Assembly: GCA_046350855.1 (NCBI GenBank)
Contig: JAXLZM010000003.1
Coordinates: 12,311 to 76,310, forward strand
Length of the DNA stretch: 64,000 nt
Direction of reading: 5' to 3'
DNA from: Candidatus Anderseniibacteriota bacterium
GTDB lineage: Bacteria; Patescibacteriota; JAUYIX01
Shown: one piece after another, positions 1 through 64,000 of the stretch
Numbering within the stretch: position 1 is the first letter of the stretch
Layout of the letters: every line of letters starts with the position of its first letter
Notes under the pieces: model-generated
Database searches by the model: none
What the model was told of the DNA's origin: nothing
Seen by the model: the letters and a program-made list of their open reading frames with translations, nothing else
Program-made: the position numbers and the translations under genes

Positions 1-1755
1 TTTCCGGAAGTAGCCGACGTCGGGAGCGGATTAGCAGCCCGACAAGCGGTGGTGGATGGCGAGATCGTGGCACTCGACACCAAAGGTCGTTCACGTTTTG
101 AGGGCCTCAAAACCGGTGGCAAGCGCAGCCTGCTGTATTACGTGTTTGATCTCCTCTATCTCGATGGCTACGACTTACGCAACGTCCCGCTGCTTGAGCG
201 TAAGGCACTCTTGCGCGCCATCACACGACCACATCCGCACCTCAAGTACACCGATCACATCGAGGGTGCGGGTGCGCAATTTTTTAGAGAGGTTACCAAG
301 GCGGGTCAAGAGGGCATGGTCGCCAAAGAACAAACAAGCCGCTATGAATCTGGCAAGCGCACCCGCACCTGGCTCAAGATCAAACAGGGATTAGGCCAAG
401 AGTTTGTCATCGGTGGCTGGCAAACGGGGCAAGGGACCCGCGAGTCGGTGGTCGGTAGTCTGCTCTTGGGTGTCTACCAGGACAAAAAGCTGATCCCAGT
501 CGGTCGAGTCGGCAGCGGGTTTGCGCAGCAGGAGTTGGTCCAACTCACCAAGCGGCTCAAAAGGCTGCGGGTGACCCGCTCCCCCTTTACTACGCCCGTC
601 GGGTTTAGAGCGGTGCACTTTGTGCGGCCTACCCTCGTCGCCCAAGTAAAATTTGAGGAGTGGACCTCGGACGGTCAGCTGCGTCAACCCGTTTTTTTGG
701 GCTTACGCGCGGATAAAAAGGCCAGGGAAGTGCTGCGTGAGACCCCCCAACACGTCTCGATCGAGCCGGCTGAACCCACTGCGACTCAAAAACAGCGCTC
801 ACAAGCGGACCCTGCGCTCAACCCAGTACTGCTCAGTGGTACAGAAAAAAATCTCGAAATGCCGGTTAATGGCAAAACCCTGGCCCTCACCAACCTCTCC
901 AAACCCTTTTGGAGCCGGCCACACCTCACTAAACGCGATGTCCTCAACTATTACTACCAGATCGCGCCGGTGGTTCTGCCTTATCTCAAAGATCGACCGC
1001 TGACCCTCAAGCGCTACCCCAACGGAGCAAATGGCGGATTTTTTTATCAAAAGAACGTCCCTGAGGCACACCCGCGTTTTGTGGAGACGGTACGCGTCCT
1101 CCATAGCGAAGGACCGACCCGTTACGTGGTCTGCAACGACGTGGAGACGTTGGTCTGGCTGGCCAACTTGGCCGATCTGGAGCTCCACCCTTGGTACTCG
1201 CGCCGTGGCTCACTCAACCATCCTGATTTTGTAGTATTTGACCTGGACCCGTCCGAGCCAAACGACCTCAAGAGCGTGCGGTCGATCGCCTTGGTTATTA
1301 AAGATGTCCTGGACCACTACGGCTTGGAGAGTTTTGCTAAATCTTCTGGCTCGCGTGGGATTCATATCTACGTCCCGATCAAACCGCATTTTACCTACGA
1401 TCAAACTAAACGGTTTGCTAAGCGCGTGACCGAGGTCGTGCACCACCTGGCTCCCAAACAAACGACCCTGGAGTTCCGCAAAGCAAAACGCCGCGGAGTC
1501 TACATTGACTACCTACAAAACATCAAAGGCAAAACACTCGCGAGTGCTTACAGTGTACGTGCTCGGCCGTTTGCCTCGGTCTCGGCCCCGCTCACCTGGC
1601 AGGAGGTCAAACGCGGCTTCAAAATTAAAGATTTTACGCTTACCACTATGCCCGCGCGCATCCGCACCTTGGGCGATCCATTTGCGCCAACTCTTGCCGG
1701 GGGCCAAGATCTCGGGCCGGCTCTCAAAAAAATTACAGCACTGCCACTGCCGTAA
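1..1755 (+). CDS. ligD: ATP-dependent DNA ligase LigD, C-terminal part of ligase/OB domain fused to primase-polymerase (LigD-Pol) domain; 5' partial, frame open to window start
   Basis: Frame of ORF 49..1755 has no stop back to nt 1. EGMVAK and WLKIKQ ligase motifs are followed by a LigD-Pol-like region (HPDFVVFDLDP, SSGSRGIHIYVPI). Confidence 0.8.
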   Translation, partial: FPEVADVGSGLAARQAVVDGEIVALDTKGRSRFEGLKTGGKRSLLYYVFDLLYLDGYDLRNVPLLERKALLRAITRPHPHLKYTDHIEGAGAQFFREVTKAGQEGMVAKEQTSRYESGKRTRTWLKIKQGLGQEFVIGGWQTGQGTRESVVGSLLLGVYQDKKLIPVGRVGSGFAQQELVQLTKRLKRLRVTRSPFTTPVGFRAVHFVRPTLVAQVKFEEWTSDGQLRQPVFLGLRADKKAREVLRETPQHVSIEPAEPTATQKQRSQADPALNPVLLSGTEKNLEMPVNGKTLALTNLSKPFWSRPHLTKRDVLNYYYQIAPVVLPYLKDRPLTLKRYPNGANGGFFYQKNVPEAHPRFVETVRVLHSEGPTRYVVCNDVETLVWLANLADLELHPWYSRRGSLNHPDFVVFDLDPSEPNDLKSVRSIALVIKDVLDHYGLESFAKSSGSRGIHIYVPIKPHFTYDQTKRFAKRVTEVVHHLAPKQTTLEFRKAKRRGVYIDYLQNIKGKTLASAYSVRARPFASVSAPLTWQEVKRGFKIKDFTLTTMPARIRTLGDPFAPTLAGGQDLGPALKKITALPLP

Positions 1756-3460
1756 CGGCCAGGCCACTGGCCAAAAGACTGACCAGCGGAGTGAGCCACC
1801 ACAGCCGCTCTAGCCGCCGCAATCGACGCAAAAGCCAGGGTAGCTCGGAGAGCAGCGTTGAGCGGATCAAGATCTGCAGCGCGGGTTCACGCAAGGCCGG
1901 CCCTGCTCCCAAAAAACCCACCCCCAAACCGGATTGGGTCAACATAGCGTGGTCCGAACGCGGGTCACCAAGCGCCAAAACCTCGAGATTAGGCAGTTGT
2001 GCGACGTGCGCTTTTTTACGCTCGGCCGAAGTGTGTGCAAAAGCGTGACTAGAGGCGATCCCAAGACTGGCCGCCATAGCGCGCACAACTAGGGGTGAGT
2101 CACCCGAGACGAGATGCACCTGCTGAACCCCGGCAGCTCGCAATCCCGCCACCAACGCTTGGGCCGAGGGGCGCGGTACGTCTTTAAGAATCAGTGCACC
2201 CAAGACCTGGCGATCGCTCAAAACATAAATGACGGTAGCACCTTGCGACTCTTGGAGTTTAGCGCGCCGCTGCATGGCCTCGTCCAACGAAAGATGCCAA
2301 TGGGTCAGGAGCTGCAGGTTACCGACCGCAAAGCGCTCGCCCTCAATCTCACCCTCGACCCCGTTACCGGACTTGAGCACGACGTGCTCGGCCGCAGGGA
2401 TGGTGAGATGTTCGGCCGCAACGGTTTGCTTGATAGTACGGGCAATCGGGTGATCAATGGTGAACTCCAAAGCCGCCGCCACCCGTAAAACATCCTCGCG
2501 GGCTAAGTTATTTGCCGTCATGACCTGCAAGACCCCCGGAGCACCGCTCGTGAGAGTCCCCGTTTTGTCGAGTACCGCCGTTTTAATCTGTCGAGCACGT
2601 CGGACGGCCTGCCAAGTAGTGAGCAGCAAAAAACGTTTGCCACTCTCAACTAGGAGCCGCACCCAAGCCACGCGACTGAGAAGTGAGCCGAGCCACCAGA
2701 CTCCCCCGAGAGCCAGCCAGGCCACTTGCGTCCGATCTGCGGCAAAAAACCACCAGGCTATGACGGTCGCACTCCAGACGAGCTGGGTGCCAAACAAGAG
2801 GAGTTCCATGCGTTGTACATAGGGTGGCAACTGTCGAATTACCCGATTGGCAATCTGATTGAGAATAGCCATGCTGGTCTCTTGGCCCACGTAGACCGCA
2901 TCGACCAGCAGGCGTGAGACGGCGAGCGTGCCGGCTATGAGCATTTCGCCGGCTACTTTGCGCTCGTGCTGCGGAGCTCCGGGGAGCAGCACGCGAGCCG
3001 AAGTACTGATTAGACGACCATCCACTGGGATATGTTCACCCGGCAACACTAAGACACGATCGTGTAGTTGGATCGCACTGGCAGGAATACGTTCTTCGCG
3101 GCTCAAGCGTTCTACCCGTACCAAGCTGGCCGGTGGCGGAAAGGTCGCCAAAAAACGCGCGGTACGTGTGCGTAACGCAACATCGAGGAGCAAGATAAAG
3201 GCCGCTCCGATCAGGGCAACCAAGGCAGCACTCTGCTGCGCCCCTGCTCCAAGTAAAAGGGCGGTCGCAATTACAATAGTCTGGCCGATGCTGGGGGTAC
3301 GCCGCAGCGCCGCGCGGGTTGCCAAAGCCAAGAGGGGCAAGAGGGTAAGCAGGATAAACACCACTTGCAGACCACCGTGCACAAAAAGCGCAACAACACC
3401 GAGGATAAGACTCGCGGTTAGCCAGGCGATAAAACGAGAAGGTGCGCGCAAAACCTGCAT
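1733..3460 (-). CDS. Cation-transporting P-type ATPase, short form (DKTGTLT phosphorylation motif; no CPx metal motif found)
   Basis: LDKTGTLT motif, multiple TM segments and HAD-like C-terminal region. Start moved to MQVL (ATG 3458-3460), which abuts the stop of the upstream ORF. Confidence 0.65.
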   Translation of the reverse strand: MQVLRAPSRFIAWLTASLILGVVALFVHGGLQVVFILLTLLPLLALATRAALRRTPSIGQTIVIATALLLGAGAQQSAALVALIGAAFILLLDVALRTRTARFLATFPPPASLVRVERLSREERIPASAIQLHDRVLVLPGEHIPVDGRLISTSARVLLPGAPQHERKVAGEMLIAGTLAVSRLLVDAVYVGQETSMAILNQIANRVIRQLPPYVQRMELLLFGTQLVWSATVIAWWFFAADRTQVAWLALGGVWWLGSLLSRVAWVRLLVESGKRFLLLTTWQAVRRARQIKTAVLDKTGTLTSGAPGVLQVMTANNLAREDVLRVAAALEFTIDHPIARTIKQTVAAEHLTIPAAEHVVLKSGNGVEGEIEGERFAVGNLQLLTHWHLSLDEAMQRRAKLQESQGATVIYVLSDRQVLGALILKDVPRPSAQALVAGLRAAGVQQVHLVSGDSPLVVRAMAASLGIASSHAFAHTSAERKKAHVAQLPNLEVLALGDPRSDHAMLTQSGLGVGFLGAGPALREPALQILIRSTLLSELPWLLRRLRRLERLWWLTPLVSLLASGLAVTAVAVL

Positions 3461-3461
3461 A

Positions 3462-3860
3462 TCAAATGTAGATGATCGGCAGATACACAAACACCAAAAT
3501 AGTGACGATACCGATCAACGCCAGAGCGATAATGCCGGTCACGGTAACGCGGTTAGAGACCACAAAATCATTGTAGGAGTCGATCCAACTGCCGTGTTCA
3601 TCCTTACGGGCAAAAGCGGTAAAGGTTTTAAAGGGACCGAGCAGCAAAAAGTGCGGTGAGATGATCAACTGGATCAAAACGCGATAGCCACTGTAGCTAA
3701 GGTAATAGCGAGGGTTGGAGATAGTATGTGCCGCATGCCGCTCGCGCAGTCGATCGAGACGGGCCTTGAGTACCCGGTAGATTTTGACAAGCATGGTCAA
3801 ATTGTACCATTCAAAGGGGTTATTTTGGCGCGGCGAACCGGTTTTCCCCATGCTACACAC
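3462..3860 (-). CDS. Hypothetical small membrane protein, translationally coupled to the P-type ATPase
   Basis: 132-aa ORF with a C-terminal hydrophobic segment. Its stop overlaps the ATPase start region (stop 3462-3464, ATG 3458-3460). Confidence 0.4.
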   Translation of the reverse strand: MCSMGKTGSPRQNNPFEWYNLTMLVKIYRVLKARLDRLRERHAAHTISNPRYYLSYSGYRVLIQLIISPHFLLLGPFKTFTAFARKDEHGSWIDSYNDFVVSNRVTVTGIIALALIGIVTILVFVYLPIIYI

Positions 3861-3924
3861 AGTTCGCCGGCAGAACTTGCAATAGTTTCACAGCTATTTA
3901 AGGATTGCAGTGTACGGTACTGCC

Positions 3925-4602
3925 ATGAAAATCCTCGTTGTCGAAGATGAGCCGGAGATCTCCCGCTACCTCGAACGCGGGCTCAACCGTCGCAATTACT
4001 CGGTGGATGTGGTCGACGATGGACGGTTGGGGTTGTTTAACGCCGCGGTCAACCGCTACGACATTATTTTGTGCGATTACATGCTCCCCCACCGGGATGG
4101 GATCAGTTTGACACGCGAGTTACGGGAGCGCTCGGTCGGGACCCCCCTGCTCATGCTGACCGTGGTGGACGATTTACAGACTAAAATCCGAGCGTTGGAT
4201 GCGGGCGTGGATGATTTTTTATGTAAACCCTTTGCTTTTGATGAACTGTTGGCCCGCATGCGCGCTTTGCTGCGACGACAGCAATCCTGGCAGGGCGACA
4301 TAGTGCGCGCGGGGGACCTGGCACTCAACGTCAAAGCCCACGAGGCGGTGCGGGATGGCAAAACGATTTCGCTCTCGCGCAAAGAGTTTATGTTGCTGGA
4401 ATACTTAATGCGTAACCAAGGCCGGGTAGTAACCCGTAGTGAACTACTCGAGCACGTCTGGGACAGCGCAACCGATCAGTTCACCAACTCGATTGAGGTG
4501 CACATTTTGTACCTACGTAAAAAAATCGATGTGCCGTTTGGGCCGGCGCGTAAGTTACTCCATACCGTGCACGGCCTGGGCTACAAGCTCTGTCCGGCGT
4601 AG
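3925..4602 (+). CDS. OmpR-family two-component response regulator (receiver plus winged-helix DNA-binding domain)
   Basis: MKILVVEDEPEI receiver N-terminus with a conserved Asp in ILCDYMLP, and a C-terminal winged helix (LTRKEFMLLEYLM). The ATG at 3925 is preferred over the GTG at 3910. Confidence 0.85.
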   Translation: MKILVVEDEPEISRYLERGLNRRNYSVDVVDDGRLGLFNAAVNRYDIILCDYMLPHRDGISLTRELRERSVGTPLLMLTVVDDLQTKIRALDAGVDDFLCKPFAFDELLARMRALLRRQQSWQGDIVRAGDLALNVKAHEAVRDGKTISLSRKEFMLLEYLMRNQGRVVTRSELLEHVWDSATDQFTNSIEVHILYLRKKIDVPFGPARKLLHTVHGLGYKLCPA

Positions 4603-4609
4603 CGTATCT

Positions 4610-5779
4610 TTAGGCAAAAGCACCAAAGACACCGTCGTCCTGGGGTTGAAGTTCGGTTTGGCGCGGGGCCTTAATGACGCGTTCAAAGAGTTGCAAATAC
4701 TGCGGGATGACCGTACTCCAATCAAAGCGCGCTTTGACGTAGGCCCGGCCGTTGCGCCCAAACTGCGCGCGACGCTCGGGGTTTGCTAGGAGCTCACGGA
4801 CCTGTTGGGCAAGCTGGAGATGGTCACGCGGATCTTGGTAGAGCTGGCCCGAAAAACCCGAGATGACCGCCTCAGAGATACCGCCGACGTCGGGCGCAAC
4901 GGCCGGCAACTGACAGGCCAAAGCTTCGAGCAACACGATTCCGAGCGCCTCACTGCGGGCCGCGTGCACAAAAAGATCGGCGGCATTATAGAGTTCTGGC
5001 AAACGTTCGTTCGCAACCGTGCCCAAAAACTGTACTCGCGCTGCGACTCCGAGGGTCTGTGCTAAGTCTTTGTAGACTTTTTCTTTGGTGGTGCTGCCGC
5101 TGCCGACTAACAGTAGTTCGGCCTCCGGTAACTCTTGGAGGGCGCGCAAAAGGGTCGCGATGTTTTTGTGGGCGGCGAGCTTGCCATTGGCAAACAAAAC
5201 CTGCGGCTGGCGAACCCCAAGACGCTGACGGACCAAAGCTTTGTCATGGGGAGTGCGCTGAGTAAAACGCTCTGTATCAACACCCGGGTAAATCACCTGG
5301 ATCCGCTCGGGTTCGCTATACGTGGCGAGATGCGATTTGACGTAATTACTGACCGCCACGATCGCATCGGCTTGGGCCAGTAAAATGTGGCCGACCGCTT
5401 GCATGTAGCTGTTCACCAAAAAACGAGTGGTGGGACTATAGAGTGACCAGCCGTGCTGCACCACCACAAACTTGGCTTTAGTCTCACGCTTGAGCCAAGG
5501 TAAGGCGCGGGTCTCGGGGTAGCCGACACCTTGAAACACAACCAAGTCGTACTGACCGACGGTAATAAAATCACGTACCTCGCGGTAAATACTTGAGGCC
5601 GGCCGAACGATGCGCCAGTACTGCTGCTGCACCAACGCCTTATCCTGATCCTCACGCCAGGGCATGATCTCCGCTACATGGCCACGGGCCCGCAGGGCCC
5701 GGACCAGTTCGGTCTCAACCCTAATAATGCCGCTCACCAGGTGGCGAGAGTATCCGCTATGAATAAATGCAACGCGCAT
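4610..5779 (-). CDS. Glycosyltransferase family 1 (GT4-like)
   Basis: The C-terminal half has the GT1 EX7E-like region (LLLVGSG...LPELYNAADLFV...EALGIVLLEALACQLPAVA). Confidence 0.75.
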   Translation of the reverse strand: MRVAFIHSGYSRHLVSGIIRVETELVRALRARGHVAEIMPWREDQDKALVQQQYWRIVRPASSIYREVRDFITVGQYDLVVFQGVGYPETRALPWLKRETKAKFVVVQHGWSLYSPTTRFLVNSYMQAVGHILLAQADAIVAVSNYVKSHLATYSEPERIQVIYPGVDTERFTQRTPHDKALVRQRLGVRQPQVLFANGKLAAHKNIATLLRALQELPEAELLLVGSGSTTKEKVYKDLAQTLGVAARVQFLGTVANERLPELYNAADLFVHAARSEALGIVLLEALACQLPAVAPDVGGISEAVISGFSGQLYQDPRDHLQLAQQVRELLANPERRAQFGRNGRAYVKARFDWSTVIPQYLQLFERVIKAPRQTELQPQDDGVFGAFA

Positions 5780-5782
5780 TGG

Positions 5783-6367
5783 TTATGCGCTTTTTCTACT
5801 CCGCCTCCCGGGCTTACGCAAGACCATACTGGCAGCAAGGCCGGAGACACCCAAACTTGCGATCCCCGACAAGACCAAGACCTCGGCGCCCGTTGTAGGT
5901 GAGCTACCTGGTAGTGCGCTGCCTGAGGAGAGCGAGGTCGAACTTGCCGAGGTCACACTGGGCCGATTGAGAAAATCGTTAGGTGTGTTACCCGCTTGCA
6001 AGAGCTGATTGACCGGGGCCGGATTGACACTGACCGGAGTGTTGACGCTGTTTGTCTGGGGTTGCGAGCTCACAGGGGTACTGACCGGCGTCACGTTGGC
6101 GCTGGGGGTCTGCGTAGTGGGTGTGGTCGCTACCGGAGTGGTTGAGACCGCGTTACTACCGCTCCCACCCGAGGAGTTACTAACGATATCGACCAAGGAT
6201 TGTGTCTGAACCGCACCCGGGGTCGTTTGAGTAGCTACGTCGGCGAGCGAAGTACCATTTTGTTGGCCGCTGACAAAAAAGTAGGCCAAGGCAGCCCCGC
6301 CACCGACGGCAACGACCAGGATCAAAATCCAATACACGACCTTTTCTCGGGAAGTAATCTCTGCCAT
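5783..6367 (-). CDS. Thr/Ser/Pro-rich surface protein with N-terminal TM anchor and a C-terminal sorting-signal-like end (LPGSS, hydrophobic stretch, RKPGRRSRKSA)
   Basis: Low-complexity T/S/P/V repeats. The C-terminus has the tripartite architecture of a cell-wall sorting signal. Confidence 0.5.
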   Translation of the reverse strand: MAEITSREKVVYWILILVVAVGGGAALAYFFVSGQQNGTSLADVATQTTPGAVQTQSLVDIVSNSSGGSGSNAVSTTPVATTPTTQTPSANVTPVSTPVSSQPQTNSVNTPVSVNPAPVNQLLQAGNTPNDFLNRPSVTSASSTSLSSGSALPGSSPTTGAEVLVLSGIASLGVSGLAASMVLRKPGRRSRKSA

Positions 6368-6426
6368 AAGACCGGCCTAGTATACCATTGCGATAGGCCG
6401 CTAACTAGGGTACTATCCCGCCGCTC

Positions 6427-6502
6427 GGGTCGGTAGCTCAATCGGTAGAGCAGGGGCCTCTTAAGCCCAAGGTTGAGAGTTCGATCCTCTCCCGACCCAC
6501 CA
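6427..6502 (+). tRNA. tRNA-Lys (anticodon CTT), CCA encoded
   Basis: Acceptor GGGTCGG/CCGACCC, anticodon loop cTCTTAAg, T-arm GTTCGATCC. Confidence 0.85.
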
Positions 6503-6507
6503 GATGG

Positions 6508-8322
6508 ATGCGCTACACTTTGCGCATGTCTTTTGGCGTTGGCCGAACCACAAAAATCGGAGTCGCAAAACTCGGCACGTTACTCGCGATTGGAGCACTC
6601 TTGGTCACTCTGGGGAGTGCCGCCTTGGTACGTCCGCACGTAACATCGCCAGAGGTGGCGCAGCTACCCCGTCCGTACTTTAGTCAAAGTGAGTCGTGGT
6701 TCGGCCGGGGGAATCTTATTAACCTTGATACTGCACCGGATGCAACGGATACCAGCTCGAGCACTACTACGTCGGACGAACAACCCTTGGTTCCACCCGA
6801 ACAACTCTGGACCGTGGCTGGGACCAACACGGTCTCACTCAACTGGACACGCCAAGCGGGAGCAAGCGGCTATCACGTGCACTATCGACCGGCCAGCCAG
6901 GCCAGTGACCTGACGGCCGAGGTCGCCGCGCCCTTTTTTACCGTCCGCAATGCCAAACCCAACACCAGCTACGAATTTGCGGTGGCAAGTGTAGACGAGA
7001 AGGGCATTGAGAGTCCGTTTAGTGCCCGGATGGCGGTGACCCCGACCTCGTTGACCTCGACCACACGTATCGAGCGCGCCGACCTCACCGTGGGAGCGTG
7101 GCTCCCCCCCGGCTGGGAGAACAGCGACGTGCAAGCCTCCTTTGAGCGAGCAAGTGGTACGCTCAGTGTGGTCAATCCTTTTTGGTACAACTTTTCGAGT
7201 AGCGGGCAGCTCGAGGCCAAGGGTTCTGCCAAAAATCCGGAGGTGGTAGCCCGGGCGCACCAAGCCGGCATGCGCGTGATCGTGACGGTGACCAATAACT
7301 ACGATCCAGAGCGGGTCAGTGCGTTTTTAAAAAATTCTGAGTTGCAGGAGCGGTTCATCCAAGACGTCGCAACCGAGCTCGGGATTTATAACTACGATGG
7401 GATCGATCTTGATTTTGAAAACGTACACACGAGCGATAAAGAAGCCTTTACCGATTTTGTCTTGCGTCTGGCGGCGGCGGTCCACAAGCAGGGCAAAGTG
7501 ATCGAGCTGACCGCCCAGGCCAAAAAAAGTGATACGGATACTTGGGATGGACCGGGCGCACTCGACCTCGAGCGGTTGCGCGAGGAGATCGATCGTTTTA
7601 AGCCTATGCTGTATGACTTTGCGCGGCCGGATACCGAACCAGGCGCGCTGGCACCACTCGCTTGGATCCGCGAGGTGTTGGGGTACTGGAAGAGCAAAGT
7701 CCCGGCCGAAAAAATTCAGGCCGCCCTCCCCCTCTATGGCTACGATTGGTCCCTCAGTAGCGAGGATGACATTGGGATTCAGTATGTGGATGTGCAGCAC
7801 ATTAAAAGTAAGTACAAAGTGAGTGAGGCCCTGGATCCCGCCAGTGGTGAGGTCAAACTCTCCTACTCGGACGAGCACGGTCCACGCACGGTTTTTTACC
7901 AAAATGCCGCGAGTGTCCAACAAAAAGTCGCGACGGTGCGGGCGGCAGGTATCTCGGCCGTAACGTTTTGGCTCTTGGGTGGCGAGGATCCGCAGACGTT
8001 TGAGGCCTTACGCGCTGCAACCAGTAAAACGACGGTCAGCTTGCAAAAACCGCTTAACATTGGACTCAAGCTTAAAGGGTCTGAGCTGGCGGTCTCGGTT
8101 TCTAAGTTTCCGGAGATTGATCACGTGACGGTGCTCTACGGCGCAGCACCCGATGCGCTCAACAAAAAACTGGAAAAACAAACTACTAGCTTGATCACGC
8201 TACCCGCCTTGCAACCGGGCGAGACCCGTTACATCCAAGCCATCGCCTACGACAAAAAAGGCGCCGAGATAAAAAAGAGCGGAATCGCTTTTATCGATAG
8301 TAGCCAGCAAAAAAAGCTATAA
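6508..8322 (+). CDS. Secreted protein with signal peptide, fibronectin type III domain and GH18 (chitinase-like) glycoside hydrolase domain
   Basis: N-terminal hydrophobic signal, an FN3-like segment (VSLNWTRQAGASGYHVHYRP) and the GH18 catalytic motif YDGIDLDFE. The start could instead be the downstream ATG at 6526. Confidence 0.7.
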   Translation: MRYTLRMSFGVGRTTKIGVAKLGTLLAIGALLVTLGSAALVRPHVTSPEVAQLPRPYFSQSESWFGRGNLINLDTAPDATDTSSSTTTSDEQPLVPPEQLWTVAGTNTVSLNWTRQAGASGYHVHYRPASQASDLTAEVAAPFFTVRNAKPNTSYEFAVASVDEKGIESPFSARMAVTPTSLTSTTRIERADLTVGAWLPPGWENSDVQASFERASGTLSVVNPFWYNFSSSGQLEAKGSAKNPEVVARAHQAGMRVIVTVTNNYDPERVSAFLKNSELQERFIQDVATELGIYNYDGIDLDFENVHTSDKEAFTDFVLRLAAAVHKQGKVIELTAQAKKSDTDTWDGPGALDLERLREEIDRFKPMLYDFARPDTEPGALAPLAWIREVLGYWKSKVPAEKIQAALPLYGYDWSLSSEDDIGIQYVDVQHIKSKYKVSEALDPASGEVKLSYSDEHGPRTVFYQNAASVQQKVATVRAAGISAVTFWLLGGEDPQTFEALRAATSKTTVSLQKPLNIGLKLKGSELAVSVSKFPEIDHVTVLYGAAPDALNKKLEKQTTSLITLPALQPGETRYIQAIAYDKKGAEIKKSGIAFIDSSQQKKL

Positions 8323-8365
8323 AAAAAGAGGCTCCAGCATTTTTTTACTGGAGCCATAGTTTTTA
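8321..8365. terminator. Bidirectional intrinsic terminator between convergent genes
   Basis: A-run, then stem GGCTCCAG/CTGGAGCC with a T-rich loop, then T-run. Confidence 0.6.
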
Positions 8366-9517
8366 TGCGAGAACCATCTCGGAAGCAACCGCGCTGTTTT
8401 CCCTGAACTGCTTTGCAAGTCGCAGTGCGTTGACCGTGCGATAGTTGCAGTCGGCCAACTGACCATAGTGCAAGTCCGGTGGAACCGTCATACGCTCGTA
8501 CTTGAGCTTGGCGATCGGCTGCCCGTGACGCAGGATTACCTTCTTGATTGGAGTGACCTCCATGACCAGCGGCTGACCTGTGCCTTGGCCCTGTTCGTCC
8601 AGTCCCCAACCAGGATCGATGTAGCCAGCCTGGTGCGAAATAAAGTGGCCCGTGCGCGAATCGAGCTGCACCATCTCACAGGCCAGATCTGGCGGAACCA
8701 CGACGAGCTCTCGAGAAGCAAGAACGTAGAAGCCACCCGGATGCAGGATGATCTGGCCTTGCACTGGTCGCATCTCGTTGAACCAAAAGCCTGGTTCGTA
8801 GTGTTTGACCTTGGCGAGATCAATGATGTCATCCGCTCCACGACACTCGTAGCCGACCACGGGCCCCTTGAGATCGACGGTCAGGTGTAGCGAACCATCG
8901 TTGTCCGTGATCTTGATGTCACGATACGCGATGGGTTGATGGTCTCGACCATAGAGTAAGCAGTGTTTGAGATATTCCACCTCCTGCTCGCTCTCGGTCA
9001 TACGCGTGTCAGCGTTGAACACCCGCATCTGGATAAGCGACTGCTCGGGTCCAAGCAACACGGGATACGAACCTGGCTGGATCAAAACCCACAGCTCGCC
9101 TGAGAAACCACGGGGCACGGTGTCGAAACGCGGCACCCCGTCGGCGATGAGCCGGGTGAGGATGTCGTTGCGTCCGGTCGTGGACTTGGGGTTGGTATAC
9201 CCGTAGAGCGAGTGCGGCATGGAGACCCGCTGCGCGATACGAGCAACGTAAGCACTCCCCCGAGAAAGAGGCGTGTCATAGCGATGTCTTGTCGCACCCA
9301 TCTGCGCAAGCACCTCGCGAACGGTCTCTCCGCACTGTGGCTGAAAGTCGCCGCGGACGAAGTAGAGCTCGTCCGGCTCGATGGTCAGATCGAGGGAGCT
9401 TGGTCGCACCGTCGGGTAGCACTTACGCTTGTCATCGTAGGGAACACCGGTGATGCACTTGGCCGCGATGAGACGGCTGATTTCACTGTCCGGAAAAGCT
9501 CCAACACGGGTTGGCAT
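8363..9517 (-). CDS. 2'-deoxycytidine 5'-triphosphate deaminase (DCD)-family / dUTPase-superfamily protein, two-barrel form
   Basis: AGYIDPGWG resembles the Dcd/dUTPase GxIDPGxxG motif. The length of about 380 aa is consistent with tandem dUTPase-like barrels. Confidence 0.45.
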   Translation of the reverse strand: MPTRVGAFPDSEISRLIAAKCITGVPYDDKRKCYPTVRPSSLDLTIEPDELYFVRGDFQPQCGETVREVLAQMGATRHRYDTPLSRGSAYVARIAQRVSMPHSLYGYTNPKSTTGRNDILTRLIADGVPRFDTVPRGFSGELWVLIQPGSYPVLLGPEQSLIQMRVFNADTRMTESEQEVEYLKHCLLYGRDHQPIAYRDIKITDNDGSLHLTVDLKGPVVGYECRGADDIIDLAKVKHYEPGFWFNEMRPVQGQIILHPGGFYVLASRELVVVPPDLACEMVQLDSRTGHFISHQAGYIDPGWGLDEQGQGTGQPLVMEVTPIKKVILRHGQPIAKLKYERMTVPPDLHYGQLADCNYRTVNALRLAKQFRENSAVASEMVLA

Positions 9518-9641
9518 TTGTTGTACTCCTTTCGCGGCCTGGTAATGAGCTCAAGGAACTCGAGACTAGATGTACCTGGTTTGCTGGATGAGTGCAAGAC
9601 GTTGACTAAAGCATGCTGCAACTCTAAGGTTGGTTGAGCTG

Positions 9642-9715
9642 GGCGACGTGACCGAGCGGCCAGGTAGGGGTCTGCAAAACCCCGTACGGCGGTTCAACTC
9701 CGCCCGTCGCCTCCA
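9642..9715 (+). tRNA. tRNA-Cys (anticodon GCA), U73 discriminator, CCA encoded
   Basis: Acceptor GGCGACG/CGTCGCC, anticodon stem GGGGT/ACCCC with loop CTGCAAA, T-arm GGCGGTTCAACTCCGCC. Confidence 0.8.
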
Positions 9716-9736
9716 CTACAATTGCAAGCAGCTGGA

Positions 9737-10345
9737 TTACTGCCCGGTGTTGTACTGCTGGATGACTTGGGGATACTTGGTCTTGAACTCCGCCGAAAAC
9801 GTACACTGATCCAGACAGCTCGGAACCCACCAGTCGAGCGGTTCTCCCTTGCTACCAAAAATCGAACCCTCAGAGCCACCATCGTCGTAAATGGCCGTGT
9901 AGATAAACTCCTCGCCATCGTTTTCTGGGATTTCGATGTTGAGCGTGAGCAGGGTATGACCGTTATCCAGTGCCCAGTCCCGCAAGGGCCCAACAAGTTT
10001 TTGGTCGAACTCAGCAAACAGCGCATCATTCCCCAGTCCGGCTCGCTCATACGTCACGACCGGGAGGTTTTTGATCGGGACACTCTCGGTATCACTCGTT
10101 TTGGCGGAGTCAGTCTTAGCCGCCGCTAGGTCTTTTTTGAGTTGCGCGTTTTGATCGGTTAACTCGCGGGCTTTAGTCTCCCAGCTAGAAACTTCATCAG
10201 AAATCGGCGGCACCTCGATAGGTGTCTCGCGCAACAATGCCCAGACAAAAAGACCAGCCATGAGGAGCGTCAAAAACCCAAAGACCACGATGAGCGTGAC
10301 CCAGAGACCTTTTGTATGTGTAGGAGTAATGCTTTGATCTGGCAC
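9737..10345 (-). CDS. Hypothetical membrane-anchored protein (N-terminal TM, coiled-coil, C-terminal globular domain)
   Basis: 202-aa ORF with a TM segment (LWVTLIVVFGFLTLLMAGLFVWALL). No recognised domain. Confidence 0.45.
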   Translation of the reverse strand: MPDQSITPTHTKGLWVTLIVVFGFLTLLMAGLFVWALLRETPIEVPPISDEVSSWETKARELTDQNAQLKKDLAAAKTDSAKTSDTESVPIKNLPVVTYERAGLGNDALFAEFDQKLVGPLRDWALDNGHTLLTLNIEIPENDGEEFIYTAIYDDGGSEGSIFGSKGEPLDWWVPSCLDQCTFSAEFKTKYPQVIQQYNTGQ

Positions 10346-10371
10346 GAGAAGATGATACCACGCTGACCTGG

Positions 10372-10632
10372 TTACTCTTTTGTACCTTGAACCGGTTCGT
10401 CCATTAGTGCTGGAGTTTGAGCAGCAAGTTCACGTTTACTAAAGACAAAGAGATAGAGAATCTCAAGTAACCCAAAGGTATTTACAAGCAAGAGCACGAT
10501 AAACCAGACCTTGTCGCGACGTGTGGCGGCGCGCCAAAGCGCAAAGCCTTTCCAGATGAGGGACCAGATCAGCAGCGGAACAATAATCGCCAGGCTACGG
10601 CCGATAAATGAAACAAAATCGTTAACTGTCAT
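10372..10632 (-). CDS. Hypothetical small membrane protein (two TM helices)
   Basis: 86-aa ORF with two hydrophobic helices. Confidence 0.4.
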   Translation of the reverse strand: MTVNDFVSFIGRSLAIIVPLLIWSLIWKGFALWRAATRRDKVWFIVLLLVNTFGLLEILYLFVFSKRELAAQTPALMDEPVQGTKE

Positions 10633-10657
10633 ACCTATAGACTATTAAAAAGTAAGC

Positions 10658-10745
10658 TGGTACCCGGGGTGGGATTTGAACCCACATGAGCTTTCGCTCG
10701 ACAGATCTTAAGTCTGTTGTGTCTAGCCAGTTGCACCACCCGGGC
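10658..10745 (-). tRNA. tRNA-Leu (anticodon TAA), long variable arm, CCA encoded
   Basis: The reverse complement gives GCCCGGG-TG-GTGCAACTGGCTAGAC, anticodon stem ACAGA/TCTGT with loop CTTAAGA, a long variable arm and T-arm GGGTTCAAATCCCAC. Confidence 0.85.
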
Positions 10746-11241
10746 CCGATTTTTTATTTCTACCACGATGCGTCGGTTTAAGGCTGTGGCAGTTTGGACA
10801 AAGAATTCTAAGGTTCTCTAGCCGGTTATCATGCCTATCTCCGTTGATATGATCAAGTTCCAAGGGTAAATATCCGGTACTTGATCTGCGGGCCCAACCA
10901 CACTCCTCACACCAAGGACTCTTGAGTCCCGCAGCTATAAGTCGTTTTTTTAATTTATAGCTTTGATAGTGGACATTTTGTCTCAGAATCTTGCTCAAAG
11001 GAATCAATGGTTTAGTGCCAAGTTTGCATCCTTTACTCCAGAGCCTCCCAGAAAAATGCTTGGTTGATAGTCCAAATTCAAGAACGTATTTCTTAATTTG
11101 ATCATAATTTCCTCCAGCTGCAATCAAGTTGAGCTTATTGAGCACTTGCCGGTAACTTCTTGAAGTTTTGACGGCTAGCCTGAGCTGTTGCTCGGTCCAA
11201 CTTCGTTTTCGCGTTTTTCCTGGCGTATGCAAAATTGGCAT
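10723..11241 (-). CDS. HNH homing-type endonuclease; C-terminal 23 nt overlap the 5' end of tRNA-Leu(TAA), stop is the TAG of the tRNA D-loop
   Basis: HNH motif CEECGWARR...LELDHINGDRHDNRLENLRILCPNCH. The last codons (GPGGATG, stop) are read from GCCCGGGTGGTGCAACTGGCTAG of the tRNA. Looks AT-richer than the neighbours by eye. Confidence 0.8.
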   Translation of the reverse strand: MPILHTPGKTRKRSWTEQQLRLAVKTSRSYRQVLNKLNLIAAGGNYDQIKKYVLEFGLSTKHFSGRLWSKGCKLGTKPLIPLSKILRQNVHYQSYKLKKRLIAAGLKSPWCEECGWARRSSTGYLPLELDHINGDRHDNRLENLRILCPNCHSLKPTHRGRNKKSGPGGATG

Positions 11242-11264
11242 ACTCCAAAGGGTACCGTCCTCAC

Positions 11265-11282
11265 CTTAAGAAAAGATTAAAT
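11265..11282. repeat. 18-nt intergenic motif CTTAAGAAAAGATTAAAT (copy 1 of 3), 23 nt upstream of the HNH start on the gene strand
   Basis: Identical to 18876..18893 and 17/18 identical to 50048..50065. Confidence 0.7.
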
Positions 11283-11286
11283 GCTA

Positions 11287-11727
11287 CTAGAGTTTTGCCG
11301 CAGCCGGTTTGGCCGACGTAGGAGTTGCCGCTGTCGCTTTTTTGATTTCTTGATCGCGATGCACTGCTGCACGACCGGCTAAGCCACGCATGTAGTACAA
11401 CTTAGCGCGACGCACCTTAGCCTGCTTTTTGATCTCAACTTTTTCGATCAAGGGCGAGTGCATAAAAAAAGTGCGCTCGACTCCGATCCCGTTAGCTACC
11501 TTGCGCACCAAAATACTGGCACCCAACTTACCGCGGCGCACCGACTTGAGCACCAAGCCCTCAAAAATCTGGATGCGAACTTTGCCTTTTTCCAAAATGC
11601 GCTGGTGCACGGCAACCGTTGCCCCGGGACGAACCTCGGGCAGATCTGCCCTAAGCTGACCCGCTTCTACGCTGGCCACCAGAGATTCGAGTGATTTTGT
11701 GTTTGTTGAGCCTTCCATAGCGGGCAC
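11287..11727 (-). CDS. rplS: 50S ribosomal protein L19 with Ala/Lys-rich C-terminal tail
   Basis: FMHSPLIEKVEIKKQAKVRRAKLYYMRGL is L19-typical. Confidence 0.85.
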   Translation of the reverse strand: MPAMEGSTNTKSLESLVASVEAGQLRADLPEVRPGATVAVHQRILEKGKVRIQIFEGLVLKSVRRGKLGASILVRKVANGIGVERTFFMHSPLIEKVEIKKQAKVRRAKLYYMRGLAGRAAVHRDQEIKKATAATPTSAKPAAAKL

Positions 11728-11730
11728 ACC

Positions 11731-12321
11731 CTACCCCGTGGCCAAACACTTGTCAATGCTTTTTTGGATAGTCGCAACGGTTTGGCCAAGGTGGCCCTCC
11801 TCGTTATAGATGACGCTGTCGTACTCACGGATATGTTTGAGCTCCCGTCGAGCAGTCTGTAAACGCTCTCGCACTTTGGCCACAGAGATATCTGGCTCAC
11901 GACGAATGATGCGTTTTTTGAGGGTCACCAGCTTTTTGGTGGTAATAAAAAAAGAACAAATGCGATAGTGGTGCAAGCGCCGGATCTTAGCGAATCCTTT
12001 TACATCGATAATCTTGACCGGGATTTTGCCCAAACGTATGACACGTTCCAGATCGGCCCATAGAGTGCCAAAGGAGTAGCCATGTACGCGTGCGGTCTCG
12101 ACAAATTTACCGGCCTTACGCCACGCTCCAAAACGTTTGGGCGTGACGCGGCGATACTCCAGATCTTGTCGTTTACGATGCCCTGCCGGTCGCGTCGTTG
12201 TGCTCAGTACCGTAGCGTAGCGTCGCGATTTTTTAAGCAGGCGTTCTAAGACGACGCTCTTGCCGGCCCCACTCGGTCCAGAAATCACCACTAGTAGTCT
12301 TTGTCGCTGCTCCGTCCCCAT
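11731..12321 (-). CDS. gmk: Guanylate kinase
   Basis: P-loop ISGPSGAGKS and the TTR motif. Confidence 0.75.
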   Translation of the reverse strand: MGTEQRQRLLVVISGPSGAGKSVVLERLLKKSRRYATVLSTTTRPAGHRKRQDLEYRRVTPKRFGAWRKAGKFVETARVHGYSFGTLWADLERVIRLGKIPVKIIDVKGFAKIRRLHHYRICSFFITTKKLVTLKKRIIRREPDISVAKVRERLQTARRELKHIREYDSVIYNEEGHLGQTVATIQKSIDKCLATG

Positions 12322-12330
12322 ACATCCAGT

Positions 12331-13098
12331 CTACTTGATCTGTGCCAAAAAGTTTTTTAGCTCCAGGGGCAGTGGTGCGATAAAGGTTACTCCCCTACCG
12401 CTCACCGGATGAACAAAATTGAGTTGCGCCGCGTGTAAAAAGTGGCGCGTGAGTCCTTGTTGGGCACTTGCCGCGACCAACTTTTTTGGCGCGTAGAGCT
12501 GGTCACCCACAACCGGGTACCCAAGTGCCTTGAGGTGCACCCGAATCTGATGGGTGCGGCCGGTTTTAGGGTGGGCCTCGAGCAAGGTGGTGTCCGCAAA
12601 GCGTTTTTGCACGACAAAATCGGTCCGGGCCGGACGGTATAGCGTCTGGTCGGCCAGCGTAGCTACATCGTTAGGATGACGGGCGCCAAAGGTCCCCGAA
12701 CCGGTACGGCGGATAGAAAGTTCTGCCGTTGTATGCTCCCACGGGACCCGACCATACACGAGTGTGAGGTACTTTTTTTGTACGTGTCGATCTTTAAAGG
12801 CCGCCTTAAGTTTTGTAAATGCCGTCGGCGTACGGGCCACGACCAGCACACCTGAGGTATCCCGGTCGAGTCGATGCACAATCCCGGGTCGATCGGGGTC
12901 CTCGCCCACACCCCGTAGCTCTGGGTAGCGCTCGAGGAGCCAGTCCACCAAGTTCGCCTCGTGTTTTTTCTCGGTTGGAGCGCGGTGCACGGCCAAACCT
13001 GCGGGCTTGTCGAGCACGATGAGCTGTTCATCCGTAAAAATGAGGCGCGGGGCAGGTTTATTTTGTTTTTTGGCACTCATTGCCGGCCAGTGTAGCAT
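12331..13098 (-). CDS. RluA-family pseudouridine synthase
   Basis: Catalytic motif HRLDRDTSGVLVVA. Confidence 0.8.
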   Translation of the reverse strand: MLHWPAMSAKKQNKPAPRLIFTDEQLIVLDKPAGLAVHRAPTEKKHEANLVDWLLERYPELRGVGEDPDRPGIVHRLDRDTSGVLVVARTPTAFTKLKAAFKDRHVQKKYLTLVYGRVPWEHTTAELSIRRTGSGTFGARHPNDVATLADQTLYRPARTDFVVQKRFADTTLLEAHPKTGRTHQIRVHLKALGYPVVGDQLYAPKKLVAASAQQGLTRHFLHAAQLNFVHPVSGRGVTFIAPLPLELKNFLAQIK

Positions 13099-13119
13099 GC
13101 AGCTAGGTACTATAAGCTG

Positions 13120-13195
13120 GGGCCTGTAGCTCAGTGGTCAGAGCAGGCGGCTCATAACCGCTTGGTCGTTGGTTCGATCCCAACCGGGCCCACCA
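13120..13195 (+). tRNA. tRNA-Met (anticodon CAT; elongator-type or tRNA-Ile2 precursor), CCA encoded
   Basis: GGGCCTG acceptor with a G-U pair, anticodon loop cTCATAAc, T-arm GTTGGTTCGATCCCAAC. Confidence 0.8.
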
Positions 13196-13215
13196 AAAAA
13201 TACGTCCGCGGCGGA

Positions 13216-14370
13216 TCAAACTACCGTTCGGCGGAGATGCTGTGCGATGTGCACGAGCAAATCATACGGGATGGTCTTGCAACGCACGGCCGCTTGCGCG
13301 ATCGAGTTGGGAGCACTGGGATTTTGACTAAAGACGATGACCGGATCGCCCGCTTTGGCCTCGGGTAGATCGGTGATGTCGATCGAGGCGATGTTCATAC
13401 TGATGCGACCGATGATCAGCGCTGGTTTGCCGTGCACGCTGACGCTGCCGTTGCCGGAGAGGCGACGGTCGAGGCCCTCAAAATAGCCGATTGGGAGGGT
13501 GGCGACGCGGGTCGGACGCGTGGCGGTAAAGGTGGTGTTGTAGCCGACGTGCTCCCCCGGTTGAATGGTGCGTACAGCGGTAATCTGCGTCACAACTTGG
13601 AGAGCAGGCTTGAGATCGAGCGACCGAGCGGCGGCGGGGTCAATGCCATAGAGTCCGAGTCCAACCCTGGCACTGTTTGCCCGGATCTCTGTGGCAAATT
13701 GGGTGCCTGCTGAGTTGGCCACGTGTACTTGGCTGAGCTGCGGAAACACTGCATGTAGCCGCTCAACGACACGGTTCCAGACTTTGATTTGCATTCTCGT
13801 AAAATCCGGTACTGGTCCATCGGCATCAGCGAGGTGCGTACAGACCCCCGTGATACGGACGTTGGGGTTGCGCTTGAGCAGCTTGATGGTCTCATCAAGT
13901 TGGCTCACTAAAATTCCCTGTCGATGCATGCCCGTGTCGATCTTGAGATGAAAGGCTTGCGGAACGGTGAGTCTCGCGACGACTTCGCGCACGTGCTCGA
14001 TCCCGATTAGAGCAAAACTAACCCCGCTAAACTTTTGGCGTGCAATGTTGTGGGCGCTGGTGTAGCCCAAGACCAGTACGGGAGTACGGATGTGCTCATT
14101 TTGTAAGACCAACGCTTCGTAAAACGAATCGACCACCATAAAAGGTGGGTTGAGTCGATCAAACAGTTTAGCCACCGGGATTAAACCGTGTCCGTAGGCG
14201 TTACTTTTGAGAACAGGTGCCACGGCGCGATCGCCGAGTAGACGTACAAACTGAGCAAAATTGTGCTCGAGACGTGCTCGGCTAATTCGCACCGAGATCA
14301 ACGGTTGATACGTAAAGCGTGCCCGACGTAGCCACCTAAAGAATGCTCGCATACCGGCCGATCCTAACAC
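13216..14370 (-). CDS. alr: Alanine racemase
   Basis: PLP-lysine region VLKSNAYGHG and overall Alr length and organisation. GTG start. Confidence 0.8.
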   Translation of the reverse strand: MLGSAGMRAFFRWLRRARFTYQPLISVRISRARLEHNFAQFVRLLGDRAVAPVLKSNAYGHGLIPVAKLFDRLNPPFMVVDSFYEALVLQNEHIRTPVLVLGYTSAHNIARQKFSGVSFALIGIEHVREVVARLTVPQAFHLKIDTGMHRQGILVSQLDETIKLLKRNPNVRITGVCTHLADADGPVPDFTRMQIKVWNRVVERLHAVFPQLSQVHVANSAGTQFATEIRANSARVGLGLYGIDPAAARSLDLKPALQVVTQITAVRTIQPGEHVGYNTTFTATRPTRVATLPIGYFEGLDRRLSGNGSVSVHGKPALIIGRISMNIASIDITDLPEAKAGDPVIVFSQNPSAPNSIAQAAVRCKTIPYDLLVHIAQHLRRTVV

Positions 14371-14433
14371 ACGAGTTACGCATTGCGAATTAGTATAGAA
14401 ATCGAACCAAAGATGGTAGTATTGTACTACTAT

Positions 14434-15120
14434 ATGGTCTATCTAAAAGAAGAGTATAAACGAGCTATTTTTTTACGTTCTAAGGGCAAAACTTTTACTG
14501 AGATTAAAAAACAAGTACTCGTTTCTAAAGGTACCTTAAGCCTGTGGCTTAGAGATGTACCGATGGCCTCTAGATTCGAAAAAAAGATTTCTTCAAGAAA
14601 AAGAAAGGCTCTTCATTTTGCAAGAGTAAAAGCAGCTGCGTGGCATAGGAGACAAAAAGAGCTACGTCTAATGGTTGCGGATGAACAAGCTAAGGCAACA
14701 CTGAATCAAATTGATTTAACGCATGTACCAACACTGGAGTTGGCCCTGGCACTACTCTATTTGGGCGAGGGCTTCAAAAAGGTTCCCCAGACGGGTCTTG
14801 GCAACACTGATGTCAGTGTACTAAGAATATTTGTTCAGCTTCTTAAAAGCTGTTATGGAATTCTTCCCGCAGAACTGAATTGTCAATTGCATCTTCGCTA
14901 TGACCAAAACGAGTTACGAGAAAAGAAATATTGGTCAAAAGCATTGGGAATTCCGTTAGTCAAATTTAAATTTACTGCTTTTGATAAGAGAACCAAAAAT
15001 TCAAAAACGTACAAAGGCTATCATGGTGTATGTGCAATTCGAGTACGCGATATTGCAATCCAACGTAGACTGGTTAGTATTGGAAAACAGTTTGCCGGAT
15101 TAGCAAACACGCGCGCATAG
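14434..15120 (+). CDS. Putative homing endonuclease-like protein: N-terminal HTH plus single LAGLIDADG-like motif (LALALLYLGEGFK); paralog of 48051..48719; last 10 nt overlap tRNA-Val(GAC), stop is TAG of the tRNA D-stem
   Basis: Alignable with 48051..48719 (LRSKG..T...SLW.RDV; L.L.LLY.GEG.K; YWSK..GIPL). AT-rich by eye. The ORF track starts at TTG 14383, but alignment with the paralog favours ATG 14434. Confidence 0.5.
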   Translation: MVYLKEEYKRAIFLRSKGKTFTEIKKQVLVSKGTLSLWLRDVPMASRFEKKISSRKRKALHFARVKAAAWHRRQKELRLMVADEQAKATLNQIDLTHVPTLELALALLYLGEGFKKVPQTGLGNTDVSVLRIFVQLLKSCYGILPAELNCQLHLRYDQNELREKKYWSKALGIPLVKFKFTAFDKRTKNSKTYKGYHGVCAIRVRDIAIQRRLVSIGKQFAGLANTRA

Positions 15121-15187
15121 CTCAGCCTGGTTAGAGCGTACCCTTGACATGGGTAAGGCCCCAAGTTCAAATCTTGGTGCGCGCACC
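15111..15187 (+). tRNA. tRNA-Val (anticodon GAC), CCA encoded
   Basis: GCGCGCA-TAGCTCAGCCTGGTTAGAGC, anticodon stem TACCC/GGGTA with loop TTGACAT, T-arm CCAAGTTCAAATCTTGG. Confidence 0.85.
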
Positions 15188-15209
15188 ATAAAACCTAAAA
15201 AAGGGTAAA

Positions 15210-16820
15210 CTAAGACTGGCGCGCTTTGTGCTCCTTGAGTTCGGCGTTCTCTTGCTCCAAGGCAACCACTTTGCGCTCTTGGTCAACGATAAACTCGTTG
15301 GTCTCTTTGAGCTGGGATTTGAGAGTGTTGAGTTTTGCCAACAATTTAGTACGCTCGGAGATCGGTCGAAATATCTTTTGGACGGCTACGACTTTTCCAT
15401 CGTGTAGCATGGGGTGGGCGCGTAGTTCAAACATCTGGGTCGAACCATCTTTTTGCCGTAACAGGACCGTGTAGGCCGGATGTGTTTTACCAGAGAGTGA
15501 GTCAGAAAAATTCTTGAGCAAAATCGGCAGCGATGAGGGCGGCACGATCCCACTATCGGCAAAAAACGTGCCGGCGAGCTCATCGCGCGAGTAGCCCAGG
15601 GTGTCTTCAAAAGCATGGTTAACCGTCCGAACACGCCCCTCTGGATCAAGCACCAAAATAGGATCGAGTGAGCCCTCTACGATCTCATCGTGGTCCTGCT
15701 GTATCGAGCGCAGACGCCTAATCATGTCCTGAGCGGTACCGAGTGCTCGGCTGCGCGCGTTGAGCAGGTCTCGTACCGAGAGTGCAATGAGCGAACTCAA
15801 AAACAGACCGATCAACAAAACGATACTTGAGGTCCACCCACCCAGGGGATTATTTTTTTTGAGCTGACTGATGCGTACGGTCCAGGGTTGGTCCGCAACG
15901 GTTACTTCTGCATCACGTGTAAAGGCGGGGTCGGGAGAGTTTTCGGCAAGTTTAGTTCGTTCATAAAACGGATCAGCGGTATCGGGTGAACCCTCATAGA
16001 GCTGCACGTTGATGTTAGGTGAGAGCTCTAGCTCGTTGAGCGCCTTATCAAAAAAGGTCTCGGCAATAAAACTCACCGAGAGTATTCCAGCAAAAGCTGC
16101 CCGACGCTGATCCACCGTCGTCAGCGCTGCCCCCTTTTTGTAAAGCGGGGCCATAAATAAAAAGGCGGGTTGGTTGGTGATGACCGAGTCGATCTCTTTA
16201 GTGACCGTAATTGAGCCGCTGTCGCGCGCTTTTTCGGCGGCCGCTTTGCGATTAGGCTCAGAAAAATAATCAAAGCCCTGGCCGGGGGCAATGTTGCCGT
16301 CGTAGGGTTCGTAATAGGTTACGGGCAAATAAGCACTGCGCTGGCCGGGCGGGTCGATGGAGAAACTCGGGAACCCCTCTGGCCGCAAACTCTTATCTGT
16401 CCTGACTTCTTCTTCAAAAGCTTGCTTGTTGGCATCCGGCACGTAGACCGCAAACGCGCTACTGGTGATGCCGCTGATCTTTTTGCTCGCACTGAGGATC
16501 TGATGGGCCCGGTCGTACTCACCAAAGGTGACTTTTTGACTAGCTTCAAATAAAATTTGGAAAGAATCGATGTAGCTTGTCGCCTCGGAGACCGAGTCCG
16601 CGACGAGCCGCTCAACACGGGCCGCATCCCGCAAAAAAACTTGCTGTTCGGCTCGGATCACGAGGGCATGCACGATCTGCCAGACGGCGATCGTACCGAG
16701 CATCAAAATAAAAAAGATCGCTAATACAAAGCCAAAGGCCCGGCCGCGATCCACTTGCGTTGATTTTTCTTTTTCTCCTTTATGCATAAAAGGGCCAAAG
16801 GCTAATAATAGCATAGACAT
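15210..16820 (-). CDS. Membrane sensor protein with extracytoplasmic CHASE-like domain, TM segment, cytoplasmic PAS domain and C-terminal coiled coil; no kinase or other output domain
   Basis: N-terminal TM, a periplasmic domain of about 270 aa with CHASE-like features, a second TM, a PAS-like segment (ILVLDPEGRVRTVNHAFEDTLGYSRDELAG) and a heptad-rich tail. Confidence 0.55.
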   Translation of the reverse strand: MSMLLLAFGPFMHKGEKEKSTQVDRGRAFGFVLAIFFILMLGTIAVWQIVHALVIRAEQQVFLRDAARVERLVADSVSEATSYIDSFQILFEASQKVTFGEYDRAHQILSASKKISGITSSAFAVYVPDANKQAFEEEVRTDKSLRPEGFPSFSIDPPGQRSAYLPVTYYEPYDGNIAPGQGFDYFSEPNRKAAAEKARDSGSITVTKEIDSVITNQPAFLFMAPLYKKGAALTTVDQRRAAFAGILSVSFIAETFFDKALNELELSPNINVQLYEGSPDTADPFYERTKLAENSPDPAFTRDAEVTVADQPWTVRISQLKKNNPLGGWTSSIVLLIGLFLSSLIALSVRDLLNARSRALGTAQDMIRRLRSIQQDHDEIVEGSLDPILVLDPEGRVRTVNHAFEDTLGYSRDELAGTFFADSGIVPPSSLPILLKNFSDSLSGKTHPAYTVLLRQKDGSTQMFELRAHPMLHDGKVVAVQKIFRPISERTKLLAKLNTLKSQLKETNEFIVDQERKVVALEQENAELKEHKARQS

Positions 16821-16854
16821 AGCAGCCCATTTTGGTATAGGTTAGTCAATGCTT

Positions 16855-16940
16855 GGGCGCGTGGCGGAATGGCAGACGCGCTGGCTTCAGGAGCCAGTGG
16901 CCGCAAGGCCGTGGAGGTTCAAGTCCTCTCGCGCCCACCA
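16855..16940 (+). tRNA. tRNA-Leu (anticodon CAG), long variable arm, CCA encoded
   Basis: GGGCGCG acceptor, anticodon stem CTGGC/GCCAG with loop TTCAGGA, T-arm GGAGGTTCAAGTCCTCT. Confidence 0.85.
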
Positions 16941-17006
16941 AGCAAAAACGCCCCATGGGGCGTTTTTGCGTTGCGCCTTCTGAAGCGCCTTGGTCTGGCC
17001 CTCTTA

Positions 17007-17414
17007 TTACTGAACCGTAATCGTGCCTTTCATTCCGAGCGCCTCGTGGCCCGGCATGGTGCACCTGACCGTGTAGGAACCCGCTTTGGGCGCTGCGACC
17101 GTCACCGTCTCAGCTCCACCCGCTGGCACCGTTACGTTGATGCCGAGGTCGTTAGCCGTGTACGTATGGCTCAAGCTCCCCTCATTTTTTACCGTAATCG
17201 TATTAGTCACACCGGCCTTGAGCGTGAGCGCGCTCGGTGAGATGGCATACTCTGAGAGCGAGACCGTTACGCCGTTTTCTCCAACAGCAGTTGAGCCGGA
17301 GCTCGTGCTCGTAGCTTGGTTAGTCGTAGTGCTAGTGTTGGTGGTTGCCGATTTTGCACACCCGCCCAAAAGAGCGAGGCTGGCAAGTCCAACGACGACG
17401 TGTGTGAGTTTCAT
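17007..17414 (-). CDS. Cupredoxin-like (blue copper) lipoprotein
   Basis: Lipobox LALLGGC and a type-1 copper ligand pattern (H...C..H....M in SHTYT...CTMPGHEALGM). The start was moved to MKLTHVV, because the longer ORF to 17624 overlaps the helicase. Confidence 0.6.
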   Translation of the reverse strand: MKLTHVVVGLASLALLGGCAKSATTNTSTTTNQATSTSSGSTAVGENGVTVSLSEYAISPSALTLKAGVTNTITVKNEGSLSHTYTANDLGINVTVPAGGAETVTVAAPKAGSYTVRCTMPGHEALGMKGTITVQ

Positions 17415-17425
17415 GGTTGAACAAG

Positions 17426-18853
17426 TTACGGATAAGTACTCGCCAGTGTAACACGCCTCACTACCCGCCTCGTAAACCCGGTCGTAAAGGGAGTGGGTTC
17501 TCCCTGCGGAACACAAATGACCAAGCGATCCCGGGCCCGGGTCAACGCGACGTAAAAAATGTTGCGCTCTTCGCGCACTCGATCGTACCCGGCCAGTTGG
17601 TCTATCGCAGAGAGAGGTCCGCACGGACCTGCGGAGTATGCCTCTCCCGAGGCCCGTGCCGGAAAACCAAACCGATTTTGGGCGACGTTGAGAAGTATCA
17701 CTACCCGCGCCTCTAATCCTTTAAAGGCGTGGACCGTTAGTGCGCGGACTTTTGGGTAACGGATCCGCGCGCGCTTGAGTTGCGCAAGCGGCAGATGTGC
17801 GCGCGCCAGAAGTACGATCTCGTTTTGGGCAAAGCCTTTGGCCAGCAGTTCTGCCAATACGCGTAGGCAGAGCAGGTCCTCCCCGTAACGCGGATAGGTA
17901 ATGCACTCCGGCACCACACCCTCGCCCCGCGTCGGCAAAATCGGCAGGCCCTCGACTCGTTGCAAAAAACGATTGACCAGTGCGATGATCGTTGCACTCG
18001 AGCGGTAGTTAGTGCGCAAGACCAGTTGCTGCCAGAGCCGTGTGGTCCCCTCTCCGTATCCGTTAGGGACCGTTCCGGCAGAACCGCGCCAACCATACAG
18101 CGATTGGTTGGGGTCACCGACCCACGTTTGGGTGTCGGCCATCTTGCAATATGTGTCGATCAGCTGTAATTCTGCGGCGGCAGCATCTTGCGCTTCATCG
18201 ATCAAAACGTGCTGAGGCTGGCATGTCTTGAACGGCCCGTGTTGCTGCGCGGCCTGGATCAGGTGGGTAAAATCGGTCACCCCGTGGTGCTCGAGAACCG
18301 TTTGGTAGACCTGCATGAGGTGCACGACCAACCAGGCGAACGAATCTTGCTGCGCGATAGTCTTGAGTTTGTTACAAGCAGCCGTGAGCCCTACCTGGGT
18401 GAGCCGTTGGTGACTCTCCAACAGTTGCCGAACCAAAAAAGGGTGCGACCAGTTTTGTTGAACGCACAACTCACGCGCGTGACGCGTGGTCCGAGGTGCC
18501 GTCAGTATGCGACAAGCAATTTTCCAAAGTAATCGTCTGCGCTCTGCCTCTAGTATGAGCCGACCCGAGACGACATGAGAGCCCTGCAGTAAGCGGAGCG
18601 CCCAGGCATGAAACGTCCGCACGGCTACCGCTGGATAGCCGGCGTCTACCAAGCGACGCCGTAGTTCGTGGGCCGCTTTACGGGCAAAGGTCACGACCAG
18701 GATCTGGTGTGCGGCCGCGCGTCGAGCTTGTACGAGCCAAGCAATCCGCTGGATCAATACACTGGTTTTGCCGGAGCCGGCCGGCGCCACGATCGAGAGA
18801 CGCGCGGCCGCACTCGTAACGGCAGCTTGTTGCACTGAGTCGAGTCTCGGCAT
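17426..18853 (-). CDS. UvrD/Rep-family ATP-dependent DNA helicase, short form of 475 aa
   Basis: Walker A APAGSGKTSV near the N-terminus and UvrD-like helicase motifs (TFARKAAHELRRRL, DEAQD). Confidence 0.7.
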   Translation of the reverse strand: MPRLDSVQQAAVTSAAARLSIVAPAGSGKTSVLIQRIAWLVQARRAAAHQILVVTFARKAAHELRRRLVDAGYPAVAVRTFHAWALRLLQGSHVVSGRLILEAERRRLLWKIACRILTAPRTTRHARELCVQQNWSHPFLVRQLLESHQRLTQVGLTAACNKLKTIAQQDSFAWLVVHLMQVYQTVLEHHGVTDFTHLIQAAQQHGPFKTCQPQHVLIDEAQDAAAAELQLIDTYCKMADTQTWVGDPNQSLYGWRGSAGTVPNGYGEGTTRLWQQLVLRTNYRSSATIIALVNRFLQRVEGLPILPTRGEGVVPECITYPRYGEDLLCLRVLAELLAKGFAQNEIVLLARAHLPLAQLKRARIRYPKVRALTVHAFKGLEARVVILLNVAQNRFGFPARASGEAYSAGPCGPLSAIDQLAGYDRVREERNIFYVALTRARDRLVICVPQGEPTPFTTGFTRRVVRRVTLASTYP

Positions 18854-18875
18854 ACTGCCGGACTAGCACACTTAG

Positions 18876-18893
18876 CTTAAGAAAAGATTAAAT
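18876..18893. repeat. 18-nt intergenic motif CTTAAGAAAAGATTAAAT (copy 2 of 3), 22 nt upstream of the helicase start
   Basis: Exact match to copy 1. Confidence 0.7.
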
Positions 18894-18923
18894 TACGCCT
18901 GCGACGTGGGTCGATCTACAGAC

Positions 18924-20927
18924 CTAGGCGGGAGTTTGCGACTCACGGGGACGGTCGAGCGGTGCGGGCGTTGGTTCAGCCTCAGTTGACTCGTCTGCGT
19001 CGGATACCGACTCACTGTGGCCGATCTCGTTTTGGGGTTCACCCGTGGGAGCCTCGGGGTCGTGCTTTTTGGGCGTCTCGGGAATATCGTCAAAGAGCTT
19101 AATAAAGGCAGCGCGCTCGATGGTCTCAACCTCGATCAACTTTTTGGCGATCTGGTCGAGCTTGGCACGATACTTTTTGACCAAGCCGAGTGCGACCTGG
19201 TACTGCTGGTCAATAAAGCGCTTGATCTCGCCATCGATTTTAGCGGCAATCGCCTCGGAGTAGTTGCGTTGTTCGCCAATCTCACGACCCAAAAAGACCA
19301 TCTCGTCTTTGTCACCGTAGGTAATAGGCCCGAGCGCCTCCGACATACCAAAATCGATCACTAGGCGGCGTGCCAGCTCGGTCGCATTACGTAAATCATT
19401 AGAGGCACCGGTCGTGACCTCACCAAAAACTTCTTTTTCGGTAATATAGCCGGCCAACATAACGGAGATGTCTTCCAAAAACTCAGCGCGGCCATGCATG
19501 TGACGATCCTCGGTCGGAACCTTAAGCGTGTAGCCGCCTGCCATCCCGCGTGAGATCAAAGAGACCTTATGCACCGGATCGGTATGTGGCAGCATGGTCG
19601 CGACTAGGGCGTGACCAGCCTCGTGGTAAGCCGTGATTTCTTTTTCTTTGGGCGACAAGATGTGGCTCTTGCGCTCGGGGCCGAGCATGACTTTTTCGAT
19701 CGAGCTCAAGATCTCAACCTGTCGGATCTTTTTGAGATTGCGGCGAGCGGCCAAAATGGCTGCCTCATTGAGTAAGTTCTCCAGATCTGCCCCAGTAAAG
19801 CCTGGCGTACGCTGCGCGGTCTCGTGTAAATCAACATCGCCCGCAAAGACCTTGTTGCGACCATGCACCGCAAGGATCGCCTCACGATCTTTGATGTCAG
19901 GGCGATCGATCACCACGCGGCGATCAAAACGACCCGGGCGCAGCAAAGCCGGATCTAAGACGTCCGGTCGGTTAGTCGCGGCCACCACGATCACATTGGT
20001 ATCGGTATCAAATCCATCCATCTCGACCAAAATCTGGTTGAGGGTTTGTTCGCGCTCATCGTGACTGCCGCCCAAACCAGCTCCGCGCTGCCGACCAACC
20101 GCATCGATTTCATCAATAAACACCAGCGACGGTGCCGTCTTTTTAGCTTTGCGAAACAAATCCCGCACGCGTGAGGCACCCACCCCCACAAACATCTCCA
20201 CAAACTCTGAGCCCGACAAATGGAAGAACGGCACATTGGCCTCCCCCGCTACCGCCCGTGCCAAAAGCGTCTTGCCGGTACCTGGGGCCCCAACCAAGAG
20301 CGCTCCTTTAGGAATCCGCGCGCCGAGATCCGTAAATTTAGCCGGGTGTTTTAAAAAGCTCACGATCTCTTTAAGTTCTTCCTTGGCCTCACGCATCCCC
20401 GCCACATCCTTAAACTTAATTTTTTTGCGGGTTGTCTCGGGTGTAGTCTCCCGCGCGCGCGTCTGGCCAAATGACAAGGCTCGTCGGTTGCCACTCTGGA
20501 CCGAGCGCAAGGTAAACCAGATAAATCCAGCAATCAGCAAAAACGGAATCAAAAACGGGAGGATCGTGTTGATAAAAAAGGTCCAACCCTCATTGTTGTT
20601 GACGTCGAGTTCTACCTTGGCGAGCTTGTCTTTGTTTACGCCCAAGCTGGTCAACTGCTCGGACAAGGCTGAACTCTGCTCTTTTTCGGCCTTTTGTTTG
20701 ACGCCGTCGGTGCGTTCGATGCGGAGTTCGTCCACGCGCACCTCAATTTTTTTGACCTTCTCGTCTTGGATCTCACTGACCAACTTTGAGAGCGTAATCT
20801 CCTCAGCAGAACTACCTGAGGTTTGGGTCATGGCAAAGGCCGCTGCCACGATCAAAAAAAGCACCACACTAATGAGGAGGTTTTTGACAAGGGAACGTGT
20901 CGGCGGTCGCAACTGTATTTGTGCCAT
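18924..20927 (-). CDS. ftsH: ATP-dependent zinc metalloprotease FtsH
   Basis: AAA+ Walker [12 protein letters not shown] region and zinc motif HEAGHA. Confidence 0.95.
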
Positions 20928-20931
20928 CGTG

Positions 20932-21945
20932 CTAAAACGTGAGGCGCACGGTACCCTGCGAGCGGTGCAAAGTCAAGCGGCCACCCAGCGGAAATTTCAC
21001 ACCGCGCTCGTCTTGCGCGAGTCCGCGCAGGGCTTGTTCGAGCGCGCGTGAGTGACCGAGGCGCTGCCGAGGGGCCAGTCGATGCGTCATAGCCCGGACC
21101 AGACGTCGTTGCAGAGCGCGAGGTAGCTGCATGAGCTCTTGCGAGGCGATCGAGGCTTGGAGTACGGCTTGACCGGCGGGGCCAGACGTCTCGGTAGCCC
21201 GCTGCTCTTTGACGAGCTTACGATAGAGCGTGTCGGTCAGTTCTTGTAAAAAATGTTCATCCTCGGTGATTAACTGAGCGGACTCGACCAGTGTTTGGCC
21301 GAGGTTAGGATTAAAGTACTGATGCAGCATCGGCAGTAACACGTGACGCACCCGGTTACGCGCAAAGCGGAGGTCACGGTTGCTGGCGTCCTCTCGGTGG
21401 GGAATTCCCCGAGCGTGCGCATAGGCTCGCACCGTCTGCCGGCTCGCCCCGAGGAGCGGGCGAACAAACATACCCTCGCGGACCTGCATAGCGCTTAGTC
21501 CCGTTAGTCCACTGCCCCGTAGCAAACGCAGGAGTACTGTCTCAACCTGATCGTCTTGGGTATGCCCCAGCACGATCGCGTTGGCTTTGATCTCCGCCGC
21601 GGTCTCGCGCAAAAAACGGTAGCGGATCTCGCGCGCACGTTCTTCTAAATTGGGACTGGTCGGCTGCAGTGCGTTGGTCTGTTCAATATGCACAAACAAG
21701 CCGAGTTCCTTAGCCCGACGCCGTACCAGCCGCTCGTCCCGCTGACTGGCGAGACCTCGTAACCCGTAGTTGACGTGCGCCACGTGGAGCGTGAGCTCGC
21801 GGCTAGTCCGTAAGCAAGCCAAGAGCTCGAGCAGCACCATTGAGTCGGCCCCACCGGAGACCGCCACCACCAACGTCTCGCCATGCCGCAGGGACTCGTC
21901 CGCAAAGACGAGTTCGAGCGGGGTAGTGTGCGGGGCCTGAGCCAT
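20932..21945 (-). CDS. tilS: tRNA(Ile)-lysidine synthetase
   Basis: PP-loop [10 protein letters not shown]. The start was trimmed to MAQAPHTT, because the longer ORF overlaps rpsA. Confidence 0.85.
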
Positions 21946-21949
21946 TGGG

Positions 21950-23542
21950 TTAGGCCGCGGCCTTGTCCGACGTACCTGTCTTGGGCGCTTTAGCAGCCTT
22001 ACCGGCACGGGGCAACTTGGTGCGCTGCTTGTGCTTTTTCTCATCAAGCAAGGCTTTCTCGGATTTTTCTCCCATGACCTCCGGTATAACCACGTCCTCG
22101 GTTTTTTCTTCCTTAGCTTCTTTTTCGGCTTTCTTGGCGGCCATCTGCTCCATCTCCTCAATCGAGACTTTTTTGTGCTCCTTGGGCAGTTCTACCTTAA
22201 TGCCTGCGCGCTCGGCTTCGATGGCCTTGAGGGACAAACCCAGGCGGTGTTCACCCGGCTCGATGGACAAAATCTTGAACTCTTTTTTGTCACCCACAGC
22301 TACCACCTCAGCCGGATCTTTGATTTGCTTGAGAGAGAGCTCGCTGATGTGCACCAACCCGTGAATATCGTCGTCAAGTTGCACAAAGGCACCAAAGGGC
22401 GTGACCTTAGTGATACTACCGGTGACATTTTGACCGACCGAGTAGCGCTTGATGGCATCCAGCCACGGATCGCGCTGGAGCTTTTTCATGGACAAGCTGA
22501 TGCGCGAGCCGTCCAGACCGATAATCATGGCCTGCACTTTTTGACCGACCTTGAGCAGATCGCGTGGATCGTCGATGCGCTGCCAAGCCATCTCCGAGAT
22601 GTGCACCAAGCCCTCCAAATCATCAAACTGCACAAAGGCACCAAAGTCGACGATGCCCGTGACTTGTCCCTCGACGATGTCGCCGACGTGTAGCTTGTCA
22701 AAGAGTTCTTTCTTTTGCTCAAGTTGCGCAGCTTTCTCCGAGAAAATTAGTTTTTCCTCGGCCGGATCAGCATCCAAAATCTTAAGCATAAAGGTTTGAC
22801 CAATGTAGCTCTGGAGTCGCTCCAAAATACGCTGCTTATCACCGTCCTCAACACGCGGATAATGCTCGATAGTCAATTGCGAGACCGGGATAAAGCCCTG
22901 GACACCGGAGTAGACCACGATCAAGCCACCTTTGTTTGCATCCAAAATTTTAACCGGCAGAACTTCGCTTGCGGCTAGCTTCTCGAGGATCGTTTTCCAG
23001 ACCCGCTCGCGACCAGCACGGCGGAAGGACAGTTCCATGTCGCCGTTTTCGTTTTCGAGTTCGACCACCGAGGCTTCGATCGTGTCACCCGGTTGCAACT
23101 TAGAGTACTCGTCGAGTTCATCAAACAACTCACGGCCGCGCACCACACCGGTACCGTAGCCCTCGATCGAGAGACGGACCTCATTGGCCCCGCGGTCGAT
23201 CACTTTGGCTTTGACGGTGTCACCCGGTTGCGGGACAGCAAAAGCGGTCTGCTCTTTTTGGAACAGATCACGCATCGAATCTTTTTCTTTGGGCAGTTCT
23301 ACCTTTACCAAAGGCAACTCTGGCAGAACCCGCGCGCGCATAGCAGGATCTTCTTCGAGCGAGGCGCTAAAGCCGCGTCCACGACCACCACCCCGGCGAT
23401 TACCACGCATAAACGGCCGCGCGCGCGAAGGTTTTACGACCGCGCCGAGTGCTCCCGCACCGGCGGAGTCGGCGCCACCCGGGATCGTGCCCTTATCGAT
23501 GGAGGTTTGGAGTTTTTGTTCTGATGGATTTGGACGAGCCAT
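21950..23542 (-). CDS. rpsA: 30S ribosomal protein S1 with RGG-rich N-terminus and Lys/Ala/Glu-rich C-terminal tail
   Basis: Several S1 (OB) repeats (GDIVEGQVTGIVDFGAFV, GQNVTGSITKVTPFGAFV and others). Confidence 0.85.
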   Translation of the reverse strand: MARPNPSEQKLQTSIDKGTIPGGADSAGAGALGAVVKPSRARPFMRGNRRGGGRGRGFSASLEEDPAMRARVLPELPLVKVELPKEKDSMRDLFQKEQTAFAVPQPGDTVKAKVIDRGANEVRLSIEGYGTGVVRGRELFDELDEYSKLQPGDTIEASVVELENENGDMELSFRRAGRERVWKTILEKLAASEVLPVKILDANKGGLIVVYSGVQGFIPVSQLTIEHYPRVEDGDKQRILERLQSYIGQTFMLKILDADPAEEKLIFSEKAAQLEQKKELFDKLHVGDIVEGQVTGIVDFGAFVQFDDLEGLVHISEMAWQRIDDPRDLLKVGQKVQAMIIGLDGSRISLSMKKLQRDPWLDAIKRYSVGQNVTGSITKVTPFGAFVQLDDDIHGLVHISELSLKQIKDPAEVVAVGDKKEFKILSIEPGEHRLGLSLKAIEAERAGIKVELPKEHKKVSIEEMEQMAAKKAEKEAKEEKTEDVVIPEVMGEKSEKALLDEKKHKQRTKLPRAGKAAKAPKTGTSDKAAA

Positions 23543-23692
23543 AATAATAAACAGGCCAGGTTAGTGGTAAAGCGCCGTCTTGAGTCGTTTGGCCGTCCGT
23601 ACTCGAGCCGTGGCCTACGCAGTCCGTAGGCAATAAGTTGTAGGCGCACCCTACCCAAGTGTGTAGCCTACGTCAAGGGCGGATCAGGTTCT

Positions 23693-24628
23693 CTATATAA
23701 TGCTAACCGTGGTCAAAAACAAACAGCCGACGATGTTGGGCTGCGTGCTCTGATCCGAGTCGCAGGCACTGGTCAAATAGGTATTGCTAAATTTGTTCTC
23801 CAAAAGATACCCGGTGTAGGTCGAGCCACCCGGGGTCTGGGTCGTTTTGGAGCCTTCTTGCGCACTGAGTTGGATTCCGTCCGTACCGTTGAGGATGATA
23901 GATTGTTCGGCCACTGTATTAATGAGGCCAGCACCGGCACTCTCCTGCAACACTTGAGTAGGTAGGTGCGAGACAAAGCGGTTGCGCTGTAAATCGCTGT
24001 GGGTCGGCCCCGCGCCGCGCGACCCGACCGAACCCTCCGGCGTATAGAGGTACACCATGCCTGCCGGCTGCGCTTCGCCTTTTTTAAAGATACCGACCCC
24101 CAGATAGGTCTTGTCGTCATTGAGCTGCGCCAAGTCTCCGCTGTTCTCAAAAACTTTTACCTCGTAATCGATCGGGTACCTAAAGGACAGATGGTGCTCG
24201 GTGTCGGTATAGACCTGCCAATCGGCCGTTTTAGGATCAGGCGTAATGCCGGAGATGCTGGGTGCCGTACCGGTCCCCGGGGTGGTCTTACTGCTTGACC
24301 CGCCGCTCGTGCCACTCTGTTGCAACTGCGCCAATTGATTTTCGAGAACCGCTACGCGTGACTCAAGCTGACCGCGGGCCGTCTCAGACTCGTTGAGGCG
24401 CGGTGTAAAAACCAATAGGTCGCCCACAAAATAGCCGGCTAGACCCCCCAGCAACAGTCCGATCAACAAAAAAACAATGCACAAGAGCCAGTTGGTGCGC
24501 GTTTTAGGTGGCTCCGAAAACTGCGACGGTTTAGTGGAGCTTGGAGGGGCAAACGTGGGAGTCGACAGTGGGGCCGGGTTGCCTGGCATCGTAAAGGGGC
24601 TCGGTACCTGCGGGGAAGTGGGTTCCAT
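23693..24628 (-). CDS. Hypothetical membrane-anchored protein (Pro-rich N-terminus, TM, coiled coil, extracytoplasmic domain)
   Basis: Start set to MEPTSPQ (24628) to avoid a divergent overlap with the gene at 24660. No domain recognised. Confidence 0.45.
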   Translation of the reverse strand: MEPTSPQVPSPFTMPGNPAPLSTPTFAPPSSTKPSQFSEPPKTRTNWLLCIVFLLIGLLLGGLAGYFVGDLLVFTPRLNESETARGQLESRVAVLENQLAQLQQSGTSGGSSSKTTPGTGTAPSISGITPDPKTADWQVYTDTEHHLSFRYPIDYEVKVFENSGDLAQLNDDKTYLGVGIFKKGEAQPAGMVYLYTPEGSVGSRGAGPTHSDLQRNRFVSHLPTQVLQESAGAGLINTVAEQSIILNGTDGIQLSAQEGSKTTQTPGGSTYTGYLLENKFSNTYLTSACDSDQSTQPNIVGCLFLTTVSII

Positions 24629-24659
24629 GGGGCGAGTATAGCATGCTAAACTACGCCCC

Positions 24660-25310
24660 ATGAACATCACCTGGCACGGCGAAGGCATGATTAAGGTGGT
24701 CGGCAAAACCGATCAGCCGGTTACGATCGTGATCGACCCATTCTCCGAAAAAGAAACCGGACTCCGCCCTCCCCGCCCGGAGGCCGATCTCGTTTTAGTC
24801 AGTAGCAACCGTCCCGAATCTGGCAACGTCGAGACCATCCAAGGTCAACCCGTCGTGATCAACTCGGCCGGCGAGTACGACGTCAAAGGCATTACCATCC
24901 GGGGGATACCTTCGTTTCATGACGGGGTTCAAGGTAAAAAGTATGGGGAGAACACGATCTACGTGGTGCAATTGGAGGGCATTACTCTCTGCCACTTGGG
25001 CTGCCTCGGCCACGCTCTGACCGAGCGTCAGGTCTCGGACATCGGTGACTGTGATGTATTGTTTGTTCCGATTGGAGGCGACCGCACCATGGACACCAAG
25101 ACGGCCGTCGAGGTGATCAACGAAATCGAGCCGCGTGTCGTGGTGCCCACCCACTTTGCGCTGCCCAAGCTTAAGTACAAACTTAGTCCGGCAGAACCGT
25201 TTCTTAAAGAAATGGGAGCTTCAAAAGTGGCGGCCGAACCGCGGTTCAAACTAAAGAAGAGTGACTTACCCAAAGAGGAGACGCACGTCGTACTCCTCGC
25301 TAAAGAATAA
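24660..25310 (+). CDS. MBL-fold metallo-hydrolase (UPF0173/Lactamase_B_3-like)
   Basis: Typical length and beta-lactamase-fold motifs (HLGCLGH, VVVPTHF). Confidence 0.6.
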   Translation: MNITWHGEGMIKVVGKTDQPVTIVIDPFSEKETGLRPPRPEADLVLVSSNRPESGNVETIQGQPVVINSAGEYDVKGITIRGIPSFHDGVQGKKYGENTIYVVQLEGITLCHLGCLGHALTERQVSDIGDCDVLFVPIGGDRTMDTKTAVEVINEIEPRVVVPTHFALPKLKYKLSPAEPFLKEMGASKVAAEPRFKLKKSDLPKEETHVVLLAKE

Positions 25311-25322
25311 CTAATAAGGACC

Positions 25323-25949
25323 ATGCCCACACTATCTGCGATCAACCCGGTCGCACCCCGCGCACAAATTTTAATCCCAACCGTGATCGAAAAATCACAG
25401 TTTGGCGAGCGTGCCTACGATATTTACTCCCGCTTGCTCAAGGAGCGCATCATTTTTTTGGGAACCCAAGTGGATGACACGGTGGCCAACTTGATCATCG
25501 CTCAAATGCTCTTTTTGGAGTCGGAGGATAAAGAAAAACCGATCAGCCTCTATATCAATAGCCCGGGCGGCAGCGTCACGGCGGGCCTCGCGATCTACGA
25601 CACGATGCAGTACATCAAACCCGAGGTGCACACGATTTGCGTTGGAATGGCTGCCTCGATGGCGGCGGTCTTGCTCTGCTCGGGTCAAGCCGGTAAGCGC
25701 TACGCGTTGCCCAACTCGGAGGTCATGATCCACCAAGTCATGGGGGGTGCGCAGGGACAAGCCACGGATATTCAGATTCACGCTAAAGAGATTTTGCGCA
25801 TCAAAGAGCTAACCAATCGGATTATCGCCAAACACTCCGGTCAAAAACTGGACAAAGTCACACAGGACACCGAGCGCGATAACTTTATGACCGCTACGGA
25901 TGCCAAAAAGTACGGACTGATCGACAAGATCATTACGCAACACACCTAA
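25323..25949 (+). CDS. clpP: ATP-dependent Clp protease proteolytic subunit
   Basis: Catalytic Ser in GMAASMAA, His in MIHQ, and the [12 protein letters not shown] motif. Confidence 0.95.
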
Positions 25950-25971
25950 CTCCTCACGCTAACCTCCCCGG

Positions 25972-26922
25972 ATGAACCACTCCCCTACATCCCGCCGCCT
26001 GCTGACCCTCGCCTTAGGGGTGGTCTTAGGGGGGTTAGTGTTGTTCGCGGCGGCCGCACCAGCCCTGGCCCAAACCGAAGGTCGCACGACGAGTAACGGG
26101 TTAGTGCAATGTTCGTCCACTCTCTCGCAAGAGGCAGGGCAACTCAAACCGTGTGATCTATGTGATCTCTTTAAACTAATTAACAACGGCACTTTTTACG
26201 CGGTCTCATTTTTGTTGGCGATCGCCACGGTAATAGCCTTGGTATCCGGATTTTTGTACGTAACAGCTGCGGGTGACGAGCACCGTATTACGCAAGCCAA
26301 AACCAGCCTCAAGTTTGCGATCGTTGGATTTATTTTTGCCATGCTGGCGGGAATCATCGTCAAAACGGTCGTAGTCAACGTGTTTCCCGGAGAGAGCCCC
26401 GGCCTTGGCACGTTTACCTGCCAAATCACAGAGGCCAGTGACGCCCCGGGTTCTGGCGGGAACACGGGCGGTGGTGGAGGTAGTCCCGGGACCGGGAACA
26501 ATCCTCCTCCACCCGGTGGTGGTTTTTCGGGCACCTTGACCGATGCCGAGGCGCGTAAGCAGCTGGCCGGCAGTGGCATTGATATAAAGAGCGGCGCCTC
26601 GCTGGAGGGGATCCGGCAGAGCACGATCGATGGCATTAAACGCCTAAAGGCTGAGTGTCCGACCTGCAAAATCACCATTACGAGCGGCACCGACGGTACC
26701 CATGACACTGGGACTTACAGCCACGGTAACGGCTACAAGCTAGACCTGCGGCTCGACCAATCTCTGACGTCCTATATCCGAACCAACTACACCGGTATTG
26801 GGGTCAGAAAAGGCGATAATGCACCGCTCTATCGGGACTCGCTCGGTAACGTGTACGCCTACGAGGGTGACCATTGGGATGTGGTCTACTGTTACGGCTC
26901 GTGCTCCGGCGGCGTTAAATAA
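25972..26922 (+). CDS. Secreted/membrane protein: signal peptide, two-TM pilin-like (VirB2/TrbC-like) segment, Gly/Pro-rich linker, C-terminal domain with possible LAS/M15-like metal motif
   Basis: Signal peptide plus two hydrophobic helices, GGGGGSPGTGNNPPPPGGG linker, and C-terminal SHGNGYKLDL...EGDHWD. The assignment is weak. Confidence 0.35.
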   Translation: MNHSPTSRRLLTLALGVVLGGLVLFAAAAPALAQTEGRTTSNGLVQCSSTLSQEAGQLKPCDLCDLFKLINNGTFYAVSFLLAIATVIALVSGFLYVTAAGDEHRITQAKTSLKFAIVGFIFAMLAGIIVKTVVVNVFPGESPGLGTFTCQITEASDAPGSGGNTGGGGGSPGTGNNPPPPGGGFSGTLTDAEARKQLAGSGIDIKSGASLEGIRQSTIDGIKRLKAECPTCKITITSGTDGTHDTGTYSHGNGYKLDLRLDQSLTSYIRTNYTGIGVRKGDNAPLYRDSLGNVYAYEGDHWDVVYCYGSCSGGVK

Positions 26923-26950
26923 AAGGTAGCAGGATCGTAAAAAAGAGGTC

Positions 26951-26979
26951 TTGATTTACAAAGCGAGCCGTGGTATGAC
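26951..26979 (+). promoter_or_regulatory. Candidate sigma70-like promoter (TTGATT, 17 nt, TATGAC) upstream of rny; shares the 14-mer CTTGATTnACAAAG with 57582..57595
   Basis: Hexamer spacing of 17 nt. Motif shared with a second site upstream of the gene at 57692. Confidence 0.3.
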
Positions 26980-27205
26980 CCAGGGAGTGTTTTGGTTGTT
27001 CCGCAAACTATCTAACTACTAAATGACTACGAGACGACTCAAAAATCTGACGCGCTTTCTCCCCGCCACCACCTTTCTAAGTGGGTTACACATTCGTTTG
27101 GCAGAACTGGGAAAGATTTTGTTTAGGGGCGAGTGAGCAGCGGGCAGTAGCGGTTCTACCGGCTACTGCGGCGCTGTAACTGGCAAAAGAGCGTCGGGCT
27201 AAAAG

Positions 27206-28771
27206 TTGCTCGATACACAAATGGAAATACTCATTGGGATTATCGGAGTAGCGGTCGGTGTGGGCGCAGGTTTTGTCGTGCGCCAGCAGCTGGCCAGTAA
27301 AAAAGCGAGTGGCGCGGAGCAGCGCGCCAACAAGATGCTCGAGCAAGCTAAGCAGCAGGAGCACGAGCTGCTGCTCAAGGCCAAGGAGCAGGCACTCAAA
27401 GTGAGCGAGGGCGCTAAGCACGAAGAAGCTGCGCGTCGCGACAAGATTACGCAGCTCGAAGCGCGTCTCGAAAAACGCGAGGGGGCCTTGGAGCAAAAAA
27501 TCGAGCTGACCGAAAAAGAGCGTCAGCAGTTGCAAGAGACCAAAAAGCAGTTACAAGAGGTGCAAGATACAGTACTGGCCGAACAAAAGCAGGCTTTGGC
27601 CAAAGTGGATGAGGTTAAGGCACAGCAACTCGAGCGTCTCGAGAAGATCGCCTCGTTGCCTAAAGATCGCGCTGAGCAGCTGGTAATGGAGTTGACCGAG
27701 CAGCGTATGAAAGACCGCGTTTTATCTGCAATCAAGCGCTCCGAGAACTACTACGAGCAAGAAAAAGAACGTCTGGCTAAGCGCATCATCGCCATGGCGA
27801 TCTGGCGCATGGCCAGCGAGGTCACGACCGAGCACTCGACTAGTACGATTCAGCTACCGAGTGAGGACATGAAAGGCCGCATCATCGGTCGCGAAGGCCG
27901 CAACATCAAGCACCTCGAAAATCTAACCGGGGTCGAGTTGCTTGTCGACGAGACACCCAATGCAATCGTAATCTCCGGGTTCTCGGCGATTCGTCGTTAC
28001 GTAGCCAAACTGGCTATCGAGCGTTTGATGGCTGACGGTCGTATTCATCCAGGACATATTGAAGACGCGGTCAAACAGGCTAAGCGCGATGTACAAAAGC
28101 GGATCAACGATGCAGGACAGGCCGCGCTCACCGAGGTTGGTATGCAGCACGTGCATCCTAAGTTGGCTGAGGTTGCTGGACGATTACTGTTCCGCACCAG
28201 CTACGGGCAGAACCAGCTCAAGCACGCCGTGGAGGTAGCCCACTTGGCACGTCTGATGGCGACCGAGCTCGGTGCGGATGTGACGGTTTGTACGCAGGCC
28301 GGCTTTTTGCACGATATCGGTAAGGCCATTGACCATGAGGTCCAAGGTACGCACATCGAGATCGGTAAACAGCTCATGAAGAAATTTGGTTTCTCGGATG
28401 CGACGATTGCTGCCGCCGGTACCCACGACAAAGATCATGAGATGAAGACTCCCGAGGAGTGGATTGTAGCCGCCGCAGATGCCATCTCGGCCGCGCGTCC
28501 AGGCGCACGCCGCAACACCGTGACCGAGTACATCAAGCGCGTGAGCGAGCTCGAGAAGTTGGCAGCAGCGTTTGAAGGTGTCGACAACGTCTTTGCCATC
28601 GAAGCTGGACGCGAGGTACGCGTAATGGTTAAGCCCGAGTTGATCGATGACCTCAAGGCCAAAAAGTTGGCCCAGGCCATTAGCGATCGCATCGAGCAAG
28701 AGCTCACCTACCCAGGCGAGATTAAGGTCAGCGTGATCCGCGAGACGCGCGCGGTTGATTACGCCCGTTAA
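27206..28771 (+). CDS. rny: Ribonuclease Y
   Basis: N-terminal TM, coiled coil, KH domain (GRIIGREGRNIK) and HD domain (HDIGKA...). Confidence 0.9.
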   Translation: MLDTQMEILIGIIGVAVGVGAGFVVRQQLASKKASGAEQRANKMLEQAKQQEHELLLKAKEQALKVSEGAKHEEAARRDKITQLEARLEKREGALEQKIELTEKERQQLQETKKQLQEVQDTVLAEQKQALAKVDEVKAQQLERLEKIASLPKDRAEQLVMELTEQRMKDRVLSAIKRSENYYEQEKERLAKRIIAMAIWRMASEVTTEHSTSTIQLPSEDMKGRIIGREGRNIKHLENLTGVELLVDETPNAIVISGFSAIRRYVAKLAIERLMADGRIHPGHIEDAVKQAKRDVQKRINDAGQAALTEVGMQHVHPKLAEVAGRLLFRTSYGQNQLKHAVEVAHLARLMATELGADVTVCTQAGFLHDIGKAIDHEVQGTHIEIGKQLMKKFGFSDATIAAAGTHDKDHEMKTPEEWIVAAADAISAARPGARRNTVTEYIKRVSELEKLAAAFEGVDNVFAIEAGREVRVMVKPELIDDLKAKKLAQAISDRIEQELTYPGEIKVSVIRETRAVDYAR

Positions 28772-28819
28772 TTTCCGGATGAACCACCGGGTCGCCTACA
28801 TGCGGCCCATCCTGACCTC

Positions 28820-29632
28820 ATGAAAATCTTGTTCATCGGAGACATCGTTGGTAAGCCTGGGCGACGCGCCGTCGCCCAGGCTTTGCCAGAGTTACGCAAA
28901 AAAAATGACATCGATCTGGTCATCGCTAACGGGGAAAACAGTGCCCACGGTCGAGGTGTCACCAAATCAACACTCAACGAACTCTTTGCAGCTGGTGTTG
29001 ACCTTGTGACCAGCGGTAACCATTGGTTTGACCAACCAGAGGCTAAAGCAATCGTGGCGGATACCACGATCCCCTTTATACGACCGGCCAACTATCCGGC
29101 CGGTACGATCGGGAGTGGCTACCGCCTGGTAACGGTTCGAACTAAAAAAGTCTTGGTGATCAATTTGATGGGCCAAGTTTTTATGCACCAGGGTCTCGAC
29201 AACCCGTTTAAAAAGCTAGATGCACTTTTGCAAGAGACCGCGGCGCAAAAACCGGACGCGATTATCGTGGATTTTCATGCCGATGCAACGTCAGAGGCCA
29301 TGGCCTTTAGTTTTTATGCAGATGGCCGCATCAGTGCCGCCCTTGGCACCCACACGCACGTCCCCACCGATGACGCCATGCTCTTGCCCAAAGGCACGGG
29401 TCATGTCGCCGATGTCGGCATGGTCGGTCCACGTCTCTCGGTCCTCGGCATCGCGCCGCAGCAAATCATCAACCACTTTTTACACGACCAGCCTTTTAAA
29501 TGGGAGATTCCGGAGACGGGTGAGATCGTGCTCAACTATGCACTGGTAGAACTCGACGATAAACGTAACGACGTCGGTGTGCAGCTCTGCAAAAAAATCG
29601 AGCGCCACACCCAGATCATCACGCTCAAATAA
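28820..29632 (+). CDS. ymdB: YmdB-like metallophosphoesterase (2',3'-cyclic-nucleotide phosphodiesterase family, TIGR00282)
   Basis: MKILFIGDIVGKPGR...GENSAHGRG, with conserved synteny downstream of rny. Confidence 0.85.
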   Translation: MKILFIGDIVGKPGRRAVAQALPELRKKNDIDLVIANGENSAHGRGVTKSTLNELFAAGVDLVTSGNHWFDQPEAKAIVADTTIPFIRPANYPAGTIGSGYRLVTVRTKKVLVINLMGQVFMHQGLDNPFKKLDALLQETAAQKPDAIIVDFHADATSEAMAFSFYADGRISAALGTHTHVPTDDAMLLPKGTGHVADVGMVGPRLSVLGIAPQQIINHFLHDQPFKWEIPETGEIVLNYALVELDDKRNDVGVQLCKKIERHTQIITLK

Positions 29633-29706
29633 CTCTTGGCAAGCCACAAAATTGTGCTAGGCTAAGCCACGTTTGATTCTCAATAGATAAAAACCACCTC
29701 ACTCAC

Positions 29707-29982
29707 ATGAACAAAAAAGAACTTATCGATGCCATCGCCGAAAAACTCAACGGCAACCGCAAAACGATCAGCGACACCCTCGACACCATGGAGAGCGTCG
29801 TGATGGATCAGCTGCGCGCGGGTAATGAGGTGAGCCTGACGGGGTTTGGGATTTTTCATGTGGCGGTCCGCAAGGCCCGCGCCGGGGTGAACCCACGCAA
29901 CCCACAGCAAAAGATTCAGATCCCAGAGGTTAAGGTGCCTAAGTTCCGCCCAGGCAAGACCCTCAAAGAGGCGGTTCGCTAG
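29707..29982 (+). CDS. hup: DNA-binding protein HU
   Basis: MNKKELIDAIAEK...GFGIFHVAVRKARAGVNPRNPQQKIQIP. Confidence 0.9.
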   Translation: MNKKELIDAIAEKLNGNRKTISDTLDTMESVVMDQLRAGNEVSLTGFGIFHVAVRKARAGVNPRNPQQKIQIPEVKVPKFRPGKTLKEAVR

Positions 29983-30029
29983 AGCAACTGCTAGGCGCAA
30001 CGCAGCGAACCTGTTAGCCTAGCCACTAA

Positions 30030-30106
30030 CGGGGTGTAGCTCAGTTGGCCAGAGCGTCCGGTTTGGGACCGGAAGGTCCGCGGTTCAAGTCCGCGCACCC
30101 CGACCA
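30030..30106 (+). tRNA. tRNA-Pro (anticodon TGG), CCA encoded
   Basis: CGGGGTG acceptor, anticodon stem TCCGG/CCGGA with loop TTTGGGA, T-arm CGCGGTTCAAGTCCGCG. Confidence 0.85.
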
Positions 30107-30115
30107 GAAAATTTA

Positions 30116-30904
30116 TTATCGCTTGGCGCTAACGCTCTCCTCCAACTGACGCAGGAGGTGTTCAACGTGCGTACGCTCACGCGTAACTTTGACCGGCTTG
30201 ATGCGTTCGCCTTTTGCCTTGCGCTTAACGAGCGCCAGCACGCGCGCACGGTGGGTATCTTTGTACTTGGTCGGCTTAAATGAGCCCGACAATTGCTTAA
30301 TCAAACGCTCGGCGAGTTGTTTTTCTTTTGCGGTGGGCTTGCTACCGGCAGAACCTTTACCGCCCGGCAAAATCTCATCGGCGTAGAGCATGGTGGTCAG
30401 TAAGATTGAATTGCCAAGAGGGCGTAAAGCGGCGATATATTGATTTTGCCGCATTACAAAGCTAACGATGGCAACTTTACCGGTCTCGCGCATGGCATCC
30501 CTAAAAAGCGCAAAGGATTTGCGGGCGTCTGCATCCGGTTCGACATAATACGTAGTCTGGTAGTACATCGGATCGATGCTCTCAAGATCCACAAAGTCAT
30601 GAATACTCAAAGTCCGGCTGGCCTTGGGATCGGCAGCGTCTAGTTCTGCCTGGGTAATCATGACGATTTTAGATTTGGAAAGTTGGTAGCCTTTGGCGAC
30701 GTGTGCGTAGGACACCTCGCGATCATCTTGCTCGCAGACGCGTTTTTCTCGGATGCGACCGCCATCTTTGTCGTGCACGTTATGGAAGTGCACCTCGCGA
30801 TGTCGTATCGCGCTAAACAATTTGACTGGGATATACACCAAGCCAAAGCTAATCGATCCGCTCCAGAGTGAGCGCGCCATCTTACCGTTTAGTTGTGGCC
30901 TCAA
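30116..30904 (-). CDS. ku: Non-homologous end joining protein Ku
   Basis: WSGSISFGLVYIPVKLFSA Ku core N-terminus, length 262 aa. Confidence 0.9.
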   Translation of the reverse strand: MRPQLNGKMARSLWSGSISFGLVYIPVKLFSAIRHREVHFHNVHDKDGGRIREKRVCEQDDREVSYAHVAKGYQLSKSKIVMITQAELDAADPKASRTLSIHDFVDLESIDPMYYQTTYYVEPDADARKSFALFRDAMRETGKVAIVSFVMRQNQYIAALRPLGNSILLTTMLYADEILPGGKGSAGSKPTAKEKQLAERLIKQLSGSFKPTKYKDTHRARVLALVKRKAKGERIKPVKVTRERTHVEHLLRQLEESVSAKR

Positions 30905-31211
30905 CCGTCACCGGCGCAACTCGCATACCTGCCACGCTGCTGCGCTTGATTGCTGCAATGAGAATGAGTTCGGTCAGGAGTATAATTGCGAGATAGCTAC
31001 CAATTCGGGCACAAAACGAGAGGACGGATGCCTGCGAAACATAGGAGAGCACGGCACCGCTCACGATTTGATAGACACCAGCAATGGCCAGCGTTTTGGC
31101 GAGCGGCTTAAAGAGGCGGCTGCGTCGAGCGAGTAGTGCGACGATGGTCGCGAGTACCAAAAGAGCGCTCGCAAGGGCACCGGCAAGATGAAAGATGAGT
31201 GGGAGGTTCAT
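30882..31211 (-). CDS. Hypothetical small membrane protein (three TM helices)
   Basis: Hydrophobic 109-aa ORF adjacent to ku. Weak. Confidence 0.3.
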   Translation of the reverse strand: MNLPLIFHLAGALASALLVLATIVALLARRSRLFKPLAKTLAIAGVYQIVSGAVLSYVSQASVLSFCARIGSYLAIILLTELILIAAIKRSSVAGMRVAPVTVEATTKR

Positions 31212-31223
31212 GCGGATATGCTA

Positions 31224-32573
31224 TCAAATCCGCTCGAGTACCACGAGCGACTCTACGTGCGGAGTGCGGGGGAAAAAATTGAACAACCGTGCAGTAGCAA
31301 TGCGATAGTGTGGCATGAGCACGGCCAGATCACGGGCTTGCGTGCTTACATTGCAGGACAGATACACGATCGTCTTGGGCCTAACGGCCGCCAGACGCTG
31401 TGCCACTTTGGCATGCAGACCGACTCGAGGCGGATCTACCACGACCGTGGCCTCGGGGGTAACCGCGTGGAGCGCTTGTTCGCTAGCAGCCGCCAGCACC
31501 GTCGTACCGAGCAACCCGGCTGCTTGGATATTCTGCTTAGCAAACGCTATCGCCTCAGGATGATTCTCGACCAAGGTCAACCGTTGCCCCGGATGAACCA
31601 AACTAATCCCGATCGACCCAACCCCGCTGTACAAATCAACCAAGGGAGCGCGCGGATCAATAAACGTACGCATCAGCTCGAGAGCTTGTTCAAAAACAGG
31701 CACGGTAACTTGAAAAAAACTCTCGAGTCCGTAGTGGAGCGTGTGACCAGCGATTTTTTGGGCCAACTCAAGTGACCCAACCTTGGCCAGCACGTCGTCT
31801 ACACGTGAGATCGGACTACGCGGATCGGAGTACAGTACCGCAAAACCAGCGAGACCTACTTTTTTAAGCTCCGGCAGCGACAACGGTAGATCGCGGTCCA
31901 TGACAAATAACCCTGCCACCACCCGCTCCCCGTCTGATCGCACTACGAGGCTCTTGAGTTGTTCAGCGGAGGCCGCCGACTCACGTAACCAGGCCAAAAT
32001 CGCCGTTGTGGCATGCGCAATTTCTGGGCGCGCTAAGGCACAGCCCTCGATGGCGAGGCGCCGATGCGTACCACGTTCAAAAAAAGCTAAGCTCAACTGC
32101 TTGGTACCCTCCACCCCAATCCTGTCGGCAAAGCTGAACTCCATTTTATTGCGGTAGCCATACGCCGCGGGGGCGTCGGTCAGCTCCAAATCCGATACCT
32201 CGAGATGGCCAATACGGGCAAAGGCTTCTTGGGCCGTTTTGATTTTCCAGTCGTGTTCGGCCGTTGCAGACAAACATTGCCAGGGCGCGCATGACAGATA
32301 ATGCGGCTCGCGTGGTTCGACCCGCTCAGCAGACGCATGTACCACTCGCACCGCTCGCGCCTCGGTCACCCCTCCGCGGCGACGCACACTCTCTGCGTCA
32401 ACCGTCTCTCCGGCCAGAGCGCCCCACACAAAAATGGTTCGGCCTGAATCCGCCCCCGACGCGGGTGCACAATGCGCCAACCCCTGGCCTCCAAAGACCA
32501 GTTTTTCGATTGTGAGTTCCCGCAGAATCTGACGAGGTTGCTGGTTCATCCCGGCACGATATACTAGACACAC
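31224..32573 (-). CDS. rlmD: 23S rRNA (uracil-5-)-methyltransferase RlmD/RumA-like (TRAM plus SAM-dependent methyltransferase)
   Basis: N-terminal TRAM-like region (LTIEKLVFGGQGLA) and a C-terminal class I SAM methyltransferase fold (DLYSGVGSIG...VDPPRVG). Confidence 0.75.
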   Translation of the reverse strand: MCLVYRAGMNQQPRQILRELTIEKLVFGGQGLAHCAPASGADSGRTIFVWGALAGETVDAESVRRRGGVTEARAVRVVHASAERVEPREPHYLSCAPWQCLSATAEHDWKIKTAQEAFARIGHLEVSDLELTDAPAAYGYRNKMEFSFADRIGVEGTKQLSLAFFERGTHRRLAIEGCALARPEIAHATTAILAWLRESAASAEQLKSLVVRSDGERVVAGLFVMDRDLPLSLPELKKVGLAGFAVLYSDPRSPISRVDDVLAKVGSLELAQKIAGHTLHYGLESFFQVTVPVFEQALELMRTFIDPRAPLVDLYSGVGSIGISLVHPGQRLTLVENHPEAIAFAKQNIQAAGLLGTTVLAAASEQALHAVTPEATVVVDPPRVGLHAKVAQRLAAVRPKTIVYLSCNVSTQARDLAVLMPHYRIATARLFNFFPRTPHVESLVVLERI

Positions 32574-32593
32574 TTACTTTTAAACCTACGCAC

Positions 32594-33022
32594 ATGCCAA
32601 CGATTGAACTTAACTACTGGGCCATCTTAGTCGCAACCGCCGCCGCCATGGTGATCGGCACGATTTGGTATGCTCGTCCCGTTTTTGGCCGAACCTGGAT
32701 GTCGCTCGTCAACCTCACCCCAGAAAAAGCCAAAAAAGGCGCAGCCCTTGGACTCCTCGGCATGTTGGTGTTTGCTTTTGTGCAGGCCTACATCTTGGCC
32801 CACTTTATTACCATCGCGATCGGTTCGCCCTTCTTTACTACTACGACCGATTTGATGCAGGGCATCTACACCGCCTTTTGGGGATGGCTCGGGTTTGTCG
32901 TCCCGGTTTTGATCGCCGGTCCCCTCTTTGCGCGCACCAGCTGGAAGCTCTTCTTTATCGGGGCCGGTAATCAGTTCGTGACTCTCATCGCCATGGGTGC
33001 CATTTTGGGCGCCTGGCGTTAA
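32594..33022 (+). CDS. DUF1761-family membrane protein
   Basis: Four TM helices and the WY...FG..W signature. Confidence 0.5.
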   Translation: MPTIELNYWAILVATAAAMVIGTIWYARPVFGRTWMSLVNLTPEKAKKGAALGLLGMLVFAFVQAYILAHFITIAIGSPFFTTTTDLMQGIYTAFWGWLGFVVPVLIAGPLFARTSWKLFFIGAGNQFVTLIAMGAILGAWR

Positions 33023-33030
33023 GTTACGTT

Positions 33031-34233
33031 TTGGTCGCACCGGTGGAACCACACACCAAAAAAATCTGGCTGACCACTGCAATCGTTGTGGTCGTGCTGG
33101 CCGCCCTCGGTGTGATTCTCTTTTTTGTACTGCGTGCTCGGTCGGATACAACCGCTACGACAAACACTGCCGTCGTTACTCAAACGCAGACACCCACGGC
33201 CACCCCGGTGGTTCCGCCAGCTACTAGCAAAGCGACCGAGACGGTGGTCAGCAACCTAGAAATTCCCTGGGAACTTGTCTTTGTTCTAGACAATCACATG
33301 CTCGTCACCGAGCGAGCCGGTACCCTCCTCCATATCAGTGACAAAAAAACGGCGCTCCCCATCGCAGGTGTCGAGCACCTCGGTGAGAGTGGCCTCTTAG
33401 GGCTCGAACTCCATCCTGATTTTGCCACCAATCATCAGCTCTATCTGTACCTGACGACGCGCACGGGTGACAAAATTACCAACCGGGTCGACCGCTACGA
33501 ATTTGATGGGGTGAGTCTGAGTAACAAAAAGACGATTATCGAAAACATCCCAGGCGAGGCCAACCATGACGGTGGACGAATCAAATTTGGTCCGGATGGC
33601 AAGCTCTACATCGCAACTGGCGACGGACAGGATCAGTTTCAGGCGCAAAACACCAAGGTACTGCACGGCAAAATTCTGCGCGTCAACGAAGATGGCTCCA
33701 TCCCGAGCGACAACCCCTTTGGTAACGCAGTCTGGAGCATCGGCCATCGCAACGTACAGGGACTGGCTTGGGACGACCAGGGTCGACTCTGGGCGACCGA
33801 GCACGGCCCGTCCGCCGACTGTCCGCTTTGTGGCCAGGACGAACTCAACCTGATCGAAAAAGGTAAAAATTATGGCTGGCCGACCATCGTGGGTGACCAA
33901 AAACAGGATGGCCTCGTATCGCCAATCTTGCATTCGGGAGCGGACAAGGACACCTGGGCGCCCTCCGGTATGGTCTTTTACAAAAAGCCAGGAGCTAAGC
34001 AGGGTAGCTTCTTTTTTGCGGGGCTGCGAGGTGAGACTCTCTACGAGGCCAAGCTGACCGGTGACCGATCGGTTAAGCTGGTCGAACACTTTAAAGGACA
34101 GTTTGGCCGACTACGCACGGTGGTCATCGGGCCGGATGGGTTCTTTTATCTGCTGACCAATAACACCGATGGTCGCGGCACACCCAAAGAAGGCGACGAC
34201 AAAATCATCAAGATTGACCCGACCCAGCTCTAG
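33031..34233 (+). CDS. PQQ-dependent sugar dehydrogenase (soluble glucose/sorbosone dehydrogenase family), membrane-anchored
   Basis: N-terminal TM, then a beta-propeller GSDH signature (HDGGRIKFGPDGKLY, GHRNVQGLAWD). Confidence 0.75.
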   Translation: MVAPVEPHTKKIWLTTAIVVVVLAALGVILFFVLRARSDTTATTNTAVVTQTQTPTATPVVPPATSKATETVVSNLEIPWELVFVLDNHMLVTERAGTLLHISDKKTALPIAGVEHLGESGLLGLELHPDFATNHQLYLYLTTRTGDKITNRVDRYEFDGVSLSNKKTIIENIPGEANHDGGRIKFGPDGKLYIATGDGQDQFQAQNTKVLHGKILRVNEDGSIPSDNPFGNAVWSIGHRNVQGLAWDDQGRLWATEHGPSADCPLCGQDELNLIEKGKNYGWPTIVGDQKQDGLVSPILHSGADKDTWAPSGMVFYKKPGAKQGSFFFAGLRGETLYEAKLTGDRSVKLVEHFKGQFGRLRTVVIGPDGFFYLLTNNTDGRGTPKEGDDKIIKIDPTQL

Positions 34234-34254
34234 CGGCTAGGCTAGCGGTTACTA

Positions 34255-34329
34255 GCGGGTATCGTATAACGGCTAGTACGCGGGTTTTCCAAACCTGCAG
34301 CGCGGGTTCAACTCCCGCTACCCGCTCCA
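34255..34329 (+). tRNA. tRNA-Gly (anticodon TCC), CCA encoded
   Basis: GCGGGTA acceptor, anticodon loop tTTCCAa, T-arm GCGGGTTCAACTCCCGC. Confidence 0.85.
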
Positions 34330-34400
34330 CGTAAAAAAGAAGCCCCGTTGAAGAACGCTGGTTATAACATGGCCACCTCGACTGTGCTATCTATAGAGTC

Positions 34401-36842
34401 ATGTACACCTGTCCCATGCATCCCCAAATCCGGCAGAACCATCCGGGCACTTGTCCAATTTGCGGCATGGCGCTGGTACGTGAGGGGGCTGCGCAGACCA
34501 AACGCACGATCAAGGATTTTTTGCCGCTCATCGTGATTTTTGCGGTGATATTTGGGTTGACGGCACTGTTTTCTGGGCTGCATGAAGGCAACTCGGCGGC
34601 CGGTTTTGACTGGCTCTACGCCATGCGCTTTTTTGAAGCCTTTTTCTTTATTACCTTTAGCGCGTTTAAACTGCTTAATCTCAAAGGCTTTGTGGAGGCC
34701 TATCAAACGTATGACTTGCTCGCCAAGCGTAGCCGCGCGTACGCCTATGCCTACCCTTTTATCGAACTGCTCCTTGGTGCAGCATATTTATTTAACCAAT
34801 TTGTGCCGGTGGTGGCAGCTATCACACTGCTGCTCATGCTGATCGGGGCGATTGGAGTGGCTCGGGAGCTACGCAAAAAGCGTCAGATTAACTGCGCCTG
34901 CCTTGGTGTAGTATTTAAGTTACCAATGACCTGGGTGACCTTTATTGAAGACATCGTGATGGCCGTTATGGCAGCGATCATGCTGGTCGCGAGTATCGCG
35001 CCGACCCCGCGCGCCAGTGCCCAAACGGTCGAGGATCTGGTACGCGTGGCGGGCGCCAACCGCTACGAGACTTCGGTCGCGGTCTCTCAGCAGCTTTTTC
35101 CGGCGGCGGACTCGACCGATGGAGTGGTACTCAGTACTGGCCTCAACTTCGCGGACGCACTTGCCGGCGTCACACTCGCCCACCGGATCGATGCGCCACT
35201 GATGCTGATTGAGCCGCACCAAATCCCCGCTACCGTCTGGGATGAACTGCAACGGGTTCTGCCAGAAGACACCGAGCGCGTGGTGTATTTGCTGGGCGGT
35301 ACAAACGCAATCGATGCCAACCAAGAGGCGGTCATCCAAGACCACGGCTACGACGTGGTACGCATTGAGGGCTCGGATCGGATTAGCACGGCTCTTGCGC
35401 TCGCTGATGTTGAAAAAGCACAACGCGGCTCGGCGCCCGAGACGTACTACTTGGTCAATGGCTATCGTTTTCCGGATGCCCTCTCGATTGCACCGCGTGC
35501 CGCTATCGATGGTGATCAAGTCTTGCTAACCGGCTCGAGTAGCCTGGATAGTCGTACCCTCTCGTACCTCCTCAACAACCGTCCTCTCTCCGGCGTGGTC
35601 ACGATCATCGGCGGTGATGCCGTGGTGCCAGAGACCTTTGCCACGCAGTTGCGCGCCCAGGGCTTTACGGTAAATCGGATCTATGGCCCGACGCGCTACG
35701 CCACCTCCCGCGCGGTGGCTGACACGTTTGTGGACGTCAACGCGGGAGAACCCAGCACAATCGGTGTCGCCAGCGGTGAGAATTTTCCCGATGCGTTAGC
35801 GGCGGCGGTTCATCTAGCGGAGCAAAACGCGCCACTCCTGCTCGAGAAAAAAGATTTGTTCTTTACGGGCTGCATCGAGACCAGTGATTACATCCAGGAT
35901 CATGAGGCCACCATCGCCGACGGCTTTTTGTACGGCGGAACGGCGGTCTTTACGACCGAGGACGAGGACATGCTGGATGGCGCGATCCAAGGCACGGTTC
36001 CGTTTAACTGCGAGACGACTATTGCGGGCTGCCAAATCTTTCCCAGTGACAGCGTTTGGAACAGCAACATAAGCGCGTATCCTGTTCATCCGAACTCGGC
36101 TAATTACATCAACAGCATCATGTCCGGTCGGCAGTTTTTACATGCGGACTTTGGATCCAATCCTGACTATGGGATTCCGATCACGGTCGTGCCGAGCAGC
36201 CAGCCCCTCGTCCCGATGAGTTTTGATGTACCGAGCGAGAGCGATCCAGGTCCGTACCCGTTCCCGGCCAATGCTAAGGTAGAAGTGGGGAGCGACCATC
36301 ATGTCTTGGTGGTACAACAAGGCGCCTGTGATTTGTACGAAACCTTTGACTCAACCTTTACCAACCCAGGTTGGCATGCCTTCGCTGGTGCTAAATTTGA
36401 TTTGACCACGGGAACGCAGCGACCGGACTACTGGACTTCGGCCGACGCGGCGGGTCTGCCGATTATGCCGGGCCTGGTGCGTTATGACGAGGTTGCGAGT
36501 GGCTCGATCAATCACGCTCTGCGCTTTACGGTTAGCGAGAGCCAGCGCGCGTTTATTCACCCGGCTACGCACTATGCCAGTAGCGATACCAGTTCAAACG
36601 TACCGCCGATGGGGTTACGCCTCCGGCTCAAGGCCAGCTTTGATACCTCACCCTACTATGGCCAAGCCCGCGTGATCCTTGAGGCCCTCAAGAAGCACGG
36701 CATGTTTGTGGCCGACAATGGCAGCGACTGGTTTATTAGCGGCGAGACCGACAGCCGTTGGAACGATACCGATCTCGATCAACTCAAGGGTATCTCAGGC
36801 AACAATTTTGAGGCCATCGACACCGGGCCGCTGATTTTTTAG
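34401..36842 (+). CDS. Multidomain envelope protein: N-terminal heavy-metal-binding motif (YTCPMHP...PGTCPICGM), MauE/DoxX-like multi-TM domain, three or four CWB2 cell-wall-binding repeats, about 300-aa C-terminal domain of unknown function
   Basis: CPMHP/CPICGM twin motif as in copper-ATPase and CusB-associated HMBD, 4-5 TM helices, repeated GxNRYETS...ADAL modules of CWB2, and a C-terminal domain with no match. Confidence 0.6.
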   Translation: MYTCPMHPQIRQNHPGTCPICGMALVREGAAQTKRTIKDFLPLIVIFAVIFGLTALFSGLHEGNSAAGFDWLYAMRFFEAFFFITFSAFKLLNLKGFVEAYQTYDLLAKRSRAYAYAYPFIELLLGAAYLFNQFVPVVAAITLLLMLIGAIGVARELRKKRQINCACLGVVFKLPMTWVTFIEDIVMAVMAAIMLVASIAPTPRASAQTVEDLVRVAGANRYETSVAVSQQLFPAADSTDGVVLSTGLNFADALAGVTLAHRIDAPLMLIEPHQIPATVWDELQRVLPEDTERVVYLLGGTNAIDANQEAVIQDHGYDVVRIEGSDRISTALALADVEKAQRGSAPETYYLVNGYRFPDALSIAPRAAIDGDQVLLTGSSSLDSRTLSYLLNNRPLSGVVTIIGGDAVVPETFATQLRAQGFTVNRIYGPTRYATSRAVADTFVDVNAGEPSTIGVASGENFPDALAAAVHLAEQNAPLLLEKKDLFFTGCIETSDYIQDHEATIADGFLYGGTAVFTTEDEDMLDGAIQGTVPFNCETTIAGCQIFPSDSVWNSNISAYPVHPNSANYINSIMSGRQFLHADFGSNPDYGIPITVVPSSQPLVPMSFDVPSESDPGPYPFPANAKVEVGSDHHVLVVQQGACDLYETFDSTFTNPGWHAFAGAKFDLTTGTQRPDYWTSADAAGLPIMPGLVRYDEVASGSINHALRFTVSESQRAFIHPATHYASSDTSSNVPPMGLRLRLKASFDTSPYYGQARVILEALKKHGMFVADNGSDWFISGETDSRWNDTDLDQLKGISGNNFEAIDTGPLIF

Positions 36843-36896
36843 ATACGGAAAAAGGGCCACCAACGGTGATGGCCCTGCGCTCTCAGTTTAGAGCGG

Positions 36897-37826
36897 CTAG
36901 TGTTGCTCGATCGGATGAACCCGGACGACGTACCCATAGGTCGTGTTGTCGACCAGGATGGACGTCGGCTCGATCGCCTCGATGACGTGCGTCTTACTCA
37001 GCTCGGCAAGTCCCTCCGACAGAACAGTTGGGTACTCGCTGTGTTGTATCCACATGCGGAGAGTGTGCTCGTTATCCCAGTGCCACCAGTACTCGTTGAT
37101 TCGAACGATGTACAGATAGTCGGCTTGAACGGGGTCGATGACGTACCGCTGACCCGGGTCGCCTGCATCTTCGCTGGCTTGGAGCTTGTCATCGACGACC
37201 GCTGCAGGGTTCTTGCCCGCGGCCGCGGTCTCATAGCGGTTGCGCCCATTGATCGGAACACGCGCCACATCTTTGAGTCCGGCATGCGCTGGTACGTACA
37301 AGTGCGCGGCTTCCCACTTGCCCAAGGTGGCGCGACTGGCAAAACCCCAATAGACCCAGGGTGAACTTACGAACCCGCCCTTACGCACGGCAAAATGCAG
37401 ATGGGTCTTCCAGTGGCCATTATGATTTGAGTCGCCAACCCTACCGATGGTCTGTCCGCGATTAACCATTTGTCCTGGCCGAACCGCAAACGAGCGTGCA
37501 TCAATGTGTCCGTACAAACTCACTACGGCAGAGCCCGTTACATTTTTGTGTGCAATCAAAATCAAACCACCCCAATCGTGGTAGCCCGGAAAGTTTGCCG
37601 TTAAAACGACGGTGCCGTTAGCAGCCGCATGCACGGGGGTACCGGCAGGAGCCTCAACGTCTTCGCCCAAGTGCACCTCGCCCCCATACGGACTCCCAAA
37701 CTGAAACTCCGGATCAATGATCCAGCTTTGATCCAGTGGAAACTGCCAAACCCCAGCCAACGAGGCACTCGCCGTCAGCGCAAAAAACAAAAAAGCGAGC
37801 AGCAACAAAGGAAGTTTAGTTCTCAC
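36897..37826 (-). CDS. Secreted M23-family (LytM-like) peptidase
   Basis: Signal peptide, HxxxD (HLGEDV) and HxH (HLHF) M23 motifs. Confidence 0.7.
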   Translation of the reverse strand: MRTKLPLLLLAFLFFALTASASLAGVWQFPLDQSWIIDPEFQFGSPYGGEVHLGEDVEAPAGTPVHAAANGTVVLTANFPGYHDWGGLILIAHKNVTGSAVVSLYGHIDARSFAVRPGQMVNRGQTIGRVGDSNHNGHWKTHLHFAVRKGGFVSSPWVYWGFASRATLGKWEAAHLYVPAHAGLKDVARVPINGRNRYETAAAGKNPAAVVDDKLQASEDAGDPGQRYVIDPVQADYLYIVRINEYWWHWDNEHTLRMWIQHSEYPTVLSEGLAELSKTHVIEAIEPTSILVDNTTYGYVVRVHPIEQH

Positions 37827-37913
37827 AGCCAGTAGTATAGCGCAAAAAACGCCAAAAAACTTGACAAAGGCCTAAATTCGCGCTATTATGGTGATGTTCG
37901 CAAAAATACTTCT

Positions 37914-38648
37914 ATGCGCGTGACCTCAGACCAGCTCCACTCCCAAACGTCACGCGGTTTTGCGTTTGGATACCGCCTCGCCGTCATCGCAGTGGCGCTC
38001 TTTGGTATCGGCACGCTCCTCACCTGGACGAACCACTCTGCCAAAGCAGCCTTACTCCCCGCAGTCTCTGCAAAACAAGCCGGACACGACCAGCTCGAGC
38101 GACCAACCGTGCAGAGCGTCGCTAGTTCTGCCAAAAAAACAGAACTTGCTCAAGGTGCCGTTGCTACCGCCACCCTCAAAGCACGTGCGGTCACGGTTCA
38201 GTCAGAATTGGGTGTCCCAGAAGAACTCAAAGAAGGCATCGACGTCGACAAACCAGGCAACCCCGCTCCGCGCCAGCTGTTGCCCCACCGCAATGCCTAT
38301 AAATACATCGTGGTTGACCTCTCCGAACAACGTGTCTATGCAAAAATTGATGGGGTCACAGTCTTTACCGACTTAGTTTCTACCGGTTTAACCGGTCCAA
38401 CACTCATTGGACATTACAAGGTTATGACCAAGATCCCAGTCGGCTGTATGTCCGGCCCAGGGTATAGCCTCTGCAACATCCATTACATTATGTACTACGA
38501 TGGCGCAGGTCGTAGCTTGCATGAGGCCTGGTGGCACAATAACTTTGGACACCCTATGAGTCACGGCTGCGTCAACATGCGCTATGCCACCGCCAAGTGG
38601 TTCTACGAGTTTGCGCGGGTCGGTACGGACATCTACATCAAGCAGTAG
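37914..38648 (+). CDS. L,D-transpeptidase (YkuD domain), membrane-anchored
   Basis: Catalytic HGCVNM motif and YkuD fold features. Confidence 0.8.
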   Translation: MRVTSDQLHSQTSRGFAFGYRLAVIAVALFGIGTLLTWTNHSAKAALLPAVSAKQAGHDQLERPTVQSVASSAKKTELAQGAVATATLKARAVTVQSELGVPEELKEGIDVDKPGNPAPRQLLPHRNAYKYIVVDLSEQRVYAKIDGVTVFTDLVSTGLTGPTLIGHYKVMTKIPVGCMSGPGYSLCNIHYIMYYDGAGRSLHEAWWHNNFGHPMSHGCVNMRYATAKWFYEFARVGTDIYIKQ

Positions 38649-38683
38649 CACCAACCGCGCGAGGTACGCTACACTGTGGGCAT

Positions 38684-40108
38684 ATGAAACTTCCCACACG
38701 TTTTTTAGTTAGTGCGCTTTTGGCGCTTGCACTCGTTGTTGTCGCCCAACCGGCAGCTGCAGCACAAACCAAGACCGTCAAAGTTGCGGCAGATACCACT
38801 GCGCCTGGTTCACCCGTGGACATTGGGGCCTTTCCGACAACTAAAACCGCGAGTGACCAGTTCACCATTTTTTGGGAGAACCCGACCGACCCCTCGGACA
38901 TTGAGGCGGCCTGGTACAAGCTCGACAGCGCCCCCACCTCCAATAGCGACGGTACGCGCGTGGCGGATGTGACCGATCCCTCGACCCCAACTATCGGTTT
39001 GATCCCCGCTCTCACCACCGGTGGCCGAACCACCCGCACCCTCTACCTCTGGCTCGAGGATGGAGCCGCCAACCTGGACTACACCACCAATGTGAGCGTG
39101 ACCCTGCGACCCGAGGGCACGACCGACAAGATTATCCGCGTGGCAGGAAATGACCGCTACGAAACCGCCGTCGCGACCAGTAAAAAAATCTTTCCGGTAA
39201 ATCAGACGGCCGATGCGGTGTTGCTTGCCAACGGTACCTCGACGGCTGACGCCCTGGCTGGGGTCCCACTCGGCTTTACCGCCAACGGCCCAATCTTATT
39301 GATCAAGGCAGGCGAGATTCCAAGTGCGGTCTACGCGGAGTTACAACGCGTTTTGCCCGCGGCCGGTCGAGTCTACATTTTGGGCGGTACGGCCGTGATC
39401 AATCAGGCCCAGGAGGATTTTTTGGTCAACGCCGGCTACAACGTCAAACGGCTGGCGGGAGCCAACCGCATGATCACCTCGGTCCAAATCATGGATGAAC
39501 TCGATCTCCTGCGTGGGACCAACCCGGATCATATCTATCTAGTCAACGGCTTTGCCCCAGCGGATGCCCTCTCGATCGCGCCGCTAGCAGCCTACCTCCA
39601 AGATGGTATCGCCCTGACCGAGTCAGGTGATCTAACTCAGGTGGTGCGTGACTACGCCAATACGCACCTGAGCAGCCTCACGAGCGTGACGCTGATTGGC
39701 GGTACCGCGGTACTCCCTAGTTCGATCTCTACCCTCTTTAGCAGTGCCGGCTATACGGTCGATCGCATCGGCGGAGTCAACCGGTATGACACCTCGCGTC
39801 TTATTGCTGACAAATACGTGGATGATGTTCCCCTGGCACCCCCCGGTGTGGCGATCGCGAGTGGCACCGCTCTCGCGGATGCTTTACCCGCCGGAGTACA
39901 CGCCGCGGCGCAGCTCTACCCAATGCTCCTGGTGCCTAAAGATGTTACGTCGGCAACGTGTGGTCGCACGGTCGACTTTTTACAGGACTACGCCAGTCGT
40001 ATCCAGGGTGGCTATCTCTACGGTGGTGACGCGGTCGTGACCGGAACGAGCGAGAGCCTGATGGAGCAAATGATCGACGGATCACTCAACTTTGGCTGTC
40101 CCGTCTAA
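38684..40108 (+). CDS. Secreted protein with three CWB2 cell-wall-binding repeats
   Basis: Signal peptide plus three GNDRYETA...ADALAG repeats. Start set at MKLPTRF. Confidence 0.65.
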   Translation: MKLPTRFLVSALLALALVVVAQPAAAAQTKTVKVAADTTAPGSPVDIGAFPTTKTASDQFTIFWENPTDPSDIEAAWYKLDSAPTSNSDGTRVADVTDPSTPTIGLIPALTTGGRTTRTLYLWLEDGAANLDYTTNVSVTLRPEGTTDKIIRVAGNDRYETAVATSKKIFPVNQTADAVLLANGTSTADALAGVPLGFTANGPILLIKAGEIPSAVYAELQRVLPAAGRVYILGGTAVINQAQEDFLVNAGYNVKRLAGANRMITSVQIMDELDLLRGTNPDHIYLVNGFAPADALSIAPLAAYLQDGIALTESGDLTQVVRDYANTHLSSLTSVTLIGGTAVLPSSISTLFSSAGYTVDRIGGVNRYDTSRLIADKYVDDVPLAPPGVAIASGTALADALPAGVHAAAQLYPMLLVPKDVTSATCGRTVDFLQDYASRIQGGYLYGGDAVVTGTSESLMEQMIDGSLNFGCPV

Positions 40109-40129
40109 GGCTTAGCTGCTCCGGACTCC

Positions 40130-41176
40130 ATGCAGCGCTCAGTCAGGTTACCTCGGGATGAACACGCCCACCGTGTCCAGTATGAGTGGTGGTACGCGCA
40201 TGGCTACCTAGAAAACGAGGCTGGTCGGCGCTACGGCTTTATGCTGTGCTTTTTTAAATTTGATGCGGCCACGATCAAGCGGTTTTTTCCGCAGTTCAAA
40301 CCGTATCCGGCAAAGATGCTCTACCAAATGACGCTCGGGCTCACCGACGTGACGGGGCAAACCCACCATTTTGACGAACATACCTTTGTGCCCTGGCCGG
40401 GACATGTCGGGGCCAGGCGTTTTGGCAAGCTCAACGTTTTCTTTGGACACAATCACCTCCGGCGTGTGGCACCCAACCGTTTTAGTTTGAGCATGCAGCA
40501 TCACCACCGCCACCTACGACTGCATTTTTATGATCGTAAAGGACCGGTGCTGCATGGGACCCGAGGCGTCTTAAGCTTTCCTAAATCAGGTTCGACCGTC
40601 TACTACTCCCATCCCCGCCTAACGGTGCATGGCGCTTTTGAAGCAGCAGGACCGGAGGGCAAAAAAGAAGCTGAGTTTGTGCGCGGCTCGGGCTGGATCG
40701 ATCACCAGTGGGGTGACTTTGCGGCCGACCAGCCTTTTTCGTTTTGGAACTGGACGGGTATCCAACTCGATGACGGCAGCGAGCTGATGGTCTACGAGCC
40801 ATTTTTGCCAGACGGCACAAGTGCTGGTTGTAAAGTGACCTGGTTTGGCCCTAAGGGCGAGCGCAAAGTCACCAAGGGGATCTGGAAGCCCGGCAGCCAT
40901 TGGACCAGTCCCAAATCAAAAATCACCTACCCCATCGACCACCAGATCAGTGTGCCAGCCCTTGATCTCGAGCTGACCCTCCGTGCGGACGTGCGCGATC
41001 AGGAGATGTATTCGTCCTTCTTTAAATACTGGGAGGGCAGCTGCTCCGTGATCGGTAAACGCGCCCACAAACACATAACCGGTAAGTCCTATGTGGAGCT
41101 TACCGGTTATGATCGGTTGTCGCCTCAGGGGCGACGCAACCGTTTGGGCCTTAAGCGGCAGGCAGTTAGGCCTTAG
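40130..41176 (+). CDS. AttH/CrtC-like lipocalin-domain protein (predicted secreted hydrolase family)
   Basis: N-terminal P.DEHAH....EWWY..G.L motif typical of CrtC/AttH. Confidence 0.55.
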   Translation: MQRSVRLPRDEHAHRVQYEWWYAHGYLENEAGRRYGFMLCFFKFDAATIKRFFPQFKPYPAKMLYQMTLGLTDVTGQTHHFDEHTFVPWPGHVGARRFGKLNVFFGHNHLRRVAPNRFSLSMQHHHRHLRLHFYDRKGPVLHGTRGVLSFPKSGSTVYYSHPRLTVHGAFEAAGPEGKKEAEFVRGSGWIDHQWGDFAADQPFSFWNWTGIQLDDGSELMVYEPFLPDGTSAGCKVTWFGPKGERKVTKGIWKPGSHWTSPKSKITYPIDHQISVPALDLELTLRADVRDQEMYSSFFKYWEGSCSVIGKRAHKHITGKSYVELTGYDRLSPQGRRNRLGLKRQAVRP

Positions 41177-41724
41177 CCGAGGACCTCGATGGTTGCCGTG
41201 CGGCGACCAAACTGGATGGCGTCATGGTAGTGACGAAACCAGATGTCGACGTGACCCGAGGGAGTCGCGCTACGGTCGTGGACCGTAAAGATGCGATCTC
41301 CAAACAGCGACGGGATGCGGAACTTAGTACCAAAGGGCAGGGCGTATGGGCCAGCTGCAACACCTTCTGTACACCACGTACCGTCAGCCGTGTACCAGGG
41401 TGAACCGTCGGTTTGGCCAACTTCACTGTTGTAGCCAGTAACCTGGACGTTCAAGGTGAACTTCACACGGAACTTGGGAGCCTGCTTAGGCAGGGCTTTG
41501 CGCACCTTACCCGCTTGCGAAGCCTGGATCGTAGCGATCGACTTCTGCAGCGGAAAGAGTTGGGCCTGAGCCGGAGGGAGCGACTTAACGAGAGAGGCTG
41601 AGAGTTCAGCCTTACCGTTGATCGCAAAGAGTCCGGTCCAAGCGGCAGAGATGGCAATGAGCAATGCAAGCAGACGAGTCTGAGTACCCTGAGTGATTTT
41701 GAGTGTTTTTGAGGTGAGTTTCAT
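41173..41724 (-). CDS. 3D-domain (RlpA-like double-psi beta-barrel) cell-wall protein, membrane-anchored
   Basis: VTGYNSEVGQTDGSPWYTADGT...TVHDRSATPSGHVDIWF matches the 3D domain. Confidence 0.65.
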   Translation of the reverse strand: MKLTSKTLKITQGTQTRLLALLIAISAAWTGLFAINGKAELSASLVKSLPPAQAQLFPLQKSIATIQASQAGKVRKALPKQAPKFRVKFTLNVQVTGYNSEVGQTDGSPWYTADGTWCTEGVAAGPYALPFGTKFRIPSLFGDRIFTVHDRSATPSGHVDIWFRHYHDAIQFGRRTATIEVLG

Positions 41725-42033
41725 TGGTTTTGTTAGGGCCCCGGGTCACCCGTGGATGCGGGCTAGCACGATCAAGGCATTGAGGTTGTTTAGACCCCAT
41801 GCCTCGTTACGTACGAGGCAAATAAAAAATGCCCTCTAGCAGGGCACTTCTTGTCGCTGTTTTCTCGACAAGACGGATACCCTAGCAGATTTTAGGCTCC
41901 GAGTCAATCCACCCGGTTGAACCGCCTTTTTTGTGGCTCTATAAAGCCACTTTAAGCTATTTGCCAAATCTAAAAAATCATCAAAAATAGACATTTTCGA
42001 CCTCAAAAAGTGGTCAAAAACACGTCAAGTCCA

Positions 42034-42070
42034 AGCTTAAAAAAACCTAAAAACCGGCCTTTTAGCCGGT
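42034..42070 (-). terminator. Intrinsic terminator downstream of tRNA-Gly(GCC) and the DUF1704 gene
   Basis: On the minus strand ACCGGCUAAAAGGCCGGU is followed by UUUUUAGGUUUUUUU. Confidence 0.6.
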
Positions 42071-42099
42071 ACTTGCGTTACGTTATATGGCTAAATCCC

Positions 42100-42174
42100 T
42101 GGAGCGGGAGACGGGATTCGCACCCGCGACCTCTTCCTTGGCAAGGAAGCGTTCTGCTCCTGAACTACTCCCGC
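42100..42174 (-). tRNA. tRNA-Gly (anticodon GCC), CCA encoded
   Basis: The reverse complement gives GCGGGAG acceptor, anticodon stem CTTCC/GGAAG with loop TTGCCAA, T-arm GCGGGTGCGAATCCCGTC. Confidence 0.85.
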
Positions 42175-42243
42175 AAAAAGCTCGCTGTCGAGCTGGATTC
42201 TGTCCAGTTCGCCCAGTCTAAACTGCAAAAAGAGGCTTGTCTA

Positions 42244-43785
42244 CTAGTCTTTCTCAAGATCTTTTAGATCGGTGTCGGTGATCTCAAGTTGGTCCAAAAC
42301 CCATACATGGCGCTCGTTAGTTGGGTCAAATTTACCCAGGTTGAACCGATGTGCCTCTTCTGGCTTTTTGCCGATTAACTGCCAAATAGCCATGTTGCCT
42401 TCTCGATAAATGTAATCGCGGGTAAAGACCGCACCGGGGGTTTTGCCGTCGGTTCCTCTAAAGGTACGGACGGTGTTATCCCAGCCAACATTGGTGCCCA
42501 TTTCTGTGGCTTTGCGTATTTCCATTCCTTGGCTGATCCGGCGCAAAGTTGCATAGCGCTTGTTGATTTCGAAGAGCTCTCTAAAGTTTCTGGGCTTTCC
42601 GTCTATGCCAAGCGCCATACCAACCCCAAGATGGCCTGACGGAATTCCAAAGTCGACCCGGCCTTCATAGGCTTGTTCTGCTGCAATTGCGCCGCCCTCT
42701 TCTCCGCGAATATACCGATCAAGACCCGCTACTCCGAGCAGGCGCAATCTGCTGCGCTCACCACGCTCTCTGCGTAAGGGATGGGTAATAACTTCATGCA
42801 ATACGTAGGGCACTAAATCATTTATTTTTACGGGGTCGGAGGCCTGCTCAGGAACATAGACCTCTTTTTTATCCTGGCTGACTGCATAGCCTTTTCTGTT
42901 TGGATCGATAACGACTTTCCAACCAACTTTATCTAGACTAATGGTTTTAAGCGCGCTCTCGAACTCCTGGGCGACTTGCTCTGAGGTTAAGTCAAGTTGT
43001 TCTGGATGTTGCTTATTTCGCGGCAATTTAGTCTTCTCTACCCCGTATTTTTGCTCAATAGTCTCGATTGTTTCCTTAAACTGCGTACGATTTACTTTTT
43101 CGTAGTAGTCAATGGTCTCTTTAGGTGGGTACAAAAATTGCGTCTCACTCTGGCTTTCACTTGGGAGAAGTGCAAAAAACTCATCAGCCATTTTTTGAAC
43201 TTCTGGATTGTCAGGATGCAATTCACGTGCTTTTTCGGCTTCTTGTCTCACACCGTTAACGGTTGCAAAAAACATATCCTTATCTGGTTTACCAAAAACA
43301 TATTCGGAATAGCGCATAAACCGTCGGCTTTTACCTTCAGCCGTTGCACGAAGCATGCGGATGCTGGCGATCGATTCATTAATGCGCCAAAGATACGCCA
43401 TACGCATAACTAACTCTGGATCCTGCCTAGTCTCTTTTTTCCAAAGATCCGCCATCTTTCTACCAATATCTTTTTCGTTGAGTTGTAGCTCCTTCTTAAG
43501 GCTGAGCAACGTGTCTTCTTGTTGTTGTAATTGAGTCAGCTTCTCTGGAGTCAATTTGGGATAGTCGAGTTCTGGACTCTCGATTTCACCCTTTAAGAAA
43601 GCCTCCCGCTGGGAAGCGATTTTTTGCGGCGTATTCTCGATTGAGCTAATTACTTCAACCCCAAGATAGGGCTGAACACGATCATAGAGCTCCTTATCTA
43701 GCTGAGTTTTTTCCTGCTTTGGAGACTCCGCTGGAAGACCCAGCTCGTACGGTGAAGGACCGCGTTCAACGGAAAACATGGGCAA
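42244..43785 (-). CDS. DUF1704 / QEGLA-motif family protein (MATCAP-like putative HExxxH metallopeptidase), paralog A, AT-richer
   Basis: AYLWRINES, FGKPD, LHEVITHPLRRE, LDRYIRGEEGGAIAAEQAY and GKFDPTNERHVWVLD, all shared with the neighbouring paralog. Confidence 0.5.
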   Translation of the reverse strand: MPMFSVERGPSPYELGLPAESPKQEKTQLDKELYDRVQPYLGVEVISSIENTPQKIASQREAFLKGEIESPELDYPKLTPEKLTQLQQQEDTLLSLKKELQLNEKDIGRKMADLWKKETRQDPELVMRMAYLWRINESIASIRMLRATAEGKSRRFMRYSEYVFGKPDKDMFFATVNGVRQEAEKARELHPDNPEVQKMADEFFALLPSESQSETQFLYPPKETIDYYEKVNRTQFKETIETIEQKYGVEKTKLPRNKQHPEQLDLTSEQVAQEFESALKTISLDKVGWKVVIDPNRKGYAVSQDKKEVYVPEQASDPVKINDLVPYVLHEVITHPLRRERGERSRLRLLGVAGLDRYIRGEEGGAIAAEQAYEGRVDFGIPSGHLGVGMALGIDGKPRNFRELFEINKRYATLRRISQGMEIRKATEMGTNVGWDNTVRTFRGTDGKTPGAVFTRDYIYREGNMAIWQLIGKKPEEAHRFNLGKFDPTNERHVWVLDQLEITDTDLKDLEKD

Positions 43786-43911
43786 AGTATACCGTACCAG
43801 CCAGGTTGACCAAATGACATTTTTATGCTATTTTGCGGGGCTCTTTTGCCCTTCGACAATCCGTAAAAATCGTATTCAATCTGGTACGCAACCCATGAGG
43901 ACAAGCAAGAT

Positions 43912-45354
43912 ATGAGTGAACCAACGCACGTGGACTCAGAACTGTACGATCGGCTCAAGGAGCCCTTCGAGATGGACGCTCTTACCTATATCCAGGTCGA
44001 CGCAAAGTTGTTCCTGGCACAACGCCAGGACTTTTACGACGGCAACCTGCGCAACCCCGTCTTTACGTACAGCGGCTTGACCAAGGAAGTCTTGGCCAAG
44101 ATGAACCAGTTCGAGATGTTGCTTTTGGAAGCTCGCAAGGAACTGCGTGGAACGGATCGTTCCTACGCCCGCATCATGCAGGGCGGCTGGAACTCCATCA
44201 CGCGATCTCTGGAGACTGGTCGTCGTTTTGCCTACCTCTGGCGTATCAATGAGGCGCTCGCCAAGGTGCGACTGATCAAGGCCTGCGCCTCTGGCAAAAC
44301 CAAGCGCGCTCAACGCTACTCGATCTTCATGTTCGGCAAACCGGACTACAAGATGTATCGCGCAAGCGTGGCCGAGGTTCGTGCTGAGGTGCGTCGCTGG
44401 CAAGAGGCGCAGCCGGAGAACGAGGATCTCAAGCGCGTTGGCAACGAGTTGCTGACTCTCCTGCCCGATATCGGGCCGGAGGAACAGTACGAGTTGCCCA
44501 AGCCCAACCTGATCGCCAAACTCACGCAGTACGTGCGTGAGCAGTTCAAGTCGGTCATCGAATTCTATGAGAACCGCTACGGTGCGGACAAGACGCAGCG
44601 CGGTCTCGAGAACCTCGGCGACCTACCGTTTGTGACTAAGGAGGAAGCAATCGTCGGGTTCCAGTTCGCCATGCAGGTCTTCGCTCTGTTCAAGTTCGGG
44701 TTCAACCTTATCGTGACCTGGGCCAAGCGCGGCTATTCCGTCTCCCAAAAGGAGCTGGCAGTGTTCATTCCGGCCGATCCTGACTGCGGCAAAATCAAGT
44801 GCAACGAACTGGTGCGCTGGACGCTCCATGAGGTCTGCGTACACCCGCTTAGACGGTTGCGCGGACATCTCAGCAAGCTGCGACTTATGGAGTTTGGCCT
44901 CGATCGTTACGAGGCTGGAGAGGAAGGTTCGGCAATTGCAATCGAAGATGCCTACACCGGAGAAGTGCTGGGCTATGGTTTTGCGACCGGACCAGTCGCT
45001 GTCTCTCTCGCTCTCGGACTGGATGGTACGCCGCGCGACTTTCGGGACTTGTTCGAGATCATGTCGTTGTACGCGATCTGTCGTCGACTAGGGCCTCAAA
45101 AGCTCCCGCTTGAGAAGGCCACTCATGATGGCAAAGTCCTTGCCTTCGACAACACGATGCGGACCTTCCGGAGCGGTGACCCCTCCATTCCTGGTCGCGT
45201 CTTTACCAGGGACATCATCTACCGGAGAAGCAACCGTGCTTTTTGGGAGACGATGGAGTCGCATCCGGAGCGACTCGAGCACTTACTGGACGGCAAGTAC
45301 GATCTCGCCAATGAGCGACACATGTGGATTCTCGAATGCATCGAGGCTGCATGA
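43912..45354 (+). CDS. DUF1704 / QEGLA-motif family protein (MATCAP-like putative HExxxH metallopeptidase), paralog B, GC-richer
   Basis: FAYLWRINEA, FGKPD, LHEVCVHPLRR, LDRYEAGEEGSAIAIEDAY and GKYDLANERHMWILE. Confidence 0.5.
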   Translation: MSEPTHVDSELYDRLKEPFEMDALTYIQVDAKLFLAQRQDFYDGNLRNPVFTYSGLTKEVLAKMNQFEMLLLEARKELRGTDRSYARIMQGGWNSITRSLETGRRFAYLWRINEALAKVRLIKACASGKTKRAQRYSIFMFGKPDYKMYRASVAEVRAEVRRWQEAQPENEDLKRVGNELLTLLPDIGPEEQYELPKPNLIAKLTQYVREQFKSVIEFYENRYGADKTQRGLENLGDLPFVTKEEAIVGFQFAMQVFALFKFGFNLIVTWAKRGYSVSQKELAVFIPADPDCGKIKCNELVRWTLHEVCVHPLRRLRGHLSKLRLMEFGLDRYEAGEEGSAIAIEDAYTGEVLGYGFATGPVAVSLALGLDGTPRDFRDLFEIMSLYAICRRLGPQKLPLEKATHDGKVLAFDNTMRTFRSGDPSIPGRVFTRDIIYRRSNRAFWETMESHPERLEHLLDGKYDLANERHMWILECIEAA

Positions 45355-45425
45355 ACTACAACGGCCCCACTCTTCGAAAGAAGAGTCGGGGCCTTTTTCT
45401 TTTGGGGCACTTTGTTAGCCCCTAT

Positions 45426-46892
45426 TTATGCTAGCCGGTAAATCTCGAACGCATCCCCCACGCCCTTAAGCGAGACGGTGTCTTTTTTGGCCTTGAGTTT
45501 GGCGTCGGACATAACATCCCGTACACGCGGAGCAACATAGACTTGCGGTGAGACGACGATCTCGCCCGCGTTAGCCGCGTTTTGGACGCGAGCCGCGATG
45601 TTGACGGTCTGACCAAAGTAATCCAGGCGCTCATTGAGTTCGACCGCGATACAGGGACCAGTATGAATACCGATTTTGAGGACGAGGTCCTCGTCCATCC
45701 CCACACTTTGGATTTCGCGGTTCATCCGAGCAGCGGCCTCCAGAGCGGCAGCGGGATCCGAGAAGCTGGCCATAATGGCATCGCCGATAGTTTTGACCAC
45801 GGCTCCACCGGACATTTTGACGATCTTGCGTAGGAGGGCAAAGTGCTCACGGACGATCCCGTAGGCTTTAAAGTCGCCAATACGACGGTACATCTCGGTC
45901 GACCCCTTAAGGTCAGTAAATAAGAGGGTCAGGTTTTTGAACTCCAACCCATTACCGGACGGGATACTCTCCGAGCGAAACAGGTCCCGAAAAGTCTGGG
46001 TCGTGACCAGGCGCTTACCATTGAGATAGGGCAAAAAATCGGGCTTGGGTTTTTTACCGGGCTTACCAAAGCTGTCTTCCATTAACTTTTGTGGATCGCG
46101 GATCAGGCCGTAGGCGCGATCGCGACCGACGCGGTTACGGATGGTGAAGTGTTGTTGGCCCGGAGCCAACTTGACCTCATCGGGGATAAAGGCGCCATCG
46201 ACATGCTCCACCACTACCGCATGCTGCTCACTCTTAGGCGTCACATCGATCTCCAGATTAGCGTGCTCCAAGGGAGAACCGAGCGAGTAGTGGCCGGGGG
46301 TGAGCTTGGTGTCGATGGCAGTGGCACCGGGTTTGAGCTTACCGGTCAGGATGGCGCCTTGTTCGATAATCTCTTTTTTGCGCTCGAGATCGGTGACGCT
46401 GGTCGAAAAAAAGACCGTCATGACGTCGCGGATGGTGGTCAGCTCGGTCGGAGTATGAAAACGAATGTGACGCACGGAGGGCGAGACGGTAAAGGCCACC
46501 TCCACGTTATCGTCGATGTTGCTCTGCACCGGCAAGCGGCAGAGGCCACAGTTCATGTTTTGGTTGAGGGCTTTGAGACCACCGGCCGTGGTGATAAAGC
46601 CGCCACAGAGCGGACAGAGTACGCCCCAGTTAAAGTCGAGAAGTCCGGCGTGCGCGGCGTGCAAAAAAAGATCGATCCCGACCGACTCGGGGATCTTGTG
46701 GGCCGCGGCATAGCGCAGTGGGCTCATCCTAAAGAGCTCTTCGTCTGAGGCGTTATCTAAAAACTCGGCAAAGTCGTCGATGACCCGAGACTCAAATCCA
46801 CCGTTGGCTCGGACCGCGTCCAAGCGGGCCATGCGCGCAGAGAGCGCCATAGCCTCGGCAACGCGTTCTCGATAGTTGGCAGGTTTTGGCAT
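45426..46892 (-). CDS. Class III adenylate/guanylate cyclase with N-terminal Cys-rich (zinc-ribbon-like) sensor domain
   Basis: C-terminal cyclase core (FTDLKGSTEMYRR...VKTIGDAIMASF), N-terminal CPLCGG...CGLC. Confidence 0.75.
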   Translation of the reverse strand: MPKPANYRERVAEAMALSARMARLDAVRANGGFESRVIDDFAEFLDNASDEELFRMSPLRYAAAHKIPESVGIDLFLHAAHAGLLDFNWGVLCPLCGGFITTAGGLKALNQNMNCGLCRLPVQSNIDDNVEVAFTVSPSVRHIRFHTPTELTTIRDVMTVFFSTSVTDLERKKEIIEQGAILTGKLKPGATAIDTKLTPGHYSLGSPLEHANLEIDVTPKSEQHAVVVEHVDGAFIPDEVKLAPGQQHFTIRNRVGRDRAYGLIRDPQKLMEDSFGKPGKKPKPDFLPYLNGKRLVTTQTFRDLFRSESIPSGNGLEFKNLTLLFTDLKGSTEMYRRIGDFKAYGIVREHFALLRKIVKMSGGAVVKTIGDAIMASFSDPAAALEAAARMNREIQSVGMDEDLVLKIGIHTGPCIAVELNERLDYFGQTVNIAARVQNAANAGEIVVSPQVYVAPRVRDVMSDAKLKAKKDTVSLKGVGDAFEIYRLA

Positions 46893-47037
46893 AACCGATT
46901 AGTTGTACAGCATTTTGAGCAACTATTCAACCGGTGCGGCTCACATTGTTGTTACGCCAGATACAAAAAGGCCCCGGTTTACACCGGGGCCTTTAGTTCA
47001 CCCTGCCTTAGGTGGGACAGAGTGGCAGACTAGACGC

Positions 47038-47430
47038 TTACGCGCTTACCGCCGAGGACGAACCATTCTTACCCAAGAAAGCGGCAAGAAGTGCCCAGAT
47101 ACCGATCGCCAAGTGCAGGATCGAGTCGGCTGGGTTCTCAAGGTTTGCACCCAAGAACGCCGGGGTAAAGATCGAGTAGATACCGACCAATACGCCGATA
47201 ATTCCGAGCAAGACCACGACCCACTTTTGGACCATTGCTGGTACTGCAAAAGCGAGGATCAAGGCGACAACACCCAAAATGGTGTGGGCCCAGTTCTCAC
47301 CGTTATCAAACCACCAGGCATCGCCAAAGATGGATTGATCTGGGGTGGGACCAATGATCCCAAAGAACCCGATGACTCCGACCAACAGCAATACGATGCC
47401 GCCGATCAGGAGGAACTGTTTAGCGTTCAT
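47038..47430 (-). CDS. Hypothetical membrane protein (four TM helices)
   Basis: 130-aa hydrophobic ORF. Confidence 0.4.
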   Translation of the reverse strand: MNAKQFLLIGGIVLLLVGVIGFFGIIGPTPDQSIFGDAWWFDNGENWAHTILGVVALILAFAVPAMVQKWVVVLLGIIGVLVGIYSIFTPAFLGANLENPADSILHLAIGIWALLAAFLGKNGSSSAVSA

Positions 47431-47559
47431 ATAGGTAGAAAGCTTAATGGATTAGGGGCCAAGGCGGCCGTTAGGGCATTTATAGCACATCGCTTCCACA
47501 AATGGAGTGGCCTTTTCCACATCAGCTGCCGGTTGAACCGGGGCCGTCGGACAGCCCCG

Positions 47560-47634
47560 TGGAGCGGGAGACGGGATTCGAACCCGCGACCTTCTCCTTG
47601 GGAAGGAGACATTCTACCCCTGAACTACTCCCGC
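47560..47634 (-). tRNA. tRNA-Gly (anticodon CCC), CCA encoded
   Basis: Near-duplicate of tRNA-Gly(GCC). Anticodon stem TCTCC/GGAGA with loop TTCCCAA. Confidence 0.85.
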
Positions 47635-47647
47635 CAGTTTCTCCCTA

Positions 47648-47939
47648 TGGTGCCGAGGGCCAGGATCGAACTGGCGACGCCAGCCTCTTCCATACTTGGA
47701 CTATCTCATCATCCTTGCCTATTTGTTCAGACAAGGAGCTGGGCGCTTGTGTAGGAGTATTGTTGGGACTCACCTACTAGTCTCTACGCCTTCCGGTGGA
47801 ATTTAACCCGTACCGGCTTGGTTCGGGATTGGCAAACTTACGCTTGCTTTTCCCCGAGTTCACCCAGTTTTTAAAGATTCATTACTGAACCATGCCCCAA
47901 AGAGTCTAGGGCTGCGCTCTACCACTGAGCTACCTCGGC
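47648..47939 (-). tRNA. tRNA-Phe (anticodon GAA) interrupted in the anticodon loop, after U33, by a 217-nt group I intron; exons 47908..47939 and 47648..47690
   Basis: 5' exon GCCGAGGTAGCTCAGTGGTAGAGCGCAGCCCT, 3' exon GAAGAGGCTGGCGTCGCCAGTTCGATCCTGGCCCTCGGCACCA. The spliced product folds into a canonical cloverleaf with loop CUGAAGA. Confidence 0.8.
47691..47907 (-). mobile_element. Group I self-splicing intron (subgroup IC3-like, no ORF) in tRNA-Phe
   Basis: P1 pairs exon GCCCU with intron GGGGC, with a U.G wobble at the 5' splice site. P10 pairs intron UCUUU with 3' exon GAAGA. The R element GUAGAGACUAGUAGG and S element GAUGAGAUAGUCC (P7) resemble the Azoarcus and Anabaena tRNA introns. 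Omega-G comes before the 3' splice site. Confidence 0.8.
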
Positions 47940-47983
47940 ACGGCTGGCATACTAACAGCTCATCCTGCCTCAATCAACTCATG

Positions 47984-48060
47984 TGGTGGGCACTGTAGGG
48001 ATCGAACCTACGACCTCGTCAGTGTAAATGACGCGCTCTAACCAGCTGAGCTAAGTGCCC
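47984..48060 (-). tRNA. tRNA-Val (anticodon TAC), CCA encoded
   Basis: The reverse complement gives GGGCACT-TAGCTCAGCTGGTTAGAGC, anticodon stem CGTCA/TGACG with loop TTTACAC, T-arm GTAGGTTCGATCCCTAC. Confidence 0.85.
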
Positions 48061-48719
48061 AAAGATGCTTTAGTTACACCCTCTATCCAACCAAGAATAG
48101 ACAATAATAGCCGAGTGTCACAGATAACGATATCGAAGGTACCATATGGTAACGAATCTCGCTTACCCTTGCTGTTGCGGTTGCGTTTTCGATATGTTTT
48201 GTAAAACTGTTTTAGCGGAATACCAGAAACTTTTGACCAGTAGTGTTCTGCGAACCGATGGTCAAGGTGACCATGGATATGAATATGTCCTCTGAACTTT
48301 TTTTCTGGAACAGCACAAATCTCTTTAAAAAACCGCATCATTATTTGAACACTTTTTGGATCTCCATTGGAGAACCCAACTAAACCGTGATTTGTCTTTC
48401 TGCCCTCTCCCCAATACAAACCAATGCCCAGAATCCACAGATCACGCCGCGAAATCCGCTTGATCGATGCTGCCGCTATACTAGTAGTAACCGCACGTTT
48501 TACCATTTCATGTCTGAGCCTCGTTTGACGCCTCGATTCAATAACCTCAATGCTTGTATGACGTGCTTTAAGCCTATTAACTTGTTTTGGAGTTAGAGAT
48601 ACGTCGCGGACCCAAAGACTTGCTGTACTTTTTGAAATAGCAAGGGCTCGCGTAATTTGTTTCAAGGAGTATCCCTTTGAGCGTAAAATTCTTGCCCTAC
48701 GTCGCTCGATAAGCTTCAT
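48051..48719 (-). CDS. Putative homing endonuclease-like protein (HTH plus single LAGLIDADG-like motif ILGIGLYWGEGRK), paralog of 14434..15120; last 10 nt overlap tRNA-Val(TAC), stop is TAG of the tRNA D-stem
   Basis: Paralogous to 14434..15120. AT-rich by eye. AT-rich promoter-like upstream region with TATTATGAT. Confidence 0.5.
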   Translation of the reverse strand: MKLIERRRARILRSKGYSLKQITRALAISKSTASLWVRDVSLTPKQVNRLKARHTSIEVIESRRQTRLRHEMVKRAVTTSIAAASIKRISRRDLWILGIGLYWGEGRKTNHGLVGFSNGDPKSVQIMMRFFKEICAVPEKKFRGHIHIHGHLDHRFAEHYWSKVSGIPLKQFYKTYRKRNRNSKGKRDSLPYGTFDIVICDTRLLLSILGWIEGVTKASLGT

Positions 48720-48756
48720 GGGACTATTTTATCATAATACACTATCCCAGGGTTCG

Positions 48757-48790
48757 ATTTTTTAAATTAAAAGCGCGGGAGTACCGCGCT
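48757..48790 (-). terminator. Intrinsic terminator downstream of small ORF 48853..49122
   Basis: On the minus strand AGCGCGGUACUCCCGCGCU is followed by UUUUAAUUUAAAAAAU. Confidence 0.55.
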
Positions 48791-48804
48791 CTATACAGTA
48801 GTTA

Positions 48805-48837
48805 GGGAGAGGGAGGATGAACCACGGTTCATCCTCC
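48805..48837. repeat. SD-containing hairpin element, copy A (AGAGGGAGGAUGAACC-AC-GGUUCAUCCUCC)
   Basis: 12-bp perfect stem. Shares the AGAGGGAGGA prefix and the ...CCUCC closing arm with the elements at 63150..63186 and 63557..63589. Confidence 0.6.
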
Positions 48838-48852
48838 GGGAGAACTAGGGAG

Positions 48853-49122
48853 CTAGGAAGCGACGTCGCTCGCGAAGGTGGTCTCGGCCAGCACAGCCAA
48901 GCCCGCCAGACTACCCTGGTCGAGCATCTCGAAGTGCTTGCAGATCGGGCAACCGTGTGCACCGGCCGGGTGGATGAGGAGACGCTGCGTTTGGTGGTTG
49001 GTCTTGGGATTGTCGGTCGAGCCGTTGGGGCAGAAAGGTGAACGATCGCTGAACTGCCAACCGAACGAGTACGCAATGGGGAGTTTGCGGAGCTGATCCT
49101 CGGTCAGATTCTCAAATGCCAT
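48853..49122 (-). CDS. Hypothetical 89-aa Cys/His-containing protein (CPNG...HGCPICKH), own RBS and terminator, flanked by 16-bp perfect inverted repeats
   Basis: Strong SD (AAGGAG, 5 nt, ATG). Terminator at 48757..48790. Inverted repeat TACAGTAGTTAGGGAG at 48794..48809 and its reverse complement at 49152..49167. Confidence 0.5.
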   Translation of the reverse strand: MAFENLTEDQLRKLPIAYSFGWQFSDRSPFCPNGSTDNPKTNHQTQRLLIHPAGAHGCPICKHFEMLDQGSLAGLAVLAETTFASDVAS

Positions 49123-49287
49123 CCTTCTCCTTATGGGGCGTATCCGAAGCCCTCCCTAACTACTGTATGTGGTTCATACTGAACAAATCCCCTGAGGGGA
49201 CAAACAATGAGCTTATAGTAGTTGTGAGGTCGCGTCAAGCCTGGGCCTTTTTGGATTGGTCCGTCGGCTTGTATCTGAATATGTTCT

Positions 49288-49373
49288 TGGTGCGCGAGGG
49301 GGGATTCGAACCCCCAAGCCTTGCGGCACATGCACCTCAAGCATGCGTGTCTAGCCAGTTGCACCACTCGCGC
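49288..49373 (-). tRNA. tRNA-Leu (anticodon GAG), long variable arm, CCA encoded
   Basis: The reverse complement gives GCGCGAG-TG-GTGCAACTGGCTAGACAC, anticodon stem CATGC/GCATG with loop TTGAGGT, a long variable arm and T-arm GGGGGTTCGAATCCCCC. Confidence 0.8.
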
Positions 49374-50025
49374 AGTAACCAGCAGGGTACGGATCTTCCC
49401 AGAGTATTGCAAGCGCCTTCTGTTTTTTTCTTGCCAGATGAGGAGAGGCGCTATCTTGATAGAAAGCTGTCAGGATTTTGCGTGCCTCGTGTTTAGAAAA
49501 CTTGGCCTGATAGGCCCCCGAACCACTTGTAACATGGCCCTTGGCACCAATAGTTTGTTGTGTTGCTTTAACCAGCCACTTTGCAAATTGAGCACTAGCC
49601 GTTGCGAAAGCTACATAGAACATAAAACTGCTCCGCCAACGCGGGTCCCAATATGCATAGACAGTTCCATCACCGTCGAATAGGCCCCTTAAAAAGTCAG
49701 CAAAAAAGTTCGGTGGAATACTCAACTTACCTAGCGTTCTAGATTTTCTAGGAGTTAATCCAATCGAAAGTAGAAAACGATAAAAAGTAACATCTCCAAA
49801 CTGGAGCTGATAGCCATTGCTACGTCCTGTAAAACCACTTTTCTTTTTGCTTACCCGATTCTTAATCGCCAAACACTTTTTTAAGGTTTGGATAAGATCA
49901 AGATTATTAGATGTAAAAAATAGATGGCGACCGTCTGGAGAAAGACAACCATCGCTCGCCATAAGGCCAACGACATAGGCCATATTCGAGCTCCATTTAC
50001 AGTTTATCCGACCTAGTGGTCTCAT
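49351..50025 (-). CDS. LAGLIDADG homing endonuclease (two motifs: VVGLMASDGCL and LRGLFDGDGTV); last 23 nt overlap tRNA-Leu(GAG), stop is the TAG of the tRNA D-loop
   Basis: Classical double-motif LAGLIDADG. The C-terminal codons (ASGATG, stop) are read from the tRNA sequence GCGCGAGTGGTGCAACTGGCTAG. AT-rich by eye. Confidence 0.85.
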   Translation of the reverse strand: MRPLGRINCKWSSNMAYVVGLMASDGCLSPDGRHLFFTSNNLDLIQTLKKCLAIKNRVSKKKSGFTGRSNGYQLQFGDVTFYRFLLSIGLTPRKSRTLGKLSIPPNFFADFLRGLFDGDGTVYAYWDPRWRSSFMFYVAFATASAQFAKWLVKATQQTIGAKGHVTSGSGAYQAKFSKHEARKILTAFYQDSASPHLARKKQKALAILWEDPYPAGYCASGATG

Positions 50026-50047
50026 TAATTGACCATAGCAAATTCAT

Positions 50048-50065
50048 CTTAAAAAAAGATTAAAT
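50048..50065. repeat. 18-nt intergenic motif CTTAAAAAAAGATTAAAT (copy 3 of 3, one mismatch), 22 nt upstream of the LAGLIDADG start
   Basis: 17/18 identical to copies 1 and 2. Confidence 0.65.
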
Positions 50066-50089
50066 CCAGAGATCAACCTGGATAACCGC

Positions 50090-50734
50090 TTACCCTTGCA
50101 TCTCCCGCAAGAGCTTTTCTTTTTGGTGTTGCTCTTTGGCGGCTTTGAGCACGGCCGGAATCTTTTTAAAGTCTTCCATGAGGGTGCCGCGTAGACTGCC
50201 GTTATAGAGCGCCGCGGCGGGGTGGTAGAGCGGAAAGAACACTCGTCGGACCCCATCCGGTGCCAGCGCCCGCATAGGCTTGCCGTGACAGACCGAGATG
50301 CGCTTGTTTGGGATAAAGTGGCCCAGACTGTGACGACCGAGCAAGACGATTACGACGGGATCGATAAGTTTAACCTGCGGACCGAGCCAAGCAGAGGTAC
50401 ACGCCGCGACTTCGTCGGGCAGCGGGTCACGGTTATTAGGCGGCCGGGATTTAACGACATTGGTAATAAAGACGTCCTTACGGTCCATCCCGATCGACTC
50501 GAGCATCTCCTGCAAAAACTTCCCGGCCGCCCCGACAAAGGGTTTACCTTGGAGATCTTCGTTTTTACCGGGACCCTCACCAATAAACATCACCTCGGCG
50601 TGCGGATTGCCGTCCCCTGGCACGGCATTGGTGCGTCCTTGCGCCAAGCGACAGCGCGTACAGATTTTTACGGCAGCAGCAATCGCCTCCAAATCCTGTA
50701 TTTCTTGGGGTGATGGTGGCGCGGTCTCGGGCAT
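50090..50734 (-). CDS. Uracil-DNA glycosylase, family 4
   Basis: CTRCRL...GEGPG...FVGAAG motifs of UDG family 4. Confidence 0.85.
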   Translation of the reverse strand: MPETAPPSPQEIQDLEAIAAAVKICTRCRLAQGRTNAVPGDGNPHAEVMFIGEGPGKNEDLQGKPFVGAAGKFLQEMLESIGMDRKDVFITNVVKSRPPNNRDPLPDEVAACTSAWLGPQVKLIDPVVIVLLGRHSLGHFIPNKRISVCHGKPMRALAPDGVRRVFFPLYHPAAALYNGSLRGTLMEDFKKIPAVLKAAKEQHQKEKLLREMQG

Positions 50735-50738
50735 ACGG

Positions 50739-51827
50739 TCAGTCTAGTTGTTCAACCGTTTTTTTGAGCCAGGCCACGTCGGCAACTCGTCCCGACTCTT
50801 CCGTCTCGAGCACTAAGTCCTTACCCCGTACACAGGGTGAACCAATTACCGCCGCGAGCCCCTCGTACCCAATGTATCCCTTGCCGAGTGTGTGGTGCCG
50901 ATCGTGTCCGCCACCGAGCTTGGTCTTACTGTCATTAAAATGCAGCATGGGGATGCGCTTCCAGCCAATAAATTTGTCGATCTGACCAAAAACCTCGGCA
51001 ACTTTGTCGGGAGTACGGATGTCGTACCCCGCCGAGAACATATGACAGGTGTCCATGATAGCGCCGATGCGTTTTTCTCCTTTAAAGCGGCCTAGTATCT
51101 CGCCCATGTCCTCGAACTTGCCGCCCACATCGTTGCGCTGACCGGCCGTGTTCTCCAGGCAAATCACTACGTTTGAGTTTTTGGTCTTTTGCAGCACCTC
51201 GTCGAGCATCCGGGTCACACGGGCCTTGCCCTTTTTGACGCCCGAGCCCAAGTGGCTCCCCACGTGCATGACAAAATACTTTGCCTGGATGCGATCCATC
51301 AGTCCGACTTCGCGGATAATGTAGGTTTGCGAAAAATGCCACGTGCGATCGTCGGGCGAGGCTGCGTTTACATAATAGGGCGTGTGCACATAGACGTTAC
51401 GGATCGGCGACACGGTGCACGCCTGGATGAACTCCTTCTCTTCGGTCGGCGTCACGACCCGCCGCACCCGTGAGCGTGGGCTGGAAGTAAAAATCTGGAT
51501 GGCATCTAGTTCAAACTCGTTACCACGCTTGAGGGCCTCGCAGTAGCCACCTGCGATCGAGACGTGTGCACCAATCCCAACTTTGTGAGCGGCTTTACGC
51601 GCTCGTACACTACTCTGCCGGCTGAGCGGGTTGCTCAGGTTGGCCGTCTTGCGGCTCGCGTGGGATTGGTTTGCGGCTGACTTTGCCAAAGACTTTTGGC
51701 TTACCGTTTTTGACCGGCTTGTAGCCAATCGGTTTGGCAACCACGCTCGGCTGCCCCGTTCCCCCTGGGCCTTTTTGGGTTTTGCCGCTGGCGCTTTTAC
51801 CGTTTTTGCTGAGAGTCGCTTGCTCAC
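50739..51827 (-). CDS. nfo: Endonuclease IV (Nfo) with about 80-aa Lys/Ala/Ser-rich N-terminal extension; start uncertain (extension overlaps the CBS gene by 218 nt)
   Basis: GIGAHVSIAGG plus the AP-endonuclease 2 metal-binding pattern. No in-frame ATG or GTG lies between the 51827 ATG and the conserved core. Confidence 0.75.
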   Translation of the reverse strand: MSKRLSAKTVKAPAAKPKKAQGERGSRAWLPNRLATSRSKTVSQKSLAKSAANQSHASRKTANLSNPLSRQSSVRARKAAHKVGIGAHVSIAGGYCEALKRGNEFELDAIQIFTSSPRSRVRRVVTPTEEKEFIQACTVSPIRNVYVHTPYYVNAASPDDRTWHFSQTYIIREVGLMDRIQAKYFVMHVGSHLGSGVKKGKARVTRMLDEVLQKTKNSNVVICLENTAGQRNDVGGKFEDMGEILGRFKGEKRIGAIMDTCHMFSAGYDIRTPDKVAEVFGQIDKFIGWKRIPMLHFNDSKTKLGGGHDRHHTLGKGYIGYEGLAAVIGSPCVRGKDLVLETEESGRVADVAWLKKTVEQLD

Positions 51828-52275
51828 GTGCGATCAATTTAAGTAAATCGTGCCTACTCACAATACCAACCAATTTGCCGTTGTCGATGATCGGGATCGG
51901 GTTGGCCTTTGTTTCTACCATCTTGGTGGCCAGGCGGCTAATCGGATCGCTGGATTTAAGTGAGATCACGGGACTGGTCATGATGTGTTCGGCCTTGCTC
52001 CCCAGCAGCTTTTGGATCTCGGCCTCAACACTGGCGCTCGAACGCAACATAATAAAACTATGCAGCGCCGACAAAAATTGCGGCGGATGAATGTTAGATT
52101 TTTGAGAAACGAGATCGCTATCCGTTACGATTCCGACAACACTGTCCTTCTTGACCACAGGCACACCCGTGAGATTGTGTTGCACCATCAGCTGCGCTAC
52201 ACGCGCAACCGACGCCAGCGGCCCCACAGTCACAACCTGCGTTGTCATGATGTCTCGCACGTATTTCTCGTTCAT
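51610..52275 (-). CDS. CBS-domain pair protein with Lys/Pro-rich C-terminal tail
   Basis: Two CBS motifs (IMTTQVVTV...LTGVPVV; IMTSPVISL...IPIIDNGKLVGIVSRHD). Confidence 0.7.
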   Translation of the reverse strand: MNEKYVRDIMTTQVVTVGPLASVARVAQLMVQHNLTGVPVVKKDSVVGIVTDSDLVSQKSNIHPPQFLSALHSFIMLRSSASVEAEIQKLLGSKAEHIMTSPVISLKSSDPISRLATKMVETKANPIPIIDNGKLVGIVSRHDLLKLIAREQATLSKNGKSASGKTQKGPGGTGQPSVVAKPIGYKPVKNGKPKVFGKVSRKPIPREPQDGQPEQPAQPAE

Positions 52276-52293
52276 TTGCGTTTTGCATAGAGA

Positions 52294-53619
52294 TTAGTTT
52301 TTGCCGGTAGAACCGCTTGCAGGCTTGCTGCCGTCGGTAGAACCAGACGCAATAGATGATAGCAGCTTTATGGTTTTTCGGTTGCGAATAATTTCTGCAA
52401 CGTAGTCGCGGTAGGCGGGCGACTGCACGGTCCTGATCACCTCTTTATTACCGGGGTGCTGTTTAAGCGTAGCGTTGATTTCTGACTCGACCTCCGCGTC
52501 GCTGGCTTTGATGTCCTCTTGGTTAGCGATCTTACGGATCAAAAGGCCAATGGTAATACGTTTTTTGGCTTGTTCGACCCAACCTTTTTTGAGGTCGGTT
52601 AGCGATTTGTTGATGCTGGTGAGGTAGTCGTTAAAATTTGCGCCCTGCTGGACTAGACTCGACTCAAGTTCGCGTGCCATCTTGTCGAGTTCTCCCTGCA
52701 AGAGCACGTCCGGAATCTCGAGCGTAGTTTGTTCAGCTAGTTTGGTGAGAAGCTCGGACTCAAAGCGTTCATTTTCTTTAGCCTTGGCCTCGAGTTCGAG
52801 GTTTTTGCGGAGTTGCGACTTGAGATCGGCCAGATTTTTAAAATTACCAACCGATTTTGCAAACGCGTCATCCAACTTTGGCAGAACTCGTTCCTTAACG
52901 ACGTGTAACTTGATGTGCGCTTCGGCCGCCTTACCCGCCAAGTCTTTTTTGCCGTAATTCTTGGGGAACGTAATCGGGAAGTCTTTTTCTTGACCAGCGC
53001 TCATACCGATGAGTGCCTCCTCAAACCCTGGGATAAACATGCCATCGCCAATCACAAGTGGATGCTTGGTCCCCTGCCCGTGCTCGAGCGGGACCTTTTT
53101 TTGACTGATGTTAAAGTCAATCTCGACCGCGTCGCCTTTTTTGGCGGGGCGTTTGACTTCGGCCTCCTTAGCTCGGTCGCGGGCAAACATGCGCAGCATG
53201 CGCTCGATTTGCTCATCAGCTACTGACTCGGACTTTTTTTTGGGCGTAAGTTTTTTATACTCCGGCAGACTAAACTCTGGCAGAACCGCCGCGGTGGCCT
53301 TAAAAATGAGAGGATTCCCAGGGGCAAACTTAACAATATCGATCTTGGGTTGACCGATGACCTCCAGCTTTTTCTCGAGGACCGCTTTGCCATAGACCTC
53401 AGGGATTGCGAGATTGGCGCTCTCTTCTAGGAGGTGCAGTGGATCGATGTGCTTTTGGGCCAAACTGGTCGGTACTTTGCCCGGGCGGAATCCCGGCAGC
53501 GACAATTTAGCTGCCAAACGTGCAAGGGCGCGAGTTTTGTAGTTTTGCAGTTCTGCCTCAGAGACCTCGATAGTGAGCTCGACCGTAGACTGCGGTAGTT
53601 GCTTTATATCTAGCTTCAT
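52294..53619 (-). CDS. tig: Trigger factor
   Basis: N-terminal ribosome-binding region (GFRPGKVP), FKBP-type PPIase middle domain and C-terminal arm. Confidence 0.9.
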   Translation of the reverse strand: MKLDIKQLPQSTVELTIEVSEAELQNYKTRALARLAAKLSLPGFRPGKVPTSLAQKHIDPLHLLEESANLAIPEVYGKAVLEKKLEVIGQPKIDIVKFAPGNPLIFKATAAVLPEFSLPEYKKLTPKKKSESVADEQIERMLRMFARDRAKEAEVKRPAKKGDAVEIDFNISQKKVPLEHGQGTKHPLVIGDGMFIPGFEEALIGMSAGQEKDFPITFPKNYGKKDLAGKAAEAHIKLHVVKERVLPKLDDAFAKSVGNFKNLADLKSQLRKNLELEAKAKENERFESELLTKLAEQTTLEIPDVLLQGELDKMARELESSLVQQGANFNDYLTSINKSLTDLKKGWVEQAKKRITIGLLIRKIANQEDIKASDAEVESEINATLKQHPGNKEVIRTVQSPAYRDYVAEIIRNRKTIKLLSSIASGSTDGSKPASGSTGKN

Positions 53620-53704
53620 TGCGCAAAGAGGCTAACGTTTTATCGGTTTTAGCGCAACCAAAAAGCTATTTTGCTATGAAAACCGTAGTCACTAACAACA
53701 TGAG

Positions 53705-54049
53705 TTATAGACTGAGTAGCGCAACTCCGACGATTGCTAAGCCAACCCCAATTGCCTTGAGGAGAGTAAAGCGCTCATTAAAGAAGAGGATCCCACTACC
53801 TAGGACGATGAGAGCGAACAGCGCTGTTTGGACGATACCAACGGTGCCTAGTTCTGCCTTTTTGACAAAAACATAGAGAAAAATGAGGATCTGTAAAATG
53901 TAGAGTGCCACAACGATAAGCATCAGTGGATTACGGATGGCCTGCGCGTAACTATCAGTTCCAACAGAAACTTTCTTGGTGAGTACGTCTGCCACAGCAA
54001 CGGCCGTAACCGCTACAACAATAAAAAGTAACATCGTAAGTTTGTTCAT
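53705..54049 (-). CDS. Small four-TM membrane protein (SMR/DMT-like)
   Basis: 114 aa with four hydrophobic helices. Confidence 0.4.
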   Translation of the reverse strand: MNKLTMLLFIVVAVTAVAVADVLTKKVSVGTDSYAQAIRNPLMLIVVALYILQILIFLYVFVKKAELGTVGIVQTALFALIVLGSGILFFNERFTLLKAIGVGLAIVGVALLSL

Positions 54050-54123
54050 GGTTATATCCTAGCAAAAACCGGCCGCTAGGGCCGGTTTTGTTGAGGTTAC
54101 TTGGTTTAATTCAACCAAAAAAA

Positions 54124-56151
54124 TTAATGGAAGAACCGCTCGAGCCAGTGGCCGTACTGCAAAAAGAGAAACGCAAAGATAACGGCGAGCGTGTTGATGA
54201 CTTTGATGAGCGAGTTGAGGGCGGGACCGGCCGTGTCCTTGTAGGGATCGCCGACGGTGTCGCCAACCACGGCGGCCTTGTGGGCGTCGCTGCCCTTACC
54301 ACCAAACTTACCTGTCTCGATAAGCTTTTTGGCGTTGTCCCAAGCGGCTCCCCCGTTGGTCATCTGGATAGCCAGGAAGAACCCCGACAAAATCACACCG
54401 ATCAACATGGCACCTAGCGCCACGGGGCCCAGACCAAAGCCTACGAGGACCGTCACACCGATGGCAACGACCGCGGGCATGATCAGATACTTTTGAGCTT
54501 CTTTAGTAACGATATCAACCACCTGCGCGTAGTCCGGCTTGTCGTGGCCTTCCATAATCTTTTTGGTGCGGAATTGTTCGCGCACGGCTTCCACTACTTT
54601 ATTGGCGGCTTTGCCTACGGCGGTCATGAGCTGGCTTGCAAAAAAGAATGGCAGGGCCGCTCCGATAAAGAGGCCGGCGATGACGAGCGGGTTCTCAAGG
54701 CTGAGGCTCTTGCTGAGCGTCTCGTTGGAGATTGCCTCGCGGATCTCGTCTGTGTAGGCAGCAAAGAGTGCCAAGGTTGCCAGCGCGGCAGAACCAATCG
54801 CGTATCCCTTGGTGATCGCTTTAGTTGTGTTGCCAACCGCATCAAGCGCATCCGTTTTGGTGCGTACTTTAGCAGGCAGGTTGGACATTTCGGCGATTCC
54901 GCCAGCGTTGTCGGTGATTGGTCCGTACGCGTCGATGGCGACGATGATACCCATGGTCGAGAGCATCGAGACCGCAGCGATTGCGATTCCGTAGAGGCCG
55001 CTCAAGTAGTACGCGCCCAAGATTGCGGCCACGATCACAACCACCATTGGCCAGGTCGAGCGCAGTCCGACCGCGAGTCCGGCGATAACATTGGTACCCG
55101 GTCCGGTCTCGGAGGCTTTAGCGATTTCGTTAACCGGTTTGCGGTTGCGTGCCGTAAAGACATTAGTAATTGCGATGATGAGGACGGTTACGACGAGACC
55201 GATCAGCATGGTTCCGTACAAGCGCATGTCGTTGCCGGCGTACCAGCGGTTAATCAAGTAGAACCCGATGCCAGCTAACACAATCGTGACGCCTGCTCCT
55301 TTATAGAGGGCGCCGGTGATGTTCATCCCGCGGAGGCGAACAAAAAAGCTACCGATGATAGAAGCGACGATGGCGACCGCACCAAGCAGGAGCGGCAGTA
55401 GCACACCTCCGAGACCAGCAACGGTCGCGGTGGTGCCGAGAATCATAGCGGCGAGAAGCGTAACGACGTAGGTCTCAAAAAGATCCGCGCTCATGCCGGC
55501 TGTGTCGCCGACGTTGTCGCCCACGTTGTCGGCGATGACTGCGGGGTTGCGAGGATCGTCTTCTGGGATGCCTTTCTCGACTTTACCGACCAAGTCGGCG
55601 CCCACATCTGCTGCTTTGGTGTAGATTCCGCCACCCACGCGCGCAAAGAGCGAGACGAGGCTGGCGCCAAATCCAAAGCCGATCAAAAGCGCTGGGTCCT
55701 TAAACCAAGTATAAAATCCTGCCACGCCGAGCAGACCAAAGCCTACTACGACCATTCCGGTCACCGTGCCTGCGGTAAAGGCAACACGGAGCGCCTTAGA
55801 CAAAGTGTCCTTAGCGGCCTCAGCGGTTTTGACGTTAGCGCTGACGGCGATTCGCATACCGATATAGCCCGCCAAAGCGGAAGTCACCGCTCCGGCCGCA
55901 AAGCCGACGGCGGTTTGCCAGTTCACAAAGGCGTAAAAGAGTGCGGTAACCACGACCGTGAGCAGCCCGATCACGCGGTACTGACGTTTGAGGTAGGCAA
56001 GCGCCCCCTCTTTAATAGCGGTCGCGATTTCGACCATGTGGCGCTGGCCATTCGGGGTCGCACGCACGCGCAAGGCTAAAAACAAAGCAAACAAGAGCGC
56101 CAATCCGGCCACTCCTGCTGCAATGTACTCAACGGCAATGTTGTAGATCAT
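54124..56151 (-). CDS. hppA: Membrane-bound H+-translocating pyrophosphatase; K-type (likely K+-independent) GNTTKAITKG motif
   Basis: Multiple TM helices and PPase motifs (DNVGDNVGD, GNTTKA, DTVGDPYKD). Confidence 0.9.
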   Translation of the reverse strand: MIYNIAVEYIAAGVAGLALLFALFLALRVRATPNGQRHMVEIATAIKEGALAYLKRQYRVIGLLTVVVTALFYAFVNWQTAVGFAAGAVTSALAGYIGMRIAVSANVKTAEAAKDTLSKALRVAFTAGTVTGMVVVGFGLLGVAGFYTWFKDPALLIGFGFGASLVSLFARVGGGIYTKAADVGADLVGKVEKGIPEDDPRNPAVIADNVGDNVGDTAGMSADLFETYVVTLLAAMILGTTATVAGLGGVLLPLLLGAVAIVASIIGSFFVRLRGMNITGALYKGAGVTIVLAGIGFYLINRWYAGNDMRLYGTMLIGLVVTVLIIAITNVFTARNRKPVNEIAKASETGPGTNVIAGLAVGLRSTWPMVVVIVAAILGAYYLSGLYGIAIAAVSMLSTMGIIVAIDAYGPITDNAGGIAEMSNLPAKVRTKTDALDAVGNTTKAITKGYAIGSAALATLALFAAYTDEIREAISNETLSKSLSLENPLVIAGLFIGAALPFFFASQLMTAVGKAANKVVEAVREQFRTKKIMEGHDKPDYAQVVDIVTKEAQKYLIMPAVVAIGVTVLVGFGLGPVALGAMLIGVILSGFFLAIQMTNGGAAWDNAKKLIETGKFGGKGSDAHKAAVVGDTVGDPYKDTAGPALNSLIKVINTLAVIFAFLFLQYGHWLERFFH

Positions 56152-56168
56152 GAGGTGTTAGGTAAGGA

Positions 56169-57479
56169 CTATTTAGTTTCTTCCTTTTTCTCTTCTGCTT
56201 TAGGCTCTTCCTTTTTCTCTGGCTGAACAGCCTTCTCCTCAGCTTTCTTCTCCTCCGGTTTTACTTCGTCTGGTTTTTCAGCTTCTGGCTTTTTCTCGTC
56301 AGCCTTGGATTCACCTTCGGCTTTCTTGTCGTCGGTTTTAGCTTCATCCTTCTTCTCTTCTGGTTTGGCTCCATCCTTAATCGGTTCACCATCTTTTTTG
56401 GTGCCCTCGGACTCTGGTGAGACAACGTCGATCTTCCAACCGGTCAACTTGGCAGCCAGACGAACGTTTTGTCCGCCCTTACCGATTGCCAATGACAATT
56501 GATCCTCATCAACCACGACCTTGGCGCGCTTCTCTTTTTCGTTGAGTTCAACCTTGAGAACTTTTGCAGGCGACATGGCGTGGCGCAGGTATTGATCCTG
56601 ATCCTCATCAAACTGAATAATGTCAATTTTTTCACCACCAAGCTCGGCAATCACAGTCTGGACGCGCGTTCCGCGCTGACCAACCGCTGAACCGACTGGA
56701 TCAACACCCTCTTGCTCGGTTGCAACGGCGATCTTGGTGCGGCTGCCGGCTTCGCGAGCGATGCCTTTGATCAACACAACACCCGAGTAGATCTCAGGGA
56801 CTTCGAGTTCAAACAATTTAGCAACAAATTGTGGGTGCGAACGCGACAAAATAATCTCCGGACCACGGCTCGTATCCCGAACCTCCGCCACATAGACCTT
56901 GAGACGCATACCAACCGTGTAGGTCTCACCCGGAATCTGCTCATGCGGATACAAAACACCGGTGGCCTGGGCCAAATCGACGTAAACGTTGCGGCCTTCG
57001 ATGCGCTGCACCGAGCCGTTGATAATCTCGCCTTCTTTACCCTTAAACTCACGCGATACGATCTCGCGCTCGGCCTCGCGCAAGCGCTGGATGATGACCT
57101 GTTTAGCGGTTTGTGCTGCGATGCGGCCATAGGCAGCGGGCGGATCGAGCTTAGTCTCGATCACATCGCCAACCTTGGCGGATTTCTTCTTCTTTTTGGC
57201 GTCGGCTAGAGCGACATGCTCGCGCGGGTTGAGCTCTTTTTCTTTTTGTTCATCCGGATCCTCGGGGATCGACTCAACGACCGTCTTTACATCAAAAACC
57301 TGCGAGCTGCCGTCTTGCACACTAAATTTGACCTTGATGTTTTGGGTCGGCTCGCCAAAATCCTTGCGATACGCGGCGGCGAGTGCAGCCTCGATCGTCT
57401 CGACGATTTTTTCGACCGGAATGTTTTTCTCAGCGGCGATTTGTTCGATTGCGAGCTCAAATTCTTTCTTTTGTGCCAT
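56169..57479 (-). CDS. nusA: Transcription termination/antitermination factor NusA with Lys/Glu-rich C-terminal tail
   Basis: N-terminal domain, S1 and KH domains (KVELNEKEKRAKVVVDEDQLSLAIGKGGQNVRLA). Confidence 0.9.
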   Translation of the reverse strand: MAQKKEFELAIEQIAAEKNIPVEKIVETIEAALAAAYRKDFGEPTQNIKVKFSVQDGSSQVFDVKTVVESIPEDPDEQKEKELNPREHVALADAKKKKKSAKVGDVIETKLDPPAAYGRIAAQTAKQVIIQRLREAEREIVSREFKGKEGEIINGSVQRIEGRNVYVDLAQATGVLYPHEQIPGETYTVGMRLKVYVAEVRDTSRGPEIILSRSHPQFVAKLFELEVPEIYSGVVLIKGIAREAGSRTKIAVATEQEGVDPVGSAVGQRGTRVQTVIAELGGEKIDIIQFDEDQDQYLRHAMSPAKVLKVELNEKEKRAKVVVDEDQLSLAIGKGGQNVRLAAKLTGWKIDVVSPESEGTKKDGEPIKDGAKPEEKKDEAKTDDKKAEGESKADEKKPEAEKPDEVKPEEKKAEEKAVQPEKKEEPKAEEKKEETK

Positions 57480-57691
57480 GGTGGTTGGTTTAACTAAGTA
57501 TTTAGGTAGTACAAAAAAGGGCTAGCCTACTCAGCTAGCCTTATGGGGCAACCATATATGAGAATAAACCCACTGTCAACCCTTGATTGACAAAGTGCTA
57601 TTTTTGTGTTAGCAAGGACCGTCGTCCTTTGTCATACCGTGCCTCCCCGCTAGTGCTCTTATGACGAGAGCATTGCCAGGGAGGCAGGACA

Positions 57692-58027
57692 ATGAAAAAG
57701 TTTGGTTTTGATTTTCCGTGGCGGATGATAGGGATCGTAGTCGCATTAGTAGGGATAAGTACCTTCACGATCGATCTGTACTTCGGCCTCAGGAATGGTT
57801 GGGCAATCAGCACGGTCCCACCGGCCATTGCAGAGAAGTATCCCTTCATGACCTACCGCACCTGGTACCTCTATATCGAGGCGTTACTTGCGTTGATGGG
57901 TTGCACGCTCTTCTTGCTTTCCTGGATCAAGAATCCATTTGAGCGAATGGGGCACTGGCTTTCCGCAAATATCAAGGAAGGCTTTTTGTCTGGAGGCAAA
58001 AAGTCTGGCTCCAACAACGTAAATTAG
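57692..58027 (+). CDS. Hypothetical small membrane protein (three TM helices)
   Basis: GGGAGG SD 7 nt upstream of the ATG. Hydrophobic helices. Confidence 0.45.
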   Translation: MKKFGFDFPWRMIGIVVALVGISTFTIDLYFGLRNGWAISTVPPAIAEKYPFMTYRTWYLYIEALLALMGCTLFLLSWIKNPFERMGHWLSANIKEGFLSGGKKSGSNNVN

Positions 58028-58052
58028 CGATTCAGCAAAATGGAGAACACCA

Positions 58053-59168
58053 ATGATGCAAACCGCGATATGTGGAATCGGAATGCACATGAGCCTGCAC
58101 CTATCGCAGGCACTGACACAGCGTATGAATCTCGAGCAATCCCTCGAACAACGTCTCTCGGTCAAACAGTCTCTTAAGCTCGCGCTCAAGCTGTACCTCA
58201 AGCGCGAGGACGAGATCAAGAAGCTCTACGCCAAAGCGCTGCGTCTGGGCAAGGTGTATCGGTACAAGCGCTACGGCATGGAGTTCGAGTTTGCTTGCGT
58301 GTCCGTCAAAGACACGCCGCCCGAGATTTACAAGCACTCAGGACACGCGTTCTCGCACTGCTTGTTCAATCCCTGGGAGGCATTCTTTGGAGGCATCAAG
58401 TTCGCCCTGTCGCGCGGATCGTGGTTGCTCTTTGTGATCGAAGACATGTACGGAGAGCCGCTGCCTCAAGCCTGCATTGACTACGCGGCGGTACACGAGC
58501 GAGGAGAACAAGTCACCCTAGGCGATCACAACCTGGCCTCCAAGCTCGAGTTCGCTATCGCGGCCAAGGAGCAAAAGCTGCGCTGGTACATGGAGTGGAC
58601 CGAGGCGACCTGCCCAGTTAAGTTTGCCGATGTGTTTACCTACCAAGTGCACGTGGAGCTCCCACAAGGCGAGGAGGCTGCGGAGCTGGATGCCTGTCTA
58701 GAGGTGTTTCAAGCGAGTGCAGAGGCCCAAGCAGTACGCAGCATGATGGAGGAGTTCGAGTGGCCGATGTCGCTCCTGCGCAAACTCGAGCTGTACGCGG
58801 AGGCCAACGACACGATGGCAGGCCACGTGACACGTATGTTCGAGAGTTGCAGCGTAGTCGTCTCAGGGGCATCGACGCCGATCGGCATCATCAATGGCAA
58901 GATTGGAGAGCTGCTTACTAAAGAGCTCACCAAGATTGCCACGGGTGAACTACGCCGGTGCTTGAGTATCCCTCGTCTCTCGACGGTTTGGGAGCAGGGC
59001 TACAGGCAACTCTCAGCGGTCCACGCGGAGATGGTCATCAAACGCGGTGAACTCGTCGGCATGCTGGCCTTCGCGGATGAACTCAAGGATCTCGAGAACG
59101 GTGGCTCGCTGCCCAACAGAGGCGTTTTCTCGCCGCACTTTGAGGAGGCTCTCAAATGGGTCAGCTAG
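58053..59168 (+). CDS. Hypothetical protein (371 aa) with Gln/Leu-rich heptad N-terminus
   Basis: Long ORF with normal composition. No recognised catalytic motif. The N-terminus superficially resembles sigma-54 region I, but no sigma-54 core is present. Confidence 0.5.
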   Translation: MMQTAICGIGMHMSLHLSQALTQRMNLEQSLEQRLSVKQSLKLALKLYLKREDEIKKLYAKALRLGKVYRYKRYGMEFEFACVSVKDTPPEIYKHSGHAFSHCLFNPWEAFFGGIKFALSRGSWLLFVIEDMYGEPLPQACIDYAAVHERGEQVTLGDHNLASKLEFAIAAKEQKLRWYMEWTEATCPVKFADVFTYQVHVELPQGEEAAELDACLEVFQASAEAQAVRSMMEEFEWPMSLLRKLELYAEANDTMAGHVTRMFESCSVVVSGASTPIGIINGKIGELLTKELTKIATGELRRCLSIPRLSTVWEQGYRQLSAVHAEMVIKRGELVGMLAFADELKDLENGGSLPNRGVFSPHFEEALKWVS

Positions 59169-59348
59169 CAGCTAAACGTAGGGAGCAACGAATTTCGTTG
59201 CTCCTCTTTTTTTATTTCGACCTACCGAGCAGCAATCAAGCTCAAGATTGACAAACGGCAAAAAATATGCAATGATCTGTGGTCCTGATGGCTGCGAACG
59301 TTGTTTCCAATCGGCCATAGCGAGCCGCACCCAAGGAGGTAAATCGCG

Positions 59349-59792
59349 ATGTTCAAGAAGCATACGGTTTTCATTCATCCGTCGCTGCGCAAGATGCTGG
59401 AGGATCGAGGCTACGCTTACGAGATGCGGCTGGCACTGCACGCAGCACTGAGCTTCACCACTTTGCTCGTTAGTGAGCACCTACGCCGTGAGTACCAGGG
59501 TCCGTGGGAAGTGCACGAGGCTCACTTCAAAAAGCTCTTAGGCCTGGGCTGGAAGTACGCCGATGGTTTGCACGCTGAGTCCAACGATCTCACTGGGGCG
59601 CTAGAGAAGGCCTATCGTATCGAGTCGACCATCAGGCGCTACATGATGGACAAGATGCTGCGCGTCGATATGCGCTTCTACTGTCGCGGCGAAAAAGAGT
59701 CTTTCTGGGAGATCGACTTTGAGGTTAACCAAGAGGGGCAACTCGTTGGCTTCGGCTCAGGAAGTCTCTTTAGAAAGAAGGTCGCTGGCTGA
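59349..59792 (+). CDS. Hypothetical protein (147 aa)
   Basis: Co-oriented with its neighbours. No domain recognised. Confidence 0.4.
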   Translation: MFKKHTVFIHPSLRKMLEDRGYAYEMRLALHAALSFTTLLVSEHLRREYQGPWEVHEAHFKKLLGLGWKYADGLHAESNDLTGALEKAYRIESTIRRYMMDKMLRVDMRFYCRGEKESFWEIDFEVNQEGQLVGFGSGSLFRKKVAG

Positions 59793-59894
59793 ATCATCCA
59801 AGGGCACCAACGTCGTTACGTTAGTGCCCTTCTTTTTTCTCATACATTCTTCGACCAACTTGCCTGCGAACAAGCCATCACCCATGATGTACAC

Positions 59895-60956
59895 ATGGAA
59901 AAAGCGTATGAAATTTCAGGTGGACTCAATACTGGTCGGGAAGAATTATACAACGAACTCAAAATCCCTAGAGAAGAAGGCAAGCTACCCGTCGAGGGAG
60001 AACTTTCCAAAACACCAGATCACCTCGAGATCATCGAGATGAGCGACGCATTGATTCAAAAAGAGTTTCAAGAATTAGGCCTGTTGCAGCCGATGTTTTT
60101 AGCGCCGGAACGAGTTCATTACTTTTCTGAAAACGAATTCCAAAAACATTACGCGAAGCCAACCGGTAAACCGAATTACGAAGTTGGCGGATACGCAGAT
60201 ATACACCTTGGTGCGACATACATTTCCGTAGAAAATCCGAATGTCCAGGATTTCCTTGTGGAGTCACGCGGAGGCGTACGTTATGCCGCGGGGGACATTG
60301 CATTAGAAGAGTTCCCGCATGACGATCCAGAACGTGAGAAGAAAATTGATATTCGTGCCGACGAACTTGAAAGCAATTGGCACGCGCAGGTAAAAAAGCT
60401 CGCACTGCTTGCGCGCACCATGCATGAGGCCTTACACCTTGCCTCCTTTGAAAAATACTATAAAAACAGTAACGACGAGTACCGTGGCTCGCGGAGCGGA
60501 TACTATGCGTATTTGGATGGTAAGGGGTCATTTGCAAGTCTCAATGAAGCCATTACAGAAAAAATTGCCTGGGAGCTGGTCGACAAAAAGCTAGAAATGG
60601 TGCCCGAGGGCCCGATCGAATGGAAGAGAGACACCAAAGCGAGAACCGAATCGTACGATGATGATAGGTACATTCTTGACATAATTGTCGAAAAGATCGC
60701 CGCACAAAAACAGGAGTTGGGCGATGTCGTTTGGAGAAGATTCAAAATGGGTTACTTGAGTGGACGAGTTATGCATTTACGGGATATCGAACGTACATTT
60801 GGCAAAGGCGCGCTGCGTATGTATGCGGAGCTAACTCCTGAAACCGTCGAAAAAAATAAACGAGTACTCGTGACCTATTTTGAGAGCGATGACCCTAAAG
60901 AACGGGCTGAGCTTGAAAAAGAGATTCGCGAGAAAACAAAAAGTCCCGCACAGTAA
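59895..60956 (+). CDS. Hypothetical protein (353 aa) with HExxH motif (MHEALHLASFE); AT-richer than surrounding DNA
   Basis: HEALH plus a downstream Glu suggests a zincin-like metallopeptidase fold. Composition shift seen by eye. Confidence 0.45.
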   Translation: MEKAYEISGGLNTGREELYNELKIPREEGKLPVEGELSKTPDHLEIIEMSDALIQKEFQELGLLQPMFLAPERVHYFSENEFQKHYAKPTGKPNYEVGGYADIHLGATYISVENPNVQDFLVESRGGVRYAAGDIALEEFPHDDPEREKKIDIRADELESNWHAQVKKLALLARTMHEALHLASFEKYYKNSNDEYRGSRSGYYAYLDGKGSFASLNEAITEKIAWELVDKKLEMVPEGPIEWKRDTKARTESYDDDRYILDIIVEKIAAQKQELGDVVWRRFKMGYLSGRVMHLRDIERTFGKGALRMYAELTPETVEKNKRVLVTYFESDDPKERAELEKEIREKTKSPAQ

Positions 60957-61069
60957 TACTGTACGGGACTAGTCCAGCGGTCCCGCCCACCCTTATTGGT
61001 GATCTTGATGGCTAGCCAAGATCGGCTTTCGTGGTGGATCCCCGCACACCCAACCGTTCTGCAAGAGGC

Positions 61070-61540
61070 CTACTCCTTGTCGTTCGACAAGTAGCTACGA
61101 ATGATGTCGGCCAGCTCAATCACCCTTTGGGGCGAGAACTCGACCGTTTCTTCACCATCCTGCTCCCAACGGACAAAGAGCTTGCGATCCACTCCGAGCG
61201 CCTCGAGGTCAGCGATCTGCCTGGTCAGCAATGCCTTGTGGTCGTCTCGCGCCTGCACTTCTGGCGTGACTATTTCGACGTCATAGTAGTCGTGGTAGTC
61301 AAAGTTGATCGTATGGCCGGCCGCAAAGTGGCATATCAGGCCGTGGCTTTCGCCACTGAGCGTCTCCGTGAGTGCCTGCCGCAGCAGCTCACGAAGTTCG
61401 CCAGCCGTGCTGCGCCATTGGGTACTCTGACCCGAACTATGGCACATCGAGGAGATGTTGATCTCCTGGCTGTCTGGGACGCTCCCAAGGCGGTTAGACC
61501 ACTTGCAGGCCTTTTCGGTCAGTCGTTGACGATCGTCCAT
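61070..61540 (-). CDS. Hypothetical protein (156 aa)
   Basis: ORF convergent with the 59895..60956 gene. Confidence 0.4.
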   Translation of the reverse strand: MDDRQRLTEKACKWSNRLGSVPDSQEINISSMCHSSGQSTQWRSTAGELRELLRQALTETLSGESHGLICHFAAGHTINFDYHDYYDVEIVTPEVQARDDHKALLTRQIADLEALGVDRKLFVRWEQDGEETVEFSPQRVIELADIIRSYLSNDKE

Positions 61541-61753
61541 CGTTCACCTCCTTTTTACTGCGGGGCCAACCGCATTTGTAATGTACGAGAGCCAAAGGCT
61601 CTTTCGCAGGTTACGAGTTCTACCAGCTAGCTCTGGATGAACTCATCTTCTACGAGAGAGCTGCGAGTCAGTAGATACCGACTTGCGAGCTATGCGGGAA
61701 TTACGCGTCGCACTGCGCGTCCGTTGAACGTCGGCAACGGATCCGAGGCGTGA

Positions 61754-62416
61754 TCAGACTTCGAACCGAATCCCGCCTGCATGCACGATTGGTGCGAGCA
61801 GCGAATCCGTCACGGCCGCTCGCCGGAGGCGCTCATCCCGGATGACGATACAGTAGGGAACGCTCGCAATGTACGAGCGAGTCCGCCTGTCCGTCGCCGC
61901 AAGCGCTCTCTGGAGAGGTGCATCTCGACCTGACTGCGCCAGCACCCAGCGGATGCACTCGTTATCGTCCCGATCCTCGAGTAGCCAAGCGACATCCTGC
62001 ATCCATGCAGTGTCGAAAAGCGTCTGAGACTGGAGGTCCTGCAAGTGCTCGTGCAGGATGTCGCACCGAGCTAGCGCGAGCTGGACGAGCGCATCGGCCT
62101 GTTCACCGGTCAACGAGCGAGCCCACAGTGCTGGGATTCCAGCCTGCTCGCTTGCGAGCGTCATGATCTCATCCAGGCTCCGGAGTTTTCTCCCCGAGGG
62201 GAGCTCCTGGAGCCTTGCATACAGCGCAACCGCCACGGCCTCCGTGTATGCACTACCGATTTCGCTCAGCTCCGATACGTAATTCACTAACCACGTGTCG
62301 GTGCAGTCCTTCAGCCACTCTCTGATAGGAGAGTGGATCGCCGCCAATGGCGGCAAGGTCAGGTCCAACATTTCGTTTTTCCTTTGGTTGGCACTGTTTT
62401 GGTTGGATGCCGCCAC
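61754..62416 (-). CDS. Hypothetical protein (220 aa)
   Basis: Long ORF with no recognised domain. Confidence 0.4.
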   Translation of the reverse strand: MAASNQNSANQRKNEMLDLTLPPLAAIHSPIREWLKDCTDTWLVNYVSELSEIGSAYTEAVAVALYARLQELPSGRKLRSLDEIMTLASEQAGIPALWARSLTGEQADALVQLALARCDILHEHLQDLQSQTLFDTAWMQDVAWLLEDRDDNECIRWVLAQSGRDAPLQRALAATDRRTRSYIASVPYCIVIRDERLRRAAVTDSLLAPIVHAGGIRFEV

Positions 62417-62559
62417 GATATGTAGCGCTCCAGTAGTTTATAAAGGTACATTGAGTCAAAGACTCTTTTTTACAGGACGAAGTGCGTTTGTGCAGATTCA
62501 TCCGGTAGAAAAGAGGATCAAGTCGACGACACAACTTGATCACACGGTTTCACCAAGGG

Positions 62560-63072
62560 CTATGTGTTGCCCCGATGCCCCCGCTCACGAAACCGATCAA
62601 GCAGCGTCGAACGCCTTGGCCGTGAGATAGCTTTCGACGTTTCGGACGGGTTCGACGACGCGGATCGGTCACTGCCGTACTTGTGTTGGGCAAGCTTCGC
62701 TTCCATCTCGGCCCAACTTCGGCGATAGTTCCGCAACATGGTGCGGATCTTGGCATCAACCTCGTGAGGGTTTTTGTCGACCGTCCCGGTATAGTACGAG
62801 CCAAATCTACGGATGCCCTGCTGCTCGAGCACATGACGCAGCTTGCCGACTTGGCGATCGGCAATCTTGGCCGGCTGCAGAAGCGCTGGTACCAGGCCGA
62901 GGCACATGACGCAGTGTTTACCGTTCATCCCGTCGCAGCCGCAGTATGAGCAACCCGTAGGTCGTGCGACTTTGTGGCGACTGGTGATGCGGTAGACATG
63001 GCTATCCTCGAACCAGAGCACGAGCTCCTGGCGACGGAAAGTTACAACACGGTCGTAGTAGTCATTACCCAT
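62560..63072 (-). CDS. Hypothetical protein with Cys cluster CSYCGCDGMNGKHCVMC (SWIM-like or zinc-ribbon)
   Basis: Start set at MGNDYYD (ATG at 63070-63072), which has an AAGGGGG SD. C-terminal Arg/Ser-rich tail. Confidence 0.45.
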   Translation of the reverse strand: MGNDYYDRVVTFRRQELVLWFEDSHVYRITSRHKVARPTGCSYCGCDGMNGKHCVMCLGLVPALLQPAKIADRQVGKLRHVLEQQGIRRFGSYYTGTVDKNPHEVDAKIRTMLRNYRRSWAEMEAKLAQHKYGSDRSASSNPSETSKAISRPRRSTLLDRFRERGHRGNT

Positions 63073-63149
63073 GGGCGCCCCCTTTCTTTTTTGAATTTTG
63101 AAGAACGTGAGATTGACTCTCTCCAAAACGACCACGCGAATGATCAACT

Positions 63150-63186
63150 AGGAGAGAGGGAGGAACGAAGTATGCTTCGTTCCTCC
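63150..63186. repeat. SD-containing hairpin element, copy B (GAGAGGGAGGAACGAAG-UAUG-CUUCGUUCCUCC)
   Basis: 12-bp perfect stem, with an AUG in the loop on the plus strand. Confidence 0.6.
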
Positions 63187-63556
63187 AATACCCATGAGGG
63201 CGCCTAACGGCGACAAGTCTCATGAATCGTAGAAGTGCGCATTGGTCCGGCACTGAGTGTCCTGTCTACTCGACAAGGCCAGCCCTTACCGTCAGGTCGA
63301 GCTACCCATTGCTCTTCCCGCTACTTCCGACACACGGCTGGATTTGTCCTATCCACTTGGGTGATGGAATCGGTCTCCAGACGCTCTTTGTTTGCCTGTT
63401 TTGCTTGTCCGCCTGACCATCACTAACGGTCTTAAGCGGCAGGTCAAACAGCCGAGGCATGGATGGATGCGCGCCATCCGCCCGACACTTTGTAATGAAC
63501 AAGAGCTTGTTGCCCTTCTTGAGAGATTCTCTGTTAGGGCGCGAGAGAATCGCTCG

Positions 63557-63589
63557 AGAAGAGGGAGGAACGAGCGATATCGTTCCTCC
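63557..63589. repeat. SD-containing hairpin element, copy C (GAAGAGGGAGGAACGA-GCGAUA-UCGUUCCUCC)
   Basis: 10-bp perfect stem with the same arms as copy B. Confidence 0.6.
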
Positions 63590-63665
63590 GTTGTTCGTAT
63601 GTCCAACGTCGACCGAAGACCCAGATTTCCCTAACGACAACCGCCTGCGCACGGTCGCCAGATAC

Positions 63666-63989
63666 CTAGAACGCTTCGGGGAGCTGGCCGAGCACTTCGC
63701 CCAGCCAGCGCAGGGTGAACCACATCGGCGTGGTCCGGTCCTTGCAGAAGTCTCCCGTCTCCTTGTTGAGGAGCAGGTAGTTGGCCTCCCGACCAATGCG
63801 GTTGCGGTTCCAGGCCTCGTTAAAGGCCAGGATGAACTCGCCCGTCGGTATCCCGCACGCACCGGTGAGTTTGTGCAGGATGGCGGTCGCCTCGGTGGTG
63901 CCGATGAAGTGGGCCACCTCGTCCTGACCGGTGCAGCTGAGCAACTCCTTGTAGATCAGAGCGAGACGGGTCATGGGCTGGGACATCAC
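63666..63989 (-). CDS. Hypothetical protein (107 aa)
   Basis: Balanced composition. Preferred over the overlapping Arg/Ser-rich frame 63302..63862. Confidence 0.4.
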   Translation of the reverse strand: MMSQPMTRLALIYKELLSCTGQDEVAHFIGTTEATAILHKLTGACGIPTGEFILAFNEAWNRNRIGREANYLLLNKETGDFCKDRTTPMWFTLRWLGEVLGQLPEAF

Positions 63990-64000
63990 GTACCTCCTTG

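Follow-up and report, generated by a model that had tools for sequence, protein, structure and literature searches.

A group I intron between U33 and G34 of a tRNA-Phe(GAA) gene from Candidatus Andersenbacteria

Described tRNA introns and the present locus

A group I intron at position 33/34 of tRNA-Phe(GAA) is already listed for Doudnabacteria GCA_016699995.1 in Tables 1 and S3 of Nakagawa et al. (2026, mSystems, PMC13011429), where the 95 genomes of Table 1 include the Phe(GAA) 33/34 combination in this single Doudnabacteria genome. In the same paper, representatives of the Patescibacteria 35/36 tRNA intron class are reported to self-splice in vitro, near-identical Asn introns are classed IA1, and Table S5 gives a tRNA-Phe(GAA) 31/32 intron of subgroup IA3 in Elusimicrobiota GCA_023213235.1 (Nakagawa et al. 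2026, PMC13011429). A list of 21 tRNA/intron settings is provided in a preprint (Williams 2020). Position 33/34 is the classical tRNA-fMet site. We analyzed a 64-kb stretch of DNA (the window) from Candidatus Andersenbacteria (Patescibacteria), in which a tRNA-Phe(GAA) gene is split between U33 and G34 by a group I intron. A sequence-only reading of this locus had presented the Phe(GAA) host as rare, a claim that does not survive the published 33/34 listing (PMC13011429), the 21 further loci described below and the long-known fMet site at the same position. The intron of the window is thus a well-supported further example of a kind, Phe(GAA) 33/34, already reported in the phylum.

Among the closest described counterparts, the intron of Doudnabacteria GCA_016699995.1 likewise interrupts tRNA-Phe(GAA) at 33/34 in a host with G37, contains no ORF and has a similar length (~210 nt, compared with 217 nt in the window), and the core blocks GGGUGAACUCGGGGAA, AAUCCCGA, GUAGAGACUAGUAGGUGAG and AUAGUCCAA are common to both. 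Among the homologs collected here, the intron of L012, whose precursor is nearly the same as the published Doudnabacteria sequence, shares 74.7% identity with the window's intron. The window comes from a different Patescibacteria class (Andersenbacteria), and about one quarter of the intron positions differ; its guide GGGGC pairs with GCCCU, whereas the Doudnabacteria guide GGGC pairs with GCCU of a different anticodon stem, and its 3' tail is shorter and does not pair with the 3' exon. Both introns are known from sequence. The catalytic core is near-identical to that of the Patescibacteria 35/36 tRNA introns, with GUAGAGACUAGUAGGUGAGUCCCAACAAUAAUCCUAC also carried by L002, L006, L011 and L015, but the latter occupy another tRNA and another site (35/36 instead of 33/34), and some contain an HNH endonuclease ORF while the intron of the window has none. 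With the cyanobacterial tRNA-fMet(CAU) intron it shares insertion after the universal U33; the cyanobacterial fMet introns belong to subgroup IC3, some with a PD-(D/E)XK endonuclease, whereas the window's intron lacks an ORF and carries an extra hairpin of putative IA type, inserted between P7 and P3. The Elusimicrobiota GCA_023213235.1 intron is likewise hosted by tRNA-Phe(GAA) and is a bacterial intron of subgroup IA, to which the window's intron may also belong, but it inserts before C32 (31/32), derives from another phylum and has a clearly different core sequence.

The split gene and the fold of its intron

The 5' exon (GCCGAGGUAGCUCAGUGGUAGAGCGCAGCCCU) was read at 47939–47908 on the minus strand, on which all exon and intron positions below are given. 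It comprises the acceptor 5' strand and the D arm, followed by the anticodon-stem 5' strand and then C32 and U33. As the final exon base, U33 contributes the uridine of the wobble pair (U.G) at the 5' splice site. The intron, identified from Rfam RF00028, the minimum free energy (MFE) fold and covariation, spans 217 nt (47907–47691), lacks an ORF, has an IA-like core, starts AGACUCUUUGGGGC and finishes CCAAGUAUG, its terminal guanosine (omega-G) lying at 47691. The 3' exon (47690–47648) begins GAAGAGGCUGG, ends GGCACCA and contains the anticodon GAA, G37, A38, the anticodon-stem 3' strand, the variable loop, the T arm and the acceptor 3' strand, closed by the discriminator A and an encoded CCA (47648–47650). 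Both exons were also recovered by ARAGORN with introns allowed, which returned tRNA-Phe(gaa) i(33,217). When joined, the exons (75 nt) fold into a perfect cloverleaf of -33.0 kcal/mol that ARAGORN calls tRNA-Phe(gaa) with the anticodon loop CUGAAGA, the canonical product anticipated by the sequence-only reading. The exon ends, intron length and strand given there also stood, both on rereading the sequence and by the junction of an intronless ortholog, whose collinearity places the two halves at one locus, as had been supposed. Because the first base of the intron is A and that of the 3' exon G, and because the last base of the intron is G and that of the 5' exon U, the splice boundary is fixed and cannot slide. 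Other splice sites were rejected: none yields a 7-nt anticodon loop, and the sequence itself fixes the junction.

The Rfam model RF00028 (Intron_gpI) matched 47685–47917(-) over its full length (model positions 1–253 of 253), in line with the assignment to group I proposed earlier. The score was 49.1 bits, 0.9 bit under the gathering score of 50, with E values of 2.3e-11 in an 801-nt search and 1.8e-9 in a search of the whole 64-kb window. At the gathering threshold Rfam did not report the intron, and ARAGORN without the intron option made no call at the tRNA-Phe locus. With default tRNA finders and the Rfam threshold the gene is missed, so that the genome would seem to be without tRNA-Phe; this annotation pitfall is the one described for Patescibacteria tRNA-Asn and tRNA-Asp. 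A permissive Rfam scan found no second group I intron in the 64-kb window.

A strict pattern scan of public genomes and metagenomes revealed at least 21 further loci, extending the range of the Phe(GAA) 33/34 intron from one listed Doudnabacteria genome. The 21 homologous introns, from Patescibacteria MAGs and metagenomes, occupy the same tRNA-Phe site and are 62–78% identical to that of the window. One of the ten GTDB loci lies in a MAG titled Gammaproteobacteria, and the record titles of the set also include Saccharibacteria, Gracilibacteria, Magasanikbacteria, Falkowbacteria, Berkelbacteria, Doudnabacteria and Minisyncoccia. An alignment of 11 sequences (the window and ten homologs) was used to assess covariation at 59 pairs from P1 to P8. 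Standard pairs filled 92.7% of the cells over these 59 pairs, compared with at most 50.9% in controls with slid partners, and double changes occurred at 29 pairs, a number matched by 0 of 500 shuffles.

The internal guide sequence CUCUUUGGGGC (47894–47904) was assigned from its P1 and P10 pairing and from covariation. In P1, intron GGGGC pairs with exon GCCCU (47908–47912), with U.G at the splice site as claimed; this U.G pair is found in all 11 sequences, and the helix is lengthened by AGA:UUU. P10, also claimed previously, proved one base pair longer than described, with intron CUCUUU pairing with GAAGAG of the 3' exon (47685–47690) over 6 bp. Within the 11-sequence alignment, double changes were present at three P1 pairs, where GC/CG and CG/AU swaps track the anticodon stem. 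P10 was 93% paired across homologs, with the pair opposite N37 being C:G in six sequences and U:A in four. This pattern of covariation shows co-evolution of the guide sequence with both the anticodon stem and nucleotide 37.

The predicted fold includes the P2 hairpin GGUUCA-GUAA-UGAAUC (47876–47891), which is capped by a GNRA loop, covaries at 6/6 pairs and is paired in 100% of cells. P3 is formed by CUGGGUG (47861–47867) and CGCCCAG (47739–47745), is also present in the cmscan alignment, and is 97.4% paired with double changes at two pairs of the 11-sequence alignment. P4 (UCGGGG with UCCCGA; 47823–47857), invariant in 11/11 sequences, surrounds P5 (GCAAGC-GUAA-GUUUGC; 47832–47847), in which 6/6 pairs covary, and both appear in the MFE fold. 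P6 (CC with GG), which is invariant, and P6a (CCGGU with ACCGG), in which 5/5 pairs covary, occupy 47789–47821. The P7 5' strand, G-A(bulge)-GACUA (47778–47784), lies in the R element GUAGAGACUAGUAGG and pairs with UAGUCC (47698–47703) in the S element GAUGAGAUAGUCC, as judged by alignment and covariation; both elements, like the terminal G, are present as the sequence-only reading had stated. The five P7 pairs tested (G158–A162 with U237–C241) are invariant and paired in 11/11 sequences, and the outer G:C pair and bulged A, read off the alignment, are invariant there too. P7 makes a pseudoknot with P3, and we take it to be the guanosine-binding helix.

A hairpin, GUAGG...CCUAC (47751–47777), separates the P7 5' strand from the 3' strand of P3. 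It shows up as an insertion against the Rfam model and is read here as P7.1; its 5 bp are 100% paired and almost invariant. An extra hairpin at this place is a typical subgroup IA insertion. Of the P7.1/P7.2 pairings that mark subgroup IA, a single conserved 5-bp hairpin is present, and the window's intron is putatively of this subgroup. The P8 hairpin UCCUUGUCU-GAACAAAU-AGGCAAGGA (47712–47737) shows double changes at 7/9 pairs and is present in the MFE fold; that fold, of the intron alone, recovers P2, P3, P4, P5, P6a and P8 with z = -2.75. Of the P3–P9 fold looked for at this locus, the core from P3 to P8 folds and covaries, but no convincing P9 hairpin was found: the intron tail after P7 is only 8 nt long (CAAGUAUG), while most homologs have at least 13 nt. 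The pairing of the tail with the anticodon-stem 3' strand seen in most homologs is absent from the window's copy, and among the homologs a similarly short tail was found only in L007.

Empty sites, splicing and alternative explanations

The tRNA-Phe gene lies in a tRNA cluster, 44 nt downstream of tRNA-Val(UAC) (47984–48060, minus strand) and 13 nt upstream of tRNA-Gly(CCC) (47560–47634, minus strand), with tRNA-Leu(GAG) (49288–49373) located upstream of tRNA-Val. The order Leu(gag)-Val(tac)-Phe(gaa) is preserved in L012 and L024, and in L024 and L026, whose trigger factors are 78% and 60% identical to that of the window, the cluster Leu(gag)-Val(tac)-Phe(gaa)-Gly(ccc) contains an uninterrupted tRNA-Phe. 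The intronless tRNA-Phe of L024 is identical to the joined exons of the window at 75/75 positions. This presence/absence pair with identical exons is useful for studying gain and loss of an endonuclease-less intron. The intronless genes of L024 and L026 also have G37, and hosts with A37 carry the intron with a compensating guide. A link between G37 and the intron was therefore rejected, and with it the earlier emphasis on G37 as a notable trait of the host; in the sequences compared, G37 follows the tRNA lineage rather than the intron.

The trigger factor of the window is 100% identical to a Candidatus Andersenbacteria MAG protein, with the next matches in Parcubacteria and Patescibacteria. 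An identical copy of the locus sequence occurs in the Logan assembly of SRR26348421. The presence of trigger factor, an AP_endonuc_2-family AP endonuclease and UDG indicates that the window is cellular. A phage origin was rejected: megablast of 40000–60000 against 50,697 phage records returned nothing, and blastn matches of the locus extended over only ~75–85 nt, covering the flanking tRNA-Val and tRNA-Gly. We also rejected a recent acquisition of the intron from any sampled donor, as the nearest intron found is only 77.9% identical. We infer that the intron persists vertically, with occasional gain or loss.

The pairings above are compatible with a self-splicing pathway catalyzed by the intron. 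In the precursor, P1 would arise from the guide GGGGC and the final five bases of the exon, GCCCU, so that U33 sits in the U.G wobble. An exogenous guanosine bound in P7 would then attack after U33. The terminal G (47691) would subsequently occupy the guanosine site while CUCUUU keeps GAAGAG of the 3' exon in P10, and attack by the free 3'-OH of U33 would yield the canonical 75-nt tRNA-Phe with the loop CUGAAGA and release the intron. If, as appears, this is the sole tRNA-Phe gene, splicing must work. These findings leave the general understanding of group I introns unchanged.

It is unlikely that the intron is instead decayed and splicing-defective, the gene here being a tRNA-Phe pseudogene with a working copy elsewhere in the genome. 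Such decay would fit the truncated 3' tail, which lacks a convincing P9 and the pairing with the 3' exon present in most homologs, and an Rfam score slightly under the gathering score; moreover, the 64 kb of the window are only part of a contig of ~117 kb, so a second intact tRNA-Phe could lie elsewhere in the genome. However, this copy retains every core helix intact and every invariant base of the core, P1 and P10 form perfect matches with its exons, the joined exons show 100% identity to a functional-looking intronless ortholog, and the gene occupies the syntenic position of the relatives' tRNA-Phe. A single tRNA-Phe is moreover the usual state in the seven rows compared here from the supplementary table of PMC13011429, which count it once in 6/7 Patescibacteria genomes and twice in the seventh. 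The short tail is equalled by that of L007.

Chance resemblance, in which tRNA-like halves flank an unrelated spacer or a plus-strand ORF (46903–47754, 283 aa) is the real feature, has practically no probability, even though default ARAGORN and the Rfam gathering threshold are silent here and this ORF lies on the opposite strand. It is refuted by the RF00028 E value of 1.8e-9 over 64 kb, by covariation, and by a junction identical to the intronless ortholog; 21 homologs also lie at the same tRNA site, and the ORF itself runs antisense to tRNA-Gly, the tRNA-Phe 3' exon and ORF 47038–47430. A true group I intron that splices inefficiently alone and needs a protein helper, e.g., a neighbouring LAGLIDADG-type maturase, is a very unlikely alternative to self-splicing. 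LAGLIDADG proteins can serve as maturases of organellar introns; the intron has only a minimal periphery, which lacks a convincing P9, two genes for LAGLIDADG-fold proteins are found no more than 2.4 kb away, and members of an HTH + LAGLIDADG-fold family lie beside intron-bearing tRNA-Phe genes at seven other loci and, by estimate, at L050. Against this, the window's own member of the family falls in the subfamily linked to tRNA-Val, a gene of this kind is missing from the vicinity of many intron-bearing loci, and those related Patescibacteria tRNA introns reported as tested in PMC13011429 splice without protein. Self-splicing by an intact intron is very probable and is the reading that we favor.

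Neighbouring LAGLIDADG-fold proteins

Two endonuclease genes had been noted in the tRNA cluster; one is supported by a Pfam match and the other by its predicted LAGLIDADG fold. Both lie outside the intron on the minus strand. The former, ORF 49351–50025, encodes a 224-aa protein matching Pfam LAGLIDADG_3 (1.5e-9); its final 23 nt run into the 5' end of tRNA-Leu(GAG), and L024 and L026 lack it at this position. The latter, ORF 48051–48719, encodes a 222-aa protein, and its stop codon coincides with U8-A9-G10 of tRNA-Val(UAC). Its predicted structure has an N-terminal HTH and a C-terminal domain with the alpha-beta-beta-alpha-beta-beta-alpha fold of LAGLIDADG homing endonucleases. LYWGEGxK is located at the end of helix 91–105, giving it the conserved acidic residue and glycine of a LAGLIDADG motif helix; Y102, E105, G106 and K108 do not vary among 26 sequences. 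Sequence comparison of this protein with Pfam LAGLIDADG models and solved LAGLIDADG proteins gave no match, and only weak HTH matches were obtained. The two ORFs were rejected as paralogs of each other (E = 2.2).

The HTH + LAGLIDADG-fold family, which is unnamed, is tightly linked to tRNA-Val and intron-bearing tRNA-Phe genes. We tentatively suggest, as a possibility of rather low probability, that these free-standing proteins of ~220 aa with a single LAGLIDADG-fold domain are putative homing endonucleases at tRNA genes that have colonized Patescibacteria tRNA clusters, the Phe-linked members mobilizing the ORF-less intron in trans. Under the same proposal, the putative targets may differ by subfamily, comprising tRNA-Val(UAC), tRNA-Val(GAC) and tRNA-Phe(GAA). 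Such mobilization in trans, known from phage psbA and nrdB, is termed "collaborative homing". If true, homing in trans would explain the presence of the intron here and its absence from the identical tRNA-Phe of a close relative. The HTH + LAGLIDADG-fold family may be the more interesting lead from this locus. Elsewhere in the window, ORF 14383–15120 encodes a paralog of the ORF 48051–48719 protein (E = 8e-16).

The split tRNA-Phe gene and its intron

On the minus strand at 47939-47648, a tRNA-Phe(GAA) gene is divided into a 32-nt 5' exon (GCCGAGGTAGCTCAGTGGTAGAGCGCAGCCCT) and a 43-nt 3' exon (GAAGAGGCTGGCGTCGCCAGTTCGATCCTGGCCCTCGGCACCA) by a 217-nt insert (AGACTCTTTGGGGC...AGTCCAAGTATG). The joined exons (75 nt) gave a perfect cloverleaf in a computed fold (-33.0 kcal/mol) and were identified by ARAGORN as tRNA-Phe(gaa). 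With introns allowed, ARAGORN returned tRNA-Phe(gaa) i(33,217) from the genomic stretch, in exact agreement with the boundaries claimed by the sequence-only reading; run without introns, it missed this gene and reported 12 other tRNAs in the window. An Rfam scan at the gathering threshold reported no intron. With E-value reporting, RF00028 (Intron_gpI) matched 47685-47917(-) over model positions 1-253, the whole model, at 49.1 bits, just under the gathering score of 50 (E 2.3e-11 in a local search, 1.8e-9 over the whole window), and no second RF00028 match was reported in the 64 kb. The covariance-model match that the earlier reading had proposed as a check was thus obtained; the split tRNA-Phe(GAA) is confirmed, and the interpretation given to it is supported. 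That the insert is a genuine group I intron we regard as practically certain.

The helices were assembled from the cmscan alignment, the minimum free energy fold of the intron alone (z = -2.75, recovering P2, P3, P4, P5, P6a and P8) and manual completion. In P1, UUUGGGGC pairs with exon GCCCU followed by intron AGA, placing U33.G at the splice site. The remaining elements are P2 (GGUUCA-GUAA-UGAAUC), P3 (CUGGGUG with CGCCCAG), P4 (UCGGGG with UCCCGA), P5 (GCAAGC-GUAA-GUUUGC), P6/P6a (CC..CCGGU with ACCGG..GG), a 9-bp P8 hairpin and P7 (GACUA with UAGUC), which forms a pseudoknot with P3 and, by our reading, continues past a bulged A to an outer G:C pair. P7 and the P3 3' strand are separated by an extra hairpin, GUAGG...CCUAC, located where subgroup IA introns have P7.1. 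Since only 8 nt are left after P7 (CAAGUAUG), there is no P9 hairpin. The intron ends with G, and CUCUUU pairs with 3' exon GAAGAG as a 6-bp P10; the P1, P10 and terminal G described from sequence are all present.

Intronless relatives and related introns

The window's trigger factor (52294-53619) shares 100% identity with an NCBI protein from a Candidatus Andersenbacteria MAG (116.8-kb contig), the next closest relatives being Parcubacteria and Patescibacteria proteins. The locus was compared with two related genomes, L024 (78% trigger factor identity, 868-kb contig) and L026 (60%, 1.03-Mb contig). Both keep the trigger factor-CBS-AP endonuclease-UDG ... cyclase neighbourhood, with the tRNAs arranged as Leu(gag)-Val(tac)-Phe(gaa)-Gly(ccc), and in both the syntenic tRNA-Phe is uninterrupted (L024:14673-14747 and L026:15302-15376, matching the joined exons at 75/75 and 68/75 positions, respectively). 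These genes fix the junction unambiguously at U33|G34 and reveal the intron to be polymorphic (present or absent) among relatives, though it carries no endonuclease gene of its own. Both also have G37, which had been taken as a peculiarity of the intron host and is instead a trait of the tRNA lineage.

The supposed rarity of a Phe(GAA) host did not hold either. Bacterial tRNA introns were classically known from four settings (Leu 34/35, fMet 33/34, and Arg and Ile2 36/37), a list extended to 21 in the available text of Williams (bioRxiv 10.1101/2020.01.27.920355). Nakagawa et al. 2026 (PMC13011429), covering 95 complete Patescibacteria genomes, already list an intron at 33/34 of Phe(GAA) in Doudnabacteria GCA_016699995.1, which both ARAGORN and tFind detect. 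The published sequence shares long core blocks with the window intron, which therefore belongs to an already described kind. In Elusimicrobiota, the same study reports a subgroup IA3 intron at 31/32 of Phe(GAA). The study's abstract places almost every Patescibacteria tRNA intron in IA, and its available text assigns none to IC and finds few endonuclease genes in tRNA introns. The value of the window intron lies mostly in annotation and comparative material; what is new is the wider occurrence, with at least 21 additional loci, together with guide-exon covariation and the presence/absence pair.

Homologs were collected with an exact pattern (GTAGAGACTAGTAGG, a 40-70 nt gap, ATAGTCC). GTDB species representatives yielded 15 loci, comprising 10 in tRNA-Phe(GAA) 33/34, 4 in tRNA-Asn(GUU) 35/36 and 1 in tRNA-Leu(UAA). 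JGI metagenome records yielded 24, with 11 Phe 33/34 by exon pattern, a further one (L050) by ARAGORN, and the rest tRNA-Asn, tRNA-Leu or unresolved. Going by record titles, the ten Phe loci from GTDB belong to Saccharibacteria, Gracilibacteria, Magasanikbacteria, Falkowbacteria, Berkelbacteria, Minisyncoccia and Doudnabacteria, one coming from a MAG labelled Gammaproteobacteria. The window intron is 62-78% identical to the 21 Phe introns (10 GTDB and 11 JGI). The four GTDB Asn introns have a core almost identical to that of the Phe intron; three of them (L002, L006, L011) carry an HNH-type ORF (…CANCH…) in their 5' part, upstream of the core, and ARAGORN fails on these three. For other Asn introns, from metagenome loci, ARAGORN reports Thr, as described in PMC13011429.

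Predicted splicing and the short 3' tail

When the window intron was aligned with the ten GTDB Phe sequences (59 pairs, P1-P8), standard pairs filled 92.7% of cells, compared with 34-51% when partners were slid by 1-3 columns. Changes on both sides occurred in 29 pairs, and none of 500 shuffles reached the observed values. Covarying pairs were found in P2 (6/6), P5 (6/6), P6a (5/5) and P8 (7/9); P4, the five tested P7 pairs and the U.G pair were invariant. In P1, GC/CG and CG/AU swaps occur in step with anticodon-stem differences, and the P10 base opposite nucleotide 37 is C with G37 (6 sequences) and U with A37 (4 sequences). A guide sequence that tracks its exons indicates an RNA selected to pair with them, that is, to splice.

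We infer that ordinary two-step, guanosine-initiated self-splicing, the most likely function, would restore tRNA-Phe, and that the window copy very probably splices in vivo. Protein-free splicing of Asn and Asp representatives is shown in the available text of PMC13011429. The chief reservation concerns the short 3' tail. By sequence inspection, the anticodon stem's 3' strand is a potential partner for the last 8-10 nt of the intron in most homologs, and this pairing could create a hairpin resembling an anticodon arm around the 3' splice site. This tail repeats part of the anticodon-stem 5' strand (L001, L008, L009, L012, L014 and L041 compared): in L012, whose precursor reads almost as the published Doudnabacteria one, it contains GACGC, the same five bases as its 5' strand, and in L009 and L014 UGCC. 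The window tail (47691-47698) lacks anticodon-stem-pairing bases, as in part does L007. A second tRNA-Phe may exist elsewhere in the genome, our view being 64 kb; weighed against this, the available text of PMC13011429 counts one tRNA-Phe in six of seven Patescibacteria genomes and two in the seventh.

Endonuclease-like genes at tRNAs

Both endonuclease genes noted in the tRNA cluster proved real: the ORF at 49351-50025(-) matches Pfam LAGLIDADG_3 (1.5e-9), and that at 48051-48719(-), of predicted LAGLIDADG fold, carries LYWGEGxK, invariant in its HTH plus LAGLIDADG-fold family at the end of the first LAGLIDADG-fold helix. They run into the 5' ends of tRNA-Leu-GAG (23-nt overlap) and tRNA-Val-UAC (10 nt, U8-A9-G10), respectively. 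Likewise, an HNH ORF (10723-11241, minus) overlaps tRNA-Leu-UAA by 23 nt, and a paralog of the HTH plus LAGLIDADG-fold ORF (14383-15120, plus) overlaps tRNA-Val-GAC by 10 nt (U8-A9-G10). All four homing-endonuclease-like ORFs lie on the strand of the overlapped tRNA and end at a TAG inside it; one might speculate that RNase P, by cutting at the 5' end of the tRNA, would strip the stop codon from such an mRNA. Their segments have 47-49% G+C, compared with ~55% over most of the window. The gap from UDG to tRNA-Leu(gag) in L024 and L026 is too short for the LAGLIDADG gene, tblastn of the four ORFs found no homolog in either locus, and 16 nt separate Leu(gag) from Val(tac) in L012, so the four genes seem to have been inserted in the lineage of the window.

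The HTH plus LAGLIDADG-fold family numbers at least 645 members without names; the few matches carrying an organism name are Patescibacteria-group MAGs. In eight of eight independent loci with varied gene neighbourhoods, the ORF starts ~50-115 nt from tRNA-Val(tac), and the window's ORF at 48051-48719 falls in this Val-linked subfamily. More distant members lie 8-196 nt from intron-bearing tRNA-Phe in seven loci, fetched solely via the intron pattern (L003:2-442, L005:5413-6093, L012:496-1215, L014:434-1129, L034:162-857, L036:892-1596 and L045:1080-1766). An eighth (L050, about 410-1057) is an estimated 100 nt or so away, and L041 has its nearest member at a distance of 1.5 kb. No member adjoins the intronless tRNA-Phe of L024 or L026 (two loci). 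The tRNA linkage suggests putative free-standing homing endonucleases aimed at tRNA genes. Phe-linked members, known from loci fetched by the intron pattern, perhaps mobilize the ORF-less intron by collaborative homing (PMC3984707). This tRNA-linked family is the part most deserving separate study.

At 46959-47034(-), just downstream of ORF 47038-47430, the Rfam model of the sRNA BjrC68 scores 29.5 bits (gathering score 39, E 0.0012); this hit below the threshold probably reflects chance or a hairpin resembling a terminator. The C-terminal parts of two divergently oriented paralogous genes of ~500 aa (42244-43785(-) and 43912-45354(+)) match Pfam MATCAP (tyrosine carboxypeptidase) only weakly; one of the genes lies in a low-GC segment adjoining tRNA-Gly(GCC) (42100-42174).

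Follow-up and report, generated by a model that had tools for sequence, protein, structure and literature searches.

Comparative evidence for probable end-to-end pairing of a small zinc-ribbon mRNA in a tRNA cluster of Andersenbacteria

Perfect inverted repeats around a small open reading frame can be read as the ends of a DNA element or as the two strands of an RNA helix, and a locus on contig JAXLZM010000003.1 of a Candidatus Anderseniibacteriota bacterium (GCA_046350855.1) raises the question of which applies. In the 64,000-nucleotide stretch of this contig that was analysed, here called the window, the sequence TACAGTAGTTAGGGAG at 48794-48809 recurs as its exact reverse complement at 49152-49167, on either side of a gene for an 89-aa Cys/His protein. 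The arms lie where the initial annotation had placed them, but the repeat, given there as 16 bp, is perfect over 17 nt (48793-48809 and 49152-49168) and extends to 19 bp if one G.U pair is admitted; the arms are 342 nt apart in a unit of 376 bp. No other perfect non-local inverted repeat of the window is as long. When perfect inverted repeats within 30–1000 nt were counted in dinucleotide-preserving shuffles of the window (n = 60), none of the 60 contained one of 16 nt or more, and 15-mers occurred at a mean of 0.03 per shuffle. The inverted repeat is real and non-random, standing far above chance. Other long-range perfect inverted repeats of at least 13 nt were sought in the window, L026 and L030, and the scan found only this locus and two repeats within coding sequence, so the feature is specific to this gene and not a habit of the whole genome.

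The gene order is tRNA-Leu(GAG), the small zinc-ribbon gene, tRNA-Val(UAC), tRNA-Phe and tRNA-Gly, and the features of the locus are listed in Table 1. The 89-aa ORF and its Shine-Dalgarno sequence are both present as first described. A terminator had also been placed within the repeat; the T-tract terminator-like hairpin (minus strand; stem 48773-48789, T run 48760-48772) instead follows directly on the 3' arm, beyond the inverted repeat, and the structure inside is a 12-bp hairpin lacking a U tract, which we refer to as hairpin H. The TTGACG/TATAAG pair upstream of the 5' arm is missing from our promoter scan because its spacer is 15 nt and the scan takes spacers of 16–18 nt only; a TTGAC(T/G)...TA pair of boxes is also seen by eye ahead of the 5' arm in relatives, every genome having promoter-like boxes on that side of the arm. 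The adjoining 222-aa gene (48051-48719), previously called an endonuclease gene, has only helix-turn-helix matches (Pfam, PHROGs), and the clear LAGLIDADG gene (49351-50025) lies beyond tRNA-Leu from the cassette. The unit has a G+C content of about 60%, like the host, against 40% for the foreign-looking endonuclease-type genes that flank it.

Table 1. Positions of features at the zinc-ribbon locus, in window coordinates.
Feature	Position	Strand	Remarks
5' arm of long-range helix, 5' UTR	49150..49168	-	RNA AUACAGUAGUUAGGGAG(GG); from sequence and RNAalifold
5' arm, 17-nt core	49152-49168	-	Ends 29 nt before AUG
3' arm of long-range helix, 3' UTR	48793..48811	-	RNA (CU)CUCCCUAACUACUGUAU; from sequence and RNAalifold
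3' arm, 17-nt core	48793-48809	-	
Shine-Dalgarno sequence AAGGAGAAGG	49123-49132	-	Immediately ahead of AUG; outside the long-range helix
ORF, 89 aa, Cys/His	48853..49122	-	
Hairpin H	48812..48837	-	12-bp perfect stem GGAGGAUGAACC / GGUUCAUCCUCC, 2-nt loop, no U tract
Promoter-like TTGACG, 15 nt, TATAAG	49212..49238	-	About 43 nt upstream of the 5' arm; read by eye
Intrinsic-terminator-like hairpin GCGCGG-UACUC-CCGCGC, then UUUUAAUUU	48760..48792	-	From sequence and fold prediction
Small leader hairpin GUCCCCUCAGGGGAU	49187..49201	-	Predicted, window only; between promoter-like site and 5' arm

Relatives were retrieved through the neighbouring uracil-DNA glycosylase (UDG) gene. A homologous small zinc-ribbon ORF is found at the same location in eight related assemblies representing about five or six lineages, as a small C...C-x2-C ORF between tRNA-Leu(GAG) and tRNA-Val(UAC), downstream of UDG (syntenic carriers are L026/27/28/31, L029, L030, L060, L062, L064/65, L066 and L067). 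Scanning metagenomes with UDG gave one close relative, the other matches being 40–60% identical and without the tRNA synteny. In L063 the tRNA-Leu and tRNA-Val genes are separated by 60 nt with no ORF, and the spacer has neither a footprint nor flank similarity.

The layout had been likened to a MITE or minimal mobile cassette, in which the repeats would be the ends of a non-autonomous element with a passenger gene; we follow published definitions of MITEs and mobile insertion cassettes (PMC5172404, PMC6382973, PMC5444012). The resemblance lies in the short terminal inverted repeats (17 bp and perfect) and the small size of the unit that they enclose and, for mobile insertion cassettes, in the passenger gene, and is strengthened by the mobile-looking endonuclease genes nearby and by the L063 arrangement. 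With the repeat shortened to 14 nt, TA and then CAGT... flank each end, which we take to be reminiscent of IS630/Tc1-type ends. However, no target-site duplication is seen: the flanks (...GCGCTCT and GTGGTTC...) share no direct repeat, the one candidate, a palindromic TA, is inseparable from the repeat itself, and the TA-CAG start is absent from the arms of other lineages. Allowing up to three mismatches, no further arm copies occur in the window besides the two arms. Nor were related copies of the 16-mer found among 185,579 species-representative genomes (a set that does not include the other ~1 Mb of the source genome), where 21 single chance matches fall in unrelated taxa, or in IMG/VR, with four single chance matches. 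The position (UDG, tRNA-Leu(GAG), ORF, tRNA-Val(UAC)) is the same in all eight ORF-bearing relatives, whose arms have diverged and co-evolve, and the arms sit inside the predicted transcription unit, one in the interval between promoter and Shine-Dalgarno and the other between hairpin and terminator. Unlike a MITE, the unit is single-copy in the sequence searched, fixed in place in diverged genomes and host-like in composition, with arms that covary and are not family-specific, and we reject the mobile-element reading as close to refuted, leaving it scarcely any probability. Among the observations that the initial annotation had named as telling against a cassette, the repeat is unique and has no target-site duplication, while the ORF, contrary to the third, is conserved in relatives.

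The helix was compared across nine sequences, which represent about five or six lineages of a single candidate-phylum clade. In all eight ORF-bearing relatives the best complement between the 5' UTR and the 3' UTR occurs at the homologous place. The arms are perfect over 17 nt in the window, L060, L030, L066 and L067, match at 16 of 17 positions in L029 and 15 of 17 in L026, and at 17 of 20 plus one U.G in L062/L064. In an ungapped complement test between the UTRs, the observed complement length was attained by none of 200 shuffles in seven genomes and by 1–4 of 200 in L062/L064. This test was used in place of RNAduplex energies over whole UTRs (z from -0.6 to -3.5), which are uninformative because long, loop-rich duplexes dominate them. 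The arm sequences diverge between lineages, and 12 of the 17 helix pairs are altered on both sides; one such change, from G:C to A:U, separates L066 from L030/L067. Pairing is retained in 89.5% of cells, against 71% when shuffled and 42–50% when the partner is slid by 1–3 columns, and the covariation score is 0.547 against values of 0.18 or less. RNAalifold recovers the same two helices with no structure supplied and adds a G.U pair (five of nine sequences) and a G-C pair (nine of nine); contributed by two extra bases of the 3' arm, these pairs extend the long-range helix right up to hairpin H. Partition-function calculations give the helix a probability of 0.85–0.99 in all seven lineages tested.

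On these observations the repeat arms are best read as an RNA duplex, with one arm supplying each strand, and not as the boundaries of a DNA element. The initial annotation had offered an mRNA with paired 5' and 3' ends as its alternative, and the conserved position and compensatory changes support that proposal. Nonetheless, compensatory change would keep an inverted repeat in DNA equally well, and the core helix carries little RNA-specific signal because its non-Watson–Crick cells are mostly C.C or C.A and not G.U. Perfect 17-nt arms in three separate lineages also exceed what simple thermodynamic stability needs.

A second DNA-level explanation is that a recombinase flips the 342-bp segment and turns the ORF away from its promoter, giving phase variation. 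Perfect 17-bp inverted repeats around a complete ORF with a promoter-like site outside are the layout sought by inverton finders (PMC11892184; bioRxiv 10.1101/2023.03.11.532203), and the identical arms kept in several lineages would fit constraint at the DNA level. Against this, the ORF points the same way with respect to UDG and the tRNAs in 13 of 13 assemblies from about six populations, a test that is weak because assemblies report the majority state. No conserved recombinase lies beside the locus among Pfam-annotated neighbours (±10 kb in L026 and L030, shorter flanks elsewhere), and the sole recombinase seen is in L061, a genome without the cassette. The arm sequences vary between lineages and so provide no common recombinase site, there are 2–3 arm mismatches in L026 and L062/64, and the helix runs through a conserved G.U pair up to the RNA hairpin. 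We consider inversion very unlikely.

Placement of both arms on one transcript is suggested by the promoter-like boxes, by the 27–44 nt that separate the 5' arm from the AUG, and by the downstream terminator or tRNA-Val. A promoter and a Shine-Dalgarno leader could not both fit into that distance, and expression of the ORF would therefore require the 5' arm to be transcribed. Likewise deduced from sequence are the promoter, the 3' end and continued transcription through hairpin H as far as the 3' arm. The interpretation that we favour, with fair assurance, is that this is a native gene and that the two ends of its mRNA pair as a long-range helix, with a probable role in protecting the ends or in processing an mRNA that lies among tRNAs. 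The small zinc-ribbon gene would be native and vertically inherited, residing in a tRNA cluster with its own promoter-like site, and 17 nt of its 5' UTR, lying 27–44 nt before the start codon, would pair with 17 nt of its 3' UTR. The long-range helix and the hairpin may then stack as a three-way junction, with the whole coding region closed off as a loop. Such a closed form could both protect and define the ends of the short mRNA, blocking 3'-to-5' exonucleases that start from the terminator or from an RNase P cut at tRNA-Val and hiding the 5' region from RNases that depend on the 5' end; end protection of this kind would set the lifetime of the mRNA. By analogy, the proposed protective role would be of the same type as in the hbs mRNA.

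Hairpin H keeps its position in relatives, and its stem covaries: it has 7–12 bp across lineages, and 7 of its 12 pairs are altered on both sides among them. Coaxial stacking of hairpin H on the long-range helix is feasible. A search of Rfam over the element returned no known RNA family. The window contains exactly three copies of the sequence AGAGGGAGGA, at 48808, 63155 and 63560, each running into a perfect GGAGGA... hairpin; the copy of this sequence-and-hairpin element at 48808 falls within the segment, as had been noted. Separately, one strand of hairpin H recurs in the window as a stretch of 12 nt that adjoins the 5' arm on its 5' side (49169-49180). Pairing of this stretch would cross the long-range helix in a pseudoknot-like manner, and the segment is absent from relatives.

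A different possibility is that the helix acts as a translational lock of the hok/aapA/icaR type, the full-length mRNA being inert and becoming active after 3' trimming or being translated only co-transcriptionally. The small ORF, the 5'–3' long-distance interaction and the 3' structures recall aapA3 and hok (PMC6733600) and icaR (PMC3868564), and CUCCC and CCUCC motifs resembling anti-Shine-Dalgarno sequences are abundant in the 3' UTR. However, the 5' arm stops 27–44 nt short of the start codon and does not overlap the Shine-Dalgarno sequence, which lies at least 15 nt outside the helix, and the predicted accessibility of the Shine-Dalgarno sequence and AUG does not change in any of the seven lineages tested when the 3' arm is left out. 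The protein of 77–93 aa is moreover a zinc ribbon with no long hydrophobic segment, as read from the sequence, unlike type I toxins. A lock of this kind therefore seems improbable, if slightly less so than inversion. A pairing between the Shine-Dalgarno sequence and the segment from stop codon to hairpin (GGAGAA/UUCUCC in the window) was also considered and set aside for lack of conservation; L029, where stop codon and hairpin are only 6 nt apart, has no counterpart.

The same helix might instead be a processing stalk. The flanks of 16S and 23S rRNA pair into stems that RNase III cuts, and if the zinc-ribbon gene were co-transcribed with the flanking tRNAs, the 17–19-bp duplex together with hairpin H would form a substrate for a double-strand-specific RNase of the RNase III type, and cleavage there would release the mRNA from the precursor of the tRNAs in a similar way. 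In seven of the nine sequences no terminator lies between the 3' arm and tRNA-Val, the spacers being 22–48 nt, and the arms bracket a whole functional unit, as in rRNA processing stems. The near-constant length of the helix, with a perfect 17 bp in five sequences, agrees more closely with an A-form duplex being recognised than with stability alone, and the 5'/3'-UTR duplex of icaR is a substrate of RNase III (PMC3868564). Weighing on the other side, the gene carries a promoter-like site of its own beyond tRNA-Leu. The window and L029 also have a T-tract terminator behind the 3' arm, which means that co-transcription with tRNA-Val does not apply throughout, and 17–19 bp is near the lower bound for RNase III unless the stacked hairpin is counted. 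We regard the stalk as a possibility worth holding, at roughly one chance in a handful. Marginally less probable is a fuller version in which an rRNA-style stalk would mature the zinc-ribbon mRNA from the tRNA-cluster precursor, possibly with the zinc-ribbon protein itself binding the conserved inner part of the junction (UUAGGGAG/CUCCCUAA and the hairpin) in feedback on its own mRNA.

The product itself is, from its sequence, a fast-evolving, small zinc-ribbon-type protein. Alignment of the homologues (77–93 aa, with a C...C-x2-C zinc-ribbon pattern) shows that C31, C58 and C61 of the 89-aa protein are invariant, and substitutions between the ORFs of close relatives are in excess at third codon positions. 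The family has so far been found only in Andersenbacteria-like genomes. A single-sequence protein search and an exhaustive HMMER search (1.84 billion representatives) recovered only the query itself and three spurious translations of tandem repeats; homologues were reached first by synteny and then by profile search, the ORF evolving too fast for a single-sequence search to find them. Pfam, NCBIfam, PHROGs, a PDB sequence search, AlphaFold2 (pLDDT 63) and Foldseek gave at most a generic, weak zinc-ribbon resemblance. A type I toxin-antitoxin module was also considered; as read from the sequence, the proteins have the zinc-ribbon pattern and do not look like small hydrophobic membrane toxins. 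Our promoter scan, with its 16–18-nt spacers, listed no antisense promoters in 48760-49240.

Three groups of characterised mRNAs offer comparisons for the end-paired mRNA that we favour. In the hbs mRNA of B. subtilis, a 14-bp pairing of the 5' and 3' UTRs modulates RNase access (Braun, Durand & Condon 2017, PMC5737220). Both are short mRNAs for a small protein, with UTR pairing of about 14–17 bp that does not hide the Shine-Dalgarno sequence, but the two share no sequence or gene homology, and the helix here, known from sequence alone, is 17–19 bp, mostly perfect, and adjoins a conserved 3' hairpin in a tRNA cluster. In the icaR mRNA of S. aureus, initiation is blocked because the Shine-Dalgarno region itself is engaged by the 3' UTR (Ruiz de los Mozos et al. 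2013, PMC3868564). The pyrimidine-rich, UCCCC-like motif in the 3' UTR and a duplex that could be an RNase III substrate are common to both, whereas here the Shine-Dalgarno sequence stands clear of the helix and its predicted accessibility is unchanged. In hok (fbi/tac) and in aapA1/aapA3 of H. pylori, 5'–3' pairing sequesters the Shine-Dalgarno sequence until 3' trimming undoes it, in systems where a hydrophobic toxin peptide is accompanied by an antisense RNA antitoxin (PMC6733600). A small ORF, a full-length mRNA closed end to end and a fold that covaries across loci are shared with these; Shine-Dalgarno sequestration, relief by 3' trimming, an antisense antitoxin and a hydrophobic toxin are not seen here. 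Like rRNA processing stems, the helix places distant complements around a functional RNA in a polycistronic RNA-gene cluster as a near-perfect duplex, but the bracketed unit is a protein-coding mRNA of ~340 nt, cleavage is hypothetical, and a terminator follows the 3' arm in two lineages. Complementarity between the UTRs is maintained, and the helix would on this ground join the mechanistic class of icaR, hbs and hok/aapA, which is not a homologous family.

To our knowledge, base pairing of an mRNA's 5' UTR with its own 3' UTR has been put to use in only a few known bacterial cases (icaR, hbs and the hok/aapA-type toxins), nearly all established experimentally and in model organisms. The helix described here, of the same class, is backed by comparative evidence alone and is exceptionally clean: it is 17 bp long and mostly perfect, with most pairs compensated. 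Its setting is an uncultivated lineage of the Candidate Phyla Radiation, the Andersenbacteria, where a lineage-specific small zinc-ribbon gene lies amid tRNA genes. For annotation, the locus is a caution that perfect inverted repeats flanking a small ORF may be RNA structure and not transposable or invertible DNA. Should the stalk reading be true, this would be an mRNA matured in the manner of ribosomal RNA. The locus also provides a concrete construct for questions of mRNA stabilisation and processing in organisms with reduced RNA-decay machinery.

The 16-mer TACAGTAGTTAGGGAG at 48794-48809 recurs as its exact reverse complement at 49152-49167, as the initial annotation claimed, although the perfect repeat is in fact 17 nt long (48793-48809 / 49152-49168), with 342 nt separating its arms. 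It is the longest among the perfect non-local inverted repeats of the 64-kb window, and since 60 dinucleotide-preserving window shuffles never gave a perfect inverted repeat of at least 16 nt within 30-1000 nt, the repeat is real and beyond chance. Two other perfect GC-rich inverted repeats, each of 15 nt, are present in the window, one inside a long ORF (4745-4759 / 4892-4906, arms 132 nt apart) and one at 18709-18723 / 18799-18813 (75 nt apart); 15-mer inverted repeats occur in shuffles at a mean of 0.03 per window.

The arms, named here in the sense of the ORF, enclose the expected 89-aa reading frame with a strong Shine-Dalgarno sequence, followed by a hairpin (H) just before the 3' arm; the T-tract terminator, previously placed within the unit, falls outside it. 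The G+C content of the unit (~60%) is similar to that of the surrounding genome (55-58%), and that of the flanking minus-strand genes 48051-48719 and 49351-50025 is ~40%. The 12 nt of RNA just 5' of the 5' arm (AGUAUGAACCAC, 49169-49180) nearly repeat the 5' strand of H (48824-48835) and could compete for its 3' strand, which would make a pseudoknot-like crossing with the long-range helix; this near-repeat is found in the window only and is absent from relatives.

Features of the repeat-bounded unit and of the nearby, apparently split tRNA gene, in ORF sense
Feature	Position	Strand	Remark
tRNA-Leu(GAG)	49373..49288	-	upstream end of layout
Promoter-like TTGACG-15 nt-TATAAG	49238..49212	-	
Short leader		-	between promoter-like site and 5' arm
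5' arm	49168..49152	-	followed by 29 nt including Shine-Dalgarno sequence, then ORF
Shine-Dalgarno AAGGAGAAGG		-	immediately upstream of ATG
ORF, 89 aa	48853-49122	-	15 nt to hairpin H
Hairpin H, perfect 12 bp	48837..48812	-	followed by CU, then 3' arm
3' arm	48809..48793	-	
GC-rich hairpin, then UUUUAAUUU (T-tract terminator)	48792..48760	-	outside repeat-bounded unit
tRNA-Phe(GAA) exon 1	47938..47907	-	
Putative group I intron	about 47906..47690	-	matches Rfam RF00028 at 49.1 bits, slightly below gathering score of 50
tRNA-Phe(GAA) exon 2	47689..47647	-	

The 89-aa protein has a single database record, from a Candidatus Andersenbacteria MAG and annotated as hypothetical, and because neither word-indexed nor exhaustive HMMER searches returned real relatives, we sought these through the neighbouring uracil-DNA glycosylase (UDG) and fetched the loci of UDG relatives 70-89% identical to it (related assemblies, with handles beginning with L). 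The order CBS protein - AP endonuclease - UDG - tRNA-Leu(GAG) ... tRNA-Val(UAC) - tRNA-Phe - tRNA-Gly(CCC) is conserved, and L026/27/28/31, L029, L030, L060 and L062 have an ORF of 77-93 aa between tRNA-Leu and tRNA-Val, on the strand of the tRNAs. Their products can be aligned with the window protein (LRKLPI..GW and HP.G..GCP.C), with C31, C58 and C61 invariant, and a profile search built from them added three members whose loci (L064/65, L066, L067) have an identical layout. Substitutions between close relatives fall mostly at third codon positions (15/10/36 over positions 1/2/3 for L030 and L066), and judged by this pattern the small ORF is under coding constraint. Apart from a weak similarity to zinc ribbons, the family has no assignment in Pfam, NCBIfam or PDB, and the AlphaFold2 model of the protein is of low confidence.

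Three further loci differ in arrangement. In L063 (4391-4610; UDG 71% identical) tRNA-Leu(GAG) and tRNA-Val(UAC) are 60 nt apart and the small ORF and repeat are absent, reflecting either gene loss or an ancestral empty state. L059 (5790-7200) has ~1.4 kb after tRNA-Leu(GAG) with no convincing ORF, no detected tRNA-Val, and internal repeats (CCTGTGTGAGTAACAGCCGCC and TTCCGAATGAGTACGGAAC, twice each), a region that may represent either a structured RNA or decayed sequence. In L061 a minus-strand 489-aa ORF (5688-7157), similar by eye to large serine recombinases, lies directly against tRNA-Leu(GAG), with a slight overlap, where the contig ends; this suggests an element integrated at this tRNA gene; the small ORF was not seen within the sequence at hand.

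[quoted passage not shown] For seven genomes none of 200 shuffles gave a complement as long as the observed one; for L062/64, 1-4 of 200 did. Only the inner GGGAG/CUCCC end is common to the lineages; the outer 10-12 positions differ in sequence and are still complementary, and within the helix exactly one double substitution, G:C to A:T, separates L066 from the closely related L030 and L067.

Repeat arms in the ORF-bearing lineages
Source	Arm(s)	Complementarity
Window	ATACAGTAGTTAGGGAG	perfect 17 nt
L060	AGCATCTCTTTAGGGAG	perfect 17 nt
L030, L067	AAACATCGTTTGGGGAG	perfect 17 nt
L066	AAACATCATTTGGGGAG	perfect 17 nt
L029	5' TTTATCCCTTTTGGGAG / 3' CTCCCAAAACGGATAAA	16/17
L026	5' ATTAAATCCCTCTAGGA / 3' TCCTACAGCGATTTAAT	15/17
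L062/64	5' GAACAGCATTTAAGCGGGGT / 3' ACCCCACTTAAGTACTGTTC	17/20, plus one U.G

In a MAFFT alignment of nine whole units, with the two helices of the window as reference structure, pairing is seen in 89.5% of cells, compared with 71% after column shuffling and 42-50% with the partner displaced by 1-3 columns; these counts are conservative, as the 3' end of L026 is partly misaligned. Both sides have changed in 12 of the 17 pairs of the long-range helix and in 7 of the 12 of the hairpin, and the covariation score is 0.547 (slid controls, at most 0.18). RNAalifold, supplied with the alignment and no structure, recovers both the long-range helix and the hairpin and lengthens the former by a G.U pair (5/9 sequences; G-C in two) and an invariant G-C pair, so that the base of H meets the 3' arm directly with zero unpaired nucleotides. 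When each full unit is folded by partition function, the predicted probability of the long-range helix is 0.85-0.99. The compensatory changes and the recovered helix support what the initial annotation had offered as its alternative, an mRNA whose 5' and 3' ends pair.

Its first reading, a MITE or minimal mobile cassette, fared poorly. The flanks, GCGCTCT and GTGGTTC, contain no target-site duplication, and a 'TA' there is readable only after shortening the repeat and is missing in other lineages. No further copy of the 16-mer was found in the window with up to 3 mismatches allowed, and 185,579 species-representative genomes plus IMG/VR, a collection without the source genome, gave only single matches in unrelated taxa. 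The defining features of a MITE or mobile insertion cassette (PMC5172404, PMC6382973, PMC5444012) thus fail, because the unit keeps to one syntenic position, its composition resembles that of the host, and its repeats evolve by compensation rather than as a family signature. An invertible DNA switch flanked by the repeats is harder to exclude, since compensatory change maintains DNA repeats too, but we regard it as very improbable: the orientation is the same in 13 of 13 assemblies, no conserved recombinase is nearby, the arms share no common site and have 2-3 mismatches in two lineages, and the helix continues through a G.U pair into an RNA hairpin.

What looks foreign at the locus is the pair of genes 48051-48719 and 49351-50025, not the small cassette. 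Each runs into the 5' end of the tRNA gene that comes next (tRNA-Val and tRNA-Leu, respectively). Of the two, 49351-50025 encodes a LAGLIDADG_3 protein; the endonuclease neighbour noted earlier, 48051-48719, has only an N-terminal helix-turn-helix match and, by eye, a LAGLIDADG-like 'GLYWGEG' motif; the two proteins have no detectable similarity. L030, L060 and L063 have a LAGLIDADG gene between UDG and tRNA-Leu. The tRNA-Phe(GAA) gene (47647-47938, minus strand) is apparently split between U33 and G34 by a group I intron and is missed by ARAGORN; relatives have an unbroken tRNA-Phe at the equivalent place. Elsewhere in the window are two more H-type hairpins (GGAGGAACGA.../...TCGTTCCTCC; 63155-63190 and 63560-63590) with the same AGAGGGAGGA flank, a 10-mer with three exact copies in 64 kb compared with ~0.1 expected; the 370 nt between these hairpins contain no convincing ORF and no Rfam match.

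TTGAC(T/G)...TA boxes can be read 14-37 nt upstream of the 5' arm in each genome, and the interval between that arm and the AUG is too short for a promoter plus a Shine-Dalgarno leader. Both arms are thus predicted to lie inside the transcription unit, and the transcript should fold with paired UTRs: a 17-19-bp duplex stacked on H would close the ORF into a loop. The Shine-Dalgarno sequence lies outside the helix, and in-silico removal of the 3' arm leaves its accessibility and that of the AUG unchanged in all lineages. In seven of nine sequences tRNA-Val begins only 22-48 nt past the 3' arm with no terminator; the window and L029 have a terminator instead. We favour the interpretation that the closed junction would keep exonucleases and 5'-end-dependent RNases off this short mRNA and define its ends, which would matter especially where tRNA processing makes the mRNA 3' end. 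In the main variant of this interpretation, the near-perfect duplex of constant length would be the cleavage site of a double-strand-specific RNase that excises the mRNA from a tRNA-cluster precursor. The duplex would then act as the processing stems of rRNA do.

[quoted passage not shown] With its function here judged by analogy, the helix belongs to a small mechanistic class, bacterial mRNAs with functional 5'UTR-3'UTR pairing, to whose known members it has no homology and from which it differs in its uncovered ribosome-binding site, adjoining conserved 3' hairpin, usually perfect 17 bp, and location among clustered tRNA genes in a Candidate Phyla Radiation lineage. The repeat is specific to the small-ORF gene, since ~100 kb (the window, L026 and L030) contained no comparable repeat at other genes. 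Rather than the suspected mobile element, and with no new principle, the unit provides a clean, covariation-backed and testable case of such pairing from an unexplored group.

Follow-up and report, generated by a model that had tools for sequence, protein, structure and literature searches.

Two-hairpin modules in accessory DNA of a Candidatus Andersenbacteria genome as candidate transcript punctuation

The window analysed here is a stretch of 64,000 nucleotides from the MAG of a Candidatus Andersenbacteria organism, a tiny, uncultured CPR bacterium. At three places, A, B and C, it carries a perfect hairpin of 10-12 bp with GGAGGA at the base of one arm and UCCUCC at the base of the other. The question is whether the Shine-Dalgarno (SD) likeness of GGAGGA reflects a hidden ribosome-binding site or whether the hairpins have another role. 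The three are indeed related and lie where the preliminary description placed them. The exact 10-mer AGAGGGAGGA occurs three times in the window, always on the + strand, against 0.10 expected, and none of 100 shuffled windows reached this number. Allowing one mismatch adds no copy in the window. Only eight perfect hairpins of at least 9 bp are found in the window, and A, B and C account for three of them.

The search for further copies yielded two. Copy D lies 514 nt past copy C, just beyond the window end, and E is a fifth hairpin resembling the first three, here called HP1. A covariance-model search of the window without filters brought up nothing else, and ~1 Mb of related CPR loci has no copy. 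A locus from another sample, L117, carries one copy beside a distant homologue of ORF170 (62% aa identity). Known copies are five in ~70 kb, all within two accessory segments: one is an island of 8.6 kb whose genes have no known relatives, the other a variable slot flanked by two tRNA genes. The total is only five or six, with a single locus outside this genome. Every copy sits in DNA that is absent from a close relative. Since E combines an HP1 stem bearing one compensated change with a run of 8 U, it is a canonical, textbook terminator. In keeping with a terminator role, terminator-like hairpins based on GGAGGA/UCCUCC and followed by CUCU(U) turn up in numerous contigs of phages and bacteria. 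The features are collected in Table 1.

Table 1. Positions of hairpins, neighbouring genes and associated features (window coordinates)
Feature	Position	Strand	Description
Copy A HP1	48812-48837	-	11-12 bp; arms GGAGGATGAACC/GGTTCATCCTCC, on the minus strand GGAGGAUGAACC/GGUUCAUCCUCC; covariance-model match 33 bits
Copy A tail	48793-48811	-	CUCUCCCUAACUACUGUAU, at the expected place of HP2 (degenerate)
Canonical intrinsic terminator	48770-48792	-	9-bp GC-rich stem and U run, directly after copy A
ORF89 (U0517_03040)	48853-49122	-	small Cys-containing protein; good ribosome-binding site; followed by copy A
Partner arm of 17-bp perfect inverted repeat	49152-49168	-	just upstream of the ORF89 ribosome-binding site
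Hairpin E	59182-59204, with tail to 59213	+	GGAGCAACGA-AUU-UCGUUGCUCC, then UCUUUUUUU; covariance-model match 34.5 bits
ORF170 (U0517_03120)	62560-63072	-	Cys-rich; start 44 nt past the end of copy B HP2
Copy B HP2	63117-63158	-	CUCUCUCC...GGAGAGAG and inner hairpin; adjoins HP1 without spacer
Copy B HP1	63159-63186	-	12 bp; arms GGAGGAACGAAG/CTTCGTTCCTCC, loop TATG; covariance-model match 42.7 bits
Conserved non-coding stretch (~310 nt)	63187-63493	-	between C and B; homology to L117
Copy C HP2	63513-63563	-	CUCUUCU-GAG-AUUCUCU / AGAGAAU-CUC-AGAAGGG; loop with GCCCUAAC
Copy C HP1	63564-63589	-	10 bp; arms GGAGGAACGA/TCGTTCCTCC; covariance-model match 40 bits
ORF107 (U0517_03125)	63666-63989	-	copy D upstream, copy C downstream
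Copy D HP1	64103-64128 (window-equivalent, past window end); 5573-5598 in L001		fourth copy
Copy D HP1 and HP2	64052-64128 (window-equivalent); 5573-5649 in L001		

HP1 is part of a larger module. A second hairpin, HP2, adjoins HP1, and its 3′ end is the AGAG prefix shared by the copies; the pyrimidine tract CUCUYYY directly after HP1 is the 5′ arm of HP2, which is stacked on HP1. No spacer separates the two in B, C, D and the L117 copy. HP1 is very stable, with computed stem energies of -14.1 to -19.9 kcal/mol, and its base, GGAGGA...UCCUCC, is conserved. Across the six copies (A, B, C, D, E and L117) not one HP1 pair is lost, and both sides change at positions 5, 7, 8, 9, 11 and 12; in D one G is deleted together with its matching C. 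In HP2, too, the base helix has changed on both sides when B, C/D and L117 are compared, and the loops and upper stems differ between L117 and the window copy. C and D have in common a two-hairpin module of ~86 nt with 92% identity. The DNA after C is unrelated to that after D, and no two copies agree in the sequence 5′ of HP1 (TTCTCCC, GGGTATT, GAACAAC, AACTCTT).

These comparisons bear on the idea that the hairpins have no function of their own, being ordinary terminators or stem-loops that are alike through recent segment copying in one island, with the similarity of A fortuitous. C and D are clearly recent copies, GGAGGA...UCCUCC hairpins followed by CUCU are common elsewhere, and the copies number only a handful. 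However, A shares just 16-17 nt (stem base and tail) with B to D, and although the rest differs every pair is kept. The excess of the exact 10-mer and the conservation of the module beside a 62%-identical homologue in another sample also weigh against mere copying, which we consider quite improbable.

The genes flanking A, B and C are all on the minus strand, and the reading that contains AGAGGGAGGA is antisense to every one of them. HP1 has the orientation of the gene or unit just upstream in six of the six copies (A, B, C, D, E and L117). It begins 15 nt after the stop codon of ORF89 in A, 76 nt after that of ORF107 in C, and 13 nt past that of a + strand gene (58053-59168) in E. The B, D and L117 copies are positioned at the end of a non-coding stretch and end 41-65 nt ahead of a start codon; 40-65 nt separate the module from the true ribosome-binding sites of the genes downstream. 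ORF89 has no relative outside this genome, and ORF170 only one clear homologue. The tail of copy A is perfectly complementary over 17 nt to the partner arm ahead of ORF89. Past the terminator that follows A comes a promoter-like region and then a leaderless-looking HTH gene (48051-48719).

The preliminary description took the + strand to be transcribed and GGAGGA to be a hidden ribosome-binding site opened by temperature or a ligand, as in an attenuator or thermosensor. GGAGGA is paired to UCCUCC in every copy, and the AUG reported in the loop of B is present on the + strand (63172), 7 nt past the SD. However, neither strand shows a consistent start codon 5-10 nt past GGAGGA that leads into a real ORF. 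On the + strand, the ATG of A abuts the SD, B has only an antisense ORF of 11 codons, the sole ORF behind any SD, and C has no start codon. In gene sense, only A has a GUG, which is followed by 7 codons. The stems, perfect over 10-12 bp at -14 to -20 kcal/mol, differ from those of meltable thermometers, and A in gene sense sits after ORF89 and before the terminator, not in a 5′ UTR. The ribosome-binding region of ORF170 is not significantly sequestered (z = +0.9 and +0.2). The antisense position of the SD reading is a circumstance that the preliminary description itself had named as speaking against its proposal, and the comparison of strands given next favours the minus strand. Regulation through a hidden SD is therefore barely tenable. 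We think that the conserved stem base looks like an SD because of its purine/pyrimidine composition and not because it is a ribosome-binding site. An SD-like sequence inside a palindrome tells little without gene context.

Read in gene sense, L117 and D have G-U pairs in both hairpins, and C has them in HP2. The gene-sense fold is more stable than that of the opposite strand for copy B (-40.7 vs -33.5) and for the L117 copy (-43.9 vs -36.9), and the same holds for the conserved non-coding stretch (consensus fold by alifold, -60.0 vs -55.7; block 2, -37.2 vs -27.0). For C and D it is the + strand that has the slightly more stable fold (-42.8 vs -39.5 and -39.7 vs -38.9). The G-U pairs, together with the more stable gene-sense folds of B, L117 and the conserved RNA, argue for reading the modules on the minus strand.

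The explanation that we favour, though tentatively, is that the modules are leaky terminators or decay barriers, a lineage-specific RNA family in minus-strand sense at the 3′ ends of accessory units. It draws on the observed structure, compensatory variation, orientation and position, on the confinement of the copies to accessory DNA, and on the retention of the module in a single distant locus that is homologous. The modules would be transcribed in the sense of the neighbouring genes, and the units that they would end are ORF89, ORF107, the conserved ~310-nt non-coding RNA and a 1.2-kb gene-free stretch. Their role may be that of intrinsic terminators that are leaky and poor in U, of barriers against 3′-to-5′ RNA decay, or of both; either would determine, in an array of co-directional genes, where the units end and in what proportions they are present. 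The promoter scan detected no sigma-70-like promoter between the modules and the next genes. This suggests that the modules lie inside longer transcripts and hence are not complete stops.

What they share with intrinsic terminators is a stable, GC-rich hairpin whose loop measures 3-8 nt, and all six copies stand in sense orientation where a transcription unit ends. Of the 9 nt that follow the stem, U accounts for 8 in E, 6 in L117, 4 in B, C and D, and 3 in A; A to D are without a U run and were not called in gene sense by a terminator scan. At A, a terminator role would be redundant, since the canonical terminator follows 20 nt later. The conserved stem base and tail (GGAGGA/UCCUCCCUCU) are not needed for a plain terminator, and their sequences suggest recognition by a specific factor.

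The same conservation beyond structural need can be read in another way, in that the module would be a cis-regulatory leader of the downstream gene. It could be a processive antitermination RNA of the HK022 put type, in which two stacked hairpins would modify RNA polymerase. Alternatively, it could be an expression platform switching UCCUCCCUCUCUCC, a pyrimidine tract either held in HP1/HP2 or paired to the purine-rich ribosome-binding site of the next gene. The 41-65 nt that separate the B, D and L117 copies from a start codon fit a leader, as does the place of B behind a structured RNA that is conserved and resembles a leader. B and L117, moreover, have a conserved block, CUCUUYMAAAUUCAMAAARG, in the segment that joins HP2 to the ribosome-binding site. 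The architecture of put RNAs is two hairpins with no spacer, or at most 1 nt, between them in the nascent transcript, and HP1 and HP2, which adjoin directly in B, C, D and L117, would be arranged likewise. On the other side, a canonical terminator separates A from the next gene, C precedes a non-coding RNA and not an ORF, E is a plain terminator, the ORF170 ribosome-binding region lacks significant structure, and no Rfam family is similar to the module. A leader role appears unlikely.

The confinement of all copies to DNA missing from the close relative raises the question of whether the repeats act as DNA. They could be mobile or recombinogenic palindromes, such as REP/BIME-like repeats, hairpin ends of IS200/IS605-type miniature elements, or attC-like junctions marking cassette joins. 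C and D are direct repeats around one small gene, with unrelated DNA beyond each, and that gene, ORF107, is a mosaic, with 88% nt identity to another contig ending exactly at its stop codon. The HP1 stems are perfect palindromes, as would arise from quasi-palindrome correction, and motifs like the attC core, CCCTAAC/GTTAGGG, adjoin A, C and D. Against this, no recombinase, Y1 transposase or integrase domain was found in the ORFs scanned in or next to both loci, CCCTAAC is not enriched overall (7 found vs 6.1 expected), and the G-U pairs would be G-T mismatches in DNA. The module lies at the same place beside the diverged homologue (62%) in L117, which argues against recent insertion, and ~1 Mb of related CPR loci is devoid of copies. 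We consider a DNA-level role improbable.

Three such elements were compared individually. A MITE does not fit, as neither of the module ends, GGAGGAACGA... and ...AAGAAGGGCAA, is an inverted copy of the other and the flanks have no target-site duplication. In integron attC sites, RYYYAAC...GTTRRRY core sites enclose 57-141 nt of imperfect palindrome, and an intI gene is close by. Here the motifs stand in the reverse order, GTTAGGG...CCCTAAC, around the hairpins, or are 340 nt apart, and no integrase is among the scanned ORFs. An IS200/IS605-type miniature element (PATE) has similar subterminal hairpins at its two ends, a conserved target sequence on its left and a TnpA gene elsewhere. Here the 5′ flanks of HP1 all differ, the scanned ORFs include no TnpA, and the B-C interval is conserved together with the neighbouring gene in L117.

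This interval is the most interesting part of the original observation. The claim that B and C bracket DNA without an ORF holds; the gap, given as about 500 bp, is 377 nt (405 nt from start to start). Within it, 63187-63493 has no codon periodicity and stops in all frames, matches no Rfam family, and is retained in L117, where HP1 and HP2 stand 41 nt ahead of the start codon, against 44 nt in the window. The stretch is better conserved than the adjoining protein gene and shows compensatory pairs in comparison with L117, and on these grounds it is a candidate new structured RNA. It looks like either such an RNA or a long leader ending in copy B. A bolder idea, to which we give little weight, is a hitherto undescribed, RNA-centred accessory cassette of CPR bacteria. 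In it, the ~310-nt structured RNA would lie between two-hairpin modules acting as processing or termination signals and be coupled to the Cys-rich 170-aa protein, with the GGAGGA/UCCUCCCUCU base as the site of a dedicated factor.

Taken alone, the hairpins are of modest weight: they form a family of structured repeats between genes that is particular to this lineage. The earlier suggestion of a small REP-like repeat family comes close to this. The modules occur only in DNA that is strain-specific, and their host belongs to the CPR bacteria, whose mobile elements and gene regulation are almost unknown; the modules could act as a signature for tracing one accessory-gene pool.

Comparison with known systems places the modules as follows. 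RNA thermometers and other SD-sequestering riboregulators (ROSE, fourU) likewise pair a GGAGG-type with a CCUCC-type sequence in a hairpin. Unlike these, the modules serve no start codon or ORF, have perfect, strong stems, and lie at 3′ ends or between genes, where the proposed reading is antisense. Integron attC/VCR-type cassette arrays resemble them in the structured ~86-nt direct repeats around one small gene without known relatives, in the adjoining ORF-less "cassette" and in the GTTAGG/CCTAAC-like motifs nearby. They differ in the order of core sites, in having one bulged stem instead of two separate hairpins, and in the integrase, which the scanned ORFs lack; the other island genes, moreover, are packed without such repeats. 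HK022 put and other processive antitermination RNAs have in common with the modules two adjacent stem-loops with essentially no spacer, a length of about 70-85 nt, and several copies in one mobile element in a transcribed region ahead of genes. The likeness shown is one of architecture, and copy A stands after its gene and before a terminator.

Intrinsic terminators share the stable GC-rich gene-sense hairpin soon after a stop codon or RNA gene and the pyrimidine tract behind it; E is canonical and the L117 copy borderline canonical. In contrast, the tails of A to D are CUCUCC-like with only 3-4 U, the tail doubles as the 5′ arm of HP2, and the stem-base sequence is conserved between copies. 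REP/BIME elements differ in that the modules are very few in the ~70 kb covered, confined to accessory DNA and built on a fixed two-hairpin architecture and not on alternating orientations; no RAYT (Y1 transposase) was found among ~30 ORFs of the window and L001 scanned against Pfam. The REPs of E. coli malE-malF and the hairpins of Rhodobacter puf are intercistronic stem-loops that shield the mRNA upstream of them against 3′ exonucleases. Like these, the modules are short, structured and repeated between co-directional genes, would be read as RNA, and probably affect the stability of mRNA segments.

Three hairpins, A, B and C, which pair GGAGGA with UCCUCC, lie exactly where the preliminary description placed them. 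The 10-mer AGAGGGAGGA common to them occurs three times in the window, always on the + strand, versus 0.10 expected; none of 100 shuffles gave three copies, and allowing one mismatch revealed no extra copy in the window. Eight perfect hairpins reach 9 bp or more in the entire window; besides these three, four are of the ordinary terminator type, with runs of A and/or T alongside. A covariance model of the hairpin and its tail, run on the window with filters off, scored the known copies at 31–43 bits and the next match at only 17.6 bits, indicating no further copy in the window.

Every gene adjoining A, B or C (among them ORF89, ORF170 and ORF107) is on the minus strand. Read in gene sense, the first, stable hairpin (HP1) is followed by a CUCUCYC pyrimidine tract, which supplies the 5′ arm of another hairpin (HP2) directly adjoining HP1, with no intervening nucleotide. 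Thus the "AGAG" prefix of the three elements is the end of HP2 viewed from the opposite strand. Behind HP1 of copy A, the place of HP2 is degenerate, and a canonical terminator comes next. Hairpin A and ORF89 together lie inside a perfect inverted repeat of 17 bp, whose arms, as RNA, would bring together the two untranslated ends (5′ and 3′) of the ORF89 message by base pairing; there is also a third, imperfect copy of this repeat nearby.

A fourth copy, D, was located on L001, a Logan contig overlapping the window end, and a fifth hairpin, E, begins 13 nt past the stop of a + strand gene. A sixth is found on L117, a contig from another sample. No HP1 pair is broken across the six hairpins, and 6 of the 12 positions vary on both sides. 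Copy D has lost one stem G together with the C that matches it, and where copy C has an A-U pair in HP2, D has G-C. The whole module of about 86 nt is 92% identical between C and D, and the DNA following C is unrelated to that following D. That the modules arose by recent copying and lack any function of their own is judged quite improbable. A coding origin of the C/D repeat was rejected: a search of 5.8 billion proteins gave no relative of its peptide, LPLLERFSxALTENLSRRA, and HP1 is preserved as a hairpin in C and D even though the frame inside it shifts between them. In copies C and D the loop of HP2 contains GCCCUAAC, and the tail of A carries CCCUAAC; the heptamer shows no overall enrichment.

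Positions of the hairpin modules and of nearby features (window coordinates unless a contig is named)
Feature	Position	Strand	Sequence or remark
HP1, copy A	48812-48837		arms GGAGGATGAACC / GGTTCATCCTCC
HP1, copy B	63159-63186		arms GGAGGAACGAAG / CTTCGTTCCTCC
HP1, copy C	63564-63589		arms GGAGGAACGA / TCGTTCCTCC
Copy D	window-equivalent 64103-64128; L001 5573-5598		514 nt beyond C, just past window end
Hairpin E	59182-59204	+	stem as in HP1 except for one compensated change, arms GGAGCAACGA / UCGUUGCUCC, then run of U
HP1, L117			GGAGGAGCGAC-AGU-GUCGUUCCUCC; one G-U pair in gene sense
HP2, copy B			CUCUCUCC...GGAGAGAG
HP2, copy C			CUCUUCU-GAG-AUUCUCU...AGAGAAU-CUC-AGAAGGG
HP2, L117			CUCUUUCUUGG...CCCGAGAAAGGG
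Stretch between C and B	63187-63493; L117 32-366	minus	conserved, non-coding
ORF107 3′ half	63665-63834; L036 179-348		88% DNA identity
Island	57557 to window-equivalent 66150; L001 3551-12144		8.6 kb, missing from L038
Gene-free 1.2 kb	window-equivalent 64129-65347; L001 4354-5572		upstream of D
16-bp perfect hairpin	L001 5091-5135		within the gene-free 1.2 kb
17-bp inverted repeat	48793-48809 / 49152-49168		third, imperfect copy at 49214-49229
tRNA-Leu	49288-49373
Homing-endonuclease ORF	49351-50025	minus	LAGLIDADG-type
TAGC..CTTAAGAAAAGATTAAAT motif	11253-11282, 18864-18893, 50036-50065	+

The GGAGGA arms had been read as Shine-Dalgarno sequences sequestered in an attenuator or thermosensor. 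This idea fails because of the context. The proposed strand is antisense to the genes, GGAGGA has no consistent start codon or ORF behind it on either strand, and the perfect stems have energies of −14 to −20 kcal/mol. There is no significant structure at the true ribosome-binding site of ORF170, and its sequestration was rejected as not significant. A thermosensor is therefore extremely improbable.

No credible ORF had been seen between B and C, and this is borne out by about 310 nt with stops in every frame. The stretch between C and B is conserved on L117, in blocks that are 80–100% identical, whereas an alignment that includes the protein gene reaches only about 68% DNA identity. Substitutions fall evenly over the codon positions (15/14/13), and the L117 counterpart likewise has stops in all frames. 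The consensus fold contains compensatory pairs, together with G-U pairs that are valid in gene sense only; the alifold energy is −60.0 in gene sense versus −55.7 in antisense, and the fold of block 2 gives −37.2 versus −27.0. A decayed gene in the interval was considered and rejected, for every frame has stops, the substitutions lack 3-nt periodicity, and nothing in it resembles ORF107, ORF170, ORF89 or the DNA upstream of D. The stretch has no Rfam match, and Rfam searches of the window at gathering score, and around both loci, L001 and L117 at E≤10, returned only tRNAs and noise. We regard it as a candidate for a new structured RNA, or for a long leader ahead of the Cys-rich ORF170, and this bracketed non-coding stretch is the part most worth pursuing.

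A single clear relative of ORF170, at 62% identity, was found on L117. ORF170 has no match in Pfam, PHROG, PADLOC or PDB, and its AlphaFold model (pLDDT 45) is unusable. The module is retained on L117 at the position equivalent to copy B, with 41 nt from module end to start codon versus 44 nt in the window. That the module serves as a leader for the gene downstream, put-like or as an anti-SD platform, is rather unlikely. No relative was found for ORF89. ORF107 has one partial relative, on the contig L036 from another sample, where homology covers the 3′ half and breaks off at the stop codon; neither the 5′ half nor the DNA downstream is related, and no module follows on L036. ORF107 is a mosaic gene.

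The window is bacterial chromosome, encoding NusA, trigger factor, FtsH and H+-pyrophosphatase, and its proteins match a Candidatus Andersenbacteria MAG (CPR; locus tags U0517_; 116.8-kb contig). Twelve tRNA genes occur singly throughout the 64 kb, some on each strand. From 57517 onward the window is matched by L001 in reverse complement, with one mismatch, and L001 reaches 5.7 kb past the window end. An 868-kb metagenomic contig of a close relative, L038 (Ga0247787_1000001), is collinear with the window (NusA 92% identical) and lacks both the module and an 8.6-kb island between a cupin gene and the nusA promoter. Within the island are copies B, C, D and E, a TrmB-like regulator, 1.2 kb of gene-free DNA, and nine genes that have no known relatives. 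Apart from the regulator, its ORFs have no match in Pfam, PHROGs or PADLOC. The interval between tRNA-Leu and tRNA-Val holds ORF89, copy A and an HTH gene in the window, and a different 467 bp in L038. Thus every copy lies in strain-specific DNA. A DNA-level role in recombination, or a mobile repeat, seems unlikely. No integrase or flanking repeat was seen in the island. DGR or CRISPR-like arrays were rejected, as long direct repeats are absent from the window and L001 has no tandem structure. For locus A, the L038 alignment and a comparison of the two small Cys-containing proteins were too weak for use as evidence of homology.

Other features of this DNA were observed. The homing-endonuclease ORF lies directly upstream of tRNA-Leu, overlapping it; it is missing from L038, where 49 bp separate UDG from tRNA-Leu. 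The gene-free 1.2 kb has an AT-rich core, the 16-bp hairpin and further long-range inverted repeats, and may be a second non-coding RNA ending in a module. The TAGC..CTTAAGAAAAGATTAAAT motif recurs ahead of three minus-strand genes, each time about 10 nt from the start, and may belong to the promoters or leaders of the host.

Outside these loci, a hairpin-only pattern search of genome contigs gave 32 scattered, unrelated matches, one of which (L025) carries the AGAG prefix, a chance-level result. The covariance model had no match in about 1 Mb of related CPR loci. The HP2 core pattern was not found in viral or metagenome contigs, nor were patterns from blocks of the conserved RNA in viral contigs, and blastn and tblastn against phages and plasmids gave no match. 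Matches to the GGAGGAACGA hairpin in four Chloroflexota MAG contigs (L015, L016, L019, L032) sit among several adjacent AACGAC...GTCGTT hairpins, which look like a separate hairpin-repeat family.

All six copies run in gene sense and either follow closely on a stop codon or terminate a non-coding stretch. Their tails range from a true U run in E, with the L117 copy intermediate, to CUCUCC in A. Such placement and direction suggest that they function where RNA units end. No promoter-like site was found between the modules and the next genes, and B and its L117 counterpart lie between the conserved RNA and the neighbour gene; the modules are thus probably internal to longer transcripts. Our preferred reading, held tentatively, is that they would act as leaky terminators, decay barriers or both, and would set the ends and relative amounts of the RNA units. 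The sequence of stem base and tail is conserved beyond pairing alone, which a plain terminator would not need. The same stem base with a CUCU(U) tail is common among terminator-like hairpins of phage and bacterial contigs. The alternative first offered, a small repeat family, is upheld: the hairpins are structured, terminator-like intergenic repeats, a kind of element already known.
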